In this document: positions 1 through 64,000 of the stretch, piece by piece | Layout: each line of letters opens with the position of its first letter | How positions within the stretch are numbered: the stretch's first letter is position 1 | DNA from: Candidatus Nomurabacteria bacterium | Lineage (GTDB): Bacteria > Patescibacteriota > Minisyncoccia > Phycocordibacterales > UBA9973 | Direction: 5' to 3' | Length of the DNA: 64,000 bases | Assembly: GCA_020631955.1 (NCBI GenBank) | Contig: JACKGL010000002.1 | Location: 77,860-141,859, forward strand | The notes under the pieces: model-generated | Told to the model about the DNA's origin: nothing | Database searches by the model: none | Seen by the model: the letters and a program-made list of their open reading frames with translations, nothing else | Translations under genes and position numbers: made by a program

Positions 1-922
1 TTAATCTTTCGACAACTGTCTGCATCGTCTCTGGGTTGTCTGTTATCAATATGTGCGCTTGATCCAAAAGAGAGTAAAGAAAGATTATATTACCTTCTCT
101 ATCTATAACTATACGCGCATCTCTGTTGGCTATGAGTCTGTCTCCAAATATAGGATTACCCAGAGAGTTGCCTTGTGCGTCTTTTGTAGGAAGTCCGAAA
201 AATGGAGCAAACTCTTGGTACATAGTTGCTTCCCATTTGAGCATGGCTGAGAAAGAAGTATCGAAGTTGGTAGTAGCAAATAAGAAAAATCTTTCTGGAG
301 CGTCTTCATGATAAACACCAACATCAAATATAGGAGACAATACTCTTTTAAACTGAGCTGAAACTTCAGAGTTTATGGATTCTAAAAACTCTACAGAACT
401 GGCCTGTATATCTGTCTGTTCATAAACTATAGGATAAAGAGTGAGAGCCCCACGCACAGAACCTTCCTCTTGAAAAACAGATTCTATAAGACCATATACT
501 TGGTCTTTCTGTAGACTCGGTACATAAATATCTTTTACTTCATCAGCAAGTAAAATGTTGAACCTACTGGGCGCTTCGTAGTTGTCTGGGATTTTTGCTT
601 CTTGGTTGTTCTTAGCTAAGATAAACACGACGAGTCCTACAGTCACCACCAGCACAAAAAAAGTAGCTACTATATAAGCAACATTTCTTTTAGAAGAGGG
701 GTTGAAATTTTCATATTCTTCTCTTCTCTTTTCTTCTTCAGCCATAGCTATCTTGAGCACAGAACCTTGTTTATCTTTCACTGCTCTAGCCATATCGTCG
801 GCGTATGTGTGTATAGTTTTTAGAGAAGAGTGAAACTGATTAGAAACACCAGGAGCTTCTTGTGGTCCTTCACCCATATTTTGCGATATGTTGTTTAGAT
901 CTTCTCTATACTTATCTTCCAT
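1..922 (-). CDS. hypothetical membrane-anchored protein (3' end runs off the window)
   Basis: ATG at 922-920. My hand translation reads MEDKYREDLNNISQNMGEGPQEAPGVSNQFHSSLKTIHTYADDMARAVKDKQGSVLKIAMAEEEKRREEYENFNPSSKRNVAYIVATFFVLVVTVGLVVFILAKNNQ. It has one hydrophobic helix. The frame stays open to the window edge, which explains its absence from the ORF track. Confidence 0.6.
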   Translation of the reverse strand, partial: MEDKYREDLNNISQNMGEGPQEAPGVSNQFHSSLKTIHTYADDMARAVKDKQGSVLKIAMAEEEKRREEYENFNPSSKRNVAYIVATFFVLVVTVGLVVFILAKNNQEAKIPDNYEAPSRFNILLADEVKDIYVPSLQKDQVYGLIESVFQEEGSVRGALTLYPIVYEQTDIQASSVEFLESINSEVSAQFKRVLSPIFDVGVYHEDAPERFFLFATTNFDTSFSAMLKWEATMYQEFAPFFGLPTKDAQGNSLGNPIFGDRLIANRDARIVIDREGNIIFLYSLLDQAHILITDNPETMQTVVERL

Positions 923-976
923 ATTATATACTTATTATAGTACATTTTGTTTTTTAAATATATTTAAAAAACAGAT

Positions 977-3127
977 TTAAGCTTTTGCTTCTGGTTTTTT
1001 TATGAAGTCAGGATCTGCTGATTTGATAGAAAGTGATATTCTGTCTCTTTCTTTATCTACATCCAACACTTGCACAGGTACTTCCATACCTTCTTTTAGT
1101 ACGTCAGATATTTTTTCTACTCTAAATGGAGCTATTTCGGATATATGCACAAACCCATCTTTATATTTTGAAATTTGCACAATAGCCCCTGCTTCTATTA
1201 TCTTTACCACTTTACCTTGAGCCATATCTCCTTTCTTCCATTCTTTGACTATTTCTTGGACCATTTCTATAGCTTTAGCTGCACTACCATCTTTACCAGT
1301 AGCAAAAACACTTCCATCATCTTCTATAGTAAGGTCCGCACCGCTGACTTCCATAATCTCTTTTATAGTCTTACCACCAGAACCTATAACTTGTCCTATT
1401 TTTTCTTCTGGTATCTTGGTGCTCTTTATTTCTGGAGCGTGAGCAGATATTTGAGCTCTTGGTCCAGGTATTTCTTTTTCTATTACATCCAATATATGCA
1501 AACGAGCATCTTTTGCTTTTTGCATAGCTTCTTTCAATATCTGTACTGAAACGCCAGTGAGTTTGATATCTAGTTGTATAGCTGTCACACCTCTTCTGGT
1601 ACCTGCTACTTTAAAGTCCATGTCTCCGTGATGATCTTCTGGACCTTGGATATCTGTAAGTATGCGATAGTTTGTTTTGTCTCTTTCATCCACCATCACT
1701 CCCATAGCAATACCAGCTACTGGAGCAGTGATAGGAACACCTCCGTCCATAAGAGCTATAGAAGACCCACAGATAGATGCTTGTGAAGTAGACCCGTTGG
1801 ACGCTACTGCTTCTGACACTAGTCTTATAGTGTAAGGAAAAACTTCTTTTGAAGGTATCACTGGAACAAGTGCTTTCTCTGCTAAGAAGCCGTGCCCCAT
1901 CTCTCTTCTGTTTAGTCCACCGAGTCTTCCTGTCTCTCCTACAGAATATGGAGGGAAGTTGTAGTGATGCATAAATCTTCTTTTATATTGTGCTTCCATA
2001 CCGTCCACTTCATGCTTTTCATCTGGGCCGTCTAAAGTAAGCACAGAAAGAACGTGAGTCTCCCCTCTATAAAATATTCCTGTACCATGTAGGTATTCTG
2101 ACACTCCTCCTGCTTTGGCAAAAATATTTCTCACCTCATCAAAACCTCTACCATCTACACGAGAGTTTTTTTCTATAGCGCCACGATGTACTAGTTCGTC
2201 TATGATCTCATTTACATAGTCTTTGTATTCTACTCTTTCTTCATCATCTTCTACATCTGCATCAAGTATTTCACTCCATTTGTCTTCAGCTTCGTGAATA
2301 TAACTCTTACTATCTTTTCCAAAAAGACCTTTATCTAAAATAGGAACGATTTCTTTATCAAACTTTTCTTTCAGCGCAGATGTCACTTCTCTTTTTTCAA
2401 AAACTTGTTTCTCTTTACCTATTTCTTTCGCGATACTCTTTTGCCAGTCTTCTATATTTTTTATTTCTTGCATTGCTTCCTCTAGAGCACCAGAAACTTC
2501 GTCTTCGGAAAATTCGTAGACACAAGCTTCTATCATAGTCACCTCTCCTGCTCTACCACATACAGTAAGATCAAAGTCGTACACACCTTCTTCGTTTTGT
2601 GGTGCATAGTGGTCTACTTTTATATCTTGATCCCCTTTTACTCTAGTCATAGCTACGGCACCTACCGGTCCACCAAATGGAATATCAGAAACACAAAGCG
2701 CTAGCGACGCTGCGTTGACTGCAACTATTTTAGGATCAGCTTTTCCCAATGCTATAACTGTAGCGATAACTTGTACTGGGTTTTTTATATGATGAGGAAA
2801 AAGTGGACGAAGTGTACGATCGATAACGCGACCAGCAAGTATAGCTTGGTCTGATGGTCTTCCTTCTCTTTTTGTATATTGTCCACCAAGTATTTTTCCT
2901 GCAGCATAATATTTTTCCATATACTCTACTGTAAGATTGAAATACCCAGGGTTGCCTCTACCGCTTTTACCGATAACAGCAGTAGCCAGTACCACAGTAC
3001 CTTCTCTTTCCAACAAAACAGAGCCGTTGGCTTGTTCTGCCAAATCAGAAAAAGTGGCTTTATATTCACCTCCTTTAAGATTTAATTTATATTCTTTTGT
3101 ATTCATAGAAATTTGGGTTTGCCCCAA
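977..3127 (-). CDS. pnp: polynucleotide phosphorylase (polyribonucleotide nucleotidyltransferase)
   Basis: 716 aa. Two RNase PH-like halves, then a KH motif (IGQVIGSGGKTIKEI) and a C-terminal S1 domain (GKVVKIIEAGAIVQI...ISLSIK). Confidence 0.97.
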   Translation of the reverse strand: MGQTQISMNTKEYKLNLKGGEYKATFSDLAEQANGSVLLEREGTVVLATAVIGKSGRGNPGYFNLTVEYMEKYYAAGKILGGQYTKREGRPSDQAILAGRVIDRTLRPLFPHHIKNPVQVIATVIALGKADPKIVAVNAASLALCVSDIPFGGPVGAVAMTRVKGDQDIKVDHYAPQNEEGVYDFDLTVCGRAGEVTMIEACVYEFSEDEVSGALEEAMQEIKNIEDWQKSIAKEIGKEKQVFEKREVTSALKEKFDKEIVPILDKGLFGKDSKSYIHEAEDKWSEILDADVEDDEERVEYKDYVNEIIDELVHRGAIEKNSRVDGRGFDEVRNIFAKAGGVSEYLHGTGIFYRGETHVLSVLTLDGPDEKHEVDGMEAQYKRRFMHHYNFPPYSVGETGRLGGLNRREMGHGFLAEKALVPVIPSKEVFPYTIRLVSEAVASNGSTSQASICGSSIALMDGGVPITAPVAGIAMGVMVDERDKTNYRILTDIQGPEDHHGDMDFKVAGTRRGVTAIQLDIKLTGVSVQILKEAMQKAKDARLHILDVIEKEIPGPRAQISAHAPEIKSTKIPEEKIGQVIGSGGKTIKEIMEVSGADLTIEDDGSVFATGKDGSAAKAIEMVQEIVKEWKKGDMAQGKVVKIIEAGAIVQISKYKDGFVHISEIAPFRVEKISDVLKEGMEVPVQVLDVDKERDRISLSIKSADPDFIKKPEAKA

Positions 3128-3226
3128 GACTCTAGCTCTCTATCCTTTTGGATACAAACCTAAGTGTCTAGGGACAAATTATTTAATAATATATCGATAT
3201 TATCACAAAAGATCTATTTTTCAAGT

Positions 3227-3255
3227 AAAAAAGACACCGCTAGGCGGTGTCTTTT
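3227..3255 (-). terminator. intrinsic terminator after the anti-sigma-like gene
   Basis: AAAAGACACCGC/GCGGTGTCTTTT inverted repeat. A T-run follows on the minus strand. Confidence 0.7.
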
Positions 3256-3267
3256 AAAGGAAAATAT

Positions 3268-4500
3268 TTAGTTATCGTCGTCGTCATCACCTCCACCGTG
3301 ACCCGAATTGTCGTCGTCTTCATCTTCATCTTCACCACCACTACCGTGACCCGAATTGTCGTCGTCCAGCTCTTCTTCATCTTCTTCGTCATCTTCATTA
3401 TTTATGTTCCCATGGCCAGAATTATCGTCATCTAATTCTTCCTCACTATCATCTTGGTCGTCAGAATCATGTTCTTCATCTTCAGAATCGTCAGAAAATG
3501 ACTTCCCTGGGTTGTTGTCGTCTATCCTATCATCATCGTTACCATGCCCTTTGTTATCATCTTCATCGCCATCATCCTCGTCGTCATCTTCCGATTTATC
3601 TTTTATACGGATTTCTCCATCTTTGAATCTTATATCTATATTGTCTGTTTTTATTCTAAAATCGTCATCTTTTATATCTATTTTTGTACCGTCGGTATAT
3701 TTTATATCTATTCTCTCTATTTCTTCATCATCCACATAGTACAACAAGAGGTCAGCTAGTAAAGACTTTAATTCATCACTTTGTGCTTTATCAGATAAAG
3801 ATTCTATTGCTTCTACGGTATCATCAAAACTTTCTTTAGAGACACCATCTTCTATAGTAGATACATTACCTTTATCTTTCGGTCTACTTGCTCTATCCTC
3901 TGTTTCAACAACCATTATTTTCCTAAGCGACTCTATATCTATAAAATAATTTTCAGACACCTCAGACAGAACCTCTTCTGGGTCTGTAGAACTAGACATG
4001 AAGTAATACTTCACATCATCAACTTCTATTTTTGCTACAGTTATATCTGTAAATATATCTATTTCAAAAGCAGTTAGGTTTCCAGATGATAAGTCTATTG
4101 ATGTATTTTCTGATTTTGATGTATCATCACTAGAATCGTCTTGTAAAACTTCCTGTAATTCTTCTACTCTTTCTTCAGCAAACTTAACTCTCAATTTTTC
4201 TTTTGTATTCTCTCCAGCCAAAAAGTAACGAACTTCTTCTATACTTTTATCTACTTTATATAATGCATCTCCTGGTTTTGCTTCATTAGAAGCTACAGCA
4301 GTACCGCCAAGACCTAATAATACTGCTAAAAATATTGCTATTGTTCCCATACGTATACTAAATACTCTTATAATACTAGGAGTTCCGACTTTTTTGACTC
4401 CGTTTTTTTCTAATAAAACCTTGTTCCAAATTTGGTTTCTTTTTAATTCAGAAATTTTTTGAATTTTTACGTTATTTAATTTTTTTTCAATACTATTCAT
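3268..4500 (-). CDS. membrane-anchored DUF5667-like protein with a poly-acidic repeat tail; candidate anti-sigma factor
   Basis: 410 aa. One TM helix (MGTIAIFLAVLLGLGGTAVA) followed by PGDALYKVDKSIEEV, which resembles DUF5667. The C-terminus is D/E-rich with DDDNSGHG repeats. The start overlaps the stop of the upstream sigma gene by 8 nt. Confidence 0.55.
   Translation of the reverse strand: MNSIEKKLNNVKIQKISELKRNQIWNKVLLEKNGVKKVGTPSIIRVFSIRMGTIAIFLAVLLGLGGTAVASNEAKPGDALYKVDKSIEEVRYFLAGENTKEKLRVKFAEERVEELQEVLQDDSSDDTSKSENTSIDLSSGNLTAFEIDIFTDITVAKIEVDDVKYYFMSSSTDPEEVLSEVSENYFIDIESLRKIMVVETEDRASRPKDKGNVSTIEDGVSKESFDDTVEAIESLSDKAQSDELKSLLADLLLYYVDDEEIERIDIKYTDGTKIDIKDDDFRIKTDNIDIRFKDGEIRIKDKSEDDDEDDGDEDDNKGHGNDDDRIDDNNPGKSFSDDSEDEEHDSDDQDDSEEELDDDNSGHGNINNEDDEEDEEELDDDNSGHGSGGEDEDEDDDNSGHGGGDDDDDN
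3296..3432 (-). repeat. in-frame tandem repeat encoding the DDDNSGHG acidic motif
   Basis: A 23-nt perfect repeat, ccgtgacccgaattgtcgtcgtc, lies at 3296-3318 and 3344-3366 (48-nt period). A degenerate third copy lies at 3410-3432. Confidence 0.85.
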
Positions 4501-5008
4501 AGTTTAACATCTTCCCTCTTATTTTTTTTACAGCTCTGTTGTGTAAAACTCTTGCATTACCTTCAGATATATTCATAACAAAAGATATAGAATCAAAATC
4601 TAAGTCTAAAAAATATCTTAATTCTATTATTTCTTTATATCTTTTACTTAAAGAACTCACGCACTTTAGTAAATCTTCATGACTATCAAGATTAATATCT
4701 TCTTCTAAAGAATAAGTTTTGGATAAATCAGAGTATTGTACAAAAAATTTCCTATATTTATATATTTTTCTTTTAACAATAGTAAATACATAGCCGTAAA
4801 AATGTGCTTTGGATATATATATAAAATCAGACATGTTATTCCATAAACTCACAAAAACTTCCTGACAGATATCATCTGCATCATTTTCATTCTTCACTCT
4901 GACTTTTATATATTTGTATACTTTATCAAAAAGCGCATCATAAAGAATTTTAAAGTTTTCATTTGAGTTTTGATCCTTACACTTTTTTACAATTTCATGT
5001 ATCTCCAT
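4493..5008 (-). CDS. RNA polymerase sigma factor, ECF/sigma-70 region 2 plus region 4 type
   Basis: 171 aa. Region-2-like DDICQEVFVSLW and a region-4 HTH, YKEIIELRYFLDLDFDSISFVMNISEGNARVLHNRAVKKIR. Confidence 0.8.
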   Translation of the reverse strand: MEIHEIVKKCKDQNSNENFKILYDALFDKVYKYIKVRVKNENDADDICQEVFVSLWNNMSDFIYISKAHFYGYVFTIVKRKIYKYRKFFVQYSDLSKTYSLEEDINLDSHEDLLKCVSSLSKRYKEIIELRYFLDLDFDSISFVMNISEGNARVLHNRAVKKIRGKMLNYE

Positions 5009-5091
5009 CTTTACTTATTATATACATATATATAATAAAAAAGTTACATATTTACATATTTATTTTTTATGGTATATTGAAAGAAAAAATC

Positions 5092-5409
5092 ATGAAAGTA
5101 CTGTACACAGACCAAACCTTCCTTACTACGGAAGGAGAACTGAGGTACGACGTACTTCAGGATAGTAAAGATAAAAACCTTGTCAGTATAGGGGTAAAAG
5201 GGCTTATTAAAAAAAGCTCTGATCCTATATCGGGTATCTTTGAAAGCGATTTCGAAGAGGTCAAAACTGTAAGTAAGGAATTCGCCAAAAAATTCTTTGA
5301 TAGAAAAAAATTCACTATTATTGAAAAAAGTGGCGGATATCTGATTAGTTTCACCGGAAAATTACTTGAAGAAGATGAAAATACTCAAAAAAATATTAGA
5401 GGACATTAA
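5092..5409 (+). CDS. hypothetical protein (105 aa)
   Basis: Internal ATG at 5092 (MKVLYTDQTF). The upstream part of ORF 4963..5409 overlaps the sigma gene and is low-complexity. No motif recognised. Confidence 0.45.
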   Translation: MKVLYTDQTFLTTEGELRYDVLQDSKDKNLVSIGVKGLIKKSSDPISGIFESDFEEVKTVSKEFAKKFFDRKKFTIIEKSGGYLISFTGKLLEEDENTQKNIRGH

Positions 5410-5410
5410 T

Positions 5411-5767
5411 ATGAGCCAAATGAGATCATTTGAAAGACAAAGCTTTGCAGATGGATTCGGATTCAGTATCCAAAAAATGGGCACGGAATCAATAATCTGC
5501 CTCCCCTACTATCATTATAGAAGCCTTAAAGAAGGGGAGATCCTGGATTATTTCCTGGCAGAGCTTGAGCTTCATGGAGTCAACACAGATACTTGGCTCA
5601 AGGAAAATCTTGACACTAGTCTTGATCTTATGGGTTTTAACCTTTATGCAGAAAAAATTGAAAAACCCGATTTTTACCCAGGTCAGCCAGTGATCTTCAT
5701 CAGAAGAAGAGATTGGGGTATATCCTGGGATTACGACCAACAATTCAGTCGTTCGTTCGATGAATGA
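5411..5767 (+). CDS. hypothetical protein (118 aa)
   Basis: ATG at 5411, 1 nt after the previous stop (MSQMRSFERQ). TGA stop, followed by a terminator. No motif recognised. Confidence 0.45.
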   Translation: MSQMRSFERQSFADGFGFSIQKMGTESIICLPYYHYRSLKEGEILDYFLAELELHGVNTDTWLKENLDTSLDLMGFNLYAEKIEKPDFYPGQPVIFIRRRDWGISWDYDQQFSRSFDE

Positions 5768-5782
5768 TCGACAGATTATAAA

Positions 5783-5808
5783 GGCATCGCTTCCGCGATG
5801 CTTTTTTT
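5783..5808 (+). terminator. intrinsic terminator
   Basis: GCATCGC-TTCC-GCGATGC hairpin followed by seven T. Confidence 0.8.
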
Positions 5809-6367
5809 ATTTTTTAGCTATTTTCTTTACTGGTCTTTTTGCTCTAGTATTTCTTCTTGGCTTTCTATAACCTATCAAGTACTTTTCTGGTTTATCAGCC
5901 AGGTCGTAAAAAGCGTCTACCACTTCCTTGAGCTTTAGCCCTGTACTTCTTCCAAAAGAAGCCACTTCTACTCTGACCATCATTTGTTCTTGTAAGTATT
6001 CTACCAATGGGACAAAATCACTGTCACCAGATAGTATCACTACAGTATCTAGTCTAGGAGCCATCTTCACTACATCCACAGCAAGACCCACATCCCAGTC
6101 TGCCTTTTTACTTCCATCAGCAAAAACCATAAGCTCTTTGCTTTTTAGTTCTATACCTTTAGATGTAAGCGCGCTTAGGAATTGTTTTTCGTCCCCACGT
6201 TCTGTCTCTATGACATAAGCTATGGCTTTGACGAGTTGTCTTTGTCCGACTACATCAGATATTATCTGTGAAAAATTCACTTTATGACCAAACACGCTTC
6301 TGGCGCTATGGTAAAGATTTTGTGTGTCTATAAATACGGCTATTCTTTGTGCTTTTTCGTTTATCAT
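5807..6367 (-). CDS. NYN/LabA-like (PIN-related) domain protein
   Basis: 186 aa. Contains RIAVFIDTQNLYHSAR and VVILSGDSDFVPLVEYL, characteristic of LabA/DUF88 NYN domains. Basic C-terminal tail. Confidence 0.75.
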   Translation of the reverse strand: MINEKAQRIAVFIDTQNLYHSARSVFGHKVNFSQIISDVVGQRQLVKAIAYVIETERGDEKQFLSALTSKGIELKSKELMVFADGSKKADWDVGLAVDVVKMAPRLDTVVILSGDSDFVPLVEYLQEQMMVRVEVASFGRSTGLKLKEVVDAFYDLADKPEKYLIGYRKPRRNTRAKRPVKKIAKK

Positions 6368-6401
6368 ATTTTCTATTATACTCTATTTATTATATCTAGG
6401 A

Positions 6402-6429
6402 TAAAAAACATCCCCTTTCGGGGCTGTTT
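6402..6429 (-). terminator. intrinsic terminator after rpsO
   Basis: On the minus strand, ACAGCCCC-GAAA-GGGGATGT followed by TTTTTT. Confidence 0.75.
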
Positions 6430-6654
6430 TTATTTACTATTCTTTTGAGCAAACTTTTCGTGCTTTCTTCTAGCAGCAACAAGTTTTAGAAGTCCTCTTT
6501 TAGAACTAATATCTTTCTTGTGCTTCTTAAGATGGTCAGCAAGCTCGTCTATTCTTTTGTTTAGGAGAGCTACTTGCACTGAAGAAGAACCGGTATCTTT
6601 CTCGTGTTTTCCGGTTTTCTTGATTATTGATTGCTTTTGCTTTGTTGTTAACAT
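6430..6654 (-). CDS. rpsO: 30S ribosomal protein S15
   Basis: [40 protein letters not shown] matches S15. The start at the internal ATG 6654 (MLTTKQ) places DTGS at the usual position. The ORF track begins 14 codons earlier, at 6696. Confidence 0.9.
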
Positions 6655-6735
6655 GTGCCTATGTATATCATATTTTGAGCTTTTTGGCAAGGTCATATCT
6701 ATACCCTAATAGTCTTTAGTGCTACAATATTTACA

Positions 6736-7653
6736 ATGTCGCAAAACGAAATCCAAAGATATAAAAGAGAGTTTCTAGAGCATGTAGAGATAGAAAAAGG
6801 CAACAGTCTAAAGACTGTCGAGAACTACGATAGATATTTAGAAAGGTTCTTCGAATTTGCAAAAATTTCTAAGCCTGGAGATATCACAGAAGACAAGATC
6901 CGCGAATACAGACTGCACCTAAACAGACAGCCGGGCATAAAAGTCCGAGGGCAATCTCAAGCAACACTAAAGAAAAATACTCAAAATTATCACCTTATAG
7001 CTCTCAGAGCTTTTTTAAAATACTTGATGCGACGTGGTCAAAAGTCTTTGTCGCCAGAAAAAATAGAACTCGCAAAAACAAAAGAAAGACATCTAGATCT
7101 GGTGTCTGAAACAGAACTGTCGAGACTTCTATCAGCTCCAAAAGGTGCAGATGAAAAATCACTTCGAGACAGAGCTTTGCTCGAATTATTTTTTTCTACT
7201 GGACTTCGTTTATCCGAACTTTGTTCACTCAACAAAGATCTCGATCTTTCTAAAGATGAATTTTCTATCCGCGGTAAAGGAGAAAAAGTACGTGTAGTTT
7301 TTCTTAGCGATAGCGCAAGAAGTGCTATCAAAGAATATCTAAAAGCAAGAAAAGATTTCTTGGAACCTCTTTTTGTCCAAGTATCTTTCAACAAAAAAGG
7401 AGATGGCAGGCTCACCCCGAGATCTATAGAACGTATTGTAAAACACTATGCTATAGCTGCTGGTATCTCAAAAAAAGTCACCCCTCACGTGCTAAGACAC
7501 AGTTTTGCCACAGACCTTCTTTCCAACGGTGCAGATATAAGAAGTGTACAGATGATGCTCGGTCACGCCAACATAGCAACCACACAAATATATACACACG
7601 TTACCAATAAACAACTAAAAGAAGTTCACAAAAAGTTTCATAGTAAAAAATAA
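6736..7653 (+). CDS. tyrosine-type site-specific recombinase, XerC/XerD family
   Basis: 305 aa. N-terminal SAM-like core-binding domain. The catalytic region has LRHSFATDLL and LGHANIATTQIYTHV. Confidence 0.9.
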   Translation: MSQNEIQRYKREFLEHVEIEKGNSLKTVENYDRYLERFFEFAKISKPGDITEDKIREYRLHLNRQPGIKVRGQSQATLKKNTQNYHLIALRAFLKYLMRRGQKSLSPEKIELAKTKERHLDLVSETELSRLLSAPKGADEKSLRDRALLELFFSTGLRLSELCSLNKDLDLSKDEFSIRGKGEKVRVVFLSDSARSAIKEYLKARKDFLEPLFVQVSFNKKGDGRLTPRSIERIVKHYAIAAGISKKVTPHVLRHSFATDLLSNGADIRSVQMMLGHANIATTQIYTHVTNKQLKEVHKKFHSKK

Positions 7654-7684
7654 ATCAGTAATAAATCAGTGTTATAATAAAAAT

Positions 7685-8119
7685 ATGGAAACACTAGACC
7701 CAAATCTAAAACCAAGAACAAAGCCTGAGGATGAATCGGTGGCCTCACCTAGACTCCAAGACTTCACTCCTCCTGGTATGTATGAATCTAAAAAAATAAA
7801 ATGGGAAGGGCTGCATGATTACACAAACATCACCAGACTTTTGGAAATGGAAATAAAAGAACAGGTGCAACAAAACAGCACTAACGAAGATACGATAATG
7901 GAAAACCTAAAAAATATCTTGCCTCTACCAAAAGTGGAAGAGTTTCTCCAGGATAGAAAACAAATAGGATACAAGTCATTGGTAGAAAGTCTAGAAAAAG
8001 ACTTGAAAGCAAGACCAGAAGAAATAAAAGAGGTGAACGCTCTAATAGAAGAAATAAATAAAACCAAAGACCTCACTACTTTGGAGATGTCTTTGCGAAA
8101 ACTAAAATCATATTTTTAA
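7685..8119 (+). CDS. hypothetical protein (144 aa)
   Basis: ORF only; charged, no motif recognised. Confidence 0.4.
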   Translation: METLDPNLKPRTKPEDESVASPRLQDFTPPGMYESKKIKWEGLHDYTNITRLLEMEIKEQVQQNSTNEDTIMENLKNILPLPKVEEFLQDRKQIGYKSLVESLEKDLKARPEEIKEVNALIEEINKTKDLTTLEMSLRKLKSYF

Positions 8120-8153
8120 ATAAAAAATACCCATCTGCAATCACAAATGAGTA

Positions 8154-8564
8154 TTAAAATCTTTTACTTAGGAAGTAAGCCACGGTAGCTGCTCCAGCAA
8201 AGATGATCATCTCTCCTATCACAAGGAGCTCTTCTCTCGGATAAACTATCCAAGAAATGATCCCTAGCACAGAGAGTGCAAGCTTGGTAGGCCACCAAGA
8301 CCATGAGAACCGCACGTGTCTTTCGTCTACTGGTTCCCATAGATAGATGGTCAAATACAAACCAGCCCCCACAAGAAATCCAGCACCATTGGCAAAGTTC
8401 TCACTAATGACAAATTCTTTAAACTCGAGCCATCCTTCCTGCACCATAAGTACATATAAGAGCTTAACAGCGAAGTAGAATATCTCAAAAGAAAAAATAA
8501 AATTCACAATACTTCTGGGTTCCACATATCGCAGAGACCCAAAAAAACTTTTCAGCTTTTTCAT
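8154..8564 (-). CDS. hypothetical integral membrane protein (136 aa)
   Basis: About four hydrophobic segments; no motif recognised. Confidence 0.45.
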   Translation of the reverse strand: MKKLKSFFGSLRYVEPRSIVNFIFSFEIFYFAVKLLYVLMVQEGWLEFKEFVISENFANGAGFLVGAGLYLTIYLWEPVDERHVRFSWSWWPTKLALSVLGIISWIVYPREELLVIGEMIIFAGAATVAYFLSKRF

Positions 8565-8656
8565 AGTTTCTGTTTTTTGTGTGAAACGGATTTTCTTTTA
8601 GCATACATTTTTGAAATAGTTCGTGCAACAAGCTACCTATTTGATATAATTATTCC

Positions 8657-9310
8657 ATGTCATACGACTCACAAAAAAAGAACTTCGAGCAAGCCTATCA
8701 AACAGGTACTGACCTATGGAGTACTATATATAAGAATATCCCAAAGGTTGTGAAACAGTTTGCTGAAACCGGTGAAACGAAAGATATCATCCTAGACATC
8801 GGTGCGGGGAGAGGAAGACTAGCTAGGACTTTGGCAGAATACGGCTTTCGTGTGATAGGTCTTGATATCGTGAAACAAATAGTAGATAAAAATAACGATG
8901 AAGTAAAACTCGAAGGTCTCGCAAGAGAAATAAAGTTTATGGAAGGAAGTGTCTTGGACATACCTTTCACCGACGAAGGTTTTGCTGGGGCTGTAGATAT
9001 AGGAACAATGCAACACATACTAAAAGAAGATTTTGGTAAATATGCAAAAGAAGTATCTAGAGTCATAAGAAAAGATGGTTATTTTCTTTTGGTGGTACTC
9101 AGTAAAGAAAATTCCAACTACCTTTCATGGAACCCAAAACAAGGTACCAATAGCGACTTTGAATACTCTGGTACTCATTATCATTTTTTCACACAAGATG
9201 AGATAGAAGAAATATTTAGTCCGTACTTTCATATACAACTAATAAAAGTAGAATACTTAGAAGAAAGAAAAAACGAAGCACACGTAGTAGCTTTGATGAA
9301 AAGAAGATGA
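8657..9310 (+). CDS. class I SAM-dependent methyltransferase
   Basis: Motif I ILDIGAGRGRLARTLAEYGFRVIGLDI and the post-I/II layout of the Methyltransf_11/25 type. Confidence 0.8.
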   Translation: MSYDSQKKNFEQAYQTGTDLWSTIYKNIPKVVKQFAETGETKDIILDIGAGRGRLARTLAEYGFRVIGLDIVKQIVDKNNDEVKLEGLAREIKFMEGSVLDIPFTDEGFAGAVDIGTMQHILKEDFGKYAKEVSRVIRKDGYFLLVVLSKENSNYLSWNPKQGTNSDFEYSGTHYHFFTQDEIEEIFSPYFHIQLIKVEYLEERKNEAHVVALMKRR

Positions 9311-10071
9311 GAATAATAAGCTGGAATACAAACGGACTACGAGCCACTATCAAAAGTGAGACCTTCTGGCCACTTTTTAAAAAATACAAAGCAGACATAG
9401 TAGCTTTCCAAGAAACAAAATCTGAAAGAGATCAAATACCAGAAGAGTACTTAGCTTTTTCTGGTTTTGAAAGTGTCTTTGAAAGTGCGAAGACTCGCAA
9501 AGGATATTCTGGTGTAGCAATATATAGCAATAAAAGATCAAAAACAAAAAAAGTTCCTGGTGCTTTAGGTAAAGACATGGAAGGAAGGATGCTCCTACAA
9601 GAATATGAAAAATTTTTCTTTATCAACTGCTACTTCCCCAACGGTGGAGGCGCGCCAGAGAGACTAGAATACAAACTCGACTTTTATGATGAGATGCTAA
9701 AGCTCATAAAGAAACTAGAAAAAGAAAAACCAGTCATATTGTGTGGTGACGTAAATGTAGCTCATGAAGAGATAGATATAGCCCGACCAAAAGAAAACGA
9801 AAAACACGTCGGCTTCTTACCAGAAGAACGTGCTTGGATGGATGAAGTGTTGCGTGCTGGTTTTGTAGATGTGTTTCGTCACATGTATCCAAACAAAATA
9901 GAATACACTTGGTGGGATCAAAAAACTCGAGCAAGAGATCGCAACATAGGTTGGAGAATAGATTATTTTTTGATATCACCAAAACTTATAAAAAAAGTAA
10001 AAAATATTTCTCAGCTCACCGAATACTTAGGTAGTGACCACTGTCCTGTGGTACTCGATATAGAAATATAA
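9307..10071 (+). CDS. xth: exodeoxyribonuclease III (AP endonuclease)
   Basis: 254 aa. Contains RIISWNTNGLRA, QETK, CGDVNVAHEEID and GSDHCPV. Overlaps the upstream gene by 4 nt. Confidence 0.93.
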   Translation: MRIISWNTNGLRATIKSETFWPLFKKYKADIVAFQETKSERDQIPEEYLAFSGFESVFESAKTRKGYSGVAIYSNKRSKTKKVPGALGKDMEGRMLLQEYEKFFFINCYFPNGGGAPERLEYKLDFYDEMLKLIKKLEKEKPVILCGDVNVAHEEIDIARPKENEKHVGFLPEERAWMDEVLRAGFVDVFRHMYPNKIEYTWWDQKTRARDRNIGWRIDYFLISPKLIKKVKNISQLTEYLGSDHCPVVLDIEI

Positions 10072-10074
10072 AAT

Positions 10075-10094
10075 CCCCTTCCGCGAGGAAGGGG
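10075..10094. terminator. GC-rich hairpin between convergent genes
   Basis: CCCCTTCC-GCGA-GGAAGGGG. The T-run is better on the minus strand (ATTTTAT). Confidence 0.5.
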
Positions 10095-10115
10095 TGAGTG
10101 CATATCCGGATATTT

Positions 10116-10439
10116 TCAATTGATGAAGTCGGCGACAGCGTTGCAGATGTCTTCCTTCACCTCATACCACCGAACGTGGGGGGTTAAGTTGATGACTGCC
10201 CTGTCCTTTCCGTTGAATTCGACCTTGTCTACAATAGAGACTCCTCGACGAGGGCATCTCAGCGCAAACAAGATATTGGACAAATCCTGCTGGACTCTGC
10301 TGGCATCATTTGCCGGTTTTCCTTGCTGGATAATAGTCTTGGTTACCAACATAGGTACAAACCTCTGTAAGTTGGTGTTGATAGAAAAATCAACGTAGAT
10401 GCTGCCTTTATCAGGCTTGCTAGTGAATGTGTTCTTCAT
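10116..10439 (-). CDS. hypothetical protein (107 aa) in a locally G+C-richer islet
   Basis: ORF only. I counted 60 G+C in 120 nt over 10121-10240, against 23 in 60 nt over 9301-9360. Confidence 0.45.
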   Translation of the reverse strand: MKNTFTSKPDKGSIYVDFSINTNLQRFVPMLVTKTIIQQGKPANDASRVQQDLSNILFALRCPRRGVSIVDKVEFNGKDRAVINLTPHVRWYEVKEDICNAVADFIN

Positions 10440-10569
10440 AAAAAGCGTTGAATTTGTTTGAAAATTTTATAACATAATATCTAAAATTTGACAAGTTTTG
10501 CATTTGGGTATATTTTATAAGTAAATAACTTCAAATTTGTTTTTTTAACCTTTAAACCCTCAAAGATCT

Positions 10570-10971
10570 ATGAGAAAGAGTAAGCGCCCCGACCACAGCA
10601 CAGCATTTTTTCACACACTGCACCATGCAGAAATCCCTGCAAAACCTCGCAACCCAAAAGTGTCCTTTATAAATGGACACTCTTTAATCCCAAAAAAGGA
10701 ACGAGATTTTCAATCCCCCGATGAACCTATGGAATTCAAGATTCTTACCAACAAAAAGGCCAGTTGGTTGCACAAAAAATTATGGCCCAAAAGTGTACAC
10801 GAAAGTGGATACATTTTTGCGAAAAAGAAACTCCACCTTCTGAAATGTTGGGAAGCAAAAGTACCTGAAACCAACCAGATAATCATTGTTACCAAAGACG
10901 GTGGCAACCTGGTATTACCTGTAAAGAAAAAGGAGTCAGAAAAAAAAAGACAGGAGGTCTTGGGAATCTAA
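10570..10971 (+). CDS. hypothetical basic protein (133 aa)
   Basis: ORF only. K/R/H-rich, divergent from 10116..10439, and followed by a hairpin plus T-run. Confidence 0.4.
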   Translation: MRKSKRPDHSTAFFHTLHHAEIPAKPRNPKVSFINGHSLIPKKERDFQSPDEPMEFKILTNKKASWLHKKLWPKSVHESGYIFAKKKLHLLKCWEAKVPETNQIIIVTKDGGNLVLPVKKKESEKKRQEVLGI

Positions 10972-10977
10972 CCCCAC

Positions 10978-11027
10978 CCCGAAGATGTAGCACATCGTAT
11001 GCGCTGCGCCTTCGGGATTTTTTTATT
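10978..11027 (+). terminator. intrinsic terminator-like hairpin
   Basis: CCCGAAG (10978-10984) pairs with CTTCGGG (11010-11016), followed by ATTTTTTTATT. Confidence 0.55.
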
Positions 11028-11028
11028 G

Positions 11029-11056
11029 TTGCTTAATAAATTATTTATGATATATT
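11029..11056 (+). promoter_or_regulatory. candidate sigma-70 promoter for nusA
   Basis: TTGCTT (11029-11034), a 16-nt spacer, then the extended -10 TGATATATT (11048-11056). Confidence 0.4.
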
Positions 11057-11064
11057 GGTCTTGT

Positions 11065-11097
11065 AAGAGTCGGTCGCAAACCGACTTCTTTTATTAA
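11065..11097 (+). terminator. promoter-proximal leader hairpin plus U-run upstream of nusA (candidate attenuator)
   Basis: AAGAGTCGGT-CGCAA-ACCGACTTCTT followed by TTTATT. Lies between the putative promoter and the nusA ATG at 11120. Confidence 0.45.
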
Positions 11098-11119
11098 AAT
11101 TAAATAATTACAATAGAAT

Positions 11120-12346
11120 ATGTTAGATATAAAAGTATTAAATTCTGCCCTACTTCAACTAGAAGAGGAAAGAAAAATCCCAAGAGAAAAGATTCTTGAA
11201 GCTATAGAGCAGGCACTCGCTGCGGCTTACAAGAAAGAATACGGAAAGAAAGGTCAGATAGTAAGATGTCATTTCGACCCAGAAACAGGTGAAACAAATT
11301 TTGAACAAGTAAAAATAGTAGTCAACCCTGAAGACGTAAGAATAGTAGAAGACGATGAAGAAGACGTAGTAGACACTGATGACGAAAGACCAAAATATAA
11401 CGAAGAGCATCATATATTTGTAAACGATGCTATGAGAATAAAAGCAGATGCAAAACCAGAAGATGAGATCATCTTCCCTTTGGAAGAAAAGTCAGACTTC
11501 GGTCGTATCGCAGCACAAACAGCAAAACAAGTGATCATCCAAAAGATCCGTGAAGCTGAAAGAGAGACAGTCATGGAAGAATTTGGAGAAAGAGAAGGAG
11601 AAATAGTATCTGGTTTTGTTCAAAAGATAGAAAGAGGCAACATATATGTAGATGTCGGTAAAGCTAGCGGTATCATACTATATGATGAACAAATAAAATC
11701 AGAGAAGTACAAAAGAGGAGATAGAATAAGAGCTTACCTTTATAAAGTAGAAGAAGGTATCAGAGGTGTGTCACTACTACTCTCTCGTACTCATCCAAAA
11801 TTCCTAGAGGAATTGTTTGCTTCAGAGTCACCAGAAGTAGCTAGCGGAGTAGTAGAAATAAAATCTATAGCACGTGAAGCTGGTTCTAGATCTAAGATAG
11901 CTGTATATTCCAACGATCCAAACATAGATCCGATAGGAGCTTGTGTAGGACAAAAAGGACTAAGAGTAGCTACTGTCATGAGTGAATTAGGAACAGAAAA
12001 AATAGACATCATTCCTTGGACAGAAGATACAGAGCAATTCATAGCCAACTCCCTATCACCAGCAAGAGTACTTACTATAGATATAGATGAAGAAGAAAAA
12101 ACTTCTTTTGTAGAAGTAGAAGATGATCAACTTTCACTAGCGATAGGAAAAGGTGGTCAAAATGTAAGACTCGCAGCCAAACTCACAGGATGGAAAATAG
12201 ATATAAAAGGTGTAGATGGTTCTGACCAAGCAGTAAGCGACGGAGAAGACACTACTATAGATAACGAAGAGGTAGAAGAAGCACAGACAGATGAAACAAT
12301 AGAAGAATCTACTGTAACTGAAAGTGAAGAAGTAGTTGAAGAATAG
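11120..12346 (+). CDS. nusA: transcription termination/antitermination factor NusA
   Basis: 408 aa. N-terminal domain, S1 (GEIVSGFVQKIERGNIYVDVG), two KH domains (PIGACVGQKGLRV, LAIGKGGQNVRLA) and an acidic tail. Confidence 0.95.
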   Translation: MLDIKVLNSALLQLEEERKIPREKILEAIEQALAAAYKKEYGKKGQIVRCHFDPETGETNFEQVKIVVNPEDVRIVEDDEEDVVDTDDERPKYNEEHHIFVNDAMRIKADAKPEDEIIFPLEEKSDFGRIAAQTAKQVIIQKIREAERETVMEEFGEREGEIVSGFVQKIERGNIYVDVGKASGIILYDEQIKSEKYKRGDRIRAYLYKVEEGIRGVSLLLSRTHPKFLEELFASESPEVASGVVEIKSIAREAGSRSKIAVYSNDPNIDPIGACVGQKGLRVATVMSELGTEKIDIIPWTEDTEQFIANSLSPARVLTIDIDEEEKTSFVEVEDDQLSLAIGKGGQNVRLAAKLTGWKIDIKGVDGSDQAVSDGEDTTIDNEEVEEAQTDETIEESTVTESEEVVEE

Positions 12347-12373
12347 AAAATTATCAGATAATATACATTATAT

Positions 12374-12919
12374 ATGAATTTATGGCATGATGTACCTTTA
12401 GGAGATAACGCACCAGAAGAATTCAACGTAATAGTTGAGATACCAAAAAACTCTCCTAATAAGTACGAAATAGATAAAGAAACTGGATTGATAGCACTGG
12501 ATAGAGCTAATTACAATGCAGCACCATATCCGTTTGATTATGGTTTTGCACCAAGAACTCTTTGGGAAGATAATGATGCACTCGATGTAATAATTTTTAC
12601 AACGTTTCCATTACAAACAGGATTATTAGTAAAAGTAAGACCTGTTGCACTTATGAAGATGATAGACTCTGGGGAATCTGACTATAAAATATTAGCTGTA
12701 CCAACAGAGGACAGAAGGTGGAATGATGTACAAGATTTGAAAGACTTAAACCAACACAATCTAAAAGAATATGCTCATTTTTTTGAAACATATAAAGAAT
12801 TAAAATCTGACGAAAAAGGAAAATATAAAGTAGTTATAGAAGGTTTCGAAGGAAAAACTGAAGCATTAAAGGCAGTTGAAAAATCAATAGAATTGTATAA
12901 CCAAAAATACAGTAAATAA
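12374..12919 (+). CDS. ppa: inorganic pyrophosphatase, family I
   Basis: 181 aa. Contains VIVEIPKNSPNKYEID, PFDYGF, DNDALDV and DYKILAV. Confidence 0.93.
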   Translation: MNLWHDVPLGDNAPEEFNVIVEIPKNSPNKYEIDKETGLIALDRANYNAAPYPFDYGFAPRTLWEDNDALDVIIFTTFPLQTGLLVKVRPVALMKMIDSGESDYKILAVPTEDRRWNDVQDLKDLNQHNLKEYAHFFETYKELKSDEKGKYKVVIEGFEGKTEALKAVEKSIELYNQKYSK

Positions 12920-12948
12920 AAAATAGCCCAGTAACTGGGCTATTTTTT
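12919..12948 (+). terminator. intrinsic terminator after ppa
   Basis: AATAGCCCAG-TAA-CTGGGCTATT followed by TTTTT. Confidence 0.8.
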
Positions 12949-12966
12949 ATTTGCTATAATTTACTT

Positions 12967-13578
12967 ATGATAAAAATTGGAGACAAAAGAGAAAATTCAC
13001 AAAGAAAAATTATTTCAAATGGAGAACCGTTTGTTATTTCAAAAGGTCGTATTGGGGCTATAGTAGGATATCCTATGTTAGTAGCAAATAAACAAGATAT
13101 TTTTGAAGAAAAAATATTCGAAAAATTTGTCCGAGCCCCAGGAACAAGAATGTTGATAAAGAAGGATAAAAAAATACTTTTACAAGAAGAGTACAGGACA
13201 GAAACAAACTCTATAGACTGGAGACTACCAGGAGGAAAAGTTTTAGATACATTTGAAGAATACGAAAAATATCTAAATATAAATATTCCGGAAGAAACAA
13301 TAATTATCTCAGGGAAAAAAGAATTGGAAGAAGAGGTTGGGCTTGCTGCTAAAAATATAAAAATAATAGAAAAAAGTGTATGTGGGGCTACTGTGCAATG
13401 GGACTTATTTTACTTACTAGTAGAGGAATTTGATATGGTAAAAAATAAAGAAAACCACGAAACAGAAGATATACTATGTCATAAATGGTTTACAGATAAA
13501 GAAGTCATAGAAATGTGCAAAAATGGATCTATAAGCGAAGATAGAAGTGTTGCTGTGCTTCTGAAATATCTTCTATAG
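12967..13578 (+). CDS. NUDIX-family hydrolase (probable)
   Basis: 203 aa. LPGGKV...GKKELEEEVGL resembles a Nudix box with an insertion. Confidence 0.55.
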   Translation: MIKIGDKRENSQRKIISNGEPFVISKGRIGAIVGYPMLVANKQDIFEEKIFEKFVRAPGTRMLIKKDKKILLQEEYRTETNSIDWRLPGGKVLDTFEEYEKYLNINIPEETIIISGKKELEEEVGLAAKNIKIIEKSVCGATVQWDLFYLLVEEFDMVKNKENHETEDILCHKWFTDKEVIEMCKNGSISEDRSVAVLLKYLL

Positions 13579-13677
13579 AGTTTTTCACAGTTTTGATAGA
13601 AAAATAGAAAAATGTTATATAATAGGAATGCGAGGTAATAGCCTTCTCGTATTATTAAAATTAACTATAAAAACATT

Positions 13678-14382
13678 ATGAAAAAAACATTACTAGCACT
13701 ATTGCTTGTATTCGGACTTACTTTTGGATATGTAGCATTTGCAGAAGACAACGATTCTTCTTCAGACGACAATTCTGGTACAGAAGTAGAAAGCTCTGAC
13801 GACTCTAGCTCTATATCAGATGATGATACAGATGAAAACGAAGTAGAAGATGAGGATGATGACTCAAATGAGAACGACGACTCTTCAGACCATGATGCAG
13901 ATGATGACTCTAGTTCTTCTTCAGAACCAGCTCGTCCTATAAGATCATTGTTCACTCCAAGACCAGATGTAGTAAACACTATCCAAGAAAACAACCAAGA
14001 AAGAGTAGACTTCATCCACGAACAAAATGATGAAAGAAAAAGTCTTTTCATGTCTAGAGTAGCTGAAATAAGAGCTCATATAAATCAAAGATTTGAAAAT
14101 ACTATATCAAACCTATACAACATTCATGACAGAATAGCTGAAAGAATGTCTATAATGGAAGAAAGAGGTTATGACGTGAGCGAAGCAAAAAGTATGCTAG
14201 AAGCTGCAAAAGTTTCACTAGATGAACTAAAAGCTGCCCACGAAGCACTCAAAGATACCATATCAAGCGAAGATAAAGACATAGAAGAAGTTCGCAACGC
14301 AACAGCAGAACTAAAAGATTCAATAAAAGAGGTACATGCATCATTTGTCGAAGTGATCAAAAGCCTTACCCCAAACCAATAA
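13678..14382 (+). CDS. secreted hypothetical protein with a poly-acidic region and a helical C-terminal half
   Basis: Signal-like N-terminus MKKTLLALLLVFGLTFGYVAFA, then a D/E/S-rich stretch, then a coiled-coil-like region. Confidence 0.55.
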   Translation: MKKTLLALLLVFGLTFGYVAFAEDNDSSSDDNSGTEVESSDDSSSISDDDTDENEVEDEDDDSNENDDSSDHDADDDSSSSSEPARPIRSLFTPRPDVVNTIQENNQERVDFIHEQNDERKSLFMSRVAEIRAHINQRFENTISNLYNIHDRIAERMSIMEERGYDVSEAKSMLEAAKVSLDELKAAHEALKDTISSEDKDIEEVRNATAELKDSIKEVHASFVEVIKSLTPNQ

Positions 14383-14405
14383 TTATTAGTTAGCAATATA
14401 TACAT

Positions 14406-14747
14406 ATGGAAAACCAAAATGATATGGGACAAAATATGATGCAAAACGAAGCTCCTATGCAACAAAATTCGACTCCTACCCCACCACCTATGAGTGAGGA
14501 AAAAGTAAGAGAAGGCAAAAAAAATTCTATATTTGTATTTATAGTACTTATTCTTGCTGTTATAGTAGCAGCTGTGCTTATAAGTAAGTCTTCTCAAGTA
14601 AATACTGAGGTAGATAATATGCAAATAAATACTGGTGATACAATGGAAGTAGAGGTTTTAGATGACAACGCTTCAAGTGAACTTAGCGACATCCAGGCAG
14701 ATCTAGACGCTATGACAATAGACGACCTAGACCAAGACCTTCAATAG
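14406..14747 (+). CDS. hypothetical single-pass membrane protein (113 aa)
   Basis: TM helix IFVFIVLILAVIVAAVLI and an acidic C-terminus. Confidence 0.5.
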   Translation: MENQNDMGQNMMQNEAPMQQNSTPTPPPMSEEKVREGKKNSIFVFIVLILAVIVAAVLISKSSQVNTEVDNMQINTGDTMEVEVLDDNASSELSDIQADLDAMTIDDLDQDLQ

Positions 14748-14760
14748 TCAAATACACATA

Positions 14761-14791
14761 AAAACAACGGGTGAAAAGCCCGTTGTTTTTA
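14761..14791 (+). terminator. intrinsic terminator
   Basis: AACAACGGG-(7 nt)-CCCGTTGTT followed by a T-run. It overlaps the 5' extension of ORF 14771, which argues for the later tig start. Confidence 0.8.
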
Positions 14792-14842
14792 TTTATGCAA
14801 AAGATTGAAATATATGAAAATAATGCTATATTTACATGCGTT

Positions 14843-15889
14843 ATGAAATACGAAACAAAAAATCTACCAGATTCACAAATAGAAATAAAGTTTATTGTAC
14901 CTAAAGAAGACTTTGAAAAATACGAGGAAAAGGCTTGGAATAAAATGTCTGAAAAGATAGAAATAGACGGCTTTCGTAAAGGAAAAGTCCCTAAAGACAT
15001 AGCTCTAAAAAACGCCGGTGAGATGGTGCTTCTAGAAAATATGGCTGAAGAAGCTATCGCCGATGCATATACACAATACCTAACAAAAGAAAAGACAGAT
15101 ATAGTGGGGCGACCTTCAGTATCTATAACAAAGATAGGAAAAGGTAGCGATTTGGAATTTACACTTATTTCAGCTGTGATGCCAGAAGTCACACTCCCTG
15201 ACTATAAAAAAATAGCTAAAAAGGTGGAAGTAGAAGAAATAAAAGAAGCTACAGAAGAAGAGCTAGACTCTCTAGTAAAAGAACTCCGCACAGCCAGAGC
15301 AAGAGAAGATAACCGTATAGCAAACAAAGACAATCCTGAAAATATAAAAAATGATTTTACAGATGAAGAACTCCCAGCTTTTAATGATGAATTTGTAAAA
15401 ACACTTGGAGACTTCACAGATATAGCTGACTTTAGAACAAAAATGAAAGAAAGAATGACAGAAGACAAGAAAAGAGTAGCTAGAGAAAAAAGAAGAATGA
15501 AGATACTAGAAGAAATCCTAAAAGATACAAAGTCTGAAGTACCAAAAATACTTGTAGAATTTGAACTGGACAAAATGCTAGGACAGCTAGAGCAAGACAT
15601 CATGTATTCTGGTTTATCTATGGAAGAATATCTAAAACATCTACAAAAAACAAAAGAGGAAATAAAAGATGAATGGAGAGACGATGCTAAGAAAAGAGCT
15701 TTGTCTATACTCGCACTAGACGCTATTTCTAAAAAAGAAAATATAAAAGAAGATGAGGAAAAAATAGAACAAGAAGCACAAATGCTCCAGAAAATGTATA
15801 AAGATGTAGATCCTATAAGAGCAAAAGAGTACATAACAGAAGTCCTGACTCAAGCAAAAGTCCTTCAATTCCTCGAAGACATAAAATAG
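14843..15889 (+). CDS. tig: trigger factor
   Basis: Start taken at ATG 14843 (MKYETKNLPDSQIEIKFIVP). GFRKGKVPK ribosome-binding signature. Short form: I could not see a clear FKBP/PPIase core. Confidence 0.8.
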   Translation: MKYETKNLPDSQIEIKFIVPKEDFEKYEEKAWNKMSEKIEIDGFRKGKVPKDIALKNAGEMVLLENMAEEAIADAYTQYLTKEKTDIVGRPSVSITKIGKGSDLEFTLISAVMPEVTLPDYKKIAKKVEVEEIKEATEEELDSLVKELRTARAREDNRIANKDNPENIKNDFTDEELPAFNDEFVKTLGDFTDIADFRTKMKERMTEDKKRVAREKRRMKILEEILKDTKSEVPKILVEFELDKMLGQLEQDIMYSGLSMEEYLKHLQKTKEEIKDEWRDDAKKRALSILALDAISKKENIKEDEEKIEQEAQMLQKMYKDVDPIRAKEYITEVLTQAKVLQFLEDIK

Positions 15890-15930
15890 TCTTTGTGCTA
15901 AAATAATATTGTTAAATAAATATTAAACAT

Positions 15931-16524
15931 ATGTTAATACCAACAGTAATAGAAAAATCACAATTCGGCGAAAGAGCTTATGATATATACTCTCGTCTTT
16001 TGCGTGAAAGAATCATATTCCTAGGTGGTCCTATAGACGACCATATGGCCAATATAATAATAGCTCAGCTTATATTCCTAGCTAATGAAGATCCCAAAAA
16101 AGATATCATGCTTTACATAAACTCCCCTGGAGGATCTGTCACAGCTGCTATGGCCATATACGACACTATGAGATACATAAAACCAGATGTTTCTACTATA
16201 TGTGTAGGTATAGCTGCTAGTGCTGCTGCTGTACTTCTATCAAGTGGACAAAAAGGAAAGAGATTTTGTCTTCCAAATTCTGAGGTCATGATCCACCAAG
16301 TCATGGGAGGAGCAGAAGGACAAGCTTCAGATATAGAGATAGTGGCCCGTCATATACTAAAAACAAAAGAAAAGCTAAATCAGATACTTGCAGAAAATAC
16401 AGGTAAAACACCTGCTCAAATAGAGAAAGATTCAGATAGAGACTACTATATGAGTGCTGATGAAGCTAAAAAGTACGGAGTAGTAGATAAGATTCTAGAC
16501 AAAGCACCTGCCTTAAAGAAATAA
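15931..16524 (+). CDS. clpP: ATP-dependent Clp protease proteolytic subunit
   Basis: 197 aa. Contains [32 protein letters not shown] and MIHQ. Confidence 0.96.
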
Positions 16525-16530
16525 ACAGCT

Positions 16531-16556
16531 AGCCGCCCAAAGGGCGGCTTTTGTTT
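16531..16556 (+). terminator. intrinsic terminator after clpP
   Basis: AGCCGCCC-AAA-GGGCGGCT followed by TTTTGTTT. Confidence 0.85.
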
Positions 16557-16741
16557 ACTCCCCTCTTCACTTATTAGTATCTTTCTGCTAGTATGGAAAA
16601 AGGTTAGAAGTTAATTCCGAAATACAGAAAATCCGGAGCAAGAACATGATATTCAAAATTTTGTCCAATATTTCAAATAATTCCATAACAAAATCAGACA
16701 AAAATCTGGCTCTTTTTCTGTAGTAGGAGAGTTGAAAAATT

Positions 16742-18262
16742 ATGAAACAAATAATATATATGGCACTCGCCTTGTTTGTGGGTGCTGGTGTTGGCTATTA
16801 CATTCGTATGGCGATAGTAATGGGCCGAAAACAAAACATCGAAGTAGAAGTAAAGGGTATGCTCGTCAAAGCAAAAGAGGATGCTCAGAAAATAGTCGAT
16901 GAAGCAAAACAAAAAGCTGAAGAAAAGCTTGAGGAAGCAAAAAAACTAGAGAAAGAAAAAGAAGTAGAACATAAGAAGACAGAAGAAAGACTCATAAAAA
17001 AAGAAGAGCTTTTAGATAAAAGACAAATAGACTTAGACAAAGATGAAGAAAGGATAAGAGTCAACAAAGAAGCTTTAGATACAAGAGAAGAGGAACTTTC
17101 AAAAATAGAAGAAACAAAACAAAAAGAACTAGAAAAAGTTTCTGGTCTTTCTGTGGAAGAAGCTAAAAACGAACTAGAAAAGAGTGTGGAAAGAAGATAT
17201 GAGGAAGATCTAGCTATCAAGATGCAGAAAATGGAAATGGATGGAAAAACCAAGCTAGACGAAAGAGCAAAAGAAATCTTGGCCACATCTATACAAAGAC
17301 TTGCAGCTTCTGTCTCTCCAGATATCATGACTACTTTTGTATCTATTCCATCTGATGAAATAAAAGGTAAAGTTATCGGAAAAGAAGGTAGAAATATCAA
17401 GGCTTTTGAAAGAGCAGCTGGAGTAGAGCTTATAGTAGATGATACTCCTGGAGCTATAGTTATCTCTGCTTACGATCCAGTGAGAAGACAGATAGCCAGA
17501 GTAGCTCTAGAAAACTTGATCATGGACGGACGTATACAACCTTCAAAAATAGAAGAAGTTGTAGAAAAAGCTAAGAATGAAATAAATACAATAATAAAAG
17601 AAAAAGGAGAACAAGCATGTTATGAATGTGGAATATTCAACTTCGATCCTAGACTTATCGCTATATTGGGTCGTCTATACTTCCGTACATCTTATGGACA
17701 AAACGTTTTGCAACACTCAGTAGAGATGGCTCACATTGCCGGTATGATAGCAGAAGAAATAGGTGCTGATGTATACGTGGCAAAAGCAGGAGCGTTGGTA
17801 CACGACATAGGAAAAGCTCTAGATCATGAAGTACAAGGTACTCACGTAAACATAGGTATGAGAATACTAGAAAAGTTTGGTGCAGACCCTAGAATAATCA
17901 CTGCTATGAGAAGTCACCACGATGAATACCCTTACGAATCAATAGAAGCACATATAGTACAAACAGCCGACGCTATATCAGGAGGAAGACCAGGAGCAAG
18001 AAGAGATACTGTAGAAAATTATCTAAAACGTCTTTCTGATATTGAAAACATAGCAAATGGTTTCGACGGAGTAGAAAAATCTTACGCACTAGCTGCGGGA
18101 CGTGAAGTAAGAACTTTTGTTTATCCAGATAAAATAAATGATGTTGAAGCAAAAGAGCTTGCTTACAACATAGCAAAGAAAATAGAAGCGGATCTAAAAT
18201 ACCCTGGAGAGATAAAAGTTATCGTAATCCGTGAAAACAGAGTCGTGGAATATGCTAGGTAA
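16742..18262 (+). CDS. rny: ribonuclease Y
   Basis: 506 aa. N-terminal TM helix, K/E coiled coil, KH domain (GKVIGKEGRNIKAFE) and HD domain (LVHDIGKA...HH). Confidence 0.95.
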   Translation: MKQIIYMALALFVGAGVGYYIRMAIVMGRKQNIEVEVKGMLVKAKEDAQKIVDEAKQKAEEKLEEAKKLEKEKEVEHKKTEERLIKKEELLDKRQIDLDKDEERIRVNKEALDTREEELSKIEETKQKELEKVSGLSVEEAKNELEKSVERRYEEDLAIKMQKMEMDGKTKLDERAKEILATSIQRLAASVSPDIMTTFVSIPSDEIKGKVIGKEGRNIKAFERAAGVELIVDDTPGAIVISAYDPVRRQIARVALENLIMDGRIQPSKIEEVVEKAKNEINTIIKEKGEQACYECGIFNFDPRLIAILGRLYFRTSYGQNVLQHSVEMAHIAGMIAEEIGADVYVAKAGALVHDIGKALDHEVQGTHVNIGMRILEKFGADPRIITAMRSHHDEYPYESIEAHIVQTADAISGGRPGARRDTVENYLKRLSDIENIANGFDGVEKSYALAAGREVRTFVYPDKINDVEAKELAYNIAKKIEADLKYPGEIKVIVIRENRVVEYAR

Positions 18263-18301
18263 AATATACCTTTGTAAATAAAGCTAAAATAAAAAACTGG
18301 T

Positions 18302-18330
18302 AAAAACCCCTTATTTTACAAGGGGTTTTT
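18302..18330 (+). terminator. intrinsic terminator after rny
   Basis: AAAAACCCCTT-(7 nt)-AAGGGGTTTTT. Confidence 0.85.
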
Positions 18331-18466
18331 ACCTAGCAAAAATATATCCTTATTTTACTTGATTATTTTTGGCTTTTTATTATATAATTTACTTGGCTTA
18401 ATGCACCCCTTGAGCTTAAGCTAAGCTTAGCTATAAAGCTATTACAAGGTAATCTTTTAAAACAAA

Positions 18467-18739
18467 ATGAATAAACAAAATCTTGTTGAAAAAGTACACG
18501 AAATGCTCGGCGGTACAAAAGTACAAGCTGAACAAGTAGTAGAAGGAATCATAGATTCTATCGTTGGTACTTTAAGAAAAGGAGATGAAGTTTCTATCGC
18601 TGGTTTGGGAATATTCTCAGTCAAAGCTCGTGCAGCTAGAATGGCTAGAAATCCAAAAACAGGAGAAACTGTACACGTTCCTGCAACAAAAGTTCCAAAA
18701 TTTAGACCTGCAAAGGCTCTAAAAGATGCAGTAAAATAA
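18467..18739 (+). CDS. hup: DNA-binding protein HU
   Basis: 90 aa. Contains GLGIFSVKARAARMARNPKTGETVHVPATKVPKFRPAKALKDAV. Confidence 0.95.
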   Translation: MNKQNLVEKVHEMLGGTKVQAEQVVEGIIDSIVGTLRKGDEVSIAGLGIFSVKARAARMARNPKTGETVHVPATKVPKFRPAKALKDAVK

Positions 18740-18764
18740 TTTTATTGTATCCCACTAAGAAAAG

Positions 18765-18790
18765 TCCGCGAATTTTCGCGGATTTTTCTT
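18765..18790 (+). terminator. intrinsic terminator after hup
   Basis: TCCGCG-AATTTT-CGCGGA followed by TTTTTCTTTT. Confidence 0.75.
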
Positions 18791-18822
18791 TTGGGATTTT
18801 TTTGCTATAATCGGTACTATAT

Positions 18823-19827
18823 ATGACACAATTGATATCACTTACCGGCTTGGTTATTCTACTGTCTTTTACCTTCTCTTTGGTAGAAACATCTATATTT
18901 GGTGTGAGTCTCTCAAAAGCAAACGTGCTCAAAGCACAAGGAAAAAGAGGCTCCTCTACCCTACTAAAGATAAAACAACACCCTTCTCGTAGCATCACTA
19001 CCATAGTTCTCTTGAACAATGTAAATAACATTGTAGGTAGCATCTTTATAGGACATCTAGCTACCAATGTTTTTGGTAATACTGCACTGGGTATCATAAG
19101 TGCCATACTAACTTTGCTTATCATTCTTCTTGGAGAAATCATCCCGAAGACACTCGGAGACAACTTCGCCGAACCAATAGCTCTTTTTATATCAAGACCA
19201 CTTTACATAATCACCAAAATATTTAGACCCGTGACTTTTCTTATAGAAATAATCACAAAGAACTTTGTAAAACATAGAAAGATCACATCTGAAGAAGAAC
19301 TTCAACTACTATCACACCTCGGTCAACTAGAAGGATCTATAGAAAAAGATGAAAAAGAGCTCATTCACAACGTCTTCACTATGAACGACAAACTGGCTAA
19401 AGATATAATGACTCCTAGGACAGTAGTGGACTATGTGGAAGCTGACCATACAATAGAAGAAATAAGTAAGATACTATACGCCAAGTCATACTCACGTATG
19501 CCAGTGGTAGATACTGATATAGACAATGTAGTAGGTATCATACAAACAAAAAAAGCTCTTATAGAGCTAGCAAAAGACAATAAACTCCTAAAAGCTCGTG
19601 ATCTTGCAGACAAACCACTTTTTGTTAGTGAAAAGATGCGTGTAGATGTACTACTTACTGTTTTCAAAAAATACCGTTCTCACTTAGCTGTGGTAAGAGA
19701 TGAATTTGGTGGTACGGCTGGTATCGTCACACTTGAAGATGTGCTAGAAGTCTTGGTGGGAGAAATAGTAGATGAGACAGACGAGGTAGTAGACCTAAGA
19801 GAGTTCGCTAAAGAAAATATGAATTAA
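18823..19827 (+). CDS. CNNM/CorC-type transporter (DUF21 membrane domain plus CBS pair)
   Basis: 334 aa. [11 protein letters not shown] in the DUF21 region, then a CBS pair (IMTPRTVV..., RMPVVD..., [22 protein letters not shown]). No CorC_HlyC C-terminal domain. Confidence 0.85.
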
Positions 19828-19830
19828 AAA

Positions 19831-19854
19831 AACCGCAGAGTTACCCCCGCGGTT
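19831..19854. terminator. hairpin between convergent genes
   Basis: AACCGC...GCGGTT. The T-run (TTTTTTT) is on the minus-strand reading. Confidence 0.5.
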
Positions 19855-19856
19855 AT

Positions 19857-20876
19857 TCAATATCCTTCTTCCAGAAAATAGTTAATTATTCTCTGGTATC
19901 TTTTCTTCATTGTGTTTTCTATCAGAATATGGGCTTCATACTCAAGAGTACCTTCTTTAGAATACTCGGGTTGATAAGATCCATTAAGAGTCTTTTCATT
20001 CATCATTAGTATTCTCTTAGAGGTGTTTACACTACCTCTAAACTCCTTATGTTCAAAGTAAGCAAATCTTATATTTCTCGCTATTGAACGAAAGAAGCTT
20101 CTGATGATACCTTGAGTCCCGAGCAAGATAGACCGGCACGGTGCTACATCGAATTGCCTCGCGTGTGCCAGCTCATCGAAGTAGTTATCCAGAGAAAAAA
20201 TATATTCCCTTTTTTCATGTTTGTATATCTGCTTTAATGTCAACTCTTTCTTGAGTGGACTATAGAAGGCGTCTATACCAAAATGATAAAGAAATACTTT
20301 TTCTCTCGGTTCAAACCTTATCTTCGGTGCTCCATACAAGTAATACAAAGACCACACTGCTTCATAAAGAAGACTCCGATCTAAAGTGTCTGGGACAAAA
20401 TGAAACATTTTATCTATATCTACACCATCGTACACTAACTCTTCTTCAAATTCTGACATACTCATGGACTTCATCTTCTCGTACTTTGTAAACACCTCAT
20501 TTCTATCGGTCGTGCCCACCTGAGACATTCTTTTTTTCAGAGAAGTCAAAGAGTCTTCGTATAAGATCTCAAGCTTGAGATCTTGCGGCAGATCTTCTTT
20601 TCCTGAAAAAAAATTCATTACTATATCTGTATTCTTATCCCCGGAAGTACAGTCTTTGCACAAATCCAAAGAGATGAAATCGGTGTTGAAGTCCTCATCA
20701 CTATAGATAGGACTCGGTTCGTACAAAGACTTAATGCATATCACAGAAAATCCGATGGTACACACCAAAGCAAAGTACAGAGCAAATAATGAGAACCTCA
20801 GAAAAATCTTATATACATGACTAACAAGGCCGTAAAAGATAACTTTCACGGTACCACTATAGATTTCAGCTATCAT
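19857..20876 (-). CDS. hypothetical membrane-anchored protein (339 aa from ATG 20876)
   Basis: The start at 20876 (MIAEIYSG) lies downstream of the phoH2 terminator. The GTG start in the ORF track (20975) would run through that terminator. One or two N-terminal hydrophobic helices; no motif recognised. Confidence 0.5.
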   Translation of the reverse strand: MIAEIYSGTVKVIFYGLVSHVYKIFLRFSLFALYFALVCTIGFSVICIKSLYEPSPIYSDEDFNTDFISLDLCKDCTSGDKNTDIVMNFFSGKEDLPQDLKLEILYEDSLTSLKKRMSQVGTTDRNEVFTKYEKMKSMSMSEFEEELVYDGVDIDKMFHFVPDTLDRSLLYEAVWSLYYLYGAPKIRFEPREKVFLYHFGIDAFYSPLKKELTLKQIYKHEKREYIFSLDNYFDELAHARQFDVAPCRSILLGTQGIIRSFFRSIARNIRFAYFEHKEFRGSVNTSKRILMMNEKTLNGSYQPEYSKEGTLEYEAHILIENTMKKRYQRIINYFLEEGY

Positions 20877-20926
20877 AAGAACCTTTTTCTTATTTTTACA
20901 CCTTATTTTATATAGAGGCAAGTTTA

Positions 20927-20960
20927 AATAAAAAAAACAGCAGTGTACTACACTGCCGTT
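20927..20960 (-). terminator. intrinsic terminator after the PIN-PhoH gene
   Basis: Near-perfect inverted repeat GCAGTGTA-C-TACACTGC. On the minus strand it is followed by TTTTTTTTATTT. Confidence 0.75.
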
Positions 20961-20971
20961 TGTGACATATG

Positions 20972-22366
20972 TCACAAAAACTCATTTGCCCAATTGGCCA
21001 ACTCACTTCTCTCTCCTTTATGGAGGATATGCACAGCTGCACTGGGATTCACACTGGACACCAGCTTGTTTACCAAGTGACTGAGTCCATTTGACTCATG
21101 ATCAAGGTATGGGGTATCTATCTGGTTTACATCACCAGTAAACACTATTTTGGTATTCTCACCAGCCCTGGTAATGATGGTCTTCACTTCAAGTGGAGTA
21201 AGGTTCTGTGCCTCATCGATAATAAAGAAGACACTCCCCAGGCTCCTTCCGCGCAGATAAGCAAGTGGTTGGATAACCATTTTAGGGTTTGTGTCTTTCC
21301 CTTTTGCTTTACTCTTATCGTCAGCTTGATCATTTTTCAAACCTCTTATAAGATTTTGTTCATGCGAACTATTATGTGAAGCTATAATGAGGTCAAGATT
21401 GTCCCAAAGAGGCTGCATGAAAGGATCGACTTTTTGCCTCTGGTCGCCAGGAAGATAACCAATGTCTTTGTTGTTCAGAGGTATGATTGGTCTGGTAACA
21501 TAAATATTGTGGTAATTACTCCTTTGTTCAATAGCAGCTGCCATTGAAAGAAGAGTCTTCCCGCTACCACTTATACCTTGCACCACAACCAGTCTTATGT
21601 TCGGGTCCATCAGTGAACTAAGCAGAAAACCTTGCTCCTCATTCCTTGGTTTGATCTGGGAAATTGTCTTTTCGATATTTACTTCTCGGAAACAATTCTC
21701 CTCTTGGTCATAAACAAAAGGGATCTTTTTGCCTTTCAGTTCAAAGAAAACACCTTGGTTTGGTAAAGGCTTACCGGCATATGACACCTTTCCACGTGGT
21801 ATTCCTTTATCTACATCAGAATAGTGATTTGATAAAATATCATCACTTACCTTAACGGTTTTCACATAAAAAGCAGATTCTTTAAACCCACTGTCCTGAT
21901 TCTCTTTCCTGATGTAACTCATAGCTTCCAAACCCAAAAGCTTGGCTCTCACACGAAGATTTTTGTCTTCAGACACGACTGTGACAACTGATTTTGGGTA
22001 ATCTTTTTTCAGCTCCGAGGCCACCCAGATGATCTGATGATCAGCTTTTTCCAAATTGAGATCAGTAACCCTCTCTCCTGTGGGAAAAACAAAGTTCTTC
22101 AACATCAGAAGACCCGAAAAACCTTTAACAGCCAAAGGTTTGTCGGGTATGGATTTAAAGTTTTCATCCAGCCAGTCTATAGCAGTTCTCGCCATTTTGT
22201 TGAGCTGATCAGAACCCTTTTTAAAAGCGTCCAGCTCATCTATGACAGGAGAAGTTACCACTAAAATATTACCTGAGCTCTTAATTATCTTTTGGAAAAG
22301 ATCTTCAGTTCTGAGGATAGCCGATGTGTCGACTATAAAATAATTAGTCCCATTACTTTTCGCCAT
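20972..22366 (-). CDS. PhoH2-type protein: N-terminal PIN domain fused to a PhoH-like ATPase
   Basis: 464 aa. PIN-like YFIVDTSAIL...VVTSPVIDELD, Walker A GISGSGKTLLS, Walker B FFIIDEAQN and TGDVNQID. Confidence 0.88.
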   Translation of the reverse strand: MAKSNGTNYFIVDTSAILRTEDLFQKIIKSSGNILVVTSPVIDELDAFKKGSDQLNKMARTAIDWLDENFKSIPDKPLAVKGFSGLLMLKNFVFPTGERVTDLNLEKADHQIIWVASELKKDYPKSVVTVVSEDKNLRVRAKLLGLEAMSYIRKENQDSGFKESAFYVKTVKVSDDILSNHYSDVDKGIPRGKVSYAGKPLPNQGVFFELKGKKIPFVYDQEENCFREVNIEKTISQIKPRNEEQGFLLSSLMDPNIRLVVVQGISGSGKTLLSMAAAIEQRSNYHNIYVTRPIIPLNNKDIGYLPGDQRQKVDPFMQPLWDNLDLIIASHNSSHEQNLIRGLKNDQADDKSKAKGKDTNPKMVIQPLAYLRGRSLGSVFFIIDEAQNLTPLEVKTIITRAGENTKIVFTGDVNQIDTPYLDHESNGLSHLVNKLVSSVNPSAAVHILHKGERSELANWANEFL

Positions 22367-22420
22367 ATTCAGTTTTTTATAGAATTTATTTAATTATCTA
22401 AAATGTACTACTATATCAAC

Positions 22421-22457
22421 ATAAAATCAAGGAGCAGTATTTTGCTCCTTGATTTTA
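22421..22457 (-). terminator. intrinsic terminator
   Basis: AAATCAAGGAGCA-(6 nt)-TGCTCCTTGATTT overlapping the stop codon of 22455..22682. Confidence 0.7.
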
Positions 22458-22682
22458 CTTAGTATTCTTGGGTGGGTTTTCTGGTGTCACGCTCGGGTCT
22501 TTTTCATAATCCTCTCTCGATTTACCTGGTGTCTGAGGTGTAGTCTTTGTGTCTGGGTCTCCTTCTTCACTATCTAGACCTTCACTACTTTTCTCTTCTT
22601 TGTTTTCTTCTTCATCACCTTTTTCTTTTTTTGTTTTTTTTGGGTCTTGGTTATGAACCCAAAAATAGTCTGGATATTCCAT
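22455..22682 (-). CDS. hypothetical low-complexity K/E/P-rich protein (75 aa)
   Basis: ORF with its own terminator; no motif recognised. Confidence 0.35.
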   Translation of the reverse strand: MEYPDYFWVHNQDPKKTKKEKGDEEENKEEKSSEGLDSEEGDPDTKTTPQTPGKSREDYEKDPSVTPENPPKNTK

Positions 22683-22708
22683 ACTAAAATTTTATCATAT
22701 AAATAAAG

Positions 22709-22732
22709 TGTGCGGGTAGGGAGAATCGAACT
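22709..22732 (-). repeat. orphan copy of the tRNA-Gly 3' end (att-like direct repeat)
   Basis: tgtgcgggtagggagaatcgaact is identical over 24 nt to 23313-23336. That segment comprises the last 22 nt of tRNA-Gly(GCC) plus 2 flanking nt. Confidence 0.9.
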
Positions 22733-22740
22733 AATTTATA

Positions 22741-23283
22741 CTAGTGTCGAAGTTGTGTCTTCACCGCTTTAAATAATCCGTAACAGCAAATTAAAGCTGA
22801 AATTATTTGTAACATAGCAAAAATCAGTTCCCCTTTCCAGTAAGTTGAAATTGATGTGGAAATATGCGCTACAAAAAACAATATCCATCCGTATATATTC
22901 TGTTTTCTTGCCAAAAGATAACCACCCCAAATAAATGATAGAGCTGAAGTTGCCTCAATTAAGGTAAGGTAGCTTACAAAGAGTGAGGCCGTAAGAATAA
23001 GTGAGATAACTGTGAGTAAAATATTTGTTTGGATAGTTAATTTATTTCGATCAACGTTGTAATTAATAAATCCATAAATCATAACTACTAGAAATCCTAT
23101 TTCAGCAATCGCTAGAATGTGAAGATTAATGATAAAAAAGTAGACCGAACTACTTAATCCAACAAGTACTCCCCAAAACCACCCAGAACGTTTATTCAAT
23201 ACTAAAAACAACTTATTAAAAATACTGAACATTGAGACAGGGATTGAAAGAAAAAATAGATAATCCATGGAATAATTATACAC
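22741..23283 (-). CDS. PnuC-like nicotinamide riboside/NMN transporter family membrane protein (tentative)
   Basis: 180 aa with about six TM helices. LNKRSGWFWG and LLARKQNIYGWILFFV resemble the duplicated K/R-x-x-W motifs of PnuC. Assigned by eye only. Confidence 0.5.
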   Translation of the reverse strand: MYNYSMDYLFFLSIPVSMFSIFNKLFLVLNKRSGWFWGVLVGLSSSVYFFIINLHILAIAEIGFLVVMIYGFINYNVDRNKLTIQTNILLTVISLILTASLFVSYLTLIEATSALSFIWGGYLLARKQNIYGWILFFVAHISTSISTYWKGELIFAMLQIISALICCYGLFKAVKTQLRH

Positions 23284-23314
23284 AAAAAATCCTCTAAAGT
23301 AGCTTATTTATCTG

Positions 23315-23385
23315 TGCGGGTAGGGAGAATCGAACTCCCGACTCATCCTTGGCAAGGACGTGTTCTACCACTAAACCATACCCGC
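23315..23385 (-). tRNA. tRNA-Gly (anticodon GCC)
   Basis: GCGGGTA TG GTTT AGTGGTA GAAC A CGTCC TTGCCAA GGATG AGTC GGGAG TTCGATT CTCCC TACCCGC A. Full cloverleaf, 71 nt, no encoded CCA. Confidence 0.95.
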
Positions 23386-23389
23386 GTAT

Positions 23390-23665
23390 TTAACTTTTAT
23401 AATCCCATGGGAACTTCCCATCTAATATAACTTTCTCAATTACATCTTTCCTTTTATACTTTTTCAGTCTATGCTCGTATCTTCTAGCGTCAGTAATGTT
23501 ATCACAATTCAAAAAAATTTTCAGCTCCCACGGAATATTTCCTTTTGTTGAAAACACCTTTCCAGAATTGTGCTCTTTCAACCTTCTATCAATATCTATT
23601 GTACTACCAATATAATATCTACTATTTTTTACACTTTTTATAATATATACTCCAGTCATAACCAC
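23390..23665 (-). CDS. small GIY-YIG nuclease family protein (YhbQ/UPF0213-like)
   Basis: GVYIIKSVKNSRYYIGSTIDIDRRLKEHNSGK gives the GIY...YIG, R and E/N motifs. GTG at 23665 or ATG at 23659. The stop lies 4 nt from the tRNA-Gly 5' end. Confidence 0.85.
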   Translation of the reverse strand: MVMTGVYIIKSVKNSRYYIGSTIDIDRRLKEHNSGKVFSTKGNIPWELKIFLNCDNITDARRYEHRLKKYKRKDVIEKVILDGKFPWDYKS

Positions 23666-23713
23666 TAAACTCCGACCTGTGTCGGAGTCCGACTATGGTC
23701 GGACCATACCCGC
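23661..23713 (-). pseudogene. tRNA-Gly 5' fragment (nt 1-20) split by a 33-nt twin-hairpin insert
   Basis: Minus strand: GCGGGTATGGT + CCGACCATAGTCGGACTCCGACACAGGTCGGAG + TTTAGTGGT. The flanking parts equal nt 1-11 and 12-20 of the intact tRNA at 23315-23385. Confidence 0.85.
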
Positions 23714-23763
23714 TTTTTATAAAATTGTATCTATCTGAAAATATCAGATACTGTCGGGGTGCT

Positions 23764-23836
23764 GGGATTCGAACCCAGAGTCGCTGGTACCCAAAACCAG
23801 AATGTTAGCCGTTACACCACACCCCGTGATGTTATT
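23764..23836 (-). tRNA. tRNA-Pro (anticodon TGG)
   Basis: CGGGGTG TG GTGT AACGGCTA ACAT T CTGGT TTTGGGT ACCAG CGACT CTGGG TTCGAAT CCCAG CACCCCG A. 73 nt, no encoded CCA. Confidence 0.95.
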
Positions 23837-23859
23837 TATTACATTTTTAATTATATCAC

Positions 23860-23868
23860 CAGCTACGT
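23860..23868 (-). promoter_or_regulatory. candidate extended -10 element (TGATATAAT) for tRNA-Pro
   Basis: Minus strand reads GGTGATATAATTAAAAATG, 23 nt upstream of the tRNA-Pro 5' end. No convincing -35. Confidence 0.35.
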
Positions 23869-23876
23869 CGCTGGTA

Positions 23877-23953
23877 CCCACTATATTTCCTTGCAGAATG
23901 TTAGCCGTTACATTTACCTGCCTTTGGCAGGCCACACCCCGTGCTTAAAAACG
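23877..23953 (-). pseudogene. degenerate copy of the tRNA-Pro 5' two-thirds, with insertions
   Basis: Minus strand: CACGGGGTGTGG + CCTGCCAAAGGCAGGTAAA + TGTAACGGCTAACATTCTG + CAAGGAAATATAGT + GGGTACCAGCGAC. The three conserved blocks match the intact tRNA-Pro. The T-arm and 3' acceptor are missing. Confidence 0.8.
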
Positions 23954-23990
23954 TATATCTATACTACACTATTTTATAAAAAAATAAAGC

Positions 23991-24374
23991 CTAAAAATCT
24001 ATCATGTCCACCCGGACATCTTTACCAGATATGTATACTGCCATACATACCAACTTTATAGATTCATACTTTTCCACATCATGACTTCCCTCGTATAATG
24101 CCACTGTTTTTTCAAATCTTTCTCTTTTTTTAGGTGTCACATTTTCTTCTGGTTTGTATTCAGAGATCTTATCTAGAGGTGTATTTTTATAATTTCTAGT
24201 TTTAACCTCAACAAAAAACAGAGTATTATTTTGTTCAGCTATTATATCTATCTCCCCTCCTTGAAAAGTAAAGTTTCTTTCAATTATAGAAAAACCCTTA
24301 TTTTTCAAATATTTTACAGCCAGATTCTCCCCCAACTCCCCTACTTTTTGAGTTTTAGAAGTAAATTTTTTCAT
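23991..24374 (-). CDS. yraN: YraN-family (UPF0102) endonuclease-like protein
   Basis: Start at ATG 24374 (MKKFTSKTQKVGELGENLAVKYLKNKGFSIIERNF...GEIDIIAEQNNTLFFVEVKTR), a typical YraN motif set. The upstream ORF extension covers the palindrome. Confidence 0.8.
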   Translation of the reverse strand: MKKFTSKTQKVGELGENLAVKYLKNKGFSIIERNFTFQGGEIDIIAEQNNTLFFVEVKTRNYKNTPLDKISEYKPEENVTPKKRERFEKTVALYEGSHDVEKYESIKLVCMAVYISGKDVRVDMIDF

Positions 24375-24432
24375 ATGTATATTATGAAATATTTCACCCA
24401 TAAAAGCCAGTTTCATCCAAAAAAGACATTTT

Positions 24433-24454
24433 ATATGTTTCACGTGAAACATAT
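24433..24454. repeat. 22-nt perfect palindrome ATATGTTTCACGTGAAACATAT (copy a of the GTTTCACRTGAAAC motif)
   Basis: Self-complementary by inspection and flanked by AAAAGAC / GTCTTTT arms. Lies about 60 nt upstream of the yraN start. Confidence 0.9.
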
Positions 24455-24629
24455 GTCTTTTTAAAGCACTCAAAAAATGTCTTTTATCAAAATATCCTTA
24501 TTTTAAAGGATATTTTAAAATCGACAGTCTTTTTAACTGTGTCTTTTATGCACAATATACACATGGTTATCCCCAAAAGTGTCTTTTTAGTTTCATGTGA
24601 AACCCGATTTTTGGTGAAAATACTATATG

Positions 24630-24701
24630 TGCACCCGGAAGGACTCGAACCCTCAATAACGGTTCCGAAGACCGTTGTGATATCCATTTCACCACAGGTG
24701 C
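24630..24701 (-). tRNA. tRNA-Arg (anticodon TCG)
   Basis: GCACCTG TG GTGA AATGGATA TCAC A ACGGT CTTCGGA ACCGT TATT GAGGG TTCGAGT CCTTC CGGGTGC A. 72 nt, no encoded CCA. Confidence 0.9.
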
Positions 24702-24830
24702 GTTAGAAAATATTATACCACTTAAAGGTTAAATACAAATCTATATTGATTTATCTCTAAAATTGTATATAATTCATCTGTTGTTAAAAGTTGCGGTTTT
24801 ATTGCAACTTTTAATTTTTAAAAATAAAAT

Positions 24831-24901
24831 GCGGGTATAGTTTAGTGGTAGAATGTCTGCCTTCCAAGCAGAACACGGGAGTTCGATTCTCCCTACCCGC
24901 A
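24831..24901 (+). tRNA. tRNA-Gly (anticodon TCC)
   Basis: GCGGGTA TA GTTT AGTGGTA GAAT G TCTGC CTTCCAA GCAGA ACAC GGGAG TTCGATT CTCCC TACCCGC A. 71 nt, no encoded CCA. Confidence 0.95.
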
Positions 24902-24953
24902 CTAAAAATAAGAATATTTTCTTAACCTTTATTATTTCTTTTTTGAGTTTCAC

Positions 24954-26459
24954 ATGAAACAAATAGATCAAAATAATATCCCAATATATATCATAGATAC
25001 CATAAAAACCCTTAAAAATAAGGGTTTTGAGGCATATATCGTAGGTGGTTGTGTAAGAGATCTTATCCTTAAAAGAGAACCTAAAGACTGGGACATTACG
25101 ACAAATGCCACCCCAGAAGAAATACAATCTTGTTTCATAAAAACAGTCTATGAGAACAACTTTGGTACCGTTGCTGTGGTTATAGAAAATACTGAGGAAA
25201 ATAAAAAGTATTTTTCTTCTGATGAAGATAAAAATATAATTATAGAAATAACACCTTACAGAACAGAGGGGGTGTATTCTGATGGAAGGCATCCAGACAC
25301 TGTAGCTTTTGGAAATAATCTAGAAGAAGACCTGCAGAGAAGAGATTTCACGATCAACGCTATGGCTTATGATCCTATAAACGACATTCTAAAAGACATA
25401 TATGGTGGTTTAAACGACATAGAAAAAAGAGTCATAAAAACAGTCGGGGAAGCCAAAGATAGGTTTTCTGAGGACTCTTTGAGAGTATTTCGAGCTATAA
25501 GATTTGCCGTACAGCTCGATTTTACTGTTTCACATGAAACAATAGAAGGTATTATGAGTACAAAAGAGGGTCTTGAGAGAGTTTCTAAAGAAAGGATAAG
25601 AGATGAGTTTATAAAAATAGTAGAATCTCCAAACCCTGCTTTTGCGCTAGGTTTTATGCACAAAATAGACATTTTGAAGCATATTTCCCCAGAAATAGAA
25701 GAGGGGGTGGGATGTAAGCAGGGAGGAGCTCATAAATATGATGTATTTGAACACCTTATACAGGCTCTTCAGCATGCTGCAGATAAAAACTGGCCTTTAG
25801 ATATAAGACTTTCTGCACTGTTTCATGACATAGGAAAACCAAGAACCAAAAGAGTTCCTGGTAAAAACATAAAACCTACTTTTTACGGTCATGAGGTGGT
25901 AGGCGCAAAAATGGCTAAGAAAATACTTGAAGATCTAAAGTTTTCACGTGAAACAATAGATAAGGTGGTAAAAATGGTCAGATATCACATGTTTTTCTCT
26001 GATACTGAGCAAATAAGTCTTTCAGCAGTCAGAAGAATAGTAGCCAATGTTGGACCAGAGAATATATGGGATCTGATGAAAGTCCGTGAGTGCGATAGGG
26101 TAGGTATGGCAAAAGCTGAAGCGCCATATAGACTAAGAAAATATCATGCCATGATAGAGGAGGTGATGAGAGATCCTATTTCTGTGAAACAGCTTAAAAT
26201 AAATGGCGATTACATGATAAAAGAGTTACACGTGAAACCAGGGAGACGTATGGGCTGGATGCTACACGCTCTTTTGGAAGAAGTTCTGGATGATCCAACC
26301 AAAAACGACATAGAATACCTGGTAAATCGCGTAAAAGACATGGAAAACCTAACGGACACTGACTTAAGGACACTAGGGGAAGCAGGGAAGAGTAAGAAGG
26401 ATGAACTAGAGGAAGCAGAAGTCACAGAGCTTCATAAAAAGCATAATGTAAAAAAATAA
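24954..26459 (+). CDS. cca: CCA-adding tRNA nucleotidyltransferase (class II, with HD domain)
   Basis: 501 aa. Contains GGCVRDLIL...DWDI, RRDFTINA, RALRFA-like FRAIRFAVQL and HD-domain LFHDIGKP...RYHMF. Confidence 0.9.
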   Translation: MKQIDQNNIPIYIIDTIKTLKNKGFEAYIVGGCVRDLILKREPKDWDITTNATPEEIQSCFIKTVYENNFGTVAVVIENTEENKKYFSSDEDKNIIIEITPYRTEGVYSDGRHPDTVAFGNNLEEDLQRRDFTINAMAYDPINDILKDIYGGLNDIEKRVIKTVGEAKDRFSEDSLRVFRAIRFAVQLDFTVSHETIEGIMSTKEGLERVSKERIRDEFIKIVESPNPAFALGFMHKIDILKHISPEIEEGVGCKQGGAHKYDVFEHLIQALQHAADKNWPLDIRLSALFHDIGKPRTKRVPGKNIKPTFYGHEVVGAKMAKKILEDLKFSRETIDKVVKMVRYHMFFSDTEQISLSAVRRIVANVGPENIWDLMKVRECDRVGMAKAEAPYRLRKYHAMIEEVMRDPISVKQLKINGDYMIKELHVKPGRRMGWMLHALLEEVLDDPTKNDIEYLVNRVKDMENLTDTDLRTLGEAGKSKKDELEEAEVTELHKKHNVKK

Positions 26460-26488
26460 AACCCTGAAAGATGATATAATAAAACGAT

Positions 26489-27223
26489 ATGAATAAAAAA
26501 ATAAACATATTTTTTCTTGTAATAATAGCCTTTGGGGTTTTTATTTTTTCTTATAACCAAAACCCTTCGACAGAATTCGACAAAGTATTTATTACCTTAG
26601 CGACATTTCTTTTTTCTATATTTACTGGTTTCTTTATATCAAACCAAAATGGTAGATACGGTAAGATACGCGATAATGTCTCACAATATGATGGTAGATT
26701 GAGTGGAATATATAGAGCTTCTATGCATTTCGGTGAAGAAACTCAGAAAAAAATCGGTGATATTATAGTCAGAAATTATGAACCCATAATAAAGAATAAT
26801 GAGTGGGATTATAACTTTACACATAAATCTAACACTATAATAGATATTCAAAATACACTAAAAGACTACTGTGCTGAAGAACCAAAATTCACAGAGGTAT
26901 CAAAACAGTCTATGGCTAGAGTTACTTCAGCTCTATTAGATATTCAAAGTCTACGCAAACAAATAGTAGCCCTTAGAGAAGAAAGAATCCCGAAGTTTCA
27001 GTGGGTGCTAGTAATAATATTTGCTACCATGCTTTTAATAACAGTCTCTTCTTTACCTTCCTATCATTTTATTATTGGATCTTTATTAAAAGCGGCATTT
27101 GCTGTATCTATAATTTCTGTACTATTCATCTTAAAAAGTTTTGATAACTTGGCTTTCTTCGAAGGAAGAATAGGGGAGCATTCTGCTAAAGATGTGATGG
27201 ATATAATAAAAGGAGAGAAATAA
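26489..27223 (+). CDS. hypothetical membrane protein (244 aa; DUF4239-like architecture)
   Basis: Two N-terminal and two C-terminal hydrophobic helices around a soluble middle. Family assignment is tentative. Confidence 0.45.
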   Translation: MNKKINIFFLVIIAFGVFIFSYNQNPSTEFDKVFITLATFLFSIFTGFFISNQNGRYGKIRDNVSQYDGRLSGIYRASMHFGEETQKKIGDIIVRNYEPIIKNNEWDYNFTHKSNTIIDIQNTLKDYCAEEPKFTEVSKQSMARVTSALLDIQSLRKQIVALREERIPKFQWVLVIIFATMLLITVSSLPSYHFIIGSLLKAAFAVSIISVLFILKSFDNLAFFEGRIGEHSAKDVMDIIKGEK

Positions 27224-27224
27224 A

Positions 27225-27252
27225 AAATACCGGCTAATATGCCGGTTTTTTG
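27225..27252 (+). terminator. intrinsic terminator (shared convergent region)
   Basis: ACCGGC-TAATAT-GCCGGT followed by TTTTTTG. Confidence 0.75.
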
Positions 27253-27668
27253 TAAATTATAAGATATCTTACAAAGTACACTATATTCAGTGCTTTGTAA
27301 GCATAGGTCTGTAATGAAAAAGCATCTAAGACTATACCCAGAGATCTCAGCTCTTCTTCATCACTTTCTCTGAGTTTTTGTTCCAGGGTACTGTCAGTAA
27401 AGTAGACTCCCAATATCATGCCTATGATTATCAGAGCTGTGCCTATATACTCTCTTTTCCTTCTCGGCATCACTTCTCTCACGACATAGCTCGTAGAGAA
27501 AACCTTGTCTGCTGACACATAAGTAGCAACGGAAAGTATGGTGAAAAAAAATACTGAATAAATCAGATTTTCTTCACCTACTATATAAAGTAGGTATAGG
27601 TAAGACGAAAATATAAAGCCTATAACCAAGGCCATAAACAACTTTCTTCTTCTATTATAATCTTTCAA
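27234..27668 (-). CDS. hypothetical integral membrane protein (144 aa)
   Basis: About four hydrophobic segments; no motif recognised. Confidence 0.45.
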   Translation of the reverse strand: MKDYNRRRKLFMALVIGFIFSSYLYLLYIVGEENLIYSVFFFTILSVATYVSADKVFSTSYVVREVMPRRKREYIGTALIIIGMILGVYFTDSTLEQKLRESDEEELRSLGIVLDAFSLQTYAYKALNIVYFVRYLIIYKKPAY

Positions 27669-27754
27669 AATGTACTTTTTAAAGAATGATACACCCAGAG
27701 AAGAGTATTTTCAACACTTAAAATAAAAACTCAGCCCTTGCCATAAAGACTGAG

Positions 27755-28651
27755 TTATAACCTTGGATAGAGGTTATTCTTTTGCAAGATAGCATACAAC
27801 TTTAGTATCTGATCAATACTTTTCCTGTCACTACTAGTTTGTACGTACACAGGAGTTGTTATGATCTCTGGCTCTGCTACTGCTATCTCTTTGACGACTA
27901 CATACTCGAGGCTGTTTGTAGGGTTTTGCCTTCTCTTGGCTAGTATAGAGTTTCTTATTTCCTCTATATCAGCTTCGGAGAAGTTTTTACCATACAAAAT
28001 CCTTTCGAGCTTTTTGTCTGGCTTCATGGCCCCAGAAATGACATCAGGGTCATACTCTGGACCTGGACCGAGACCTACCTTTGCTCGCCAGTCGTTACTA
28101 GCAAACTCAATTGCGTCATGCTTTCTTCCTCGACGATACACACCATCTGAGCCGCGGTCTTCTGGATAAAAACAAGCCACAGCTGGATGTATAAGCACGT
28201 GGTCATCAGGTATGTGATACTTCTCTTGCAGTATTTCAATTAAAAGCTTGGTGCTTATCAACTGAACCGGAGTAAGGGAGTTGTGATATTGCTCCAGCTC
28301 TATACTGATAGAAAACCTAGAGATAGCAGTATCACCGTTCCACATACTGTGCCCAGCATGTCCTGTATACCTCTCATCCTCTACGATGATCTCCACCAGA
28401 CCTCTTCTGTTGACCACATAATGTCCCCAAGGACCTCGTTTGAGCCACTCAGTAGTGGCAGGCCACGAGCCTTCTGTGGTATGCAGTATGATGTACATGG
28501 TGGTGTCTCGCCAACAAAGTGTGTCTTGCTGGTTTGCTAGGTTGTACTTTACCGTAAGACCATTGTCATAGGCCACCTCAGTAGGGTAGCCGTTGGACCA
28601 TACTTCTTGCGCCACAAAAACGAGCGCAAGGAAAAAGATTAGCTTTTTCAT
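27755..28651 (-). CDS. secreted N-acetylmuramoyl-L-alanine amidase (Amidase_2/PGRP-like)
   Basis: Signal-like MKKLIFFLALVFVAQEVWS. The segment IILHTTEGS...HYVVNRRG...TGHAGHSMWNG...SISIELE resembles the AmpD/T7-lysozyme fold motifs. Confidence 0.6.
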   Translation of the reverse strand: MKKLIFFLALVFVAQEVWSNGYPTEVAYDNGLTVKYNLANQQDTLCWRDTTMYIILHTTEGSWPATTEWLKRGPWGHYVVNRRGLVEIIVEDERYTGHAGHSMWNGDTAISRFSISIELEQYHNSLTPVQLISTKLLIEILQEKYHIPDDHVLIHPAVACFYPEDRGSDGVYRRGRKHDAIEFASNDWRAKVGLGPGPEYDPDVISGAMKPDKKLERILYGKNFSEADIEEIRNSILAKRRQNPTNSLEYVVVKEIAVAEPEIITTPVYVQTSSDRKSIDQILKLYAILQKNNLYPRL

Positions 28652-28761
28652 AACGCTTATTTTTGGGTTAAAAAATGAAATAACTCTTATTTATATAATA
28701 ATACAAAAATCGAATTGCAAAAAGATATACCCAAAAGAAAAATTGTGCTAATATCTTTGAT

Positions 28762-29130
28762 ATGAACGAAGAATCACTAAACAAATACAAGCAAATGTTG
28801 CTTGATGAAAAACAAACATTAGAAAAAGAGCTGGAAGAAATAGGTGTGAAAAACAAAATAGGGGACTGGGAAGCTGTTCCAGAAAAGACCGAGCAAGAAG
28901 CAGATGAGAACGACCTAGCTGACAAGTTTGAGGATTATGAAGAAAGAAGCGCTATGCTCAACTCTCTAGAAGACAGATACAACAGTATAGAGTCTGCTTT
29001 AGGAAAAATAGAAAGCGACCCTGGTTCATATGGAGTATGTAGCGTGTGCCACAATCCTATATCCACAGAAAGACTAGATGCAAACCCAGCAGCTAACACT
29101 TGTAAGATTCATATGGAAAAAAGCGAGTAA
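28762..29130 (+). CDS. DksA/TraR-family zinc-finger protein
   Basis: 122 aa. Coiled-coil N-terminal half, then CSVCHNPISTERLDANPAANTCKIH (CxxC-x17-CxxH). Confidence 0.75.
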   Translation: MNEESLNKYKQMLLDEKQTLEKELEEIGVKNKIGDWEAVPEKTEQEADENDLADKFEDYEERSAMLNSLEDRYNSIESALGKIESDPGSYGVCSVCHNPISTERLDANPAANTCKIHMEKSE

Positions 29131-29151
29131 TCGCTTTTTTCTTTTTTTGAA

Positions 29152-30690
29152 ATGAGCTTTTCTAGAGTATATGCCGCCCAACCACATCTTTTGGATGGGA
29201 AAATAGTTACAGTGGAAATAGATATAACTAGAAGTTCTTTAAATGCTTTTACAGTAGTCGGGCTACCGGACAAAGCTGTGGATGAAGCAAAAGATAGAGT
29301 ATCTTCAGCTCTTAAAAACTGTGGCTATGAAAACCCAAAAACAAAAAGTCACAAGGTGGTAATATCTTTCTCACCTGCAGATCTAAAAAAAGAAGGTGCT
29401 TATTTTGATGTAGCTATATCAATAGCCTATCTTCTTTCTTTAGGTGAACTCAACTTCAATCCAGAGAAAAAAGTTTTTCTTGGGGAGCTTTCTCTAAATG
29501 GAGAAATAAAACCTCTTAAAGGAATACTTCCTTTGGTACAAAAAGCAAAAAGTGAAGGTTTTGAAGAAATATATGTTCCAAAAGAAAATGCCAAGGAGGC
29601 TGCTTTGGTGCCTGGTATCATTGTTTATGGAACAGACAATCTAAAACAGCTAATAGGTCATCTCAAAGAAGAAAGTGAGTACAAAATAACACCCCAAGTA
29701 AATACTGAGATAAGATCAGAAAAAGAAATAAAGGTGTTTGATATTGGAGATATAAAAGGCCAAGAAACAGCAAAAAGAGGTTTGGAAATAGCTGCAGCAG
29801 GAGGACACAACATAGCTATGTGGGGACCACCAGGAACAGGTAAGACCATGCTGGCCAAAGCTTTTACCTCCTTACTACCTATGTTGGATATTGAAGAGTC
29901 TTTAGAAGTCACGGGTATACACTCCATAGCAGGATCACTCAACGAAACAATAATACAAAAACCCCCGCTGCGAAACCCACACCATACTGCTTCTTATGTA
30001 TCTTTGATAGGTGGCGGTGCCAACCCAAAGCCTGGAGAAGTCACATTAGCTCATAGAGGGGTGCTTTTTTTGGACGAGTTTCCAGAGTTCGATAAAAGAG
30101 TCTTAGAATCTCTCCGTCAGCCTTTGGAAGATAAAATAGTGACCATCTCACGAGCCAAAGGAAGTGCTACTTTTCCATCAAACTTTATACTAGTCGCTGC
30201 TATGAACCCTTGTCCTTGCGGCAACTTAGGCACAAAAGGAAAAGTTTGTAGTTGTAGACCCGCTGACCTGGCAAGATATAAAAGAAAATTATCTGGACCT
30301 ATAATGGACAGAGTAGATATATGGGTACAGGTAGCAGAAGTGGACTATGACAAACTCGCAAGCAACGAAAAAAGTGGTGATGATTCCAAGACAGTCTTGG
30401 AAAGAATAAACAAAGCAAGAAAAATGGCTGTAGAAAGATTTAGATCTGCTGGTAAAAAAATAAAAAAGAACTCCGATATGAGTGCAAAAGAAATAAATGA
30501 ATTTGTTATTTTAAATGAAAGTGATAAATCTTTATTAAATGAAAGTGCAAAAAAACTTGGTCTTTCTGGTAGGGCATATCATCGTGTGATGAAACTAGCT
30601 CGAACAATAGCAGACCTAGATGATAGTGAGAGTGTGAAGAAAGAACATATTTTGGAAGCCTTACAATACAGACCCAAAATAAATTACTAA
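29152..30690 (+). CDS. comM: YifB/ComM-family Mg-chelatase-like AAA+ ATPase
   Basis: 512 aa. Lon-protease-like N-terminal domain, Walker A GPPGTGKTMLAKA, VLFLDEFPEF and the Cys cluster PCPCG...CSC. Confidence 0.92.
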   Translation: MSFSRVYAAQPHLLDGKIVTVEIDITRSSLNAFTVVGLPDKAVDEAKDRVSSALKNCGYENPKTKSHKVVISFSPADLKKEGAYFDVAISIAYLLSLGELNFNPEKKVFLGELSLNGEIKPLKGILPLVQKAKSEGFEEIYVPKENAKEAALVPGIIVYGTDNLKQLIGHLKEESEYKITPQVNTEIRSEKEIKVFDIGDIKGQETAKRGLEIAAAGGHNIAMWGPPGTGKTMLAKAFTSLLPMLDIEESLEVTGIHSIAGSLNETIIQKPPLRNPHHTASYVSLIGGGANPKPGEVTLAHRGVLFLDEFPEFDKRVLESLRQPLEDKIVTISRAKGSATFPSNFILVAAMNPCPCGNLGTKGKVCSCRPADLARYKRKLSGPIMDRVDIWVQVAEVDYDKLASNEKSGDDSKTVLERINKARKMAVERFRSAGKKIKKNSDMSAKEINEFVILNESDKSLLNESAKKLGLSGRAYHRVMKLARTIADLDDSESVKKEHILEALQYRPKINY

Positions 30691-30724
30691 AAAATAAAGC
30701 CGGTTTTTACCGGCTTTATTTTAT
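30691..30724. terminator. bidirectional intrinsic terminator
   Basis: AATAAAGCCGGT-TTTT-ACCGGCTTTATT, with A/T runs on both sides between convergent genes. Confidence 0.8.
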
Positions 30725-31227
30725 TTCTTCTTTGTTGTTTTTTTGGCTACTTTTTTTGTGGCTTTCTTTGCTACTTTTTTTGTAGCTACTTTTTTGACTG
30801 TTGTTTTTTTAGCAGTAGGTTTTGTTGATGCTTTTTGTATATTTTGTTCAGACATCATTGTTATAAGTTGATCTAGCTTTGTATTTAGATCAGACATGCT
30901 TTTTTTCATTTCAGAAAAATCTTTTTGACCATCATTTGATCTTTGGCTACTTCCGCCTCCACGTCTATCTCTTTTGTTATCAAAACCTGATTTAGAAAAT
31001 CCTCTTTGTTGATTTCTTTGTCCTCCTTCTTTTTTACCACCAAAACATTCGCTACAAAATACTGGTTTTTCTCCAGTAGGTTTGAAAGGAACTTCACAAG
31101 TCTTACCACAGTCACTACATACTGCCTTGTACATATTTTGACTTTTTGGCTTTCCTCCTCTAAAACCTCCTCCGTTACGACCACCTCTGTCTTTACCGAA
31201 ACTATTCTTTTTGTTGTATTGTCCCAT
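30721..31227 (-). CDS. CxxC-x17-CxxC zinc-ribbon protein with RGG-like N-terminus and histone-H1-like K/A/T tail
   Basis: 168 aa. Contains GGRNGGGFRGGKPK, CSDCGKTCEVPFKPTGEKPVFCSEC, and a C-terminal KKTTVKKVATKKVAKKATKKVAKKTTKKK. Confidence 0.7.
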   Translation of the reverse strand: MGQYNKKNSFGKDRGGRNGGGFRGGKPKSQNMYKAVCSDCGKTCEVPFKPTGEKPVFCSECFGGKKEGGQRNQQRGFSKSGFDNKRDRRGGGSSQRSNDGQKDFSEMKKSMSDLNTKLDQLITMMSEQNIQKASTKPTAKKTTVKKVATKKVAKKATKKVAKKTTKKK

Positions 31228-31285
31228 ATTTTTTTATATTATTAAACTACTGTAAGAGTACTCTTTTGGTGACAAAATAGCAATA

Positions 31286-31313
31286 GCAAAACCCGCCTCT
31301 AAGGCGGGTTTTG
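31286..31313 (-). terminator. intrinsic terminator after the LysM-M23 gene
   Basis: AAACCCGCC-TCTAA-GGCGGGTTT. TTTTG follows on the minus strand. Confidence 0.8.
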
Positions 31314-31317
31314 AAAA

Positions 31318-32361
31318 TTATTTTTTATATATACTTGCTGCGAGTCCTGTGTTTCCTCTGGTTTCGAAGTGAAGGTGAGGGCCAGTAGATCTACCTGTAG
31401 AACCGAGATCTCCTATTTGTTGACCTTGGCTTACGTAGTCACCAACATTTACCCTTACTTTGGACATGTGTCCATATAGAGATTGGACACCATTTCCGTG
31501 GTCAATGATAACCATCAGACCATATCCTCCATTCCATCCACTAGACTTAGCAGCTATCACTCTACCTTCTTTTGTTGCATATATTGGTGTACCTATTTTA
31601 TTACCTATATCAAGAGCACGATAAGTACCATGTCCCCATTGGGTAACTATTCCAGATACTGGTTTTATGTATCCAGCAGAGTTGGCTTTAGATGTAGAAG
31701 TAGATGTAGAAGATGAACTACTTGAAGATTTTTTGACTACAGCAGGTGCGCTGACTTCTCCGTTTGGAATGATTATTTCAGTACCTACAGCCACAGTGTT
31801 TCCAGAAATATCGTTATATAACTTGATTTCTTCAACATCACCTTTATATTTCTTGGCTATAGAGGCTAAAGTATCTCCTTTTTTGACTATATGTTTCACA
31901 CCAGACACAGGCAGAATAAGTACCTCTTGTCCAGTTTTGAGAGCCTTTGATCTGTCTAGGTTGTTGGCCCAGACTATAGTGTTGGTAGAAACGCCAAACA
32001 TCTTGGCTATACCAGAAAGAGTATCTCCAGATTTCACAACATATAGAGTAATCTCATCTGCATCTGGGACTAATATATCTTGAGTAAAGTCATAAGCTGT
32101 ACCTATAGGCCCCATGTTGGCACTAAGAGCGGAATTATCCTTCACATCTATATCTATAAGAAGCTCTGCTGGAGTGCGGTCTGGAGCTAGGTTTGAAGCT
32201 AGAGCTATTATATTCTGAGAATTTTGACCGATAAACAGATCTGGAGCTTGAGCCTCAGTCTTTGGGAAAATACCAAAAAAGCCTTGGGCGTCTTCTCTAT
32301 AAGGCGCTAAAATAAGGGCTAATACCATGGCCACTCCGATAAATTGAATAGATCTATTCAT
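31318..32361 (-). CDS. LysM-domain M23 metallopeptidase (peptidoglycan endopeptidase)
   Basis: 347 aa. TM/signal region, two LysM repeats (YVVKSGDTLSGIAKMFGV, HIVKKGDTLASIAKKY), a poly-Ser linker and M23 motifs HGTYRALDI and GPHLHFE. Confidence 0.9.
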   Translation of the reverse strand: MNRSIQFIGVAMVLALILAPYREDAQGFFGIFPKTEAQAPDLFIGQNSQNIIALASNLAPDRTPAELLIDIDVKDNSALSANMGPIGTAYDFTQDILVPDADEITLYVVKSGDTLSGIAKMFGVSTNTIVWANNLDRSKALKTGQEVLILPVSGVKHIVKKGDTLASIAKKYKGDVEEIKLYNDISGNTVAVGTEIIIPNGEVSAPAVVKKSSSSSSSTSTSTSKANSAGYIKPVSGIVTQWGHGTYRALDIGNKIGTPIYATKEGRVIAAKSSGWNGGYGLMVIIDHGNGVQSLYGHMSKVRVNVGDYVSQGQQIGDLGSTGRSTGPHLHFETRGNTGLAASIYKK

Positions 32362-32664
32362 ATATTTTTCCCGATTTTTCGAAAAAAAGCTTATAAAATC
32401 AGGTTTTTTTATGATTTGTTTTATATTCTAAATTTTGCAAGACGGTCTATCCGCCTTATCGTTACCTATATATCAGTATATCCCTTGGTTGCCACTGGGT
32501 GCTCATGTCTGTATATACTAAGACTAGCAGTTATAAAATAGTAGTCAACCTCATTTGTGGGAAAGATGTTAAACTAGACATATAGCAAATTTTGTTGTAA
32601 AATGTGAATATTAAGATTTATATTTATATAAATCAACATTATCATAATATAATATTATTTATAT

Positions 32665-35600
32665 ATGGCTGAAGAAAAAAAAATCCCCGGAGACACACCT
32701 GAGGAAACTAACCTAGACCCAGATCAACTGAGGAACATGCTTGGGGACCAATACAGAATAGTAGAGAAAGGTGGTAACTCAAAAAAAGAATCTAAAACTA
32801 ACAAGACATTAAATACTGTCATAAACATATCTGGTGTAAATATAAAAAGAGGGGCGGTTCTCAAGGTCCCTGGTATTGAAGATTATTACAAAATATCCAA
32901 AGTGGATATAAAGGAAAATATAGTAAAAGCCACCATACACAGACATGATGGAAGTACTGATGAACAAATATTTTCTATAGAAAAAGACGAAAGTGGTCAT
33001 GAAAACATCAAAGAACTTTTTGATGAAAAATTCTTCGATTTGAAAGATTATCAAAAAAGTTTTAGTAAAAAGAAAAGTTCTGGAGGAAGTATATCAGAAG
33101 TAAAAAAGACTATTGGTAGTTTTGAAAAAAAATACGAAGAAGAAGAGTCTTGGCGACAAGAAAGGAAAGAAGTGGCAGAAGCTCTTAGGGGTCTACCTTT
33201 TAGGTACACATATTTTTATGATGATGGTGGAACAGAGTATAAAATACTTTTCAACGACATAAACACTCAAAAAACAAAAATAGAAGTTTTAAAAACAGAT
33301 GGTGAAAAAGAAATCAGAGAAATGGATTTTGATGAACTCAGATCTGTATATGATGACTTCATCGAAAAAACATTGAAAGAGGAGCTTCCATTAAAAGGTG
33401 GTAAAATTTTCTTAGGTGAAGAATCTTTTTACGTTATATACGTAGATTATTACTCTCAGAAAATTTCCATTTTAGAAAATGATGAGAAAAAAACATATAC
33501 TTTTAATGAGTTTTTTGATAAGTTTGAAAATGCAGAATACGAAGATCCAGAAAATAATGTGGATAAAAAAAGAGATGCAAGACTAAGAAAAACTGACTCT
33601 TTTATGTATAAAACCGAAGATGCAGAAGGTAAGATTACAGAAACAGAAATGTATTTGGCTAAAATACAATCAGGAGAAAGAGGTCTTGTTGTATTTCCTA
33701 AAGGTGAAGCACGTTGTGTGTATTTGAGCCATTCACAAATAATATCAGCTATTGGATCAGAAGCTCACAAAAAACTTCTAGATGATTTAAGAGAAAAAAT
33801 GGAAACAGGTTGGCATGGATATAAATATCTTGAAAATTTCAAATTTAAAAGAATAAGTGAATTGAGTCTGGAGGACTTGGAAGAAGAACTAGATAGGGCA
33901 TCTGCTTTTTTGATGAAAATACCAGAATCAATGAATAAAAAAATATCATCTGTATCTGCATATATAGAAGATATACAAAGTAGAATCGATCTAAAGAAAA
34001 AAGAGACCAAAGAAAAAAATAAAACAAGTAAAGGATATGAGTACATAAGGCCAGAAGGTAAAAGTATGGCTGAGATTTTGGTAGAAGTAGAAAAAGCGAC
34101 AAAATATACAAATAGATTTTCAAAAAGTAGCAGCATTGAGTCTCACAAATCTTACATAGATAGCTTATATACAGAGATAAAAACCATAATCTTAAACAAG
34201 ATAAATCTTTCCGAAAAAAATATCACAAAAGAAGAGTTGCAAAAAAGATTGGATAACTCTTTACTGATAGGTGAAAAAATAAAAGACCTGGGTGAAAAAG
34301 AGATCACAAATCTTTTCAATAAATATTTGAATAAATTAAAAAATGAAATAGGGCGTGCCGGGAAACAAAGACCAGCCCCAGATGAAATATTTGTAGAATC
34401 AAAAGAAGAAAAAGAGGCCAGACTAACAAAACAACTAGAAATATTTAATAACAAAAATATTTCAGACACTGAAAAGATGCACCAAATAATGCTACTAGGT
34501 GTAGATAAAGTAGTGATACATGGTAAAGACTCATTTACAAAAGGAAGAAGAGGCACTAAAGCAGGTGAAAGAATATATCAAACAACAACAGGGTCTATAG
34601 ACATAGGAGACAATGTAAAAGAATACGACAAAAGAACTACAAGCAAAGAAGAGGGTGTCATGCCTGCGGTAAAGTCAGGCCCTGACATGGATGCAAGATT
34701 GTCCATGATGTTGTTTGAGTATTCAAATTACTATCAAGATGGAGGTATCCAGCCAGTATATGAATACACACAAAAAGGAGGTCAGACTACAGACACAGAA
34801 CCAGGAGTGTATATGCACCTAGATACTGGTGGTAAAAATGGTAGTTATATAGAAAATGTAGATGGAAAGATCCATATATATTTTGACAATCACTCAGAAG
34901 AAAAAACATCCGTAAAATCTTCAGCACATTCTATACATGACTTTATAAAAGAACACAACAATTTCAATGAGAAAAAAATAAAAGAGTCTGGCCTTTCAGA
35001 AAAAGATATGGATAAAATCCTCGACTACGTGAGGATAGTGGATAATGTAGAAATGCCTATGGAATATAATTTCATACAGAACACTTATCCAAAAACAATA
35101 TTGGCTTTGCAAGATGAAATCAAACTTTCCGAGGTTGTAAGGTGGCTCAAGAAAAAAGGAGTAAAAAGTGAAATAAGAGGTAAAGATTTGGACACTATTG
35201 TGGAGCTTCAAAATGGGACTAAAAAAACACTTGGGGAGTTGGTAAAAGATAGTGAAGCCAAAATGGCAAAAACCATAGACAGCATAAATAAAACTTTCCA
35301 CGCACAAATAAGAACTGGTATAAAAGTCTCCACAAAAGAGCTCGGCTATTTCGCGTATCACACAGGACCAGCTTTTCTGAAAGATGCATACATAGGAGCC
35401 AGATCAGAGGGATTCAACTCTTTTGTCCGTTTTGACAAAAAAAACAACAGGCTCATGATAAATTCCAACAAAAACCTCAAAGGAATGAAAGAAAAAATAG
35501 AAAAATCTGGCCTATCAACAAGGATAAATCTAGTAAGAAGCCATATGTTGTTTGTGGATTTTGACGATTCGATTACAGAAGAAAAAGTGGTAGAATTACT

Positions 35601-35742
35601 TGGTATAGAAAGAACAGAAAACAGATATTCAGGAATGTCTAAAGAAGAACTAAAGAAAGCAAAAGAAGAAAATAAGAAAAAGCTTCTCGAGGTATCACAA
35701 AGGATAAACGAATTAAAAGCATCTATAAGAAATAGTAAATAA
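32665..35742 (+). CDS. large hypothetical soluble protein (1025 aa), first gene of the 22-kb block
   Basis: No TM helix, signal peptide or NTP-binding motif seen. K/E-rich. The N-terminal third shows three or four reiterations of a ~50-70-aa pattern (Y-x-I/V ... I-x-V/I-L ... F-x-E-L/F). Confidence 0.7.
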   Translation: MAEEKKIPGDTPEETNLDPDQLRNMLGDQYRIVEKGGNSKKESKTNKTLNTVINISGVNIKRGAVLKVPGIEDYYKISKVDIKENIVKATIHRHDGSTDEQIFSIEKDESGHENIKELFDEKFFDLKDYQKSFSKKKSSGGSISEVKKTIGSFEKKYEEEESWRQERKEVAEALRGLPFRYTYFYDDGGTEYKILFNDINTQKTKIEVLKTDGEKEIREMDFDELRSVYDDFIEKTLKEELPLKGGKIFLGEESFYVIYVDYYSQKISILENDEKKTYTFNEFFDKFENAEYEDPENNVDKKRDARLRKTDSFMYKTEDAEGKITETEMYLAKIQSGERGLVVFPKGEARCVYLSHSQIISAIGSEAHKKLLDDLREKMETGWHGYKYLENFKFKRISELSLEDLEEELDRASAFLMKIPESMNKKISSVSAYIEDIQSRIDLKKKETKEKNKTSKGYEYIRPEGKSMAEILVEVEKATKYTNRFSKSSSIESHKSYIDSLYTEIKTIILNKINLSEKNITKEELQKRLDNSLLIGEKIKDLGEKEITNLFNKYLNKLKNEIGRAGKQRPAPDEIFVESKEEKEARLTKQLEIFNNKNISDTEKMHQIMLLGVDKVVIHGKDSFTKGRRGTKAGERIYQTTTGSIDIGDNVKEYDKRTTSKEEGVMPAVKSGPDMDARLSMMLFEYSNYYQDGGIQPVYEYTQKGGQTTDTEPGVYMHLDTGGKNGSYIENVDGKIHIYFDNHSEEKTSVKSSAHSIHDFIKEHNNFNEKKIKESGLSEKDMDKILDYVRIVDNVEMPMEYNFIQNTYPKTILALQDEIKLSEVVRWLKKKGVKSEIRGKDLDTIVELQNGTKKTLGELVKDSEAKMAKTIDSINKTFHAQIRTGIKVSTKELGYFAYHTGPAFLKDAYIGARSEGFNSFVRFDKKNNRLMINSNKNLKGMKEKIEKSGLSTRINLVRSHMLFVDFDDSITEEKVVELLGIERTENRYSGMSKEELKKAKEENKKKLLEVSQRINELKASIRNSK

Positions 35743-35743
35743 T

Positions 35744-38700
35744 ATGAGCACAAGTAAAGAAGAAGAGTTGGCAAAACTCCTAATACAACAAAAAGATCTT
35801 GCTGGACAACAAGTAGAGATAAATGAAGCTGAAAATTTGGGTAAATTAAAACTCACTGAAGAAGATATCGAGAGAATGATGTCTGCAGTAAACAGCGTTA
35901 AGGAAGACTATAAAAATTATACAAAAGAGCAGTTAGAAGCAGCTCAAGAAAATATAGCTTATTTTGCTTCCAAACTAGAAGATAATGGTAAGTACGGCGA
36001 AGCTGCTGTAGTAAACAAGCTTCTAGGAAACCTAAAAGGAAGAGTGGAAGAAATAAAGAGAGATCCAAAACTTCAAGAAAAAGTAAAAAAAGACGCAGAA
36101 GAGAAGGATAAAAAAATAAATGAAAAGAAGTCTGAATCAGATAAAAAAGATAAGGAGATGATAGAAGCTGTTAGACAAGCTATCTTGGCCTCTGGTGTGC
36201 ATATGTCAGACGAAGAGTTCGAGGCTCTTGATAAAGAAGAAAAAAGAGAGGCGGTAAGAAAGATAGTAAAGGAAAAAATAAAACTAAAAGAAGAATCAGA
36301 CAGAATACAAGCTGAAGTCGAAGCTCTAAACAACTCTATAAAGGAAAAAGTCGAAGCAATAAAGAAAGTTAAAACAAAGAGAGATGGTTGGGCTCTTGAA
36401 AAAGAGATCACAGACCTTACATCTAAAAAACTAGACCTAGAAAAAAGATACGAGGAAATAGATGGAGAGCTAGCAGAAGGAAGAAAAATACTTCTTGAAA
36501 ATAAATTTATTGGTTATGACAATATACCTTACGAAAAACCAACAAAAGAACAAGAGAAGCAGGCCAAGTTAAACGAGCTCTACGACGATGCAAAATACAG
36601 AGAACAAAGAAGAAACTTGTTCGAAGAGAAAAAAGCCTTAGAAGAAAAAGAAACTGCATACTTGAAACAAAAATCTGCTTTAGCAGAAAGATACAAAGCT
36701 TTTGTAAATGAAGACGGGGAAATAATAAAAGACCCTAAGGAAATGAACCAAGAGGAAAAAGAAGTTTTAGCTCAGTATATAGAAGACATGGTCAGTTTAA
36801 CGAACCTTAACAAAGAGCTCACCACTGAAAGAGGCGTTTTTGATCAAAGACAAGACGAGCTTTTTGACGAAATAAGATCTGCGAGAAATAGAGACGGAGC
36901 TGTAAAACTATCAAATGCCAGAAATGCATACATAGAAAGCTACACCAACCACTACAAAAACATGGGTGCCATGAAGAAATGGGGAGTAAATGCACTAAAA
37001 AGACTTGGGCTCGCTAGAGGAGAGGTAGGTATGCCTAAGGAAGTAAGAGACTTACAAAAAGCTTACTACGAACAAGTAGACAACGTTATCCAAAAAGCAG
37101 AGGCCAGACTTATAAAAGAAGGTAACTACAATGAAAGAGAAAGAGCTAGAGTAATAGAAAAATACAAACAAAGATTTTATAACATCGAACAAACAAGAGC
37201 AGAAAATGCAAAACTCAATCAAATGAGAATAGATGCTTTTGAGTCTGATAAAAAAGCTTTGATAAGAAAAATGGGCTCTTGGTATACAGGCAAATCAAAG
37301 GCCGCTGTTTTAGCTAGGATCACTTTAGGAGCTGGAGTAGGTGCAGCCACAGGAGGAGTGCTAGGCGTAGCAAGATACGCAGTTAGATTTGGTACTGGTA
37401 TGCTAGCAGGTCTAGGACTTAACGTAGGATTAAACAAAGTATGGAAGGAAGAAGAAAACGCTCAAAAGAGACTATTGGATCTTGAAAAGAGACAAAAAGC
37501 TGGACTTGTGAGTATCTCAGAGTTTGATCTAGAATACAGAAAAATAATGCAAAAAATGAATGCTTCCAAAGCTGTAAAGAAGGCCATCGTCACAGGAGGC
37601 GCCTTTGGTGCAGCATATGGAGCTGCTGGAATGTTCGACAACGTGGCACAAGCATATACACCAGTAGACAACCCAGATGCTACTATTCCAGATCACAACG
37701 TAGATCATCCAGGGCCAGGAGATACGGGCTCTCCAGAAAATAGCACTATTACTATAGAGGTGGATAAAGGCCAGGGAGCAATATCAATGTTCAGAGACTT
37801 GCAACACTCTCTAGAAGACAAGTTCCCTAAAGATGCTTCTGGTAACTACCCAGAAGGCACACCTGCATCTGCAATACATATAATGGATACTGACCCACAC
37901 CAACTAGCTATAGAATACAACATGTACAATCCACAAGATGTAGCTGAGTCAGCCACAGTCCATGTAGGAGCTACTTTTGATTACGACACAAATACTGGTG
38001 AACTTGTATTTAAAGACCCTTACTATCACGACATGGTATTGGAAGATGGGGATATGAGCACAACACCAGGACAATATGACGGAAGATTTGGAGACACTGG
38101 AGGAGACAATCACACAGGTGATGTAAGTGGCTCCGACCAAGGAGATAAACTAGTCAACGTAGAAGTGAAAAAAGTTCCTACTGGTATAGAAGTCACACCT
38201 GTAGGTGTTGATATGCAAGTAGATCCAGGTGTAGTAGACCAAAGTTCTACAGGAAACATAGACAGTAACGGGCATACAGATACAACACCAGACCAGAGTT
38301 CACCAGAAGCTGCTTTTGATAACAACTTCGATAGTAACTTTGACTTCAGCCAATACGATTATCTGTCAGACAACACTAAGCTAGCTTTGGATGACATAAT
38401 AAAAGACATGAACCCTAACGAACAACAAGACTTTGTAAATGTGTTTACGGATAAAGCAAATGATTTGTTCAACAACCAGACAGGCTCTGTTGAAAATGCA
38501 GTATTCCAAGAAAAAGGTGGTTGGAACCTACTGGAAAACAGAGAAATAAAAGCCAGTGCTTTTATGGGAGGAGTGGAAAGTTCTGGTCCTGGTAGTGTAT
38601 ACGATGCTATAAAAAATAGCTCTGATTATCAAAATGGTAAATTCTGGGGAATAGACTACAACCCAGGTGAAAACTTCACTGACTATTTCTTAAGAGCCCT

Positions 38701-38749
38701 GTATGAGTCGAAAACATGGGAAAATGGTGGTTATAAAGTAGCACAATAA
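35744..38749 (+). CDS. large hypothetical membrane protein (1001 aa): ~500-aa K/E coiled coil, Gly/Ala-rich TM hairpins, ~380-aa acidic C-terminal domain
   Basis: Starts 1 nt after the previous stop. TM candidates are VLARITLGAGVGAATGGVLGV, FGTGMLAGLGLNVGL and AIVTGGAFGAAYGAAGMF. No family motif recognised. Confidence 0.7.
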   Translation: MSTSKEEELAKLLIQQKDLAGQQVEINEAENLGKLKLTEEDIERMMSAVNSVKEDYKNYTKEQLEAAQENIAYFASKLEDNGKYGEAAVVNKLLGNLKGRVEEIKRDPKLQEKVKKDAEEKDKKINEKKSESDKKDKEMIEAVRQAILASGVHMSDEEFEALDKEEKREAVRKIVKEKIKLKEESDRIQAEVEALNNSIKEKVEAIKKVKTKRDGWALEKEITDLTSKKLDLEKRYEEIDGELAEGRKILLENKFIGYDNIPYEKPTKEQEKQAKLNELYDDAKYREQRRNLFEEKKALEEKETAYLKQKSALAERYKAFVNEDGEIIKDPKEMNQEEKEVLAQYIEDMVSLTNLNKELTTERGVFDQRQDELFDEIRSARNRDGAVKLSNARNAYIESYTNHYKNMGAMKKWGVNALKRLGLARGEVGMPKEVRDLQKAYYEQVDNVIQKAEARLIKEGNYNERERARVIEKYKQRFYNIEQTRAENAKLNQMRIDAFESDKKALIRKMGSWYTGKSKAAVLARITLGAGVGAATGGVLGVARYAVRFGTGMLAGLGLNVGLNKVWKEEENAQKRLLDLEKRQKAGLVSISEFDLEYRKIMQKMNASKAVKKAIVTGGAFGAAYGAAGMFDNVAQAYTPVDNPDATIPDHNVDHPGPGDTGSPENSTITIEVDKGQGAISMFRDLQHSLEDKFPKDASGNYPEGTPASAIHIMDTDPHQLAIEYNMYNPQDVAESATVHVGATFDYDTNTGELVFKDPYYHDMVLEDGDMSTTPGQYDGRFGDTGGDNHTGDVSGSDQGDKLVNVEVKKVPTGIEVTPVGVDMQVDPGVVDQSSTGNIDSNGHTDTTPDQSSPEAAFDNNFDSNFDFSQYDYLSDNTKLALDDIIKDMNPNEQQDFVNVFTDKANDLFNNQTGSVENAVFQEKGGWNLLENREIKASAFMGGVESSGPGSVYDAIKNSSDYQNGKFWGIDYNPGENFTDYFLRALYESKTWENGGYKVAQ

Positions 38750-38753
38750 TCAT

Positions 38754-39035
38754 ATGACAAGTAAAGAATATAAAAAAACAATAATAGACATATTAAACTT
38801 AGGGGATCTGCCAGAAGAACTACAAGAAGAACTCATCGATGATGTAGCAGAAAGTGTTATGCAAAGTGTAGTAGTATATGCGATGGAAAAAATGAACACA
38901 GCCGACTGTAAAACTTTGGTAAACTATCTAGACAATGATGAAGATATAGAAAAATTTTTTGGTTTTATGGAAGAAAAAGTTCCAGACATAAACCAAGTCC
39001 TAGTGAGTGAAATAAAAAAATATGCAACCAACTAA
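38754..39035 (+). CDS. small acidic hypothetical protein (93 aa; DUF5663-like, tentative)
   Basis: LGDLPEELQEELIDDVAESVMQSVVVYAMEKM...; 4-nt gap to the upstream gene. Confidence 0.5.
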   Translation: MTSKEYKKTIIDILNLGDLPEELQEELIDDVAESVMQSVVVYAMEKMNTADCKTLVNYLDNDEDIEKFFGFMEEKVPDINQVLVSEIKKYATN

Positions 39036-39056
39036 GACATATGATATATTAGGTGA

Positions 39057-40970
39057 ATGGAAATCCTAGACGGCCTAAATGATGCACAAAAAGAAGCGGT
39101 ACTTCATACAGAAGGACCGCTTCTTATTATTGCAGGAGCAGGAGCAGGAAAAACAAAAACTCTTACTCATCGTATAGCCAACCTAGTACAAAACGGCGTA
39201 CCAGCACACAATATACTAGCTATCACCTTTACCAATAAAGCAGCAAAAGAAATGAAAGAAAGGGTCGAATACCTGATGCGTGGTAGAGCTATGAGTATGC
39301 CTTTGGTTTGTACTTTTCATAGTCTAGGAGTGAGGTTGTTGCGTGAATATGGATCTAATATAGGTCTTTCTAGATCTTTCTCTATATGTGATGAAAATGA
39401 AAGTCTTTCTTATATAAAAGAAGCTATGAAAACTTTGTCTCTTGATGTGAAAAAATACGAACCTCGAAAAATAAAGTCTGTTATATCAAAAGAAAAAGGT
39501 AAGTCAAAAAACCAGAAAGAATATGCTGTAGATGTAGCTTCTTCTTTTGGGGAAATAGTTTCAGGTATTTGGAAATTATATGAAGAATACCTGTCTCGTG
39601 ATCAAGCTTTGGATTTTGATGACATTCTTCTAAAAACAGAAGTTCTTTTGGAGAGTTTTCCAAAAATAAAAGATGTCCTACAAAAAAGATACACTCATAT
39701 ACATGTAGACGAGTACCAAGATACCAATGACTTGCAGTACAACATAGTCAGGCTTTTGGTGGGAGATAAAGAAAATATCTGTGTGGTTGGAGATAGTGAC
39801 CAAAACATATACTCATGGCGTGGTGCTAATATAAAAAATATCCTTTCTTTTGAAGAAGATTTCCCTAGCGCCACAGTTGTGACTCTAGAAGAAAACTACA
39901 GGTCTACCAGCACTATACTATCTGCAGCGAATGATATCATTTCAAAAAATATTTATAGAAAAGAAAAGAATCTTTTTACCTCACTGGGAACAGGAGAAAA
40001 AATATCTTTAGTAGAGTGTTACGATGAAAAAGCTGAGGCAAATTTTATAGCAGAAAAAATAGTAGAACTTTTAGATAGTGGAGTAAAAGAAAGTGATATA
40101 GCTATACTTTTCCGTGCCAACTTCCAATCCAGAGTTTTGGAAGAAGCAATGATAAAATACAATATTCATTATCATGTTTTAGGTACTAGATTTTTCGACA
40201 GAAAAGAAGTAAAAGACGTACTCTCTTATATATTTGCTGCTCAAAACAGAGAATCTGAAAAAGATCTAAAAAGGTCTATAAGTGTTCCTAAAAGAGGTGT
40301 AGGTGAAAAAAGTTTGGAAAAAGTGCTTGCGGGAGATGTAAGCGCACTTAGTAACAAAGTATATATAGAAGTACAAAAATATTTTGAACTTTTAGATAAG
40401 ATTAGAGAAAATATAGACATCTTACCTCCAAGCGAGCTTATAAAATACGTTATAGTAGAAAGTAAAATAGAAGAAACTCTTTTAGCTGGTAGTGAAGAAG
40501 ATAAAGAAAGGTTGGAAAACTTACGCGAGCTTGTAACTGTAGCAAAAGAATATGACCAAGACGAGAGGGGTCTGTATGAACTATTGGACACTATAAGTCT
40601 GGCTTCCGACCAAGACAGTATAAGAAGCGAGGATGGTGGAGTAATACTTATGACTATCCATGCTGCAAAAGGTCTTGAATACGAATATGTTTTTATCACA
40701 GGACTAGAACAAGACCTTTTCCCTCATACTTTTGGTAATGAAAAGAAAACCAAAGAAGAACAAGAAGAAGAGAGGAGGCTTATGTATGTGGCTGTGACAA
40801 GAGCTAAGAAGAAACTCTTCCTTACTTATGCTGGAGTAAGAACAATATACGGACAAAGAGAAGTCCACATACCTTCTGAATTCGTTTCAGATATAAAAGA
40901 CGAATATTTAGAATATGAGTATAGTATGAACTATAATAGTGATACAGGAAAAACTATTTTTCTTGATTAG
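39057..40970 (+). CDS. pcrA: UvrD/PcrA-family ATP-dependent DNA helicase
   Basis: 637 aa. Motif I AGAGAGKTKTLTHR, motif II HVDEYQDTN, motif III VVGDSDQNIYSWRGA, then ENYRS and MTIHAAKGLEYEYVF...RRLMYVAVTRAKK. Confidence 0.92.
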   Translation: MEILDGLNDAQKEAVLHTEGPLLIIAGAGAGKTKTLTHRIANLVQNGVPAHNILAITFTNKAAKEMKERVEYLMRGRAMSMPLVCTFHSLGVRLLREYGSNIGLSRSFSICDENESLSYIKEAMKTLSLDVKKYEPRKIKSVISKEKGKSKNQKEYAVDVASSFGEIVSGIWKLYEEYLSRDQALDFDDILLKTEVLLESFPKIKDVLQKRYTHIHVDEYQDTNDLQYNIVRLLVGDKENICVVGDSDQNIYSWRGANIKNILSFEEDFPSATVVTLEENYRSTSTILSAANDIISKNIYRKEKNLFTSLGTGEKISLVECYDEKAEANFIAEKIVELLDSGVKESDIAILFRANFQSRVLEEAMIKYNIHYHVLGTRFFDRKEVKDVLSYIFAAQNRESEKDLKRSISVPKRGVGEKSLEKVLAGDVSALSNKVYIEVQKYFELLDKIRENIDILPPSELIKYVIVESKIEETLLAGSEEDKERLENLRELVTVAKEYDQDERGLYELLDTISLASDQDSIRSEDGGVILMTIHAAKGLEYEYVFITGLEQDLFPHTFGNEKKTKEEQEEERRLMYVAVTRAKKKLFLTYAGVRTIYGQREVHIPSEFVSDIKDEYLEYEYSMNYNSDTGKTIFLD

Positions 40971-40973
40971 TAT

Positions 40974-41750
40974 ATGAAAGCAAAAAAAAGTTTAGGCCAA
41001 AATTTTCTCAAAGTAGAAAAATATTTAAATAAAATGGTAGAGGCAGGGGAACTAACTTCTACAGACTTGGTAATAGAGATAGGACCGGGTCACGGAGATC
41101 TCACAGAGAAGATACTCCTCACTGGAACAACATTAATATGTATAGAAAAAGATAGAGAACTCATTCCTCTTTTAGAAGAAAAGTTTCACAATCATATAAA
41201 AGAAGGTAAATTACAGATAATAGAAAAAGATGTTCTAGAAACAGACCCTTATGAGATAACAAAAGGTAAACCTTACAAAATAGTAGCTAATATTCCTTTT
41301 TACATTACAGGGGCAATAATAGAAAAATTTTTGTCAGAAAAACACCGACCGGAGAAAATGGTTTTGGTGACTCAAAAAGAGGTGGCTGAAAGAATAGTAG
41401 AAAAAGACGGAAAATCTAGCATACTTTCTTTGTCTGTAAAATTCTTCGGTGAGCCAAAATTTGTGACCATAATACCAAAAGGGGCTTTTGTTCCTAGTCC
41501 AAAAGTGGATTCGGCCATAGTTTTGATAAATGTATCAGAAAATATAAATAAGAACTTGGAAAAAAAGTTTTTTGACCTTATACACGCCGCCTTTGCACAC
41601 AAGAGAAAACAAATGAGAAGTAATCTGGTTATAAGATATAGTGAGAACAAAGTAAATGTTATATTCCAAAAGCTGGATTTAGACCCCAAAATAAGAGCCG
41701 AAAAGATAAAAATAGCACAGTGGGTAGAAGCAGCCAAAACACTACTGTGA
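40974..41750 (+). CDS. rsmA: 16S rRNA (adenine1518/1519-N6)-dimethyltransferase
   Basis: 258 aa. Contains KSLGQNFL, VIEIGPGHGDLT, ANIPFYIT and FVPSPKVDSA. Confidence 0.92.
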   Translation: MKAKKSLGQNFLKVEKYLNKMVEAGELTSTDLVIEIGPGHGDLTEKILLTGTTLICIEKDRELIPLLEEKFHNHIKEGKLQIIEKDVLETDPYEITKGKPYKIVANIPFYITGAIIEKFLSEKHRPEKMVLVTQKEVAERIVEKDGKSSILSLSVKFFGEPKFVTIIPKGAFVPSPKVDSAIVLINVSENINKNLEKKFFDLIHAAFAHKRKQMRSNLVIRYSENKVNVIFQKLDLDPKIRAEKIKIAQWVEAAKTLL

Positions 41751-41763
41751 TATAATTTACAAT

Positions 41764-42639
41764 ATGCCCATCAAAGAAACTTGGCAAAAAATAAAACCTA
41801 GTAAAAAAATAATTAAAATGTTTTTAGCTGTTTTGCTTATTGTGGCAGTAATAATAGTAGTAAAAACAGGTGTATACAAAAAAATAAACTTCAAAACAAA
41901 AACAGCTAACCTACCACAAGGCAACCTAACTCTTTCAGAACTAGGGGAAAATGATAGTGACAAAGATGGTATAGCAGACTGGGAGGAGATACTTTGGGGC
42001 ACCGATCCAGAAAAATACGATACTGATGATGATGGCGTGTCTGATGGAGAAGAAATAAGATCAGAAAAAGTAAAAAGGGGCGCCCTTGCAAACACCAACC
42101 CAAACACTACCGATATTTTTGCAAGAGATCTTTTGGTAACAATATCTAGTCTTTATGATACTAATATAATAAACATAGATATACTAGCACAAGAAGTGGT
42201 GAACAATATTACTAAAAATAAAGAGCCTTTTTATACAACACAAAACATAACAATTACCAACAATGTTGAATCATACTTTAACAACTTTCTTTATATCTTG
42301 AGTCTGGATATTACAGGTTGGGAAGAATTTGTTGATTTTATTAAATACTCTAATGGGGATACAAACATAGAATTAATGAATATAGAAGAAAAGGGTACGG
42401 AAATTATTGAGATATCAAAAGAAGTTATTAATACTCCTGTTATAAGCGAGATGAAGGAGCACCATCTAGAATTAGCAAATAGTATATACTTTTTAGGTGA
42501 GAGTTTAACTAAGATGTCAAAGATAGAGTCAGACCCTATTCAGTCAATAGAAGGGTATTATTCATACTTAAAATACTACGATATTTTAAATCAAACCATA
42601 TTAATATATAATAATGAGATTGAGGAACTAATAAATTAG
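41764..42639 (+). CDS. membrane-anchored protein with thrombospondin-type-3-like Ca-binding repeats
   Basis: 291 aa. TM helix MFLAVLLIVAVIIVV, then DSDKDGIADWEEILWGTDPEKYDTDDDGVSDGEE (DxDxDG repeats). Confidence 0.6.
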   Translation: MPIKETWQKIKPSKKIIKMFLAVLLIVAVIIVVKTGVYKKINFKTKTANLPQGNLTLSELGENDSDKDGIADWEEILWGTDPEKYDTDDDGVSDGEEIRSEKVKRGALANTNPNTTDIFARDLLVTISSLYDTNIINIDILAQEVVNNITKNKEPFYTTQNITITNNVESYFNNFLYILSLDITGWEEFVDFIKYSNGDTNIELMNIEEKGTEIIEISKEVINTPVISEMKEHHLELANSIYFLGESLTKMSKIESDPIQSIEGYYSYLKYYDILNQTILIYNNEIEELIN

Positions 42640-42641
42640 TT

Positions 42642-44684
42642 ATGAAAAAGAAGGCTTACATTATAATACTTGCGATGATATTAATATTTTCTCCTGCAAA
42701 TAAATCTTTTGCTTTTGATGCAGATGACTTCGCAAATATAGGTCAGTTCTATAATGATCTAAGTAAAAAATACACTGATTTTCTAGAAAAAAACAAACTA
42801 ATAAAAGACTTGGCAAATTCTGCAAAAGTAATAGTTCAAAAAAAGTTGTCCAATTCTGCTCTACTTAACATAACCAACTCTTCTGTAAATTGGATAAATT
42901 CTGGTTATTCAGACTGGGGAGCTTCTGGTGAACCGTTCTATCTAACTGATCCAAATTCATTTTTCAAAAATCTAGCTGATAAAGAAATAAATAAAATAGT
43001 AGATGAGATAGCTTTCAACCCAGAAAAAAATCCATACGGAGCATCTATAGCCCAAGATGTTATCAACGCTTCCTTAGATAATTTTGATGACAAATTTACA
43101 TTCACTTTAGAAAAAACAATAGGTGACAAATGGGAAGATTTTGAAGATGACTTCACTGTAGGTGGATGGAATGGATATCTAGATTTTATTACCAACCCAG
43201 CAAACAACCCTATAGGCGCAGCTCTTTTAGTACAAGATGAATTAACCAAAAGACAATCCACAGAAGTAGCTAATACGGAAAGAGAATTATCTAACAGTGA
43301 TGGTGGTGGATTTTTATCTCTAAAAGAGTGTGTAAAATGGAAAGATGACTCCCCCCCAGAAGATATAGATGGTTACACTTTTGATATACTAAGTGAGTTC
43401 GGTATTAGTGATAGCTGTGAAGAATACAGGACCACAACTCCAGGCTCTGTTATATCAAACACACTATCAGCAGTAACACAAACCACCTTTGAAAATATAA
43501 ACCTAAAAAATGCTTTAGGAGGGGATTTAATATCATCCCTAATAGACAACTTATTTACAAAAATACTTACTGATGGACTAAATTACATAACAAACTCAGT
43601 AAATATCGGAGAGAATTATATAACTGAAAATTATCTAGGTCAGGACATACTTGCCACCATAGGAAATATAGATATACCAGGAGTGGAGACTTTAAACCTA
43701 CAAGAGATTTTTGAAGGACAATTAGATCTGGAGACTCTCATATATGACACAAGTAACACTCCAGAACAATATACTCTAGACGAACTAGAAACAGTGAACG
43801 AGATACTGGCTTTATCTAAACAAATACCAGTATTGTTGAAAGACTTAGATGGCTGTATCCCAGGACCAAGTTATGGTTGGGAGCAACGTTTCGACGAAGC
43901 GTTAAACAGAACAATATCCACAATACTGCAAGACGACTCTAGTGTATACAACAATATACAAACATCGGCAAAACTAGTGAAAAGTATGATAAAAAATAGA
44001 TATTTGTATAGTGGAGCAAACATACCTTCAGCTTCTTCTATGAATTATATTATAGGTTCTACTATATCAAACACTAACCCAGGACAATATGAACAAACCT
44101 TGGGGAATAAATCATTAGCTTTATCTAGATTAAACAACCTAAAGAATGAGTATTTATCCACACCTCCAACAGATCAAGAAGCACTCAATCAGATAGCGAT
44201 CAGTTATTTAGCAATAGAAGAAAGTCTCAGTGATACAAGTACACTACAAAACACAGAAAATACAAAGAAACAACTACAAGATGATATTGATTATATAAGC
44301 AGTTTGATAAATCAATGTCAGACAGAAAAAAACACAAACACTTTTTGGGATGATGATGGAGATTTTGATACAAATGGTGATTATCTAGCAGATATAAAAG
44401 TAGATCTTTATGGAGACTATATCCCCGATGGTAATGGGGTTATGAGTGCTCCACATGTTGTAGACCTGGGCTTCGTAGCATCTCCTACTGGATACAGTGC
44501 CCTGACTTTTCCATTGCAAACAAACAGTAGTATAACCAATGAAATATACTTCTACTGCCAAAGTATAGTAAACGATAAAATAAATAGTAAACTCCTAGAA
44601 TACCACGGGGACTTTGTGTATGGGTTGGGACAAAATCTAAAGTGTCTGGAATTTTACTTTGGAGATGTGTATGATTATGAATAA
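42642..44684 (+). CDS. secreted hypothetical protein (680 aa)
   Basis: Signal-like MKKKAYIIILAMILIFSPANKSFA. N/S/T/D-rich; no motif recognised. Confidence 0.6.
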   Translation: MKKKAYIIILAMILIFSPANKSFAFDADDFANIGQFYNDLSKKYTDFLEKNKLIKDLANSAKVIVQKKLSNSALLNITNSSVNWINSGYSDWGASGEPFYLTDPNSFFKNLADKEINKIVDEIAFNPEKNPYGASIAQDVINASLDNFDDKFTFTLEKTIGDKWEDFEDDFTVGGWNGYLDFITNPANNPIGAALLVQDELTKRQSTEVANTERELSNSDGGGFLSLKECVKWKDDSPPEDIDGYTFDILSEFGISDSCEEYRTTTPGSVISNTLSAVTQTTFENINLKNALGGDLISSLIDNLFTKILTDGLNYITNSVNIGENYITENYLGQDILATIGNIDIPGVETLNLQEIFEGQLDLETLIYDTSNTPEQYTLDELETVNEILALSKQIPVLLKDLDGCIPGPSYGWEQRFDEALNRTISTILQDDSSVYNNIQTSAKLVKSMIKNRYLYSGANIPSASSMNYIIGSTISNTNPGQYEQTLGNKSLALSRLNNLKNEYLSTPPTDQEALNQIAISYLAIEESLSDTSTLQNTENTKKQLQDDIDYISSLINQCQTEKNTNTFWDDDGDFDTNGDYLADIKVDLYGDYIPDGNGVMSAPHVVDLGFVASPTGYSALTFPLQTNSSITNEIYFYCQSIVNDKINSKLLEYHGDFVYGLGQNLKCLEFYFGDVYDYE

Positions 44685-44736
44685 AATAAACTATTTCAAA
44701 TTTTGAAGTATACATAGTATAATTTACCTATATACT

Positions 44737-47256
44737 ATGCCCCAACTGCGACTAAAATTCAAAAAATACACAGTATTGACTTTGATACTAGTCTTTTTGT
44801 TTGGAAATCTTATTCCTTTAGCTAGTACTCATGCTGGGGAGATAGATCTTCACGAAGCTTTCTTGCGAGCAGATGACCCTGATACTGATAATCATTATCA
44901 AGAATACCTCACTACAGCGGCCAGTCTTTCTAAAGATGAGGTAGGGGGAACCGTGGTTAAATTTGACATAGCAGTAGGACCAAATGGAGAAGGTATGAGT
45001 CCTATGACTTGGAATGCAGACGGCACTATAGATGACGTTGGTGGTTGGTACCCGGTGTATAAAGATCAAGATGAGGATGTGATAGTGCCACAAGATTCTG
45101 ATCCTACACCTTCACCAGGGGGTGGAAGTTATGGTGTATATGTAGATATAGGTACTAGCCATGAAATAGAAAACTATTCTGATATATATTTGATACATAT
45201 CAATAAAATAGACACTGTCACAGATATAGTAAAAACAGTTGGTATTACAGATGCGATATTTAGCAATCCTGCTGCCTTCACAGCACAAATAGCAAATATA
45301 GAATATTACGTCACTGGTCTAGAAAAAAATACTACGTATTATGCTCAAGTAAGAATAGAAGAGAGAGACAGCAACGGCGTCTCACCCATAATAATACCTA
45401 TTCCTATAAGTATAGACTCTACAGCTTTTAGTAGTGTAATAGAATTTAAAACAACAGAAGAAGAAACTGCTTTAGATACTACAGTTACAACAGATGGGGG
45501 TACTTTTGTGGCTGCTTCCGAAGGAAACACTGAAAATCCAAGCATTCTCAAAGGTTTGGAGTGCAGTATTAATGTATTAAAAGGAGAATTCCAAATAGGA
45601 GCTTGTGTAATAGCTGGTCTTGCTTATATTTTTTGGGCCTTATTCCAAGTATCCGCTTTGTTACTCACAGTAGCAGCAGGTCTGATGGATGTATTTATAA
45701 ACTTCTCTTTGAGTAGTATTTTCTATTCTGGTAACTCTTTTGTAAATGAGGGTTGGAGGCTGGTAAGAGACGTGGTAAATATATTCTTTATTATATCGCT
45801 ACTTTGGACAGCTATATCTATCATATTAGGATTAGGCCAAGGAAGGACCAACCCTTACAAACAAATAGCTGCCATAATAATAGTGGCTATACTTATAAAC
45901 TTTTCTCTACTTTTATCTAAAATAGTAGTCGACTCCGGCAACGCTTTGGGTAGAATATTCTACAACAGTATAGAAGTCACAGGAGTAAAAGAACCCTCGC
46001 TTACTACAGGCACGGGACTAGAAGAGGTCAGTGTTTCGAAAGCTATAGTTAAAGGTCTTAATATAACAAAGATCATAAACACAGAGGCCATGGAGGGTCT
46101 TCGTGAACTAAAAAATACCAATACTGCAATAATATTTATTATTATTCTAGCTATAGCTATCAACGTCATAGCTATCATAGCTTTCTTGAAAATATCTATG
46201 GCTTTTGTTGGACGTATAGGGGGTATATGGCTTGCTATGATACTCTCTCCTTTTGCTTTTGTCTCGAAGATCATACCTGGTGGAGACAAGTTGGGTGACT
46301 ATAGTTTTGGTGGATGGTTTTCAAATCTGCTGAAAGTTTCTTTCATGGCACCTATCTTTTTATTCTTCTTATACTTGATAATACTTGTCATAAACTCCAA
46401 CTTTATAAACGGACTTCTTACTATACCTCAAGACGGACAAGCTTTTACTTTCTTCCAATTTATAATAATTATTTTTGTCCAAGTACTCTTGATTATAGGA
46501 CTCCTCAACAAAGCTAAAGATGTTTCTATAAAGATGGCTGGAGAAGTGGCAGGGCAAGTAGCAGGAGCTGTAAGAGGTCTCTTAGTCACTGCTGGCCTTG
46601 CGGCTGTAGGAGGTGCGGCGTTATTAGGGAGGGGGGCAGCAGCAGGAGCAAGTGCTTTTGGAAAGTCTGGACAAAGAGCGGCAGCCGGAACAAGTAGAAA
46701 TGGACTTGATAGACGTATCGGAAATTTTGCTAACAACACAAACTATACAAGAGGCTTCGAATCAAGACAAGAAAAAATTAATGCCCTCAAAAAAGGAAGA
46801 CGTTCTGAAAAAACTTTTGATAAATATTCAAAACAATTCACAAATGACCCGAAGGCAAAATACAAAGATCTAAGTGAAGAAGATAAATTACGTGTTATAG
46901 AAAAAATGCAAGGAAAATTAGGGGTAAGAGAAACTTCTAGACTAGAGTCTGAACTAAGCAATTACAATAATATGTCTAAATCAGATAAGAGGAAAGCCAA
47001 ACTATATCACAATGCATCTTCTGGTTCTTATGATATAAGAGACCTTGCAAATGTAAAACAGTGGTATCTAAAAATGCCGGCCATAGCTATAAGAGAGCTC
47101 TTTAAAAATGCTTCAGTGGAAACAGGAAAAGCACAAAAGAATTTCTGGAAAGATATAGGAGAGGCTATTAAAAAGGGAGCAGAGTCCGCAGATATAAAGC
47201 TCAATATAGACACAAGTAGTCGTAAAATAAAAGAAGATGAAGATAAAGATGAATAG
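44737..47256 (+). CDS. VirB6/TrbL-like polytopic membrane protein with an N-terminal extracellular FN3-like module
   Basis: 839 aa. Signal-like N-terminus; YVTGLEKNTTYYAQVRIEE is an FN3-like strand motif; seven or more TM helices from about aa 280 to 620; G/A-rich then K-rich cytoplasmic tail. The VirB6 assignment rests on topology and context only. Confidence 0.5.
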   Translation: MPQLRLKFKKYTVLTLILVFLFGNLIPLASTHAGEIDLHEAFLRADDPDTDNHYQEYLTTAASLSKDEVGGTVVKFDIAVGPNGEGMSPMTWNADGTIDDVGGWYPVYKDQDEDVIVPQDSDPTPSPGGGSYGVYVDIGTSHEIENYSDIYLIHINKIDTVTDIVKTVGITDAIFSNPAAFTAQIANIEYYVTGLEKNTTYYAQVRIEERDSNGVSPIIIPIPISIDSTAFSSVIEFKTTEEETALDTTVTTDGGTFVAASEGNTENPSILKGLECSINVLKGEFQIGACVIAGLAYIFWALFQVSALLLTVAAGLMDVFINFSLSSIFYSGNSFVNEGWRLVRDVVNIFFIISLLWTAISIILGLGQGRTNPYKQIAAIIIVAILINFSLLLSKIVVDSGNALGRIFYNSIEVTGVKEPSLTTGTGLEEVSVSKAIVKGLNITKIINTEAMEGLRELKNTNTAIIFIIILAIAINVIAIIAFLKISMAFVGRIGGIWLAMILSPFAFVSKIIPGGDKLGDYSFGGWFSNLLKVSFMAPIFLFFLYLIILVINSNFINGLLTIPQDGQAFTFFQFIIIIFVQVLLIIGLLNKAKDVSIKMAGEVAGQVAGAVRGLLVTAGLAAVGGAALLGRGAAAGASAFGKSGQRAAAGTSRNGLDRRIGNFANNTNYTRGFESRQEKINALKKGRRSEKTFDKYSKQFTNDPKAKYKDLSEEDKLRVIEKMQGKLGVRETSRLESELSNYNNMSKSDKRKAKLYHNASSGSYDIRDLANVKQWYLKMPAIAIRELFKNASVETGKAQKNFWKDIGEAIKKGAESADIKLNIDTSSRKIKEDEDKDE

Positions 47257-47270
47257 TATATAATATTATT

Positions 47271-48059
47271 ATGGACAAATCCCAAGAAACACTTACAGCA
47301 ATAATAGCAGAGCATATGAAAACACTTCCTCCAGAAGTGAAAGATGTTGTTACTGGTTTTGATTGGTTGCAAACACTCCAAGACATAGCAGCGAGATACA
47401 AACTCAACATAGAGCAACAAGGTGTTTTAGGTACTGAGGTGACTATGAGCATATTGGGTATTACTCATCCAGATGATTTTTCTCATGAGCTCCGCAACTC
47501 TCTAAACATAGGAAAAGAAGAGACAGAGAACATGATAGTAGATATAAATGAAAAAATATTCCGTCCTATCAGGGCCAAGCTTATAGGTGTGTACAATAAA
47601 AACCAAGAAGAGAAAGCTCGTCTTATATCTGGAGAAGAAGAGGAAGAAGAGTCTGAAGACATAAATGAGTATGCGGGTGAGAAAATATCTCTAGCCCAAG
47701 AACTAACAAGTGCTATGAAGAAAAAAGAGGAGAAGCCTATACCACAAATAGACAGCACTAAACAATTTTCAGAAAACATAGAAAAAGTGGGTCAGCAGCC
47801 AGAAACTCCAAAACCAATAGAACCAAAAATAATAAATCCGACTCCAGCACCTGCAACATTTGTAGAAAATAATACTCCAAAAGAAAAAGAAGTGTTCACT
47901 CCAGCAAAAGAAGACAATATGTCTTCCAATATACTAAACAACAAACTAGGAAATATGTTTGGTGTTGAGAGAAAAGATTCAGATCATACTATAAAAAGAG
48001 AGGGTTCTTCTACAGAAAAAACACAAAGTAGCACAGATCCGTACAGAGAAACGGTTTAA
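47271..48059 (+). CDS. hypothetical soluble protein (262 aa)
   Basis: ORF in the operon; acidic/proline-rich C-terminal half; no motif recognised. Confidence 0.5.
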   Translation: MDKSQETLTAIIAEHMKTLPPEVKDVVTGFDWLQTLQDIAARYKLNIEQQGVLGTEVTMSILGITHPDDFSHELRNSLNIGKEETENMIVDINEKIFRPIRAKLIGVYNKNQEEKARLISGEEEEEESEDINEYAGEKISLAQELTSAMKKKEEKPIPQIDSTKQFSENIEKVGQQPETPKPIEPKIINPTPAPATFVENNTPKEKEVFTPAKEDNMSSNILNNKLGNMFGVERKDSDHTIKREGSSTEKTQSSTDPYRETV

Positions 48060-48076
48060 TTTGCTATAATATAATC

Positions 48077-48490
48077 ATGAGATATAAGGTTCCCCAATTC
48101 ATAGAAGTGGAGGATAAGATAGTAGGGCCGCTTACTATAAAGCAGTTTGTGTATTTGGCTGGTGGAGGAGGTATGTGTTATGTACTTTACAAAGCTTTGC
48201 CTCTTGTCTTGGCCGCTCCTCTTATACTCGCTTTAGGTGGTTTTGCTTTAGCCTTAACATTTTATCGGGTAAATGGGAGACCTTTTATACAAGTAGTACA
48301 GTCATATCTGTCTTTTGCTGCTGGAGGAAAGCTTTATGTGTGGAAAAAATCCAACAAAAAAACCACTCAAACACAAAAAACCCTTCAAGTGCCTACACCC
48401 GCAGCAGGTCTACCTAGGATGAATGACAGTAGGTTGAAAGACTTATCTTGGAGCTTGGATGTTTTAGATATTAGTAAAGGGAGCCAATAG
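48077..48490 (+). CDS. PrgI-family (VirB3-like) small membrane protein
   Basis: 137 aa. MRYKVPQFIEVEDKIVGPLTIKQFVYLAGGGGMCYVLY followed by a second TM helix, a typical PrgI/TcpE-type layout immediately upstream of VirB4. Confidence 0.7.
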   Translation: MRYKVPQFIEVEDKIVGPLTIKQFVYLAGGGGMCYVLYKALPLVLAAPLILALGGFALALTFYRVNGRPFIQVVQSYLSFAAGGKLYVWKKSNKKTTQTQKTLQVPTPAAGLPRMNDSRLKDLSWSLDVLDISKGSQ

Positions 48491-48512
48491 CTCATGATAT
48501 AATGGTAAAATT

Positions 48513-49163
48513 ATGGCAATAGAAGCACGTTCGACACAATCATTTGTACCTATAAAAGAAGTTAGGGATGGAATCATAATACTAAAAGATGGCGGTCTTA
48601 GAGCTGTGCTTATGTGTTCTTCTATAAACCTTTCGTTAAAATCATTCGAAGAGCAGGAAGCTGTGCTAAGACAATTTGAAAATTTCTTAAATTCTTTGGA
48701 CTTTTCAGTAGAAATAGTTATCCAATCAAGAAGACACGACATAAGACCATATCTACTAAAACTAGAAGAAAGGATGCGAGATATAAATGAACCTCTACTC
48801 AAAATACAGATAAAGGAATACATAGAGTTCATAGAGACTTTTACCGAAAATGTAAACATAATGAACAAACAGTTCTTCATAGTAGTACCTTACACAAAAA
48901 GCAACATAACCCCAGGTAAAGCAGGGGGTATGTTGTCTAAAATATTACCTACAAGCAAATCAAGCAGTACTGTAGCCACCACTGGATCTTTTGAAGAAGA
49001 AAGGACTCAGCTAGAACAAAGAATAAGTGTGATTCAGGGAGGTTTGGCTAGATCAGGAGGTCTCCAGGTGATACAACTAGGGACAGAAGAAATTATTGAG
49101 AAATTTTATCAGACATTCAACCCAGGTGAAAACGTGGGTAATATTACAAATTACGAAGGATAA
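48513..49163 (+). CDS. VirB4-family N-terminal domain encoded as a separate ORF
   Basis: 216 aa. STQSFVPIKEVRDGIIILKDGGLRAVLMCSSINLSLKSFEEQEAVLRQFENFLNSLDFSVEIVIQSRR resembles the N-terminus of Gram-positive VirB4/TraE/PrgJ proteins. TAA at 49161-49163, and the next ATG is at 49166. Confidence 0.6.
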   Translation: MAIEARSTQSFVPIKEVRDGIIILKDGGLRAVLMCSSINLSLKSFEEQEAVLRQFENFLNSLDFSVEIVIQSRRHDIRPYLLKLEERMRDINEPLLKIQIKEYIEFIETFTENVNIMNKQFFIVVPYTKSNITPGKAGGMLSKILPTSKSSSTVATTGSFEEERTQLEQRISVIQGGLARSGGLQVIQLGTEEIIEKFYQTFNPGENVGNITNYEG

Positions 49164-49165
49164 TT

Positions 49166-50998
49166 ATGGGTATTATAGATAATCTGTTAGGAAAAAATAA
49201 TAAAAACATGGAAAGATCCAACACTAGTTTGGCGCCTGTTTTACCTGCAGATATATATGAAGCAGCCGCATTGGAACTCCAAGATGTGATAGCCCCTTCA
49301 GCACTTCAAGTAACATCTAAATCAATAAATCTAGGGGAAAAAATATCTCGTACTTTTTTTGTAATATCTTACCCTAGATATCTTACCGACAACTGGTTTT
49401 CACCTATCATCAACCTGGATAAAGTTTTTGATGTTTCTATACATATACACCCTATAGACACGTCAGCTGTATTGAAAAAATTCCAAAAGAAGGTAGCAGA
49501 GGTTCAGAGTCAAATAAACGCTAGAGAAGAGAGGGGTCTTGTGAGGGATCCTATGCTAGATACTGCATATCAAGACCTGGAAGAGCTTCGTGACTCTCTT
49601 ATGCAGGCGCAGCAAAAGCTATTTGAAGTAGGTGTATATATAACTATCTACGCTGATAATGAAAATGAACTTTTTAAAATAGAAACAGAAATAAAGTCTA
49701 TTTTGGATGCAAAGTTGGTATATATAAAACCAGCTCTTTTCCAACAAGAAGAAGGTTTTAAAAGTACACTTCCTATAGGAAGCGACTTGTTAAATGTTCA
49801 TCAAAAACTGAACTCTGAGCCACTTTCTTCTATATATCCTTTTGTTTCTTTTGACCTTACATCAAACAAAGGAATACTTTATGGTGTAAATAGACACAAC
49901 AACTCTCTTGTAATATTCGACAGATTTTCACTTGAAAACTACAACTCTATAACCTTCGCAAAGTCTGGTTCTGGTAAATCCTTCGCAACAAAACTAGAAA
50001 TACTTAGGTCACTCATGTTCGATATAGACGTTATAGTTATCGACCCAGAAAGGGAATATGAGTATCTTGCAGAAACAGTGGGTGGAAGATATTTCAACAT
50101 CTCACTTTCGTCAGATCACCATATAAACCCTTTTGATTTACCTATACCTTCAGCAGATGAAACAGGGGCAGATGTTTTGAGACAAAACGTGATACACCTT
50201 GTAGGTCTTTTTAGAATACTACTTGGTGGTCTTACACCAGAAGAAGACGCTATTATAGATAGAGCTATCACAGAAACATACGCTATAAAAGATATTACTC
50301 CAGACTCTGACTTTTCTAACATAGAGCCCCCTCTATTATCTGATTTTGAGATGGTTCTTTCAGGTCTAGAAGGAACGGAGTCACTCTTACAAAAATTGCA
50401 CAAATACACTCATGGGTCTTGGGCCAATTTCATAAACCAACCTTCAAATGTAGATATAAATAAAAAATTCGTTGTTTTCTCTGTAAGAGATCTAGAAGAC
50501 GAACTCAAGCCGGCGGCTATGTATATAGTGACACACTATATATGGAGCTCTGTTAGAAAAAATATCAAAAAAAGACTTTTGGTAGTAGACGAAGCTTGGT
50601 GGATGATGAAATCAGACGACACAGCTTCTTTCTTGTATTCACTAGCTAAAAGAGGGAGAAAGTACTATTTAGGGCTTGCTACTATCACTCAGGACGTGGG
50701 AGACTTCATGAGATCTCCTTACGGGGTTCCTATAGTCACCAACTCTTCACTTCAGCTTCTATTAAAACAATCTCCCTCTACTATAGATACACTACAAAAA
50801 ACATTTAACCTGACAGATGAGGAAAAGTTCCTATTGTTAGAGTCTGGCATAGGGGAAGGAATATTCTTTGCTGGGTTAAAACACGTAGCTATAAAGATAA
50901 TAGCTTCTTATACTGAAGAGCAGATAATAACCTCAGACCCATCTCAAGTGCTCCAAATAAAGCGTGCTAAGCAAGAGTACGACGATGTGGGCAATTAG
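49166..50998 (+). CDS. VirB4-like type IV secretion ATPase (ATPase body)
   Basis: 610 aa. Contains FFVISYPRYL, Walker A FAKSGSGKSF, VIVIDPEREY, Walker B LLVVDEAWWMM and LATITQD. Confidence 0.85.
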   Translation: MGIIDNLLGKNNKNMERSNTSLAPVLPADIYEAAALELQDVIAPSALQVTSKSINLGEKISRTFFVISYPRYLTDNWFSPIINLDKVFDVSIHIHPIDTSAVLKKFQKKVAEVQSQINAREERGLVRDPMLDTAYQDLEELRDSLMQAQQKLFEVGVYITIYADNENELFKIETEIKSILDAKLVYIKPALFQQEEGFKSTLPIGSDLLNVHQKLNSEPLSSIYPFVSFDLTSNKGILYGVNRHNNSLVIFDRFSLENYNSITFAKSGSGKSFATKLEILRSLMFDIDVIVIDPEREYEYLAETVGGRYFNISLSSDHHINPFDLPIPSADETGADVLRQNVIHLVGLFRILLGGLTPEEDAIIDRAITETYAIKDITPDSDFSNIEPPLLSDFEMVLSGLEGTESLLQKLHKYTHGSWANFINQPSNVDINKKFVVFSVRDLEDELKPAAMYIVTHYIWSSVRKNIKKRLLVVDEAWWMMKSDDTASFLYSLAKRGRKYYLGLATITQDVGDFMRSPYGVPIVTNSSLQLLLKQSPSTIDTLQKTFNLTDEEKFLLLESGIGEGIFFAGLKHVAIKIIASYTEEQIITSDPSQVLQIKRAKQEYDDVGN

Positions 50999-51994
50999 GT
51001 GCCTTATACTACAAAAATAGGTTATAATATAAGTGTGAAAAAGGTTTTAAAAAATCTCACTTTTTTGGTAGCTCTGTTTGTTCTACCTTTATTTTTACAT
51101 GCTGAGACTGGTGGTTTTGCTATAGGAATAGATCAATCACCACAAAATCCAAACCAAAAAGTAAAACTAACTATTTCTGGATATTTATATGACATAAATA
51201 GTGCTTCTGTGTCTTGGTTTAAAAATGACAAACCTATTCCTGGATCTGGTAGATCTATAACAGTCTACACTCCAGACTATGGTGTATATGACAATTACAA
51301 AGCAAAAATACAAATATCAGGTAATTATTTTGAAGTTTTTTATACTTTAGGTATAGAAAGTGTGGACCTGATATATGAAGCCGACAACACATACACCATG
51401 CCTTTTTATAAAGGTAGGCCCCTACCTAGTAAACAATCAGTAATAAAAGTCAGTGCTATACCGGGTTTTTCAAATGGTTCTTCTTTGGTAAATACTTCAG
51501 ATGTAGTATATGACTGGAAACAAAATGGTACAAACCAGGCGAACTACTCTGGTCTCGGAAAAAGATTTTATTTATACCAAAACAGTTATTTTTATAATGT
51601 AGATGACATAGAAGTATCTGTGTCCAGCAACGGAAAACTTGCATCTAAAGATGTTGCTGTAAATTTATACCCAGAAACTATAATGTTTTATGAGAACCAC
51701 CCAACACAAGGTGTCCTTTTTAACAAAAACTTAAGTTCTGGTGTTTTCCTCCCAAACAACTCTGAATACAGTATGGTGGCATATCCTTTCGGGTTTAGTG
51801 TAAAAGATGCGACAAATAAAGATCTTACTTATTCTTGGAAAATAAATAACGAAAAAATAAACACTCCGGACAAGAAAAATATTCTCAACTTAAGAACAGG
51901 GCCAGAAGCTGGGTACTCTGTTATCAACTTGAATGTAGATTCAATATCCAAACTTTATCAAGAAAGCGAAAAAAATTTATATGTTAACTATTAA
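50999..51994 (+). CDS. secreted hypothetical protein (331 aa)
   Basis: GTG at 50999 abuts the VirB4 stop. An alternative GTG at 51035 gives VKKVLKNLTFLVALFVLPLFLHA, a signal-like N-terminus. Beta-rich, with no motif recognised. Confidence 0.55.
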   Translation: MPYTTKIGYNISVKKVLKNLTFLVALFVLPLFLHAETGGFAIGIDQSPQNPNQKVKLTISGYLYDINSASVSWFKNDKPIPGSGRSITVYTPDYGVYDNYKAKIQISGNYFEVFYTLGIESVDLIYEADNTYTMPFYKGRPLPSKQSVIKVSAIPGFSNGSSLVNTSDVVYDWKQNGTNQANYSGLGKRFYLYQNSYFYNVDDIEVSVSSNGKLASKDVAVNLYPETIMFYENHPTQGVLFNKNLSSGVFLPNNSEYSMVAYPFGFSVKDATNKDLTYSWKINNEKINTPDKKNILNLRTGPEAGYSVINLNVDSISKLYQESEKNLYVNY

Positions 51995-53417
51995 AAAATT
52001 TACATTTTCATTATTGATAATAATATTTGCTTTTTCTGTATTTAAAAGCGCTTTTGCTATCACAGAAACAGGAGTGGAAATAACACAGTTGCAAGAAGAC
52101 AGTATAACTAAAAACTCTATAACACTTTCTGGTGAATACACCTTTGAGAATTGGGGGCTAAAATATCCATATGGGCTCAAGTTTGTTTACGGAGAAGACC
52201 CAGACAACCTAAATCTAGAGACTGAAAATATTTTAACCGAGGATATTACCCCTCCTTTCACAGGCGTAAGAACTTTCACTTATACAATAACAGGTCTTAC
52301 TCCTAATACTAGCTATTTTTATAATATAAAAGATACCAACACTGAAGTTTTGGGGGAGTACATGCCTGTAACTGGTTCTTTCATCACAGAAGCTTTGGTA
52401 ATAGGAGGCACAGTGGGTGATACAAAAGTAAATACCGGTGGTAAAGATATATCAAACGTAGGAATACAAATTGGAAATAACGCGACAACTATAAACACAG
52501 GTACAAACTGTGTAGAAGAAGATAATAATGAATACTGTTTCTTAGCACCTTTACCTGGTTTTAGTGATAAGATAGATGCAAGTTTTGGTTTTGGTGATTA
52601 TGTAAACTCTCTTATAACACTTGCTATAGGTATAGCTATAGTACTAGCAATACTCATGATAGTTATAGGTGGGGTACAATACATGTCCACAGATGCGTTT
52701 TCTGGTAAACAAGAAGGAAGGGAGCGGATAACTAATGCACTTATTGGGCTTGTTATAGCTTTGGGAGCATACACAATATTGAACACAATATCTCCCAACT
52801 TAGTAAACTTCAACGTAAGTGTAAAAACAGTTAGCTTCGAAGCAGATCCTATAGATTTTTCTGAGCCACCTGTATTAAATGCTGACAATACATATGCTGT
52901 AGCGGTAGGGCAGCAAGAGTTGGACGGACAAATATATAAAACTGGTTGGGCCTGGCCAAATGATACACCTGATATAAGAAGTTATCTTGAATCACAAGGG
53001 ATAGAAGTTACAGCCACTAAAGGGACAGATGCTGATTGTGATTATGTCGGTGAAAAAGGTTGTACATCCGTAAAGTTTGATAGTTCTATAAGCGGTTTAG
53101 TTTTAGATAAAATAGAAACACTCCGAGCGGCTTGTAACTGTACTCTTGTGGTCACTGGTGGATCAGAGTTTTGGCTACATAAAACTCACGGCCCTGGAGC
53201 AAAAGCGATAGACTTTAGTGTAACATCAGGCCTTACAGAGTACATCACAGGTTCTAGTTCTTTCCCGAGTTCTGGATCTTGTAAATGGTATCCATTGCCG
53301 GCGTCTGATTTTGGAGGAAAAGGCTGCGCTTTAGCAGAACACGCAGCGTGTGGAGCTGCTGCTCATTGGCATATAAACTTTGATAGAGATCCAAATAAGA
53401 GTTGCCAAAGTAATTAG
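51981..53417 (+). CDS. T4SS pilin-like (VirB2/TrbC-type two-helix) protein with an N-terminal FN3-like module and a Cys-rich C-terminal domain carrying an H-x7-D...H-x-H signature
   Basis: 478 aa. Signal-like N-terminus. YTITGLTPNTSYFYNIKD is an FN3-like motif. LITLAIGIAIVLAILMIVIGGVQYMSTDAFSGKQEGRERITNALIGLVIALGAYTILNTI is pilin-like. The C-terminus has nine Cys, plus HKTHGPGAKAID and HWH. Confidence 0.6.
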   Translation: MLTIKKFTFSLLIIIFAFSVFKSAFAITETGVEITQLQEDSITKNSITLSGEYTFENWGLKYPYGLKFVYGEDPDNLNLETENILTEDITPPFTGVRTFTYTITGLTPNTSYFYNIKDTNTEVLGEYMPVTGSFITEALVIGGTVGDTKVNTGGKDISNVGIQIGNNATTINTGTNCVEEDNNEYCFLAPLPGFSDKIDASFGFGDYVNSLITLAIGIAIVLAILMIVIGGVQYMSTDAFSGKQEGRERITNALIGLVIALGAYTILNTISPNLVNFNVSVKTVSFEADPIDFSEPPVLNADNTYAVAVGQQELDGQIYKTGWAWPNDTPDIRSYLESQGIEVTATKGTDADCDYVGEKGCTSVKFDSSISGLVLDKIETLRAACNCTLVVTGGSEFWLHKTHGPGAKAIDFSVTSGLTEYITGSSSFPSSGSCKWYPLPASDFGGKGCALAEHAACGAAAHWHINFDRDPNKSCQSN

Positions 53418-53419
53418 TT

Positions 53420-54715
53420 ATGAAAAGAAAAAGATTAATAATATTAATATTGATAGTACTAGGTCTAATTATAGTTTTTGCTGTTTTTGGTAGAGGTAAG
53501 CAAGTATCTACACAAAACACTGACCAGTCTGGTAGGTCAGGTTTTTCTGATATATTTTCAAATCTTGGCAATCTATTTTCTCCATCAAATAATACAGGTA
53601 CTCCTACAGACAACACAAACCAAAACAACCAAATAGATAATACTATTCAAGATGGTTCTGTATACACAACATTAAAAAAAGTGTCTTCTGAACCAGTAGC
53701 AGGATATACTTTTTATGACTATGAAGAAAAAATAGAATACACAAATCAAGATGGTAAGAAAGAAGAGGTTGTAGAAAATAAAAACCTAATAAGATACATG
53801 AAAAAAACAACTGGCTTTGTTAGCGACACAAACACCCAAGTTTTTCCTTTGACGGAAGTTAGGATATCAAACACCACAATACCAAAAATACAAGAAGCAG
53901 TATTCTTTAATAACGCAACAGGAGTAATAACACGACTCTTAGACGACGACCTAGAAACAATAAAAACTTTCCAAGGCACCATAACACCTGGGTCTGGTTC
54001 CCAACCAGGTAATGTAACCGGAAGTTTTATAGAAGAAAACATCCCAGAAATAGCTATCTCTCCTAATGGTACTAATATGGTTTATTACAAAAAATCAAAC
54101 TATGACACTTTCTTTTATAATAAAAACCTACTTACATCTGGAAATGACTCTTTCTTTAATACTAGTTTTTATTCTTGGCTTATGGACTTTACCAATGAAA
54201 ACACCCTTACTTTGTCCACAAAAGGATCTTACTACACAGATGGGTATGTGTACTCACTTCATTTAGATGGAAAATTAAATAAAATACTTGGTGGTAAAAA
54301 AGGTATGGTAGGTAAACTAAGTCCAAATGAAAATTATCTATTGTATAGTATAAGCCAGGGAAATAGTTTCAAACTATACCTTTATGACATAAAAGAGGGA
54401 AGAGATGTAGATACAGGTATACGCACCCTAGTAGATAAATGTGTTTGGGGTAAAGTGAGTCAATACATATACTGTGGCGTCCCACAAAACCCGTTAAGTG
54501 GTATTTACCCAGATGATTGGTATCTAGGTAACAAGAATTTTTCGGACTCTATATGGAAAATAAATGTATCAACAAACTCTGCTTTCAAAATAAGTGATGT
54601 AAGCTCAGAATCAAAAGAAGATATAGATGTTATAGAACTACAAATAAACTCTCTTGATAACAGACTTGGTTTTATAAATAAAAACGATTACAGTCTTTGG
54701 ATGTTGGATCTATAA
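53420..54715 (+). CDS. membrane-anchored protein with PD40/TolB-like beta-propeller repeats (tentative)
   Basis: 431 aa. TM helix LIILILIVLGLIIVFAVF. ISPNGTNMVYY and LSPNENYLLYSISQGNSFKLYLYDIKEG resemble PD40 repeats. Confidence 0.5.
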   Translation: MKRKRLIILILIVLGLIIVFAVFGRGKQVSTQNTDQSGRSGFSDIFSNLGNLFSPSNNTGTPTDNTNQNNQIDNTIQDGSVYTTLKKVSSEPVAGYTFYDYEEKIEYTNQDGKKEEVVENKNLIRYMKKTTGFVSDTNTQVFPLTEVRISNTTIPKIQEAVFFNNATGVITRLLDDDLETIKTFQGTITPGSGSQPGNVTGSFIEENIPEIAISPNGTNMVYYKKSNYDTFFYNKNLLTSGNDSFFNTSFYSWLMDFTNENTLTLSTKGSYYTDGYVYSLHLDGKLNKILGGKKGMVGKLSPNENYLLYSISQGNSFKLYLYDIKEGRDVDTGIRTLVDKCVWGKVSQYIYCGVPQNPLSGIYPDDWYLGNKNFSDSIWKINVSTNSAFKISDVSSESKEDIDVIELQINSLDNRLGFINKNDYSLWMLDL

Positions 54716-54717
54716 AA

Positions 54718-54747
54718 TAAAAGCCCGCCGATAAGGCGGGTTTTATT
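54718..54747. terminator. bidirectional intrinsic terminator closing the 22-kb block
   Basis: CCCGCC-GATAA-GGCGGG, with TTTTATT downstream and AAAATAAAA upstream. Confidence 0.85.
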
Positions 54748-55213
54748 CTTCTATATACTCTATTACTACTCTTCTTTGTCTACCTTCCCCTGTGGAGTTG
54801 GTTCTTATGTTTGGTTTGTCTTGTAGGAATTCGTGGACTATTCTTCTGGCAAAAGGGTTCATTGGTTCTAGCTCTACGTTTTTCTTGAAAAATTTAGCTC
54901 TTTCAGCCATCATATGAGCTGTGGTTTGAAGGCTTTCTATTCTCTTTTTTTCAATACCGTTTATATCTACAACCACAGAAGGTAATAAACTCTTATCTGT
55001 AAAAGATCTTTCTATTATTTTTCTGCCCAAATAATTTATAGCGCTTTGTAAATCTGATATTCTGTTTTCTCTATTTTCTATTTTTTCAGTTGATCTTAGT
55101 TCCATCCATAGTGAATTTGATTTTGGATTGTATTCAAAAGAAACTATGTCTATAGGTAGAGCGGATTTGTTTATTATATCTTCATAGATTTGTCTTATAT
55201 CTTCTTTTTTCAT
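54743..55213 (-). CDS. jag: Jag/KhpB-like R3H-domain RNA-binding protein
   Basis: 156 aa. C-terminal R3H motif MNPFARRIVHEFLQ. Sits downstream of yidC as in many bacteria. Confidence 0.8.
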   Translation of the reverse strand: MKKEDIRQIYEDIINKSALPIDIVSFEYNPKSNSLWMELRSTEKIENRENRISDLQSAINYLGRKIIERSFTDKSLLPSVVVDINGIEKKRIESLQTTAHMMAERAKFFKKNVELEPMNPFARRIVHEFLQDKPNIRTNSTGEGRQRRVVIEYIEE

Positions 55214-55214
55214 A

Positions 55215-55952
55215 CTAAGATTGCTTGTATTTATTTTCCAACTTCTTTCTTATAACATACTCCTGTACGACAGTAAAAACGTTGCTGATAACCCAGTATA
55301 GAGATACGGCGCTGTTTATAGAAAAAGCTATTATAGTAACAAAAACAGGGAATATATACCTCATTTGGAAGCTCATAGATGTAGATAGACTTTCTTGGAA
55401 GTTTTTAGGCTCTGTGTTTTTAGTATCAACCTTTTTAGGGTTGAATTTCTGAACAACAGAAGCTTGCAAGAACTGACTAACCCCAGCTAATAGAGCTAAG
55501 AATATGCTTCTTTGTGTAAGATCTTGAAAACCAAAAAGTGTATTATTTATATTATCAGGAAGGTTTATAAAAGAGTAAATAACAGCATCAGGGTTGCCTA
55601 TTCCTTTTATAAAAACACTATACAAAGCTATTATGATAGGAAACTGTATAAGAAGTGGAAGACAACCAGAAAAAGGGTTGATGTTTTTTTCCTTGTACAA
55701 CTCAAATGTCTTCTTTGCTTGTTCTTCTTTTGATAAATCTGATTCTTTTATTTTTTTGAGTTCTGGTTCTATAACCTTCATCTCAAACTGACTTCTTATA
55801 GATTTTTGAGCAAGAGGAAATAGAACGAGTTTTACTAAAATAGTAAGTAAAACTATAGACAGAGCCATTGAGTGCCCAGGTAAAAAGCTTACAAAAAATA
55901 CTAGAACATTATAAAGAGGTTCATAAAAAATGTTTTGCCACAAACCTTGCAT
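55215..55952 (-). CDS. yidC: membrane protein insertase YidC (short form)
   Basis: 245 aa. Contains LVLFPLAQKSIRSQFEMKVIEPELKKIKE, NPFSGCLPLLIQFPIIIALY and five TM helices. Confidence 0.92.
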   Translation of the reverse strand: MQGLWQNIFYEPLYNVLVFFVSFLPGHSMALSIVLLTILVKLVLFPLAQKSIRSQFEMKVIEPELKKIKESDLSKEEQAKKTFELYKEKNINPFSGCLPLLIQFPIIIALYSVFIKGIGNPDAVIYSFINLPDNINNTLFGFQDLTQRSIFLALLAGVSQFLQASVVQKFNPKKVDTKNTEPKNFQESLSTSMSFQMRYIFPVFVTIIAFSINSAVSLYWVISNVFTVVQEYVIRKKLENKYKQS

Positions 55953-56032
55953 AATGGTAGGATTCTACCTTTTATTAAGGATAAAATCAAATAAATACCA
56001 TAAATAAAAACATTATTATCCTTTTGACAATA

Positions 56033-56236
56033 TTATTTTACAGGATCATAACCACCTTTGTTCCAAGGGTTGCATCTAAGTATCCTATAAATACATAAAA
56101 ACAAGGATTTGGGAAACTTTTTTTTCTTAAATGTCTGGCTGCAATATTCTGAACAACTTGGGTAAAACCTACAAGAGGGCTTGTAAAAGCCAATAAAAAT
56201 AAGGATTTTTTTGAAAAATTGGTATATTTTTATCAT
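56033..56236 (-). CDS. yidD: membrane protein insertion efficiency factor YidD
   Basis: 67 aa. Contains CRFYPSCSEY and RCNPWNKGGYDP. Confidence 0.92.
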   Translation of the reverse strand: MIKIYQFFKKILIFIGFYKPSCRFYPSCSEYCSQTFKKKKFPKSLFLCIYRILRCNPWNKGGYDPVK

Positions 56237-56562
56237 TTTATATCCCTTAAAATAGTCTCTTTTAGCTCTTTTTTGAGAGTATTTTGGTTGGTTAAAGCCT
56301 CTTTTTTAGGGTATACAACTACAGAAAAACCTTTATTTTTCAATGTAAAATCCTTAAATTGGTCAAAAATTAACCTTTTTAGTTTGTTTCTATCTGTGGC
56401 CTTTTTTGATATTTTTTTAGACACAACCACACTTATTTTTGATGGTTTTTCATTATTTTTATTATAAACCAAAGAAAAAAGGCTTTGAGAAACCTTCTTC
56501 TTTTTCAAACCATCCAATATATCAAAGTCTTTTTTTGATAATTTATGTCTTTTTGAAAGCAT
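56233..56562 (-). CDS. rnpA: ribonuclease P protein component
   Basis: 109 aa, basic. Contains KAT.RNKLKR (KKATDRNKLKRLI). Positioned between rpmH and yidD, with a 4-nt overlap with yidD. Confidence 0.85.
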   Translation of the reverse strand: MLSKRHKLSKKDFDILDGLKKKKVSQSLFSLVYNKNNEKPSKISVVVSKKISKKATDRNKLKRLIFDQFKDFTLKNKGFSVVVYPKKEALTNQNTLKKELKETILRDIK

Positions 56563-56720
56563 TATTTAGTCTTAGTTTTGGTTGTTTTTACAGCAATTTG
56601 TGCTCTACCTTTTCTTCTTCTAGCTGTAAGAACCTTCTTACCAGTAGGGGAAGAACTACGAACCAAGAAACCGTGTGTTTTTGCTCTTTTTCTTTTCTTT
56701 GGATTATATGTTACTGACAT
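56562..56720 (-). CDS. rpmH: 50S ribosomal protein L34
   Basis: Start at ATG 56720 ([44 protein letters not shown]). The ORF-track start at 56795 is a spurious extension. Confidence 0.92.
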
Positions 56721-56821
56721 GGCTACACTATAATTAAAATTTCGAAAAAAGGCAATAGCTGTTGGTAAAAAAAGTTTTACACAGATTTTCAACACTCTTT
56801 AAACTTTGTCTATATTGCTAA

Positions 56822-56830
56822 TGTGGATAT
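56822..56830 (-). promoter_or_regulatory. DnaA-box-like site upstream of dnaA
   Basis: TGTGGATAT, whose reverse complement ATATCCACA has one mismatch to TTATCCACA. Lies 20 nt before the dnaA ATG. Confidence 0.5.
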
Positions 56831-56849
56831 TTAGTATAAAATCGTACAC

Positions 56850-58205
56850 ATGGTTACAAACACCAAAGAACTTTGGGGAAATTGTTTATCTTTGATCGAA
56901 GGGGAGCTTTCAAAAGCAAACTTTAATACTTGGTTTAAAAACACTTTTATCTTAAAGGTAAATGAGGGTACTTTGGTTCTTGGTGTCCCTAATGAATTTG
57001 TCAGAGACTGGTTAAAAAGTAAATATGAAAAGACTATTCTCAAAACAATTATAAATTTTGAAGATTCTGTAAGAAATATAGAGTTCGAAATAGCTACGAT
57101 AGACAAAACACCTAAAGAGGATATCTATATTGGTGAAGAAGAAAAAGAAGATCCTAACCAACTACCTCTTTCTGACTTATACATAAATAAAGATGATAAT
57201 TTAAACCCAAAATACACCTTCGATAGATTTATTGTTGGTTCTTTCAATGAGTTAGCTCACGCAGCATCACAAGCAATAATAAAAAATCCAGGAGAAGCTT
57301 ATAACCCTTTCTTTGTTTATGGTGGAACAGGTTTAGGAAAAACCCACTTACTACAAGCCACAGGCAACTCTATAAAGAAAAAATTTAAAAATGCAAAAAT
57401 ATACTATACAACATTAGAAAAATTCTCAATAGATTATATAAACTCACTTCAAACAAACAAACCAAATGAGTTTAAAGAAAAATATAGAAAATATGACGTA
57501 TGTATTATAGACGATATACAGTTTTTGAGTGGAAAAGAAAAAACCCAAGAAGAGTTGTTTCATTTGTTTAATGAATTATATGAAAAAGGTAAGCAAATAA
57601 TATTTTCATCAGATAAACACCCAAATTATATTGCTGGGTTAGAAGATAGACTCAAATCAAGGTTTCAAGCTGGTATGATAGTTCAGATAACAGAACCTGA
57701 CTATGAGTCTAGAATGGCTATTTTGAAGGCAAAAATAAAAGAGGGTGGTTCTGTTATAAACCAAGAAACCTTGGAATATATAGTTAAAAACGTAGATGGT
57801 AATGTTAGGGAACTTGAGGGTGCTTTTAATTCTGTTGTATTTCAAAGTCAGTTAAAAAAGAAGAATTTATCTATTGGTGAAGTATCTAACCTTATAAAAC
57901 ATACAAACAAACCAAAGAAAAATATATCTATAAAAGAACTTATTACTTATGTTTCTGATTTTTACTCCGTGGATGAGGATTCTATTTATGATAAAACAAG
58001 AAGAAAAGAGGTGGTAAAAGCAAGACAGGTAATAATGTATCTTCTTAGAGAGGAGTTAAACATATCTTTTCCTATGATAGGTCAAAAACTTGGTGGAAAA
58101 GATCATACAACAGTTATACACTCTTGTATGAAAATAAAAAAGGATTTGAAAAATGATAATACTTTAGTAGATGAGATAGAAAGAATTAAAAGTGTGTTTA
58201 AGTAG
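56850..58205 (+). CDS. dnaA: chromosomal replication initiator protein DnaA
   Basis: 451 aa. Walker A GGTGLGKTHLL, then IIDDIQFL, the sensor/box VII region, and a C-terminal HTH (LGGKDHTTVIHSC). Confidence 0.97.
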   Translation: MVTNTKELWGNCLSLIEGELSKANFNTWFKNTFILKVNEGTLVLGVPNEFVRDWLKSKYEKTILKTIINFEDSVRNIEFEIATIDKTPKEDIYIGEEEKEDPNQLPLSDLYINKDDNLNPKYTFDRFIVGSFNELAHAASQAIIKNPGEAYNPFFVYGGTGLGKTHLLQATGNSIKKKFKNAKIYYTTLEKFSIDYINSLQTNKPNEFKEKYRKYDVCIIDDIQFLSGKEKTQEELFHLFNELYEKGKQIIFSSDKHPNYIAGLEDRLKSRFQAGMIVQITEPDYESRMAILKAKIKEGGSVINQETLEYIVKNVDGNVRELEGAFNSVVFQSQLKKKNLSIGEVSNLIKHTNKPKKNISIKELITYVSDFYSVDEDSIYDKTRRKEVVKARQVIMYLLREELNISFPMIGQKLGGKDHTTVIHSCMKIKKDLKNDNTLVDEIERIKSVFK

Positions 58206-58382
58206 TGGATTATGTTGTGGATATATGTGGAAAAAAATAAATATAAATTTTTATACACATAGATATTAGTTTAATTTTTACATCTTTTACACAAATAAAA
58301 ATTAAAAAATATATTTAAATTAAAGAGTAAAATTAATTTATCCACAGAAAATTGGCAGATAATAAATAAAATAAAAGAATAT
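58206..58382. other. candidate oriC: dnaA-dnaN spacer with a DnaA-box cluster and AT-rich unwinding region
   Basis: One perfect TTATCCACA at 58338-58346. One-mismatch boxes at 58216-58224 (TGTGGATAT), 58226-58234 (TGTGGAAAA) and 58251-58259 (TTATACACA). A two-mismatch box lies at 58204-58212. The rest of the spacer is almost pure A/T. Confidence 0.7.
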
Positions 58383-59480
58383 ATGAAAATAACATCAAAT
58401 TTAGACCTGTTGAAAAAGTACACACAAATAGCACTTAGATGTACTAGTAAAAACACTACACTACCTATTTTAAATTCTATTAGGTTAAAAGTGGAAAATA
58501 AGTTTTTAATAATAGAAGCTACCAACCTATCTTTAGGTGCTTCATGTAAATTTCCTGTAACTGTAGAAGAAGAAGGTGAAGTGGTTGTTAAATCGAGTGT
58601 TTTTGAATCATCTATAATGAATTTGAAAGATAAAAATATAAACTTATCTTTCGTAAAAGGTAATTTGGTTATAAAAACAAACTCTAATGAAATAACTATA
58701 AAAGGGGAAGAAAAAGATGATTTTCCAAAACTACCTAAAATAGAATCAGATATTAAAATAAATATTAAATCAGAGTATTTTTCAGAAGGTATTAAAGCTG
58801 TTGTTTGGTCATCATCAAACTCTGATATAAAACCAGAGTTGAGTAGTGTATATATTTACCACCAAGACAATAATATGTTTTTTGTTGCCACAGACTCATT
58901 CAGGTTAGCTGAAAGGAAAATAAAAACAAAAGGAGATATTGCAGATTTTACAACACTTATACCTTATAAAAACGCAGCTGAAATAAGTAGAGTTTTGGAT
59001 ATGGTTGATGACGAATTAACTGTTAGTTTTAGTAAAAACCAAATAAGCTTAGAAACAAACAGTGTTTATATAACAACAAGGGTGGTAGATAGTGTGTTTC
59101 CTGACTATAAACAAATAATACCAAAAGAAAAAAACACAGAAATAATTTTACTAAAAAAAGATCTTATTGAGGTACTTAAACTAGCTCAAGTTTTCTCTGA
59201 TAAGTTTAATCATCTAAATCTAAAAATAGATAAAGAAAACAAAGAGTGTGTTTTTGTGTCTAAAAACCAAGACACTGGGGAACAGGAATCGAGAGTAAAA
59301 ACAACAATAACAGGTGACACTGTGGAGGTAAATATAAACCTCAGATATATTATAGACGTTATGAGTATTATAAATGAAGACTCTATAGCTGTTAGTATAC
59401 AAAACCCAAACAAACCTATTATAGTTTCTGGTGTGGGTAATAAAGACTTTACTTATCTTCTTATGCCAATGAATAGATAA
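58383..59480 (+). CDS. dnaN: DNA polymerase III beta sliding clamp
   Basis: 365 aa. Three-domain length; contains PILNSIRL, ATDSFRLA and a C-terminal LLMPMN. Confidence 0.93.
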   Translation: MKITSNLDLLKKYTQIALRCTSKNTTLPILNSIRLKVENKFLIIEATNLSLGASCKFPVTVEEEGEVVVKSSVFESSIMNLKDKNINLSFVKGNLVIKTNSNEITIKGEEKDDFPKLPKIESDIKINIKSEYFSEGIKAVVWSSSNSDIKPELSSVYIYHQDNNMFFVATDSFRLAERKIKTKGDIADFTTLIPYKNAAEISRVLDMVDDELTVSFSKNQISLETNSVYITTRVVDSVFPDYKQIIPKEKNTEIILLKKDLIEVLKLAQVFSDKFNHLNLKIDKENKECVFVSKNQDTGEQESRVKTTITGDTVEVNINLRYIIDVMSIINEDSIAVSIQNPNKPIIVSGVGNKDFTYLLMPMNR

Positions 59481-59731
59481 TGTTTAATATAAAAGACATA
59501 TTACAACAAATAAGCCCTAAAATATCTTCAGAAATAAACAAAAAGAAGATTATTATTTCTATAATAGAAGATATATTAAATATAAAAATAGAGTTAGATC
59601 AAATAAAAATAAATAATAAAACACTTTTTATAAATATTTTTGGTGTTGAGAAAAACGAACTCTTAAACCATAAAGATATTTTAATCCAAAAAATAAACCA
59701 AAAAAATATTCTTATTTCAGATATAAAATAA
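59480..59731 (+). CDS. small hypothetical protein, possibly DUF721/DciA-like
   Basis: 83 aa. TAATG overlap with the dnaN stop. IKINNKTLFINIFGVEKNELLNHKDILIQKIN loosely resembles the DUF721 core. Weak evidence. Confidence 0.35.
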   Translation: MFNIKDILQQISPKISSEINKKKIIISIIEDILNIKIELDQIKINNKTLFINIFGVEKNELLNHKDILIQKINQKNILISDIK

Positions 59732-59732
59732 A

Positions 59733-62231
59733 CTAGTTAAAAGTTATAGTTTTTTCATCTACTCCTTTGTTGTAGTAAATATCATATACATTAGCTGTAA
59801 ATATGTACTGTTTGTTTTTTTCAACAACATCTTTTGAGTTGAATGTTATTTCATAAGGATATGTTGTATCAGCTCCTATATATACTCCATTTACAAACAA
59901 CTCAACTTTTTTAACATCGTAGTCTGTATCAACGTTAAAAGATATTTTTATAGTATCTGTATAGTTTATATTACTATTTGATGTTATTTGTACGTCTGTT
60001 TTTGTGTCTGGTGTGTGTATGTCGTCATAATAATCAGGTGCTTCTCCTATGGTATCTGTGTTATATAAATATTTATTTGTAAGCCACCAATTTTGTACAG
60101 AACTTTCCCAATTATTATATTGAGGATCTGAAGGTTCTAAAGGTATTGGTCCTAAAGGATTACTTTTATCTACCCAATGTAATATAGAGTGTACATTAGG
60201 TACTATTCTTTCTATAAGTGTTTCACTTGGTGTGTATTGTGTAGCTAAACCACCAGAAGCTGAATCTATAAGATACGTCTCACTTCCTTGCCAAACACCC
60301 CTTATAACAGGTTTTACACTATAATCTCCTACATAAGAATAATAAGGCTTCTCAAAGGCTGTAATAGGGTATTTTTTACTAGCTAGATCCATATAAGCTC
60401 TCCATGCGGCCCCAGATATACTAGAACCTTTTTTCATAGGAGAGTTATCGTTATTTCCACTCCAAACACCCACCACAAGGTTTGGTGTATATCCTAAAAG
60501 CCAAGCGTCTCTATTGTTGTTTGTGGTACCTGTTTTTCCTGCTACACCTATATCACCAAAATACAAGAATGATCTTGATCCAAAAAGAGGTGTACGAGCG
60601 ACGTTGTCTGACAAAACATCATCTATCATCAAAGCTTCATTTTTGTTTATAACTTGTCTTGGGTTTGGTTCGTATTTTTCTACCACATTACCTTCACTAT
60701 CTTCTATAAGAAGAATACCTGTTTTTTCTTGTCTTATACCACCGGTCGCAAACACTCCATATGAAGACACCATATCAAGCAAGGTCACTTCACCACCTCC
60801 CAAAACCAAAGTAAGTCCATATCTGTCTCCACTTGTAAGTGTACTTATACCCATATCCCTAGCTGTTTTTATAGAATCATCAACTCCAGCCAAGTATAAA
60901 AGTTTTACAGCTGGGATGTTTCTAGATTGACCCAAAGCATTTCTAAGTGTTATAGGGCCTTTATATAAACCGTCGTAGTTAGAAGGAGAATAACAAGTTT
61001 CTCTCTGCTCTCCCAAAGTACAAGATGAATTGAATTCTGTTTTTACATCAAATAAGACGGTGTCAGGGGTATAACCTTTTGTAAAAGCAGTGTAATAAAC
61101 AAATGGCTTGAAAGATGAACCAGGTTGTCTTAAGGCTGTTGCGATATTATAAGCACCGTCTATCTCTGTATCAAAATAGTCTCTAGAACCGACCATTGTT
61201 ATTATCTGACCAGTGTTTGGGTCTATAGCTACAAGACCTTGGTTTTCAGCATCCCAGTTTTCTTTATTTTTTATAGCGTTCTCGTATACTATTTCCTGCG
61301 CTTGTTCTTGGAGCTCCCAATCAAGAGTTGTTATTACTTTATAACCACTAGTGTTGAGGTTTTCTACTCCATACTTAGTTTCTAAGTAATCAAGTATATA
61401 AAAAACAAAATGAGGAGCTTTTATACTCTTTTTTTCTTGAGGCTTAAACTCTACCACTTCTTCTTTCGCTAAAGTAGCATCTTCTTGTGAGATATAACCT
61501 TGCTCCACCATTAGGTTTATAACAGTGTTTTTTCTATCCTCCAAAGCCTCTCTGTTTTTTCCATAAGGAGAATAATATGTTGGAGCGTTTGGTATAGAAG
61601 CCAAATAAGCAGCTTCGGCTATAGTCACCTCAGACGCAGATTTACCAAAAAACACCCTAGCAGCTTCTTCTATACCATACACAGTTCCACCAAAAGGAGC
61701 ATCGTTTAGATATATGGTTAAGATACCATCCTTACTCATAGATTTATCTAGTTTTAGAGCAAGCACAACCTCTTTTATTTTTCGAACAATTGTTTTTTCT
61801 TTGTTTAAAAGAGTATTTTTTATAACTTGTTGAGTTATAGTAGAACCACCTTGGCTAAGGGAGTTTGATTTTAGGTTTGCAACTAAGGATCTTATTATAG
61901 ACTTCACAACAATACCGTTGTGTTCATAAAAATACCTATCCTCTATAGCAACAAAGGCATCTTTTATATTTTGGTCTATTTTTTCAGAAGAAACCTCTAT
62001 TCTTTGTATATCTTTATTTGTGTCATATAAAAGTACTTCTCCTGTACGGTCGTAAATCTTTGTAGAATTGAGGCTCACCCTCTCTTCAAAGTTGCTAAAA
62101 TCAGGTAGATCAAGCGTTGCAAGCCATATAATAAAAAAACCCATCAAAACAAATCCAACACTAAAAATAGCCATAAAACCATTACGCCACCTCTTTAGGT
62201 GGTATTTGTTTATTCTAGTGAATTTACCCAT
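59733..62231 (-). CDS. class A penicillin-binding protein (bifunctional transglycosylase/transpeptidase) with a C-terminal extension
   Basis: Start at ATG 62231 (MGKFTRINKY...), then a TM helix. GT51 motifs EDRYFYEHNG and GGSTITQQ. Transpeptidase motifs SSFKP, SRN and KTGT. Confidence 0.93.
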   Translation of the reverse strand: MGKFTRINKYHLKRWRNGFMAIFSVGFVLMGFFIIWLATLDLPDFSNFEERVSLNSTKIYDRTGEVLLYDTNKDIQRIEVSSEKIDQNIKDAFVAIEDRYFYEHNGIVVKSIIRSLVANLKSNSLSQGGSTITQQVIKNTLLNKEKTIVRKIKEVVLALKLDKSMSKDGILTIYLNDAPFGGTVYGIEEAARVFFGKSASEVTIAEAAYLASIPNAPTYYSPYGKNREALEDRKNTVINLMVEQGYISQEDATLAKEEVVEFKPQEKKSIKAPHFVFYILDYLETKYGVENLNTSGYKVITTLDWELQEQAQEIVYENAIKNKENWDAENQGLVAIDPNTGQIITMVGSRDYFDTEIDGAYNIATALRQPGSSFKPFVYYTAFTKGYTPDTVLFDVKTEFNSSCTLGEQRETCYSPSNYDGLYKGPITLRNALGQSRNIPAVKLLYLAGVDDSIKTARDMGISTLTSGDRYGLTLVLGGGEVTLLDMVSSYGVFATGGIRQEKTGILLIEDSEGNVVEKYEPNPRQVINKNEALMIDDVLSDNVARTPLFGSRSFLYFGDIGVAGKTGTTNNNRDAWLLGYTPNLVVGVWSGNNDNSPMKKGSSISGAAWRAYMDLASKKYPITAFEKPYYSYVGDYSVKPVIRGVWQGSETYLIDSASGGLATQYTPSETLIERIVPNVHSILHWVDKSNPLGPIPLEPSDPQYNNWESSVQNWWLTNKYLYNTDTIGEAPDYYDDIHTPDTKTDVQITSNSNINYTDTIKISFNVDTDYDVKKVELFVNGVYIGADTTYPYEITFNSKDVVEKNKQYIFTANVYDIYYNKGVDEKTITFN

Positions 62232-62288
62232 GAGAAAATCATACCAAGAAAGACAAATATTAGGAAGTGTGATAAAGTAATTGTGTTT

Positions 62289-63503
62289 ATGGCTAACGTT
62301 ATAACTGATACAAAAAAGATAGAAGAAGTACTTTCTAGAGGAGTACACGACCTTTTTACGAAGGAAGAATTGATGAAAAAACTTACTTCCGGTAAAAGAC
62401 TAACTATAAAACTAGGTACAGATGTCACTGGTGGGGAACTACACCTAGGACATAGTGTTATGCATAGAAAAATGCGTGATTTTCAAGAACTTGGACACAA
62501 CGCTGTTATGATAATAGGTGACTATACAGTACTTGTGGGGGATCACTCAGATAAGGTAGATATGAGATCTGATAGAAGTAGTAAGGATATAGAAAAAGAC
62601 TTATCTGGGTTTAAAGACCAATTCTTCATGACTGTTATTAAAAAAGGAACAAAAGTTTTAAGAAATTCAAAATGGCTTAAAAAACTAAGTCTTGGAGATG
62701 TTATCAACCTGACAAAAAATTTTACAGTTTCACAACTTTTAGATAGAGAGACATTTTTACTAAGATACAAATCAGGTAAACCAATAGGTTTAGATGAATT
62801 TTTATACCCAATCATGCAAGGTTATGACTCTGTAGCTATAAAAGCAGATATAGAGCTTGGAGCCACTGACCAGACGTTTAATATTTTGGCAGGTAGGGTG
62901 TTAACAGAACATTTAAATAAAGCACCGCAATGTGGAATAACAATGAAGCTTCTTTTAGGCTCTGACGGCAGGCCTATGGGTAAAAGTTTGGGTAACTACA
63001 TACCACTTAAATCTTCTCCTTCAGATATGTATGGAAAAATCATGTCCATAGTAGATGGGGTTATATTTGATTATTTTGAGCTTGTTACTAGAGTGCCTAT
63101 GGATGAAATAAACAAAATGAAATCAGAAGTACAATCCGGCGCCAACCCTATGATATACAAAAAGAAATTAGCGCACGAAGTGGTGTCTTTCTACCATGGA
63201 ACAAAAAAAGCGGATGAGGCAGAAAACGATTTTGAGAATACTTTTAAAAAAGGTGATATACCAAAAGATACAAAAAAAGTAAAAGTACAAATAAAAGCTC
63301 CTATTGTAGATATTCTTATAAAAAATAAAGTTGTTAGCTCTAAAGCTGAGTTTAGAAGACTTATAGAAAGTGGCGCGATAACTTTTAAAGGATCACTAGA
63401 AGAAAAAAAGATTATAGATCCACATTCCTTAGCTGACGAATCTGGGTCTCTTAAAATAGGTAAGAAGAGGTTTATAAAAATAGAAGTTATAAAAAACAAA
63501 TAA
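62289..63503 (+). CDS. tyrS: tyrosine--tRNA ligase
   Basis: Start at ATG 62289 (MANVITD...). HIGH-like LHLGH, GATDQ, KMSKS-like PMGKSLGN, and a C-terminal S4-like domain (SKAEFRRLIESGAI). Confidence 0.88.
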   Translation: MANVITDTKKIEEVLSRGVHDLFTKEELMKKLTSGKRLTIKLGTDVTGGELHLGHSVMHRKMRDFQELGHNAVMIIGDYTVLVGDHSDKVDMRSDRSSKDIEKDLSGFKDQFFMTVIKKGTKVLRNSKWLKKLSLGDVINLTKNFTVSQLLDRETFLLRYKSGKPIGLDEFLYPIMQGYDSVAIKADIELGATDQTFNILAGRVLTEHLNKAPQCGITMKLLLGSDGRPMGKSLGNYIPLKSSPSDMYGKIMSIVDGVIFDYFELVTRVPMDEINKMKSEVQSGANPMIYKKKLAHEVVSFYHGTKKADEAENDFENTFKKGDIPKDTKKVKVQIKAPIVDILIKNKVVSSKAEFRRLIESGAITFKGSLEEKKIIDPHSLADESGSLKIGKKRFIKIEVIKNK

Positions 63504-63532
63504 AAAAACCGGTATAAGTACCGGTTTTTTTA
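63502..63532. terminator. bidirectional intrinsic terminator
   Basis: ACCGGTA-TAAG-TACCGGT flanked by an A-run and a T-run. Confidence 0.85.
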
Positions 63533-63552
63533 TTTAGTCAAAAAGGTAGTTT

Positions 63553-63777
63553 TTACTCCTCATCATCAAAATCCATGTCGAAGTCATCAGAATCGTCACC
63601 GTCGAAATCCATATCATCTCCTTCTTCTGCATCATCATCGAGATCCATTTCATCATCAGAGTTCATTACAAGATCATCGGTGAGTACTTCTTCTTCAAAA
63701 TATGCCATGTTGATTGGGTTATAACTATTTTTAATATCGACCATTTGACTAAAATCATAATCAAATTTCATACGCAA
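63553..63777 (-). CDS. small extremely acidic hypothetical protein (74 aa)
   Basis: C-terminal half is almost entirely D/E (DDEMDLDDDAEEGDDMDFDGDDSDDFDMDFDDEE). Confidence 0.4.
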   Translation of the reverse strand: MRMKFDYDFSQMVDIKNSYNPINMAYFEEEVLTDDLVMNSDDEMDLDDDAEEGDDMDFDGDDSDDFDMDFDDEE

Positions 63778-63852
63778 ATTGTACCAGAAAGATTATTCTT
63801 TCTGCTATACCTTGCCACCACATACCTGTGGAAAACTAGGTCGGCAGGTATT

Positions 63853-64000
63853 CTAATAGAAGAAACCAGAATATGCAACAGCTAGCGCATCTATTTCGTC
63901 GTCTATATATTTTTTGTCTTTTGGTAAGGCTAAAACAGTCCTTATCATCTTCTCTACTGCTGATTTTTCACTTTTACCATAGCCTGTAATAGCTATTTTT
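63853..64000 (-). CDS. ruvC: crossover junction endodeoxyribonuclease RuvC (C-terminal part; 5' end outside the window)
   Basis: My translation of the minus strand reads ...KIAITGYGKSEKSAVEKMIRTVLALPKDKKYIDDEIDALAVAYSGFFY*, matching the RuvC C-terminus (GyGkA.K.qV..MV...L.L......D..DAlA.A). Confidence 0.75.
   Translation of the reverse strand, partial: KIAITGYGKSEKSAVEKMIRTVLALPKDKKYIDDEIDALAVAYSGFFY

Follow-up and report, generated by a model that had tools for sequence, protein, structure and literature searches.

The window, as we call the whole 64-kb stretch of DNA that was analysed, contains an intact tRNA-Gly(GCC) gene accompanied by partial copies of both of its ends (Table 1). Reading along the minus strand, a spacer that follows tRNA-Pro leads into a 5' stub of the tRNA, which is split by a twin hairpin, and then into a gene for a small GIY-YIG nuclease, the ATG of which lies one base past the second stub piece. 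The nuclease reading frame is free-standing and fills the space between the stub and the tRNA, its stop codon being followed by a 4-nt gap and the intact tRNA-Gly(GCC). Further downstream are a PnuC-like gene and a copy of the tRNA 3' end. The spacer is presumed to carry a promoter, which would now drive the stub, the nuclease gene and tRNA-Gly. An ORF-less related structure, a 5' pseudo-copy of tRNA-Pro, is situated 33 nt upstream of the intact tRNA-Pro; nt 1–10, 11–29 and 35–47 are exact, and a CCTGCC-AAA-GGCAGG hairpin and other inserts lie in between.

An initial annotation of the sequence had placed an intact tRNA-Gly, a GIY-YIG gene, a PnuC-like gene and repeats at these positions, and all of them are confirmed there, as is the end of the GIY-YIG gene 4 nt from the tRNA 5' end. 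The split 5' tRNA copy that it described before the GIY-YIG gene is also present and carries the twin hairpin, with three corrections: the copy covers nt 1–19 and not 1–20, the insert measures 34 nt and not 33, and the split falls after nt 10 and not 11, a point that is ambiguous by one T.

Table 1. Features of the tRNA-Gly(GCC) locus (positions are those of the window)
Feature	Position	Strand	Basis or remark
24-nt copy: tRNA-Gly nt 52–73 (T-stem/T-loop to discriminator base) + 2 flanking bases	22709..22732	minus	
PnuC-like membrane protein gene, 175 aa from ATG at 23268; open to GTG at 23283	22741..23268	minus	
Intact tRNA-Gly(GCC)	23315..23385 (called as 23314/5–23385)	minus	ARAGORN and Rfam, 69.6 bits
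GIY-YIG nuclease gene, 89 aa, catalytic domain only	23390..23659	minus	Pfam GIY-YIG
5' stub, tRNA-Gly nt 11–19, TTTAGTGGT	23661..23669	minus	
Twin hairpin insert, 34 nt, TCCGACCATAGTCGGA + CTCCGACACAGGTCGGAG	23670..23703	minus	CCGAC/GTCGG double-hairpin family
Second hairpin, CTCCGAC-ACAG-GTCGGAG	23687–23670	minus	
First hairpin, (G)TCCGAC-CATA-GTCGGA(C)	23703–23688	minus	
5' stub, tRNA-Gly nt 1–10, GCGGGTATGG	23704..23713	minus	Directly after conserved spacer
Spacer, tRNA-Pro to stub	23714..23753	minus	36/38 bases identical in sister species (94.7%)
tRNA-Pro 5' pseudo-copy, ORF-less related structure	23860..23945	minus	

The nuclease and its tRNA neighbours

The 89-aa ORF matches the Pfam family PF01541 (GIY-YIG), scoring 54.6 bits where the cut-off is 22.6 (E 1.4e-14). 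Among 19 homologs the catalytic residues Y16, R26, H30 and E62 are invariant and Y5 is nearly so, while the AlphaFold model (pLDDT 92) adopts the GIY-YIG alpha/beta fold. These conserved Tyr, Tyr, Arg, His and Glu residues and the predicted fold give the protein the appearance of an active GIY-YIG enzyme. Foldseek puts 1zg2 (UPF0213 BH0048), Slx1 (7cq3, rmsd 1.5 Å over 71 columns), the catalytic domain of I-TevI (1ln0) and UvrC (1yd6) at the head of its structural matches. The sequence also matches 1zg2 (E 8e-8), and the nuclease is placed on the UPF0213/Slx1-like branch. No Rfam match to a self-splicing intron occurs at the ORF. A phage origin was dropped, since viral contigs contain neither the nuclease family nor the twin hairpin, and a defence system was rejected, the libraries of defence systems and phages having given weak domain-level matches only.

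Relatives were gathered by a metagenome scan built on a 12-sequence alignment, which yielded 72 distinct proteins, 47–65% identical to the nuclease of the window; the ORF is intact in every locus. An intact tRNA gene lies on the same strand within 200 nt downstream in 58 of the 72 distinct homologs, with more than 20 anticodons represented, so that the association between GIY-YIG genes and tRNAs, proposed initially from this one locus, is real and family-wide. Hairpins of the form CCGAC-N3-8-GTCGG are found within ~130 nt upstream of the ORF at 59 of 63 unique loci, and 48 of the 63 contain a stretch of 8 nt or more that repeats the adjacent tRNA exactly, in most cases from nt 1 onwards. The complete tRNA directly behind the nuclease gene has the same anticodon as the stub. 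What recurs in uncultivated Nomurabacteria-type bacteria is a cassette, consisting of a GIY-YIG gene and a double hairpin inside a tRNA gene, with a complete tRNA behind it that keeps the cell supplied. The remnant of the interrupted or duplicated tRNA is the 5' stub, here tRNA-Gly nt 1–19, with the hairpins after nt 10. No description of this nuclease-hairpin-tRNA architecture was found in the searchable literature.

ORFs that are 71–84% identical to each other occur beside different tRNAs (Phe/Asn, Gly-CCC/Thr-TGT, Lys/His and Val-TAC/Val-GAC), which indicates that the ORF has moved. The stubs at the Lys/His, both Val, the Phe and the Thr-TGT loci match their own tRNA; the Asn and Gly-CCC loci have no stub block of at least 8 nt. 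Loci L097 and L105 are on contigs that are otherwise unalignable, and their 92% identity is confined to the stub, the hairpins, the ORF and ~19 nt at the start of the following tRNA copy. Repeat-mediated gain or loss occurs in populations: loci L109 and L113 differ only in a decayed tRNA-Lys copy, which a 28-nt direct repeat bounds, and are otherwise 100% identical.

The sister species represented by L170, whose PhoH is 84% identical, also carries the nuclease cassette at tRNA-Gly. The two nuclease ORFs share 69% nucleotide and 63% protein identity, while the stub and all hairpin stem bases are the same, only 3 loop bases being different. All 18 contigs of the population itself are identical, and tRNA-derived repeats coincide with contig starts and ends in it. 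The initial annotation had proposed a comparison with related genomes for empty sites; none came to light, there being no cassette-free tRNA-Gly(GCC) allele among the 18 population contigs, and L170 is occupied too. Two more distant loci (L171 and L172, PhoH 64% identical) have no tRNAs nearby and have lost synteny, and a scan of GTDB genomes with the neighbouring PIN-PhoH protein as its anchor recovered nothing but ~40%-identical proteins of unrelated phyla, which were uninformative about synteny.

The twin hairpin

Every hairpin is built on a 7-bp stem whose CCGA/TCGG core never varies, and the 44 distinct twins have the common consensus GTCCGAC-CATA-GTCGGAC-TCCGAC-ACAAG-GTCGGAG. The stem pairs, 959 in all from 137 hairpins, are 97% Watson-Crick. 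The outer two pairs of each stem covary: both sides are changed in 42 cells, whereas shuffles give 12.6 and none of 500 shuffles came up to 42. The twin also keeps one polarity with respect to the ORF. Just upstream of ORFs there are 132 hairpins, compared with 61 in the remaining ~290 kb of the related loci, and in four loci hairpin pairs flank the cassette as direct repeats. The further copies of the twin hairpin that had been suggested for a search did not appear: no other copy of the motif with 0 mismatches exists elsewhere in the 64-kb window, and the presence of a single twin means that there is no dispersed-repeat behaviour in this genome segment. Searches with Rfam 15 matched only the intact tRNAs, leaving the stub and hairpins unmatched at E values up to 1 in the window and up to 0.1 in seven related loci; weak 'Plastid' and miRNA matches fall on tRNAs or a terminator and are spurious.

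The 5' fragment had at first been read as a passive scar. This is contradicted by hairpins that recur with covarying stems at the great majority of loci and by the identity of stub and stems in the sister species, and the fragments are in part components of a conserved element rather than scars. It is most improbable that the fragments are merely leftovers of old tRNA duplications, and the hairpins random palindromes. tRNA clusters do accumulate partial duplicates, and the ORF-less tRNA-Pro pseudo-copy, which has strongly diverged between the two species (44% identity), would suit such decay. However, no chance matches to the 24-nt repeat are expected, and the window contains two adjacent occurrences of the hairpin motif with 0 mismatches where 0.39 would be expected. 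The architecture is repeated in 59 of 63 independent loci; its stems covary, and it is conserved from one species to another.

A regulatory role in RNA is a more substantial alternative, if still a rather unlikely one. The stub and hairpins would then form a structured 5' leader that masks the ribosome-binding site, or an autoregulatory operator, in either case limiting a dangerous nuclease, and the tRNA pieces would be incidental. In keeping with this, in 36 of 61 loci the sequence GGAG/GGGA in the 3' arm of the last hairpin ends 7–15 nt short of the ATG, usually with no further purine-rich motif in between, the polarity of the twin is fixed relative to the ORF, and the leader (stub plus hairpins) folds more stably than shuffles (z = -3.4). 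On the other hand, G.U and C.A mismatches are equally frequent on the sense strand (12 and 11), which points to a constraint at the level of DNA rather than of sense RNA. Twins also occur downstream of the tRNA and at ORF-less sites, some hairpins are nested within the loops of other hairpins, the distance between the start codon and the first hairpin of the twin is too great, and the tRNA duplications are left unexplained. Masking of the ribosome-binding site was rejected as the sole role of the hairpins, as it fits ~60% of the loci and fails for the first hairpin and for the downstream copies. Folding of single RNA sequences favours a nested alternative, because both stems are identical, and leaves the structure undecided.

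The 24-nt repeat and the PnuC-like gene

On the other side of the tRNA, TGTGCGGGTAGGGAGAATCGAACT is present as perfect copies (24/24 nt) at 22709–22732 and 23313–23336, where shuffles lead one to expect none; the repeat of the tRNA 3' end plus 2 flanking nt that had been annotated is borne out in full. A third copy, with one mismatch, forms the 3' end of tRNA-Gly(TCC) at 24880–24903. Since the 22 tRNA bases of the repeat fit both Gly tRNAs, it is only the 2 flanking bases that favour GCC as the source. The PnuC-like gene is the one ORF in the 580 nt between the repeats, as was originally noted, and a profile search of 22741..23283 gives a match with a score barely above the cut-off (Pfam PF04973, NMN_transporter, 28.7 vs 27.3 bits, E 1.5e-6, profile positions 7–172 of 175). 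The protein has no NCBIfam match, and an identical protein is named 'nicotinamide mononucleotide transporter' by NCBI. Homologs of 56–62% identity are found in ordinary, varied chromosomal contexts without such repeats, and the idea that PnuC represents a mobile cargo family was rejected on that ground. In two of three distinct contexts tRNA-Gln is located upstream of the homolog (145 nt and 1.6 kb away), with no repeats.

In L170 there is neither a PnuC-like gene nor any trace (of at least 8 nt) of the 3' 24-nt piece. The segment downstream of tRNA-Gly, ~0.8 kb here and ~5.9 kb of other genes in that species, is completely different between the two, which marks it as a replacement hot spot. 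The locus had been likened to an att-bounded island without an integrase, and two parts of that comparison hold, namely the geometry and the variation of the downstream segment between species. In a classical tRNA island, a site-specific recombinase would have inserted a small element at the tRNA-Gly 3' end and duplicated a 24-nt core, the recombinase gene being lost later or acting in trans; this would account for a perfect repeat that extends from the T-stem/T-loop to slightly beyond the end of the tRNA. We nevertheless regard this origin as distinctly unlikely, given that no tyrosine or serine recombinase is found in the 580-nt segment or among the genes called in the ~21-kb locus (L001/L002), that the PnuC homologs have the ordinary surroundings described above, and that composition is unremarkable. 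Moreover, at L147 and L169 an 18-nt duplication of the tRNA 3' end surrounds just 103–184 nt of non-coding DNA rich in hairpins, an arrangement not expected if an integrase were at work.

At L118, L125, L103 and L093 the duplicated 3' end is the far end of an interrupted 'outer' tRNA. The outer pieces join to a canonical tRNA-Gly(CCC) at L118 and L125, with an inner tRNA as spare, and at L118, L125 and L103, where the joined pieces are called as a tRNA, the upstream 7-nt start pairs perfectly with the acceptor strand of the 3' piece behind the inner tRNA. These loci suggest, tentatively, that the window too contains one interrupted tRNA, the stub (23713–23661) and the 3' piece (22732–22709) being the ends of a single ancestral outer tRNA-Gly split by a cassette of hairpins, nuclease gene, spare tRNA-Gly and PnuC-like gene. 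Such a history, to which we would give somewhat less than an even chance, is a sharper version of the homing cassette proposed below and not its opposite. It gains from the layout of L093, where a single 180-aa kinase-like gene sits between the inner tRNA and a hairpin-flanked outer 3' remnant (CGCAC), a layout like that of the PnuC-like gene here, and from the occurrence of a 3' tRNA piece in about 8–10 of the 49 loci with enough downstream sequence. Against it, L170 has stub, hairpins, ORF and tRNA but neither the 3' piece nor the PnuC-like gene, the middle of the supposed outer tRNA (nt 20–51) is absent, and the 3' piece has no accompanying hairpin. Its complete identity to the inner tRNA, including the 2 flanking bases, suggests a recent local duplication or gene conversion. 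The best reading is that the 24-nt repeat is a duplication of the tRNA from T-loop to 3' end, of a kind seen at other loci of the nuclease family, and that the PnuC-like gene is an ordinary cargo or neighbour with no mobile function.

A model for the cassette and comparison with known systems

Nuclease-driven insertion, as suggested by the initial annotation, fits the link between GIY-YIG genes and tRNAs. The mechanism outlined next is inferred. The cassette is probably a selfish nuclease element of the homing type that resides in tRNA genes, and the locus one copy of it. The nuclease would break or nick DNA at tRNA genes or at the hairpins, and repair with the tRNA-derived direct repeats as homology arms would spread the cassette to alleles that lack it and, at times, to other tRNA genes. 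By retaining the tRNA promoter, the stub would allow the nuclease gene to be transcribed from it, and maturation of the tRNA behind the gene would define where the mRNA ends. The family's cis element may be the twin hairpin, which most likely serves as the site that the small nuclease recognises; the hairpin would also interrupt a direct repeat that could otherwise delete the cassette, and its last GGAG is possibly a masked ribosome-binding site. Several points count against homing. No cassette-free allele of this tRNA-Gly locus came to light, the 64 kb contain a single twin, and outer pieces are more conserved than inner tRNAs, which blurs the roles of host and cargo copy. At 89 aa and without a DNA-binding domain, the protein differs from characterised homing GIY-YIG enzymes, and if the target lies in the tRNA gene, the intact tRNA copy stays cleavable, which leaves immunity unexplained. 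An intact ORF common to two species is, in addition, unlike the fast decay of a purely selfish homing gene; its integrity everywhere and its position at the same site in both species could mean a host function.

A bolder and rather doubtful proposal is that the cassette represents a new class of bacterial mobile element, in which a catalytic-domain-only GIY-YIG protein with its own double-hairpin site colonises tRNA genes. Each insertion would bring or create a spare tRNA, allowing survival in tiny genomes, and the hairpins would be a recognition or recombination site, the GIY-YIG counterpart of REP/RAYT or integron attC. A resident cassette would explain why partial tRNA copies recur beside genes named 'GIY-YIG nuclease family protein' in streamlined CPR genomes. 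By keeping a spare copy, a nuclease gene would have an intron-free way to inhabit essential single-copy RNA genes. To our knowledge, the stand-alone UPF0213/Slx1-like proteins have had structures since 2005 and no known role; the cassette offers them a candidate function and a candidate substrate, either the 34–36-nt double hairpin or tRNA genes. In metagenome-assembled genomes, the tRNA-derived repeats could mislead tRNA counts.

The locus resembles islands and prophages targeted to tRNAs in that the insert has a direct repeat from the 3' part of the tRNA at its borders and the downstream content varies between relatives. Unlike those, it has no integrase and holds one small gene only, and it includes a second copy of the tRNA 5' end, something not generated by integrase-type insertion. 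With REP/BIME-RAYT and integron attC systems it shares a short structured palindrome, often paired and tied to one enzyme gene. The enzymes of those systems are HUH proteins or tyrosine recombinases rather than GIY-YIG proteins, and the window contains no dispersed repeat family of the REP/BIME kind. We know of no recombination chemistry for GIY-YIG proteins.

Free-standing homing endonuclease genes of fungal mitochondria, as reported by Paquin, Laforest and Lang, bring a replacement gene end with them: their insertion displaces part of the target gene and at the same time re-forms a working copy, to which the stub and the complete tRNA here are comparable. Chytrid and fission-yeast mitochondrial DNA also contains short, potentially mobile two-hairpin repeats, the DHEs (PMC10085805, PMC2800124). 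The mitochondrial endonuclease genes and DHEs involve protein or rRNA gene targets in organelles and hairpins of unrelated sequence; the fixed pairing of a hairpin family with a nuclease family, and the home in tRNA genes, are features of the present cassette that are not described for the mitochondrial systems. Within CPR bacteria, small GIY-YIG ORFs have been reported in insertions in rRNA genes that are neither group I nor group II introns (PMC11270868). By description these are similar, with the same organism group and GIY-YIG ORFs inside structured-RNA genes, although that paper is concerned with rRNA genes and contains neither the term 'tRNA gene' nor a hairpin element or target duplication (PMC11270868).

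Phage T4 SegB is a free-standing GIY-YIG homing endonuclease in a tRNA gene cluster; its site includes 11 conserved bp that correspond to the tRNA T-loop motif, and it drives the inheritance of its own gene together with neighbouring tRNA genes (PMC2330249). As with SegB, the GIY-YIG gene described here is free-standing (no intron) among tRNA genes, and some cassette junctions fall in the T-loop (L089, L103). Whereas SegB comes from a phage and includes a DNA-binding part, the present protein is an 89-aa catalytic domain encoded on a cellular chromosome, and its loci combine two features that SegB loci lack, a partial tRNA duplication and a hairpin element.

The tRNA-Gly cassette and its neighborhood

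The cassette lies on the minus strand and consists of a tRNA-Gly 5' stub that holds a twin hairpin, a GIY-YIG ORF with a clear domain match, and the intact tRNA-Gly(GCC) behind it (see table). Every element listed in the initial annotation is present, and many wastewater assemblies contain sequence identical to the window. The stub reads GCGGGTATGG / TCCGACCATAGTCGGA CTCCGACACAGGTCGGAG / TTTAGTGGT, with the nuclease ATG one base later; it is a 5' tRNA copy with an insert, as first described, and only small corrections apply (the insert is 34 nt, the copy nt 1–19). The 24-nt repeat of the tRNA-Gly 3' end is perfect, where none is expected by chance, and the ORF between the repeats, predicted to be PnuC-like, matches Pfam NMN_transporter at 28.7 bits, barely over the cut-off of 27.3, and has no NCBIfam match. 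The 22 tRNA bases of the repeat are also found in tRNA-Gly(TCC) (24880–24903), so that only the 2 flanking bases link it to the GCC gene. The two Gly tRNAs, on opposite strands, have their last 22 nt and 18 of their first 19 nt in common, and from this likeness tRNA-Gly(TCC) is a possible gene-conversion partner of tRNA-Gly(GCC).

Several independent metagenome contigs from the same population (L006, L008, L013, L016) begin or end within tRNA-Gly(GCC), at 23342–23375, which may reflect strain heterogeneity or a repeat-caused assembly break. The YraN/UPF0102 gene, whose start differs among assemblies (127–153 aa), shares the tRNA cluster with the cassette in both the window and a sister species. 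The perfect 15-bp inverted repeat (6-nt loop) between the 75-aa ORF and PhoH is probably a terminator, and weak Rfam matches traced to it were spurious.

Features of the cassette locus (window positions, unless a related locus is named)
Feature	Position	Strand	Match
tRNA-Gly(TCC)	24831-24902	plus	
tRNA-Arg	24701-24630	minus	
YraN/UPF0102 nuclease-like gene	start between 24473 and 24374, stop codon 23993-23991	minus	Pfam, 74 bits
5' pseudo-copy of tRNA-Pro	23945-23860	minus	
tRNA-Pro(TGG)	23826-23754	minus	
5' stub of tRNA-Gly with twin hairpin	23713-23661	minus	
GIY-YIG gene, 89 aa	23659-23390	minus	Pfam GIY-YIG, 54.6 bits
tRNA-Gly(GCC)	23385-23315	minus	
PnuC-like gene	23268-22741	minus	Pfam NMN_transporter
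24-nt copy of tRNA-Gly 3' end	22732-22709	minus	
75-aa low-complexity ORF, lysine/glutamate-rich	22455-22682	minus	no family match
Inverted repeat	22422-22457		
PIN-PhoH	last in minus-strand order, after 75-aa ORF	minus	
Second hairpin type, related loci	L096/L099 2216-2245; L117 1240-1269; L147 739; L109 999; L152 562; L169 2114		

The sister-species contig L170, whose PhoH is 84% identical to that of the window, keeps the order YraN, tRNA-Pro, stub, hairpins, ORF, tRNA-Gly. Both tRNAs and the stub are 100% identical, the hairpins differ in 3 loop bases only, all stem bases being the same, and the spacer before the stub is 94.7% identical, while the nuclease ORF has diverged to 69% nucleotide and 63% protein identity. 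The ORF, intact in both species, is thus the fastest-changing segment, whereas the stub and hairpins are old and maintained, which argues against the earlier view of the 5' fragment with its twin hairpin as a passive scar. The PnuC-like gene is absent from L170, as is any 24-mer remnant of at least 8 nt, so this segment and its repeat are species-specific. There, unrelated genes fill the 5.9 kb from tRNA-Gly to the conserved C-terminus of the small ORF that precedes PhoH; the 75-aa ORF of the window resembles this 113/131-aa ORF only in its C-terminal 22 residues (14/22).

Recurrence and movement among nuclease relatives

Relatives 47–65% identical to the window nuclease were drawn from public assemblies and a metagenome scan (80 loci). 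An intact tRNA on the same strand follows within 200 nt for 58 of the 72 distinct proteins, usually 0–25 nt past the stop codon, and these tRNAs cover more than 20 anticodons (Gly, Ala, Val, Thr, Ile, Lys, Phe, Asn, Arg, His, Asp, Leu, Met). At least one CCGAC-N3-8-GTCGG hairpin occurs within ~130 nt upstream of the ORF in 59/63 unique loci, and in 48/63 this upstream stretch exactly repeats 8 nt or more of the adjacent tRNA, mostly from tRNA nt 1. The short upstream stretches hold 132 copies of the hairpin motif, compared with 61 in the other ~290 kb of the loci, many of these directly behind the ORF or tRNA. Given this recurrence, the window arrangement is a family member rather than a private accident.

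In one subgroup (L121, L135/L136, L139, L119, L127) the twin hairpin and ORF directly follow a protein-coding gene and lack any tRNA within 200 nt, so that the hairpin-ORF pair is the constant core and tRNA association a strong preference, not an absolute rule. Tandem arrangements also occur: five 72-nt units of a tRNA-like 5' part with the anticodon arm replaced by a GTCCGAC-AGCG-GTCGGAC hairpin (L094, 1350–1733), a duplicated stub plus ORF (L164, 2420–2816), and three hairpin units spaced 43 nt (L095, 260–390).

Nuclease pairs 71–84% identical adjoin different tRNAs (Phe/Asn 76%, Gly-CCC/Thr-TGT 72%, Lys/His 77%, Val-TAC/Val-GAC 84%), and the members of each pair resemble one another more than the window protein resembles its same-locus counterpart in the sister species. 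Upstream stubs were found at the Lys/His, both Val, Phe and Thr-TGT loci, each a copy of the neighboring tRNA; at the Asn and Gly-CCC loci of these pairs no exact upstream match of 8 nt or more to the adjacent tRNA was found. As judged from these comparisons, the ORF has evidently moved among tRNA species. Between loci L097 and L105, 92% identity is confined to the stretch from stub tRNA nt 1 through ~nt 19 of the next tRNA copy, with no further alignable flank found. Loci L109 and L113 differ only in a single decayed tRNA-Lys copy, whose ends are marked by a 28-nt direct repeat (tRNA nt 1–22 and 6 flank bases), their identity elsewhere being 100%, and gain or loss between such repeats therefore occurs within populations.

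Twin hairpins and interrupted tRNA genes

The consensus of 44 distinct twins is GTCCGAC-CATA-GTCGGAC-TCCGAC-ACAAG-GTCGGAG, to which the window copy conforms. The hairpin core was set by the search pattern, with the two outer pairs of each 7-bp stem left free; these covary (42 cells altered on both sides vs 12.6 in shuffles, 0/500) and 98.8% of cells are paired, showing the hairpins to be a constrained element. Twin polarity is fixed relative to the ORF, and the loops are CNNA (loop 1) and ACAAG, TTAG or TCTG (loop 2). Mismatches on the ORF sense strand are equally rare (G.U 12 vs C.A 11 in 137 hairpins), and so give no sign of a constraint on sense RNA only. Hairpins nested within the loops of others at recurrent positions (L102, L126, L109, L132), together with the varied positions in stubs (after nt 4, 7, 10 or 13, or in the D-loop after G19), suggest that the hairpin unit itself goes in as a block.

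A second hairpin type, CC(Y)GCC-N3-6-GGC(R)GG, is present in related loci, sometimes twinned with a 15-nt period and often in or beside partial tRNA copies; overall, its density does not clearly exceed that of the GC-rich control loci. One example is the tRNA-Pro(TGG) pseudo-copy of the window, 33 nt upstream of the intact gene and without an ORF, where a CCTGCC-AAA-GGCAGG hairpin, inserted after nt 10 as in the Gly stub, and other filler break the copy into three collinear exact blocks (nt 1–10 plus 2 flank bases, 11–29 and 35–47). Its interior is 44% identical between L170 and the window, and both flanks are 100% identical.

Four related loci (L115, L117, L118, L125) have a second twin hairpin after the intact tRNA, and then the 3' two-thirds of another tRNA-Gly(CCC). 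In L118, L125 and L103 the first 7 stub nt pair perfectly with the acceptor strand of the downstream piece, not with the inner tRNA directly behind the ORF. The outer pieces of L118 and L125, joined in silico, give a canonical tRNA-Gly(CCC) (ARAGORN). Between loci the outer 3' pieces are 87–98% identical and the ORFs 81–86%, the inner tRNAs only 67–93%, the reverse of simple vertical descent. Host and cargo copies could possibly be assigned the opposite way; the greater conservation of the outer pieces suggests a conserved host gene occupied by different cassettes that each bring a spare tRNA of their own.

The layout of the PnuC-like gene in the window is repeated at L093, where the inner tRNA is followed by a single 180-aa kinase-like gene and then by what is left of the outer 3' end, flanked by hairpins, and L147 and L169 have 18-nt 3'-end duplications (T-loop to end) around 103–184 nt of hairpin-rich DNA. 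The repeat of the att-like island, as first proposed, is therefore a recurrent feature of cassette loci that requires no integrase. As first noted, the PnuC segment has no integrase, and none is encoded by the genes called in the surrounding ~21-kb locus.

The nuclease and related systems

The window nuclease is a stand-alone catalytic domain without an extra DNA-binding module, and the invariant residues of its family include the GIY-YIG catalytic set. The family is modest (179 clusters at 50% identity, E up to 1e-10) and absent from the viral contigs searched. The nearest solved structures by sequence are UPF0213 BH0048 and EF2693, then Slx1 and I-TevI, and an AlphaFold model (pLDDT 92) matches BH0048 as well as the nuclease domain of Slx1 (rmsd 1.5 A) and the catalytic domain of I-TevI. 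As Slx1 acts in a structure-specific manner and small GIY-YIG restriction enzymes work as oligomers on palindromes, the palindromic hairpins may, by analogy, plausibly serve the nuclease as substrate or binding site.

The most likely mechanism is that the nuclease breaks DNA at tRNA genes or hairpins, and that repair would then copy the cassette, with the tRNA-derived repeats serving as homology arms. Where a genome has its tRNAs in single copy, only insertions leaving or bringing a complete tRNA would survive, and the intact tRNA would have to escape cutting. The stub would keep the promoter, and the hairpin, by interrupting the direct repeat, would hinder precise loss. The GGAG of the last hairpin, located 7–15 nt before the ATG in 36/61 loci, may act as a masked ribosome-binding site.

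No description of the cassette architecture was found in the literature searched. GIY-YIG ORFs have been reported within non-intron insertions of CPR rRNA genes (PMC11270868), and double-hairpin elements are known from mitochondria (PMC10085805, PMC2800124). SegB of phage T4, also a GIY-YIG enzyme, targets a conserved tRNA motif and spreads itself with neighboring tRNA genes (PMC2330249). We file the cassette as a free-standing GIY-YIG gene of putative homing type at tRNA genes. It is unusual in its domain-only enzyme, its dedicated double hairpin, and the combination of a stub with a complete tRNA behind the ORF.

Follow-up and report, generated by a model that had tools for sequence, protein, structure and literature searches.

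A cluster of predicted chromosomal parS sites at the yraN/tRNA/cca locus of a Candidatus Nomurabacteria genome

Six copies of a palindrome lying within 1.8 kb around the cca gene of an uncultivated Candidatus Nomurabacteria bacterium are, with high probability, chromosomal parS sites, that is, loading sites for ParB that would form the centromere of the chromosome. We base this assignment on copy a being exactly equal to TGTTTCACGTGAAACA, the published consensus of chromosomal parS, on the other copies differing from it by only 1 to 3 mismatches, and on there being no other match in the window, which is the whole 64-kb stretch of DNA that was analyzed (Table 1). The motif is textbook parS and not a new kind of element. 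In a review the parS sequence is given as 'mainly TGTTNCACGTGAAACA', and compared with this form, in which position 5 is N, copy f has two mismatches, both at the outermost bases. It has been reported that two positions per half-site separate parS from NBS, the site of Noc. The parS-type bases at these positions, G2 and A7 with their mirrors T10 and C15, were found in all copies except copy e, which has a T at position 2, and they prevail in 150 related sites (G2 94%, A7 92%, T10 92%, and C15 89%). Except for copy a, all copies deviate from the consensus, and the weakest of them, copy b, is doubtful and probably weak or non-functional.

The six copies and their context

When the sequence was checked again, the six palindromes were present where the initial annotation had placed them, and its view that their occurrence is not random was borne out. 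With at most one mismatch, GTTTCAYRTGAAAC has six matches in the window, all of them inside 24437-26238, while 0.03 matches were expected from dinucleotide shuffles and six were reached in none of 100 shuffles. With the 16-mer TGTTTCACGTGAAACA and up to three mismatches, the same six sites were the sole matches in the window (0.27 expected), and no further match was found in the rest of the window or in the ~10 kb on each side of it (~20 kb of flanks), in agreement with the earlier remark that the extended motif had not been noticed outside the 1.8-kb stretch. Several details of that annotation were likewise confirmed: copy a is the core of a perfect 22-nt palindrome (24433-24454), four of the sites (copies c-f) lie on or inside cca, the ATG in the center of copy c (24954-24956) is also the first one in the open reading frame of Cca (501 aa), and the copies within cca are read as VSHET, FSRET, and HVKP. 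The extension GAAACAA(A)TAGA, which had been described as shared by some of the copies, is real in the window but lies outside the conserved element, the flanks of which are not strongly conserved in the 150 related sites. The palindromic form had suggested a dimeric DNA-binding protein, and this suggestion fits parS, the site of ParB dimers. A protein identical to the product of cca is named 'CCA tRNA nucleotidyltransferase [Candidatus Nomurabacteria bacterium]' in NCBI.

Table 1. Predicted parS sites and associated features in the 64-kb window
Feature	Positions	Strand	Remarks
yraN (UPF0102)	23991..24377	-	Divergent from cca; Pfam UPF0102
TGTCTTTTW repeat	24420..24588		Five exact copies (four direct, one inverted), plus variant AGTCTTTTT at 24527
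Predicted parS, copy a	24436..24451		TGTTTCACGTGAAACA; exact consensus; 59 nt upstream of yraN start, in yraN/tRNA-Arg spacer
Three tandem degenerate DnaA-box-like 9-mers	24546..24575	+	TTATGCACA, ATATACACA, TTATCCCCA; associated conserved module
parS-like, copy b	24589..24604		AGTTTCATGTGAAACC; 3 mismatches; just beyond tRNA-Arg 3' end
tRNA-Arg(TCG)	24629..24701	-	tRNA call; between sites
tRNA-Gly(TCC)	24831..24902	+	tRNA call; directly upstream of cca
Predicted parS, copy c	24946..24961		AGTTTCACATGAAACA; 2 mismatches; overlaps cca start codon
cca	24954..26459	+	CCA-adding tRNA nucleotidyltransferase with HD domain; Pfam PolyA_pol, PolyA_pol_RNAbd, HD, tRNA_NucTran2_2
Predicted parS, copy d	25526..25541		TGTTTCACATGAAACA; 1 mismatch; within cca, codons ~191-196 (TVSHET)
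Predicted parS, copy e	25940..25955		GTTTTCACGTGAAACA; 2 mismatches; within cca, codons ~329-334 (KFSRET)
Predicted parS, copy f	26224..26239		AGTTACACGTGAAACC; within cca (ELHVKP); 3 mismatches to the T-form TGTTTCACGTGAAACA
dnaA	56850..58205	+	Origin-region marker; Pfam DnaA_N, Bac_DnaA, Bac_DnaA_C; 31 kb from cluster
dnaA-dnaN spacer	58206..58382		Four DnaA boxes, one of them perfect; stretch very rich in A+T

If the steps of the established ParABS pathway are carried over to the source genome, ParB would be expected to bind at the six predicted sites, each parS being recognized by ParB dimers through their helix-turn-helix domains. The dimers of ParB (Spo0J), a CTPase, would bind CTP, close into clamps, and slide to the flanking DNA, and six loading sites so close together in 1.8 kb would give rise to a single, dense partition complex near the origin. 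After replication, such a complex would mark the new origin region for segregation, which would be driven by ParA if this is encoded in the genome, and it would load the SMC condensin.

Neither parB nor parA was found in the window, in the ~10 kb beyond each of its ends, or within 10 kb on either side of cca in 80 relatives. The search for ParB comprised a scan for the GERRxRA patch motif, phmmer runs with Spo0J and Soj of B. subtilis, and a profile built from 223 ParB sequences; with the phmmer query, ParB was recovered in 122 of 122 control loci. A+T-rich ParB genes were drawn from metagenomes by a degenerate DNA pattern, and the Patescibacteria ParB L116 and subsequently P0236 were used as queries. 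Canonical ParB (PF02195, PF17762, PF23552) proved to be widespread in Patescibacteria. The clade labels among the best 240 matches were Kuenen-, Falkow-, Kerfeld-, Komeili-, and Buchananbacteria, mainly of the Kuenen-/Falkowbacteria type; no label of Nomurabacteria or Paceibacteria was among these 240, and the remainder were generic or unlabelled. Canonical ParB was located in other Patescibacteria only, and the source genome presumably encodes a ParB as well. It is unlikely, even more so than the compound hub considered below, that the class is without canonical ParB and that the sites are read by something else.

Conservation of the sites in relatives

The locus was compared in 80 relatives, whose Cca proteins are 49-62% identical, and counts refer to 81 loci. 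parS-like 16-mers with at most two mismatches occur at 0.3-1.4 per kb between -3.0 and +0.5 kb around the cca stop codon and at ~0.02 per kb elsewhere within +/-10 kb of cca, and parS-like sites are ~27-fold concentrated in the divergent yraN/tRNA/cca locus of the 80 relatives. The pairing of yraN (-) with cca (+) is found in 51 of the 80. The related sites are distributed over cca (68), the yraN homologues (38), and sequences outside both (53), and the densest relatives have 9-10 sites per locus, up to 10 of them in ~3.8 kb. No site with two or fewer mismatches was present near cca in 31 of the 81 loci, and placement at cca is therefore common but not universal. The tRNA genes belong to a conserved block, as the genes for tRNA-Arg(TCG), tRNA-Pro(TGG), and tRNA-Gly are repeatedly present upstream of cca in relatives; an unbiased analysis of 10-mers enriched near cca returned mostly conserved tRNA and coding words. 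The cluster is thus conserved at yraN/tRNA/cca across a class-level CPR clade.

Inside cca, the sites recur at identical columns of the Cca alignment, with amino-acid changes that create parS. The slot of copy d is common to 20 of the 81 loci, with the peptide VS[HYR]ET versus the generic I[ED]xET, and the slots of copies e and f are common to 6 loci (KFSRET versus generic KFPKKT) and 8 loci (ELHVKP versus generic ELG[VI]KP), respectively, while the start-codon slot of copy c (TFHMKH) recurs in three other loci. Shuffling of synonymous codons within each cca yielded 5.1 +/- 1.7 sites, with a maximum of 11 in 200 shuffles, versus 70 observed. Furthermore, five of the six copies are kept in L209, a relative with 82% identity. 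Copies c, e, and f are identical there and copy d has 1 change in 16, which gives 1 change in 64 nt for copies c-f versus 21.5% divergence in the remaining cca (binomial P = 3.5e-6). Copy a is unchanged in L209 though the surrounding spacer is 49% divergent, and copy b is not conserved, 8 of its 16 positions being different.

The initial annotation had doubted that protein constraint alone explains the identity of the copies within cca, and the codon shuffling, the near-invariance of copies c-f in L209, and the altered residues all indicate purifying selection at the DNA level beyond coding. The comparison of the nucleotide motif with the amino acids of orthologs, which it had proposed, revealed that parS-bearing cca genes change their peptides at recurrent codons, so that residues of Cca are chosen to spell parS. 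This is a clean natural case of overlapping protein and DNA-binding codes. We consider it of moderate interest that a predicted centromere is held at one housekeeping locus and that selection on DNA is strong enough to dictate residues of an essential enzyme.

Origin proximity and alternative explanations

The genes dnaA, dnaN, rnpA, yidC, and jag are located at 54.7-59.5 kb of the window, in the order rpmH-rnpA-yidC-jag upstream of dnaA and with dnaN downstream. From its sequence, the dnaA-dnaN spacer is most likely oriC. The distance from the cluster to dnaA and the spacer rich in DnaA boxes is 31-33 kb, which is ~5% of a contig with a length of 643,671 bp or more, and the cluster falls inside the 'ori domain', in which parS sites normally lie.

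It is possible, but in our view unlikely, that the yraN/tRNA/cca locus of Paceibacteria has a role beyond the loading of ParB and constitutes a compound replication-segregation hub. Such a hub could consist of the parS cluster, the tandem DnaA-box module, which in many relatives is accompanied by a downstream reverse box, and the previously undescribed repeat TGTCYTTTA/TAAARGACA, and it could be either an oriC distal to dnaA or a centromere-coupled locus for the titration of DnaA or for regulation. In relatives, the sequences on either side of cca have a 15-25-fold enrichment of perfect DnaA boxes; one perfect box with degenerate neighbors is located upstream of cca and one reverse box ~300 nt after it, and the sequences at the position of the module include TTAT(C/A)AACA, ATACACACA, and the perfect TTATCCACA. 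Relatives have a 3-5-fold enrichment of the TGTCTTTTW motif near cca, and two of the copies of this motif in the window flank copy a as an inverted repeat. However, the DnaA boxes at cca in relatives are single conserved boxes and not clusters, and the cca locus of the window has just three degenerate tandem boxes, whereas the arrangement in the dnaA-dnaN spacer, with four boxes and an A+T-rich stretch, is more typical. To the left of cca, third-position GC skew takes more negative values than to the right (difference of +0.06) with no switch of sign, and this difference is equal whether or not a locus has parS or DnaA boxes; the gene-strand profiles around cca in relatives also have no sign switch. 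An oriC at the cca locus is therefore a minority reading. A composite site made of parS and flanking TGTCYTTT was considered and rejected, since the bracketing repeat is found only in the window and the closest relative and is absent at 25 other upstream sites.

The initial annotation had proposed an operator for tRNA-maturation genes, and it is very improbable that the sites serve a dimeric transcription factor as operators for the co-regulation of yraN, the tRNA genes, and cca. In favor of operators are the position of copy a, ~60 nt ahead of yraN, and the overlap of copy c with the cca start codon and with a promoter-like match (24949-24977). Against them, the sequence agrees exactly with the parS consensus, and most sites, here and in relatives, are deep in coding sequence at recurrent codons and not confined to promoters, a placement typical of parS. 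Furthermore, as many as 9-10 sites per locus do not represent an operator architecture, and no linked regulator gene was found. It has been reported for P. aeruginosa that ParB on intergenic parS represses neighboring genes, which makes a regulatory side-effect at the cca locus plausible; binding of ParB at copies a and c may also damp the yraN and cca promoters.

There is very little likelihood that the copies are RNA mini-hairpins in the cca mRNA or in tRNA precursors that are read by the CCA enzyme or a nuclease. Copies a and d do fold better than shuffled sequences (-9 and -5.2 kcal/mol; z = -3.6 and -3.1), but no such advantage over shuffles was seen for copies e and f (z = -0.6 and +0.6), which are nevertheless perfectly conserved in L209, and the stems of five copies are weak, at about -1 to -5 kcal/mol. 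The loop ACGT is as conserved as the stem, the stem is invariant and without covariation, and the sites are found on both sides of the divergent transcription units and also in yraN on the other strand. A search of Rfam detected no RNA family besides the tRNAs. The hairpin proposal was thus not sustained, and the same is true of a target for restriction-modification, methylation, or site-specific recombination centered on CACGTG, to which we assign hardly any probability. CACGTG is a type II recognition sequence, and a gene for an XerC/D-type recombinase is present at 6736-7653. However, CACGTG is not depleted in the window (8 observed, 2.7 expected), where five hexamers elsewhere are isolated and without the arms, as had been noted earlier; it is replaced by CACATG or CATGTG in three of the six copies; conservation extends over a unit of 16 bp and not 6 bp; and the Xer gene is 17 kb distant, with no recombinase-like feature beside the sites. 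Finally, the idea that protein motifs of Cca and A+T-rich codon usage give rise to the palindrome as a by-product, in favor of which are the terminal Thr of the slot-d peptide (x-x-x-x-E-T), invariant in 81 of 81 Cca proteins, and the likely preference for the codons GAA and ACA in an A+T-rich genome, is refuted by the synonymous shuffling (5 sites versus 70) and by the altered residues of parS-bearing lineages, for example I[ED]x to VS[HYR], and is at odds with two to three copies being non-coding and with the 53 related sites outside cca and yraN.

Comparison with known partition systems

Nothing relevant on parS or ParB in Patescibacteria, Parcubacteria, or OD1 was found in the searchable literature. 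With the six sites read as parS, a predicted centromere is located for an uncultivated, ultra-small CPR bacterium, and the parS cluster at cca could serve as a ready origin-proximal marker for fragmented CPR metagenome bins and as a defined fragment for work on ParB, CTP, and SMC biology in CPR bacteria.

The chromosomal parS of B. subtilis (Spo0J/parS), C. crescentus, and T. thermophilus is the same 16-bp palindrome TGTTNCACGTGAAACA as the one described here, and it likewise occurs in several copies with 0-3 mismatches that are origin-proximal, clustered, and often inside genes. In contrast to those systems, the present host is an uncultivated CPR bacterium, and its sites are predicted from sequence. 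Unlike in known ParABS systems, no parAB operon adjoins the present sites or dnaA in the region searched, and the cluster is anchored at yraN/tRNA/cca and kept across relatives with 49-62% Cca identity.

In C. glutamicum, 10 parS sites are located in ~35 kb. Other tight clusters include parS1-4 of P. aeruginosa, the 5 sites of C. crescentus, and the 22 sites near the origin of M. xanthus. As predicted here, the clusters of P. aeruginosa, C. glutamicum, and M. xanthus consist of multiple sites near oriC that build one partition complex, whereas the present cluster is denser, with six sites in 1.8 kb, and its genome is far smaller. The NBS of Firmicutes, with the core ATTTCCCGGGAAAT, is a related palindrome read by the ParB paralogue Noc, but it differs at the two specificity positions, with A and C in place of the G and A of the present sites. 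NBS sites are dispersed along the chromosome, with avoidance of the terminus, whereas the present sites are clustered at one locus. The centromeres of plasmids and prophages, such as P1 parS, F sopC, and the KorB OB sites, are also clustered repeats for proteins of the ParB family. Their sequences are plasmid-specific and lie beside their own parAB genes, while the present sites carry the chromosomal consensus and lie among housekeeping genes.

Identity of the repeat

The six copies of the palindrome described in the initial annotation were all found where it had placed them, within 24437-26238. With up to one mismatch allowed, GTTTCAYRTGAAAC matched six times in the 64-kb window, every match lying inside this interval, against an expectation of 0.03 from dinucleotide-preserving shuffles, none of which (0 of 100) attained six. 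The perfect 22-nt palindrome surrounding copy a, the location of the cca ATG within copy c, and the peptides VSHET, FSRET, and HVKP read at the copies within cca were also correct. ParB/Spo0J binds a centromere-like site, chromosomal parS, whose published consensus is TGTTTCACGTGAAACA (TGTTNCACGTGAAACA). With up to three mismatches, this 16-mer matched only the same six sites in the window (0.27 expected), and no such site was found in approximately 10 kb of additional sequence flanking the window on each side. The Noc-binding site is related to parS and differs from it at two positions per half-site; at these positions, the sites in the window and in its relatives carry the parS bases. The six-copy repeat is very probably a parS centromere cluster, an element of a known kind, and the earlier idea of a dimeric DNA-binding protein was a correct intuition.

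Features of the cca and dnaA regions of the window
Feature	Coordinates	Strand	Basis	Remarks
yraN/UPF0102	23991-24377	-	Pfam	
TGTCTTTTW	24420-24588			five exact copies within 170 bp and one variant
parS copy a	24436-24451			TGTTTCACGTGAAACA after extension of the pattern by one base per side
three tandem degenerate DnaA-box-like 9-mers	24546-24575			TTATGCACA, ATATACACA, TTATCCCCA; between copies a and b
cca	24954-26459		Pfam	
rnpA, yidC			Pfam	upstream of dnaA
jag (R3H), rpmH				adjoin rnpA and yidC; gene order rpmH-rnpA-yidC-jag upstream of dnaA
dnaA	56850-58205		Pfam	
dnaN	58383-59480		Pfam	

Conservation among relatives and constraint within cca

A scan for Cca, with one genome per species, gave 80 loci whose Cca proteins are 49-62% identical, from genomes labelled Nomura-, Kaiser-, Adler-, Campbell-, Vogel-, and Taylorbacteria, Paceibacterota, and similar. 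In many of these loci, parS-like 16-mers (up to two mismatches) cluster within and just upstream of cca, with a maximum of 8-10 per locus. Between -3.0 and +0.5 kb from the cca stop codon, their density was 0.3-1.4 per kb; outside this zone it was about 0.02 per kb, approximately 27-fold lower. At least one site was present in 50 of the 81 loci (the window included) and at least three in 21; 68 sites were located in cca, 38 in yraN, and 53 between them or elsewhere. The divergent yraN(-)/tRNA/cca(+) order was retained in 51 of the 80 relatives. The most frequent deviations from parS, C8 to T and G9 to A, are also present in copies b, c, and d of the window. Variant palindromes, GTTACA(C/T)GTGTAAC, in which both half-sites have A as the N base, often adjoin the upstream parS sites of relatives (for instance, at -711, -900, -690, and -1450 relative to the cca start in loci L019, L020, L030, and L032, respectively); many of them are left out of the two-mismatch count, and they may be extra low-affinity ParB sites.

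Within Cca, parS-like sites return at fixed alignment columns across the 81 loci, the slots of copies d, e, and f being filled in 20, 6, and 8 loci, respectively, with additional slots at residues ~12 and ~492. The generic Cca peptides at the slots of copies d, e, and f are [TA]I[ED]xET, KFPKKT, and ELG[VI]KP, and those of parS-bearing loci are VS[HYR]ET, KFSRET, and ELHVKP; Cca has been altered at tolerant positions so as to spell parS. When synonymous codons were permuted within each cca gene in 200 trials, with the protein and codon usage held constant, 5.1 +/- 1.7 parS-like sites (maximum 11) occurred across all loci, compared with 70 observed. The closest relative found, whose Cca is 82% identical, has copies a, c, e, and f in the same form as the window and copy d with one change; its copy b is lost. 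Copies c-f thus differ by 1 change in 64 nt, compared with 21.5% divergence across the remaining cca (P = 3.5e-6), and copy a is unchanged within a spacer that is 49% divergent. The nucleotide-level constraint suspected in the initial annotation was therefore borne out by both the ortholog comparison and the codon permutation.

The mechanisms offered in the initial annotation are not supported. That the copies are operators of a dimeric regulator is improbable, because operator architecture is ill-suited to sites that are mainly intragenic. ParB bound to copies a and c could, by analogy, damp the expression of yraN and cca, as in P. aeruginosa, for which ParB-mediated damping of neighbouring gene expression has been described. 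Even less probable are RNA mini-hairpins at the palindromes: the predicted folds are weak; copies e and f, though perfectly conserved, form no better folds than shuffled sequences; the "loop" shows the same degree of conservation as the "stem", with no covariation; and Rfam matches were tRNAs only. A CACGTG-centred target of restriction-modification, methylation, or recombination is to be doubted just as strongly, since there is no avoidance of CACGTG (8 occurrences against 2.7 expected), a hexamer missing from half of the six copies. A coding coincidence, in which the motif is a by-product of the Cca protein sequence, is excluded by the slot-specific amino-acid changes and the permutation result.

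DnaA boxes and the origin region

The parS cluster is accompanied by other conserved elements. In the relatives, a module 0.35-0.75 kb upstream of cca reads TGTCYTTTAT(C/A)AACA-ATACACACATAG-TTATCCACA and terminates in a perfect DnaA box, TTATCCACA, and in many of them a reverse perfect DnaA box, flanked by TAAAGGACA/TGTCCTTTA repeats, lies ~300 nt past the cca stop. Perfect DnaA boxes are 15-25-fold enriched in the upstream and downstream cca zones of these relatives. Two TGTCTTTTW copies bracket parS copy a, and in the relatives TGTCYTTTW (reverse complement TAAARGACA) recurs on both cca flanks, where it surrounds DnaA boxes in direct and inverted orientation (for example, TGTCCTTTATAAAGGACA). 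We know of no protein that binds this repeat. A further inverted pair is present in the window at 3228/3248.

The conserved DnaA-box module may serve as an origin, in DnaA titration, or in promoter control. An origin at the cca locus is argued against by the single, unclustered DnaA boxes, by the one-sided gene-strand profile, and by a third-position GC skew without sign change. In the 80 relatives, over 10 kb on either side of cca and with gene strand controlled, third-codon-position GC skew on the right of cca exceeded that on the left by ~0.06 (bootstrap CI 0.04-0.09), a difference that was the same regardless of the presence of parS or DnaA boxes. We regard the DnaA boxes and TGTCYTTTW as a conserved accompaniment of the parS cluster; the hypothesis of a compound replication-segregation "hub" is a minority view.

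The most likely oriC candidate is the dnaA-dnaN spacer (58206-58382), which contains four DnaA boxes, at 58216, 58226, 58251, and 58338 (the last perfect), and a ~100-nt stretch of almost pure A+T. The parS cluster would therefore be 31-33 kb from the origin region, or ~5% of the 643,671-bp contig, within the "ori domain" in which parS sites are usually located. Between the parS cluster and dnaA is a co-oriented block of membrane/secretion-type genes (41764-54715). Among its products are a VirB4-like ATPase (49166-50998) and one with a weak match to T4SS_pilin (51981-53417), and the block resembles a type IV secretion or pilus-like apparatus. Two adjacent K/E-rich, coiled-coil-like proteins of ~1000 aa (32665-38749), in whose translations no domain was recognised by eye, are the first genes of a 30-kb plus-strand block starting at cca. 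Elsewhere, a gene for an ECF-type sigma factor (4493-5008) precedes one for a DUF5667 protein (3268-4500), the C-terminal third of which is an extreme D/E/G/H-rich repeat (…DDNSGHG…).

ParB and comparison with known centromeres

No rsmG-parA-parB was found following the dnaA-dnaN region of the window, and no ParB or ParA gene was found in the 84 kb read (window and flanks) or, for any of the 80 relatives, in the 10 kb on either side of cca, with a query that detected ParB in 122 of 122 control loci. Canonical ParB (PF02195, PF17762, PF23552) is abundant in Patescibacteria (CPR), to which Candidatus Nomurabacteria belong; the matches listed included Kuenen-, Falkow-, Kerfeld-, Komeili-, and Buchananbacteria, and none among them was attributable to Nomurabacteria, Paceibacteria, or the genome of the window. 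Strict conservation of the canonical 16-mer across such distant relatives would be difficult to account for if no ParB with the standard specificity were present. In a metagenome contig from Hainich groundwater (ERZ1292640), a Kuenenbacteria-like parA-parB operon of Patescibacteria adjoins aspS, and no parS (up to one mismatch) was found within 4.4 kb; in that lineage, the centromere sites are likewise not beside parB.

We found no mention in the searchable literature of parS placement at yraN/tRNA/cca in Paceibacteria, and the novelty here is limited to the lineage and to this conserved, gene-embedded placement. The element itself has been reviewed as a highly conserved palindrome of the vast majority of bacterial chromosomes, with tabulated copy numbers of 2-22 per species, mainly close to oriC.
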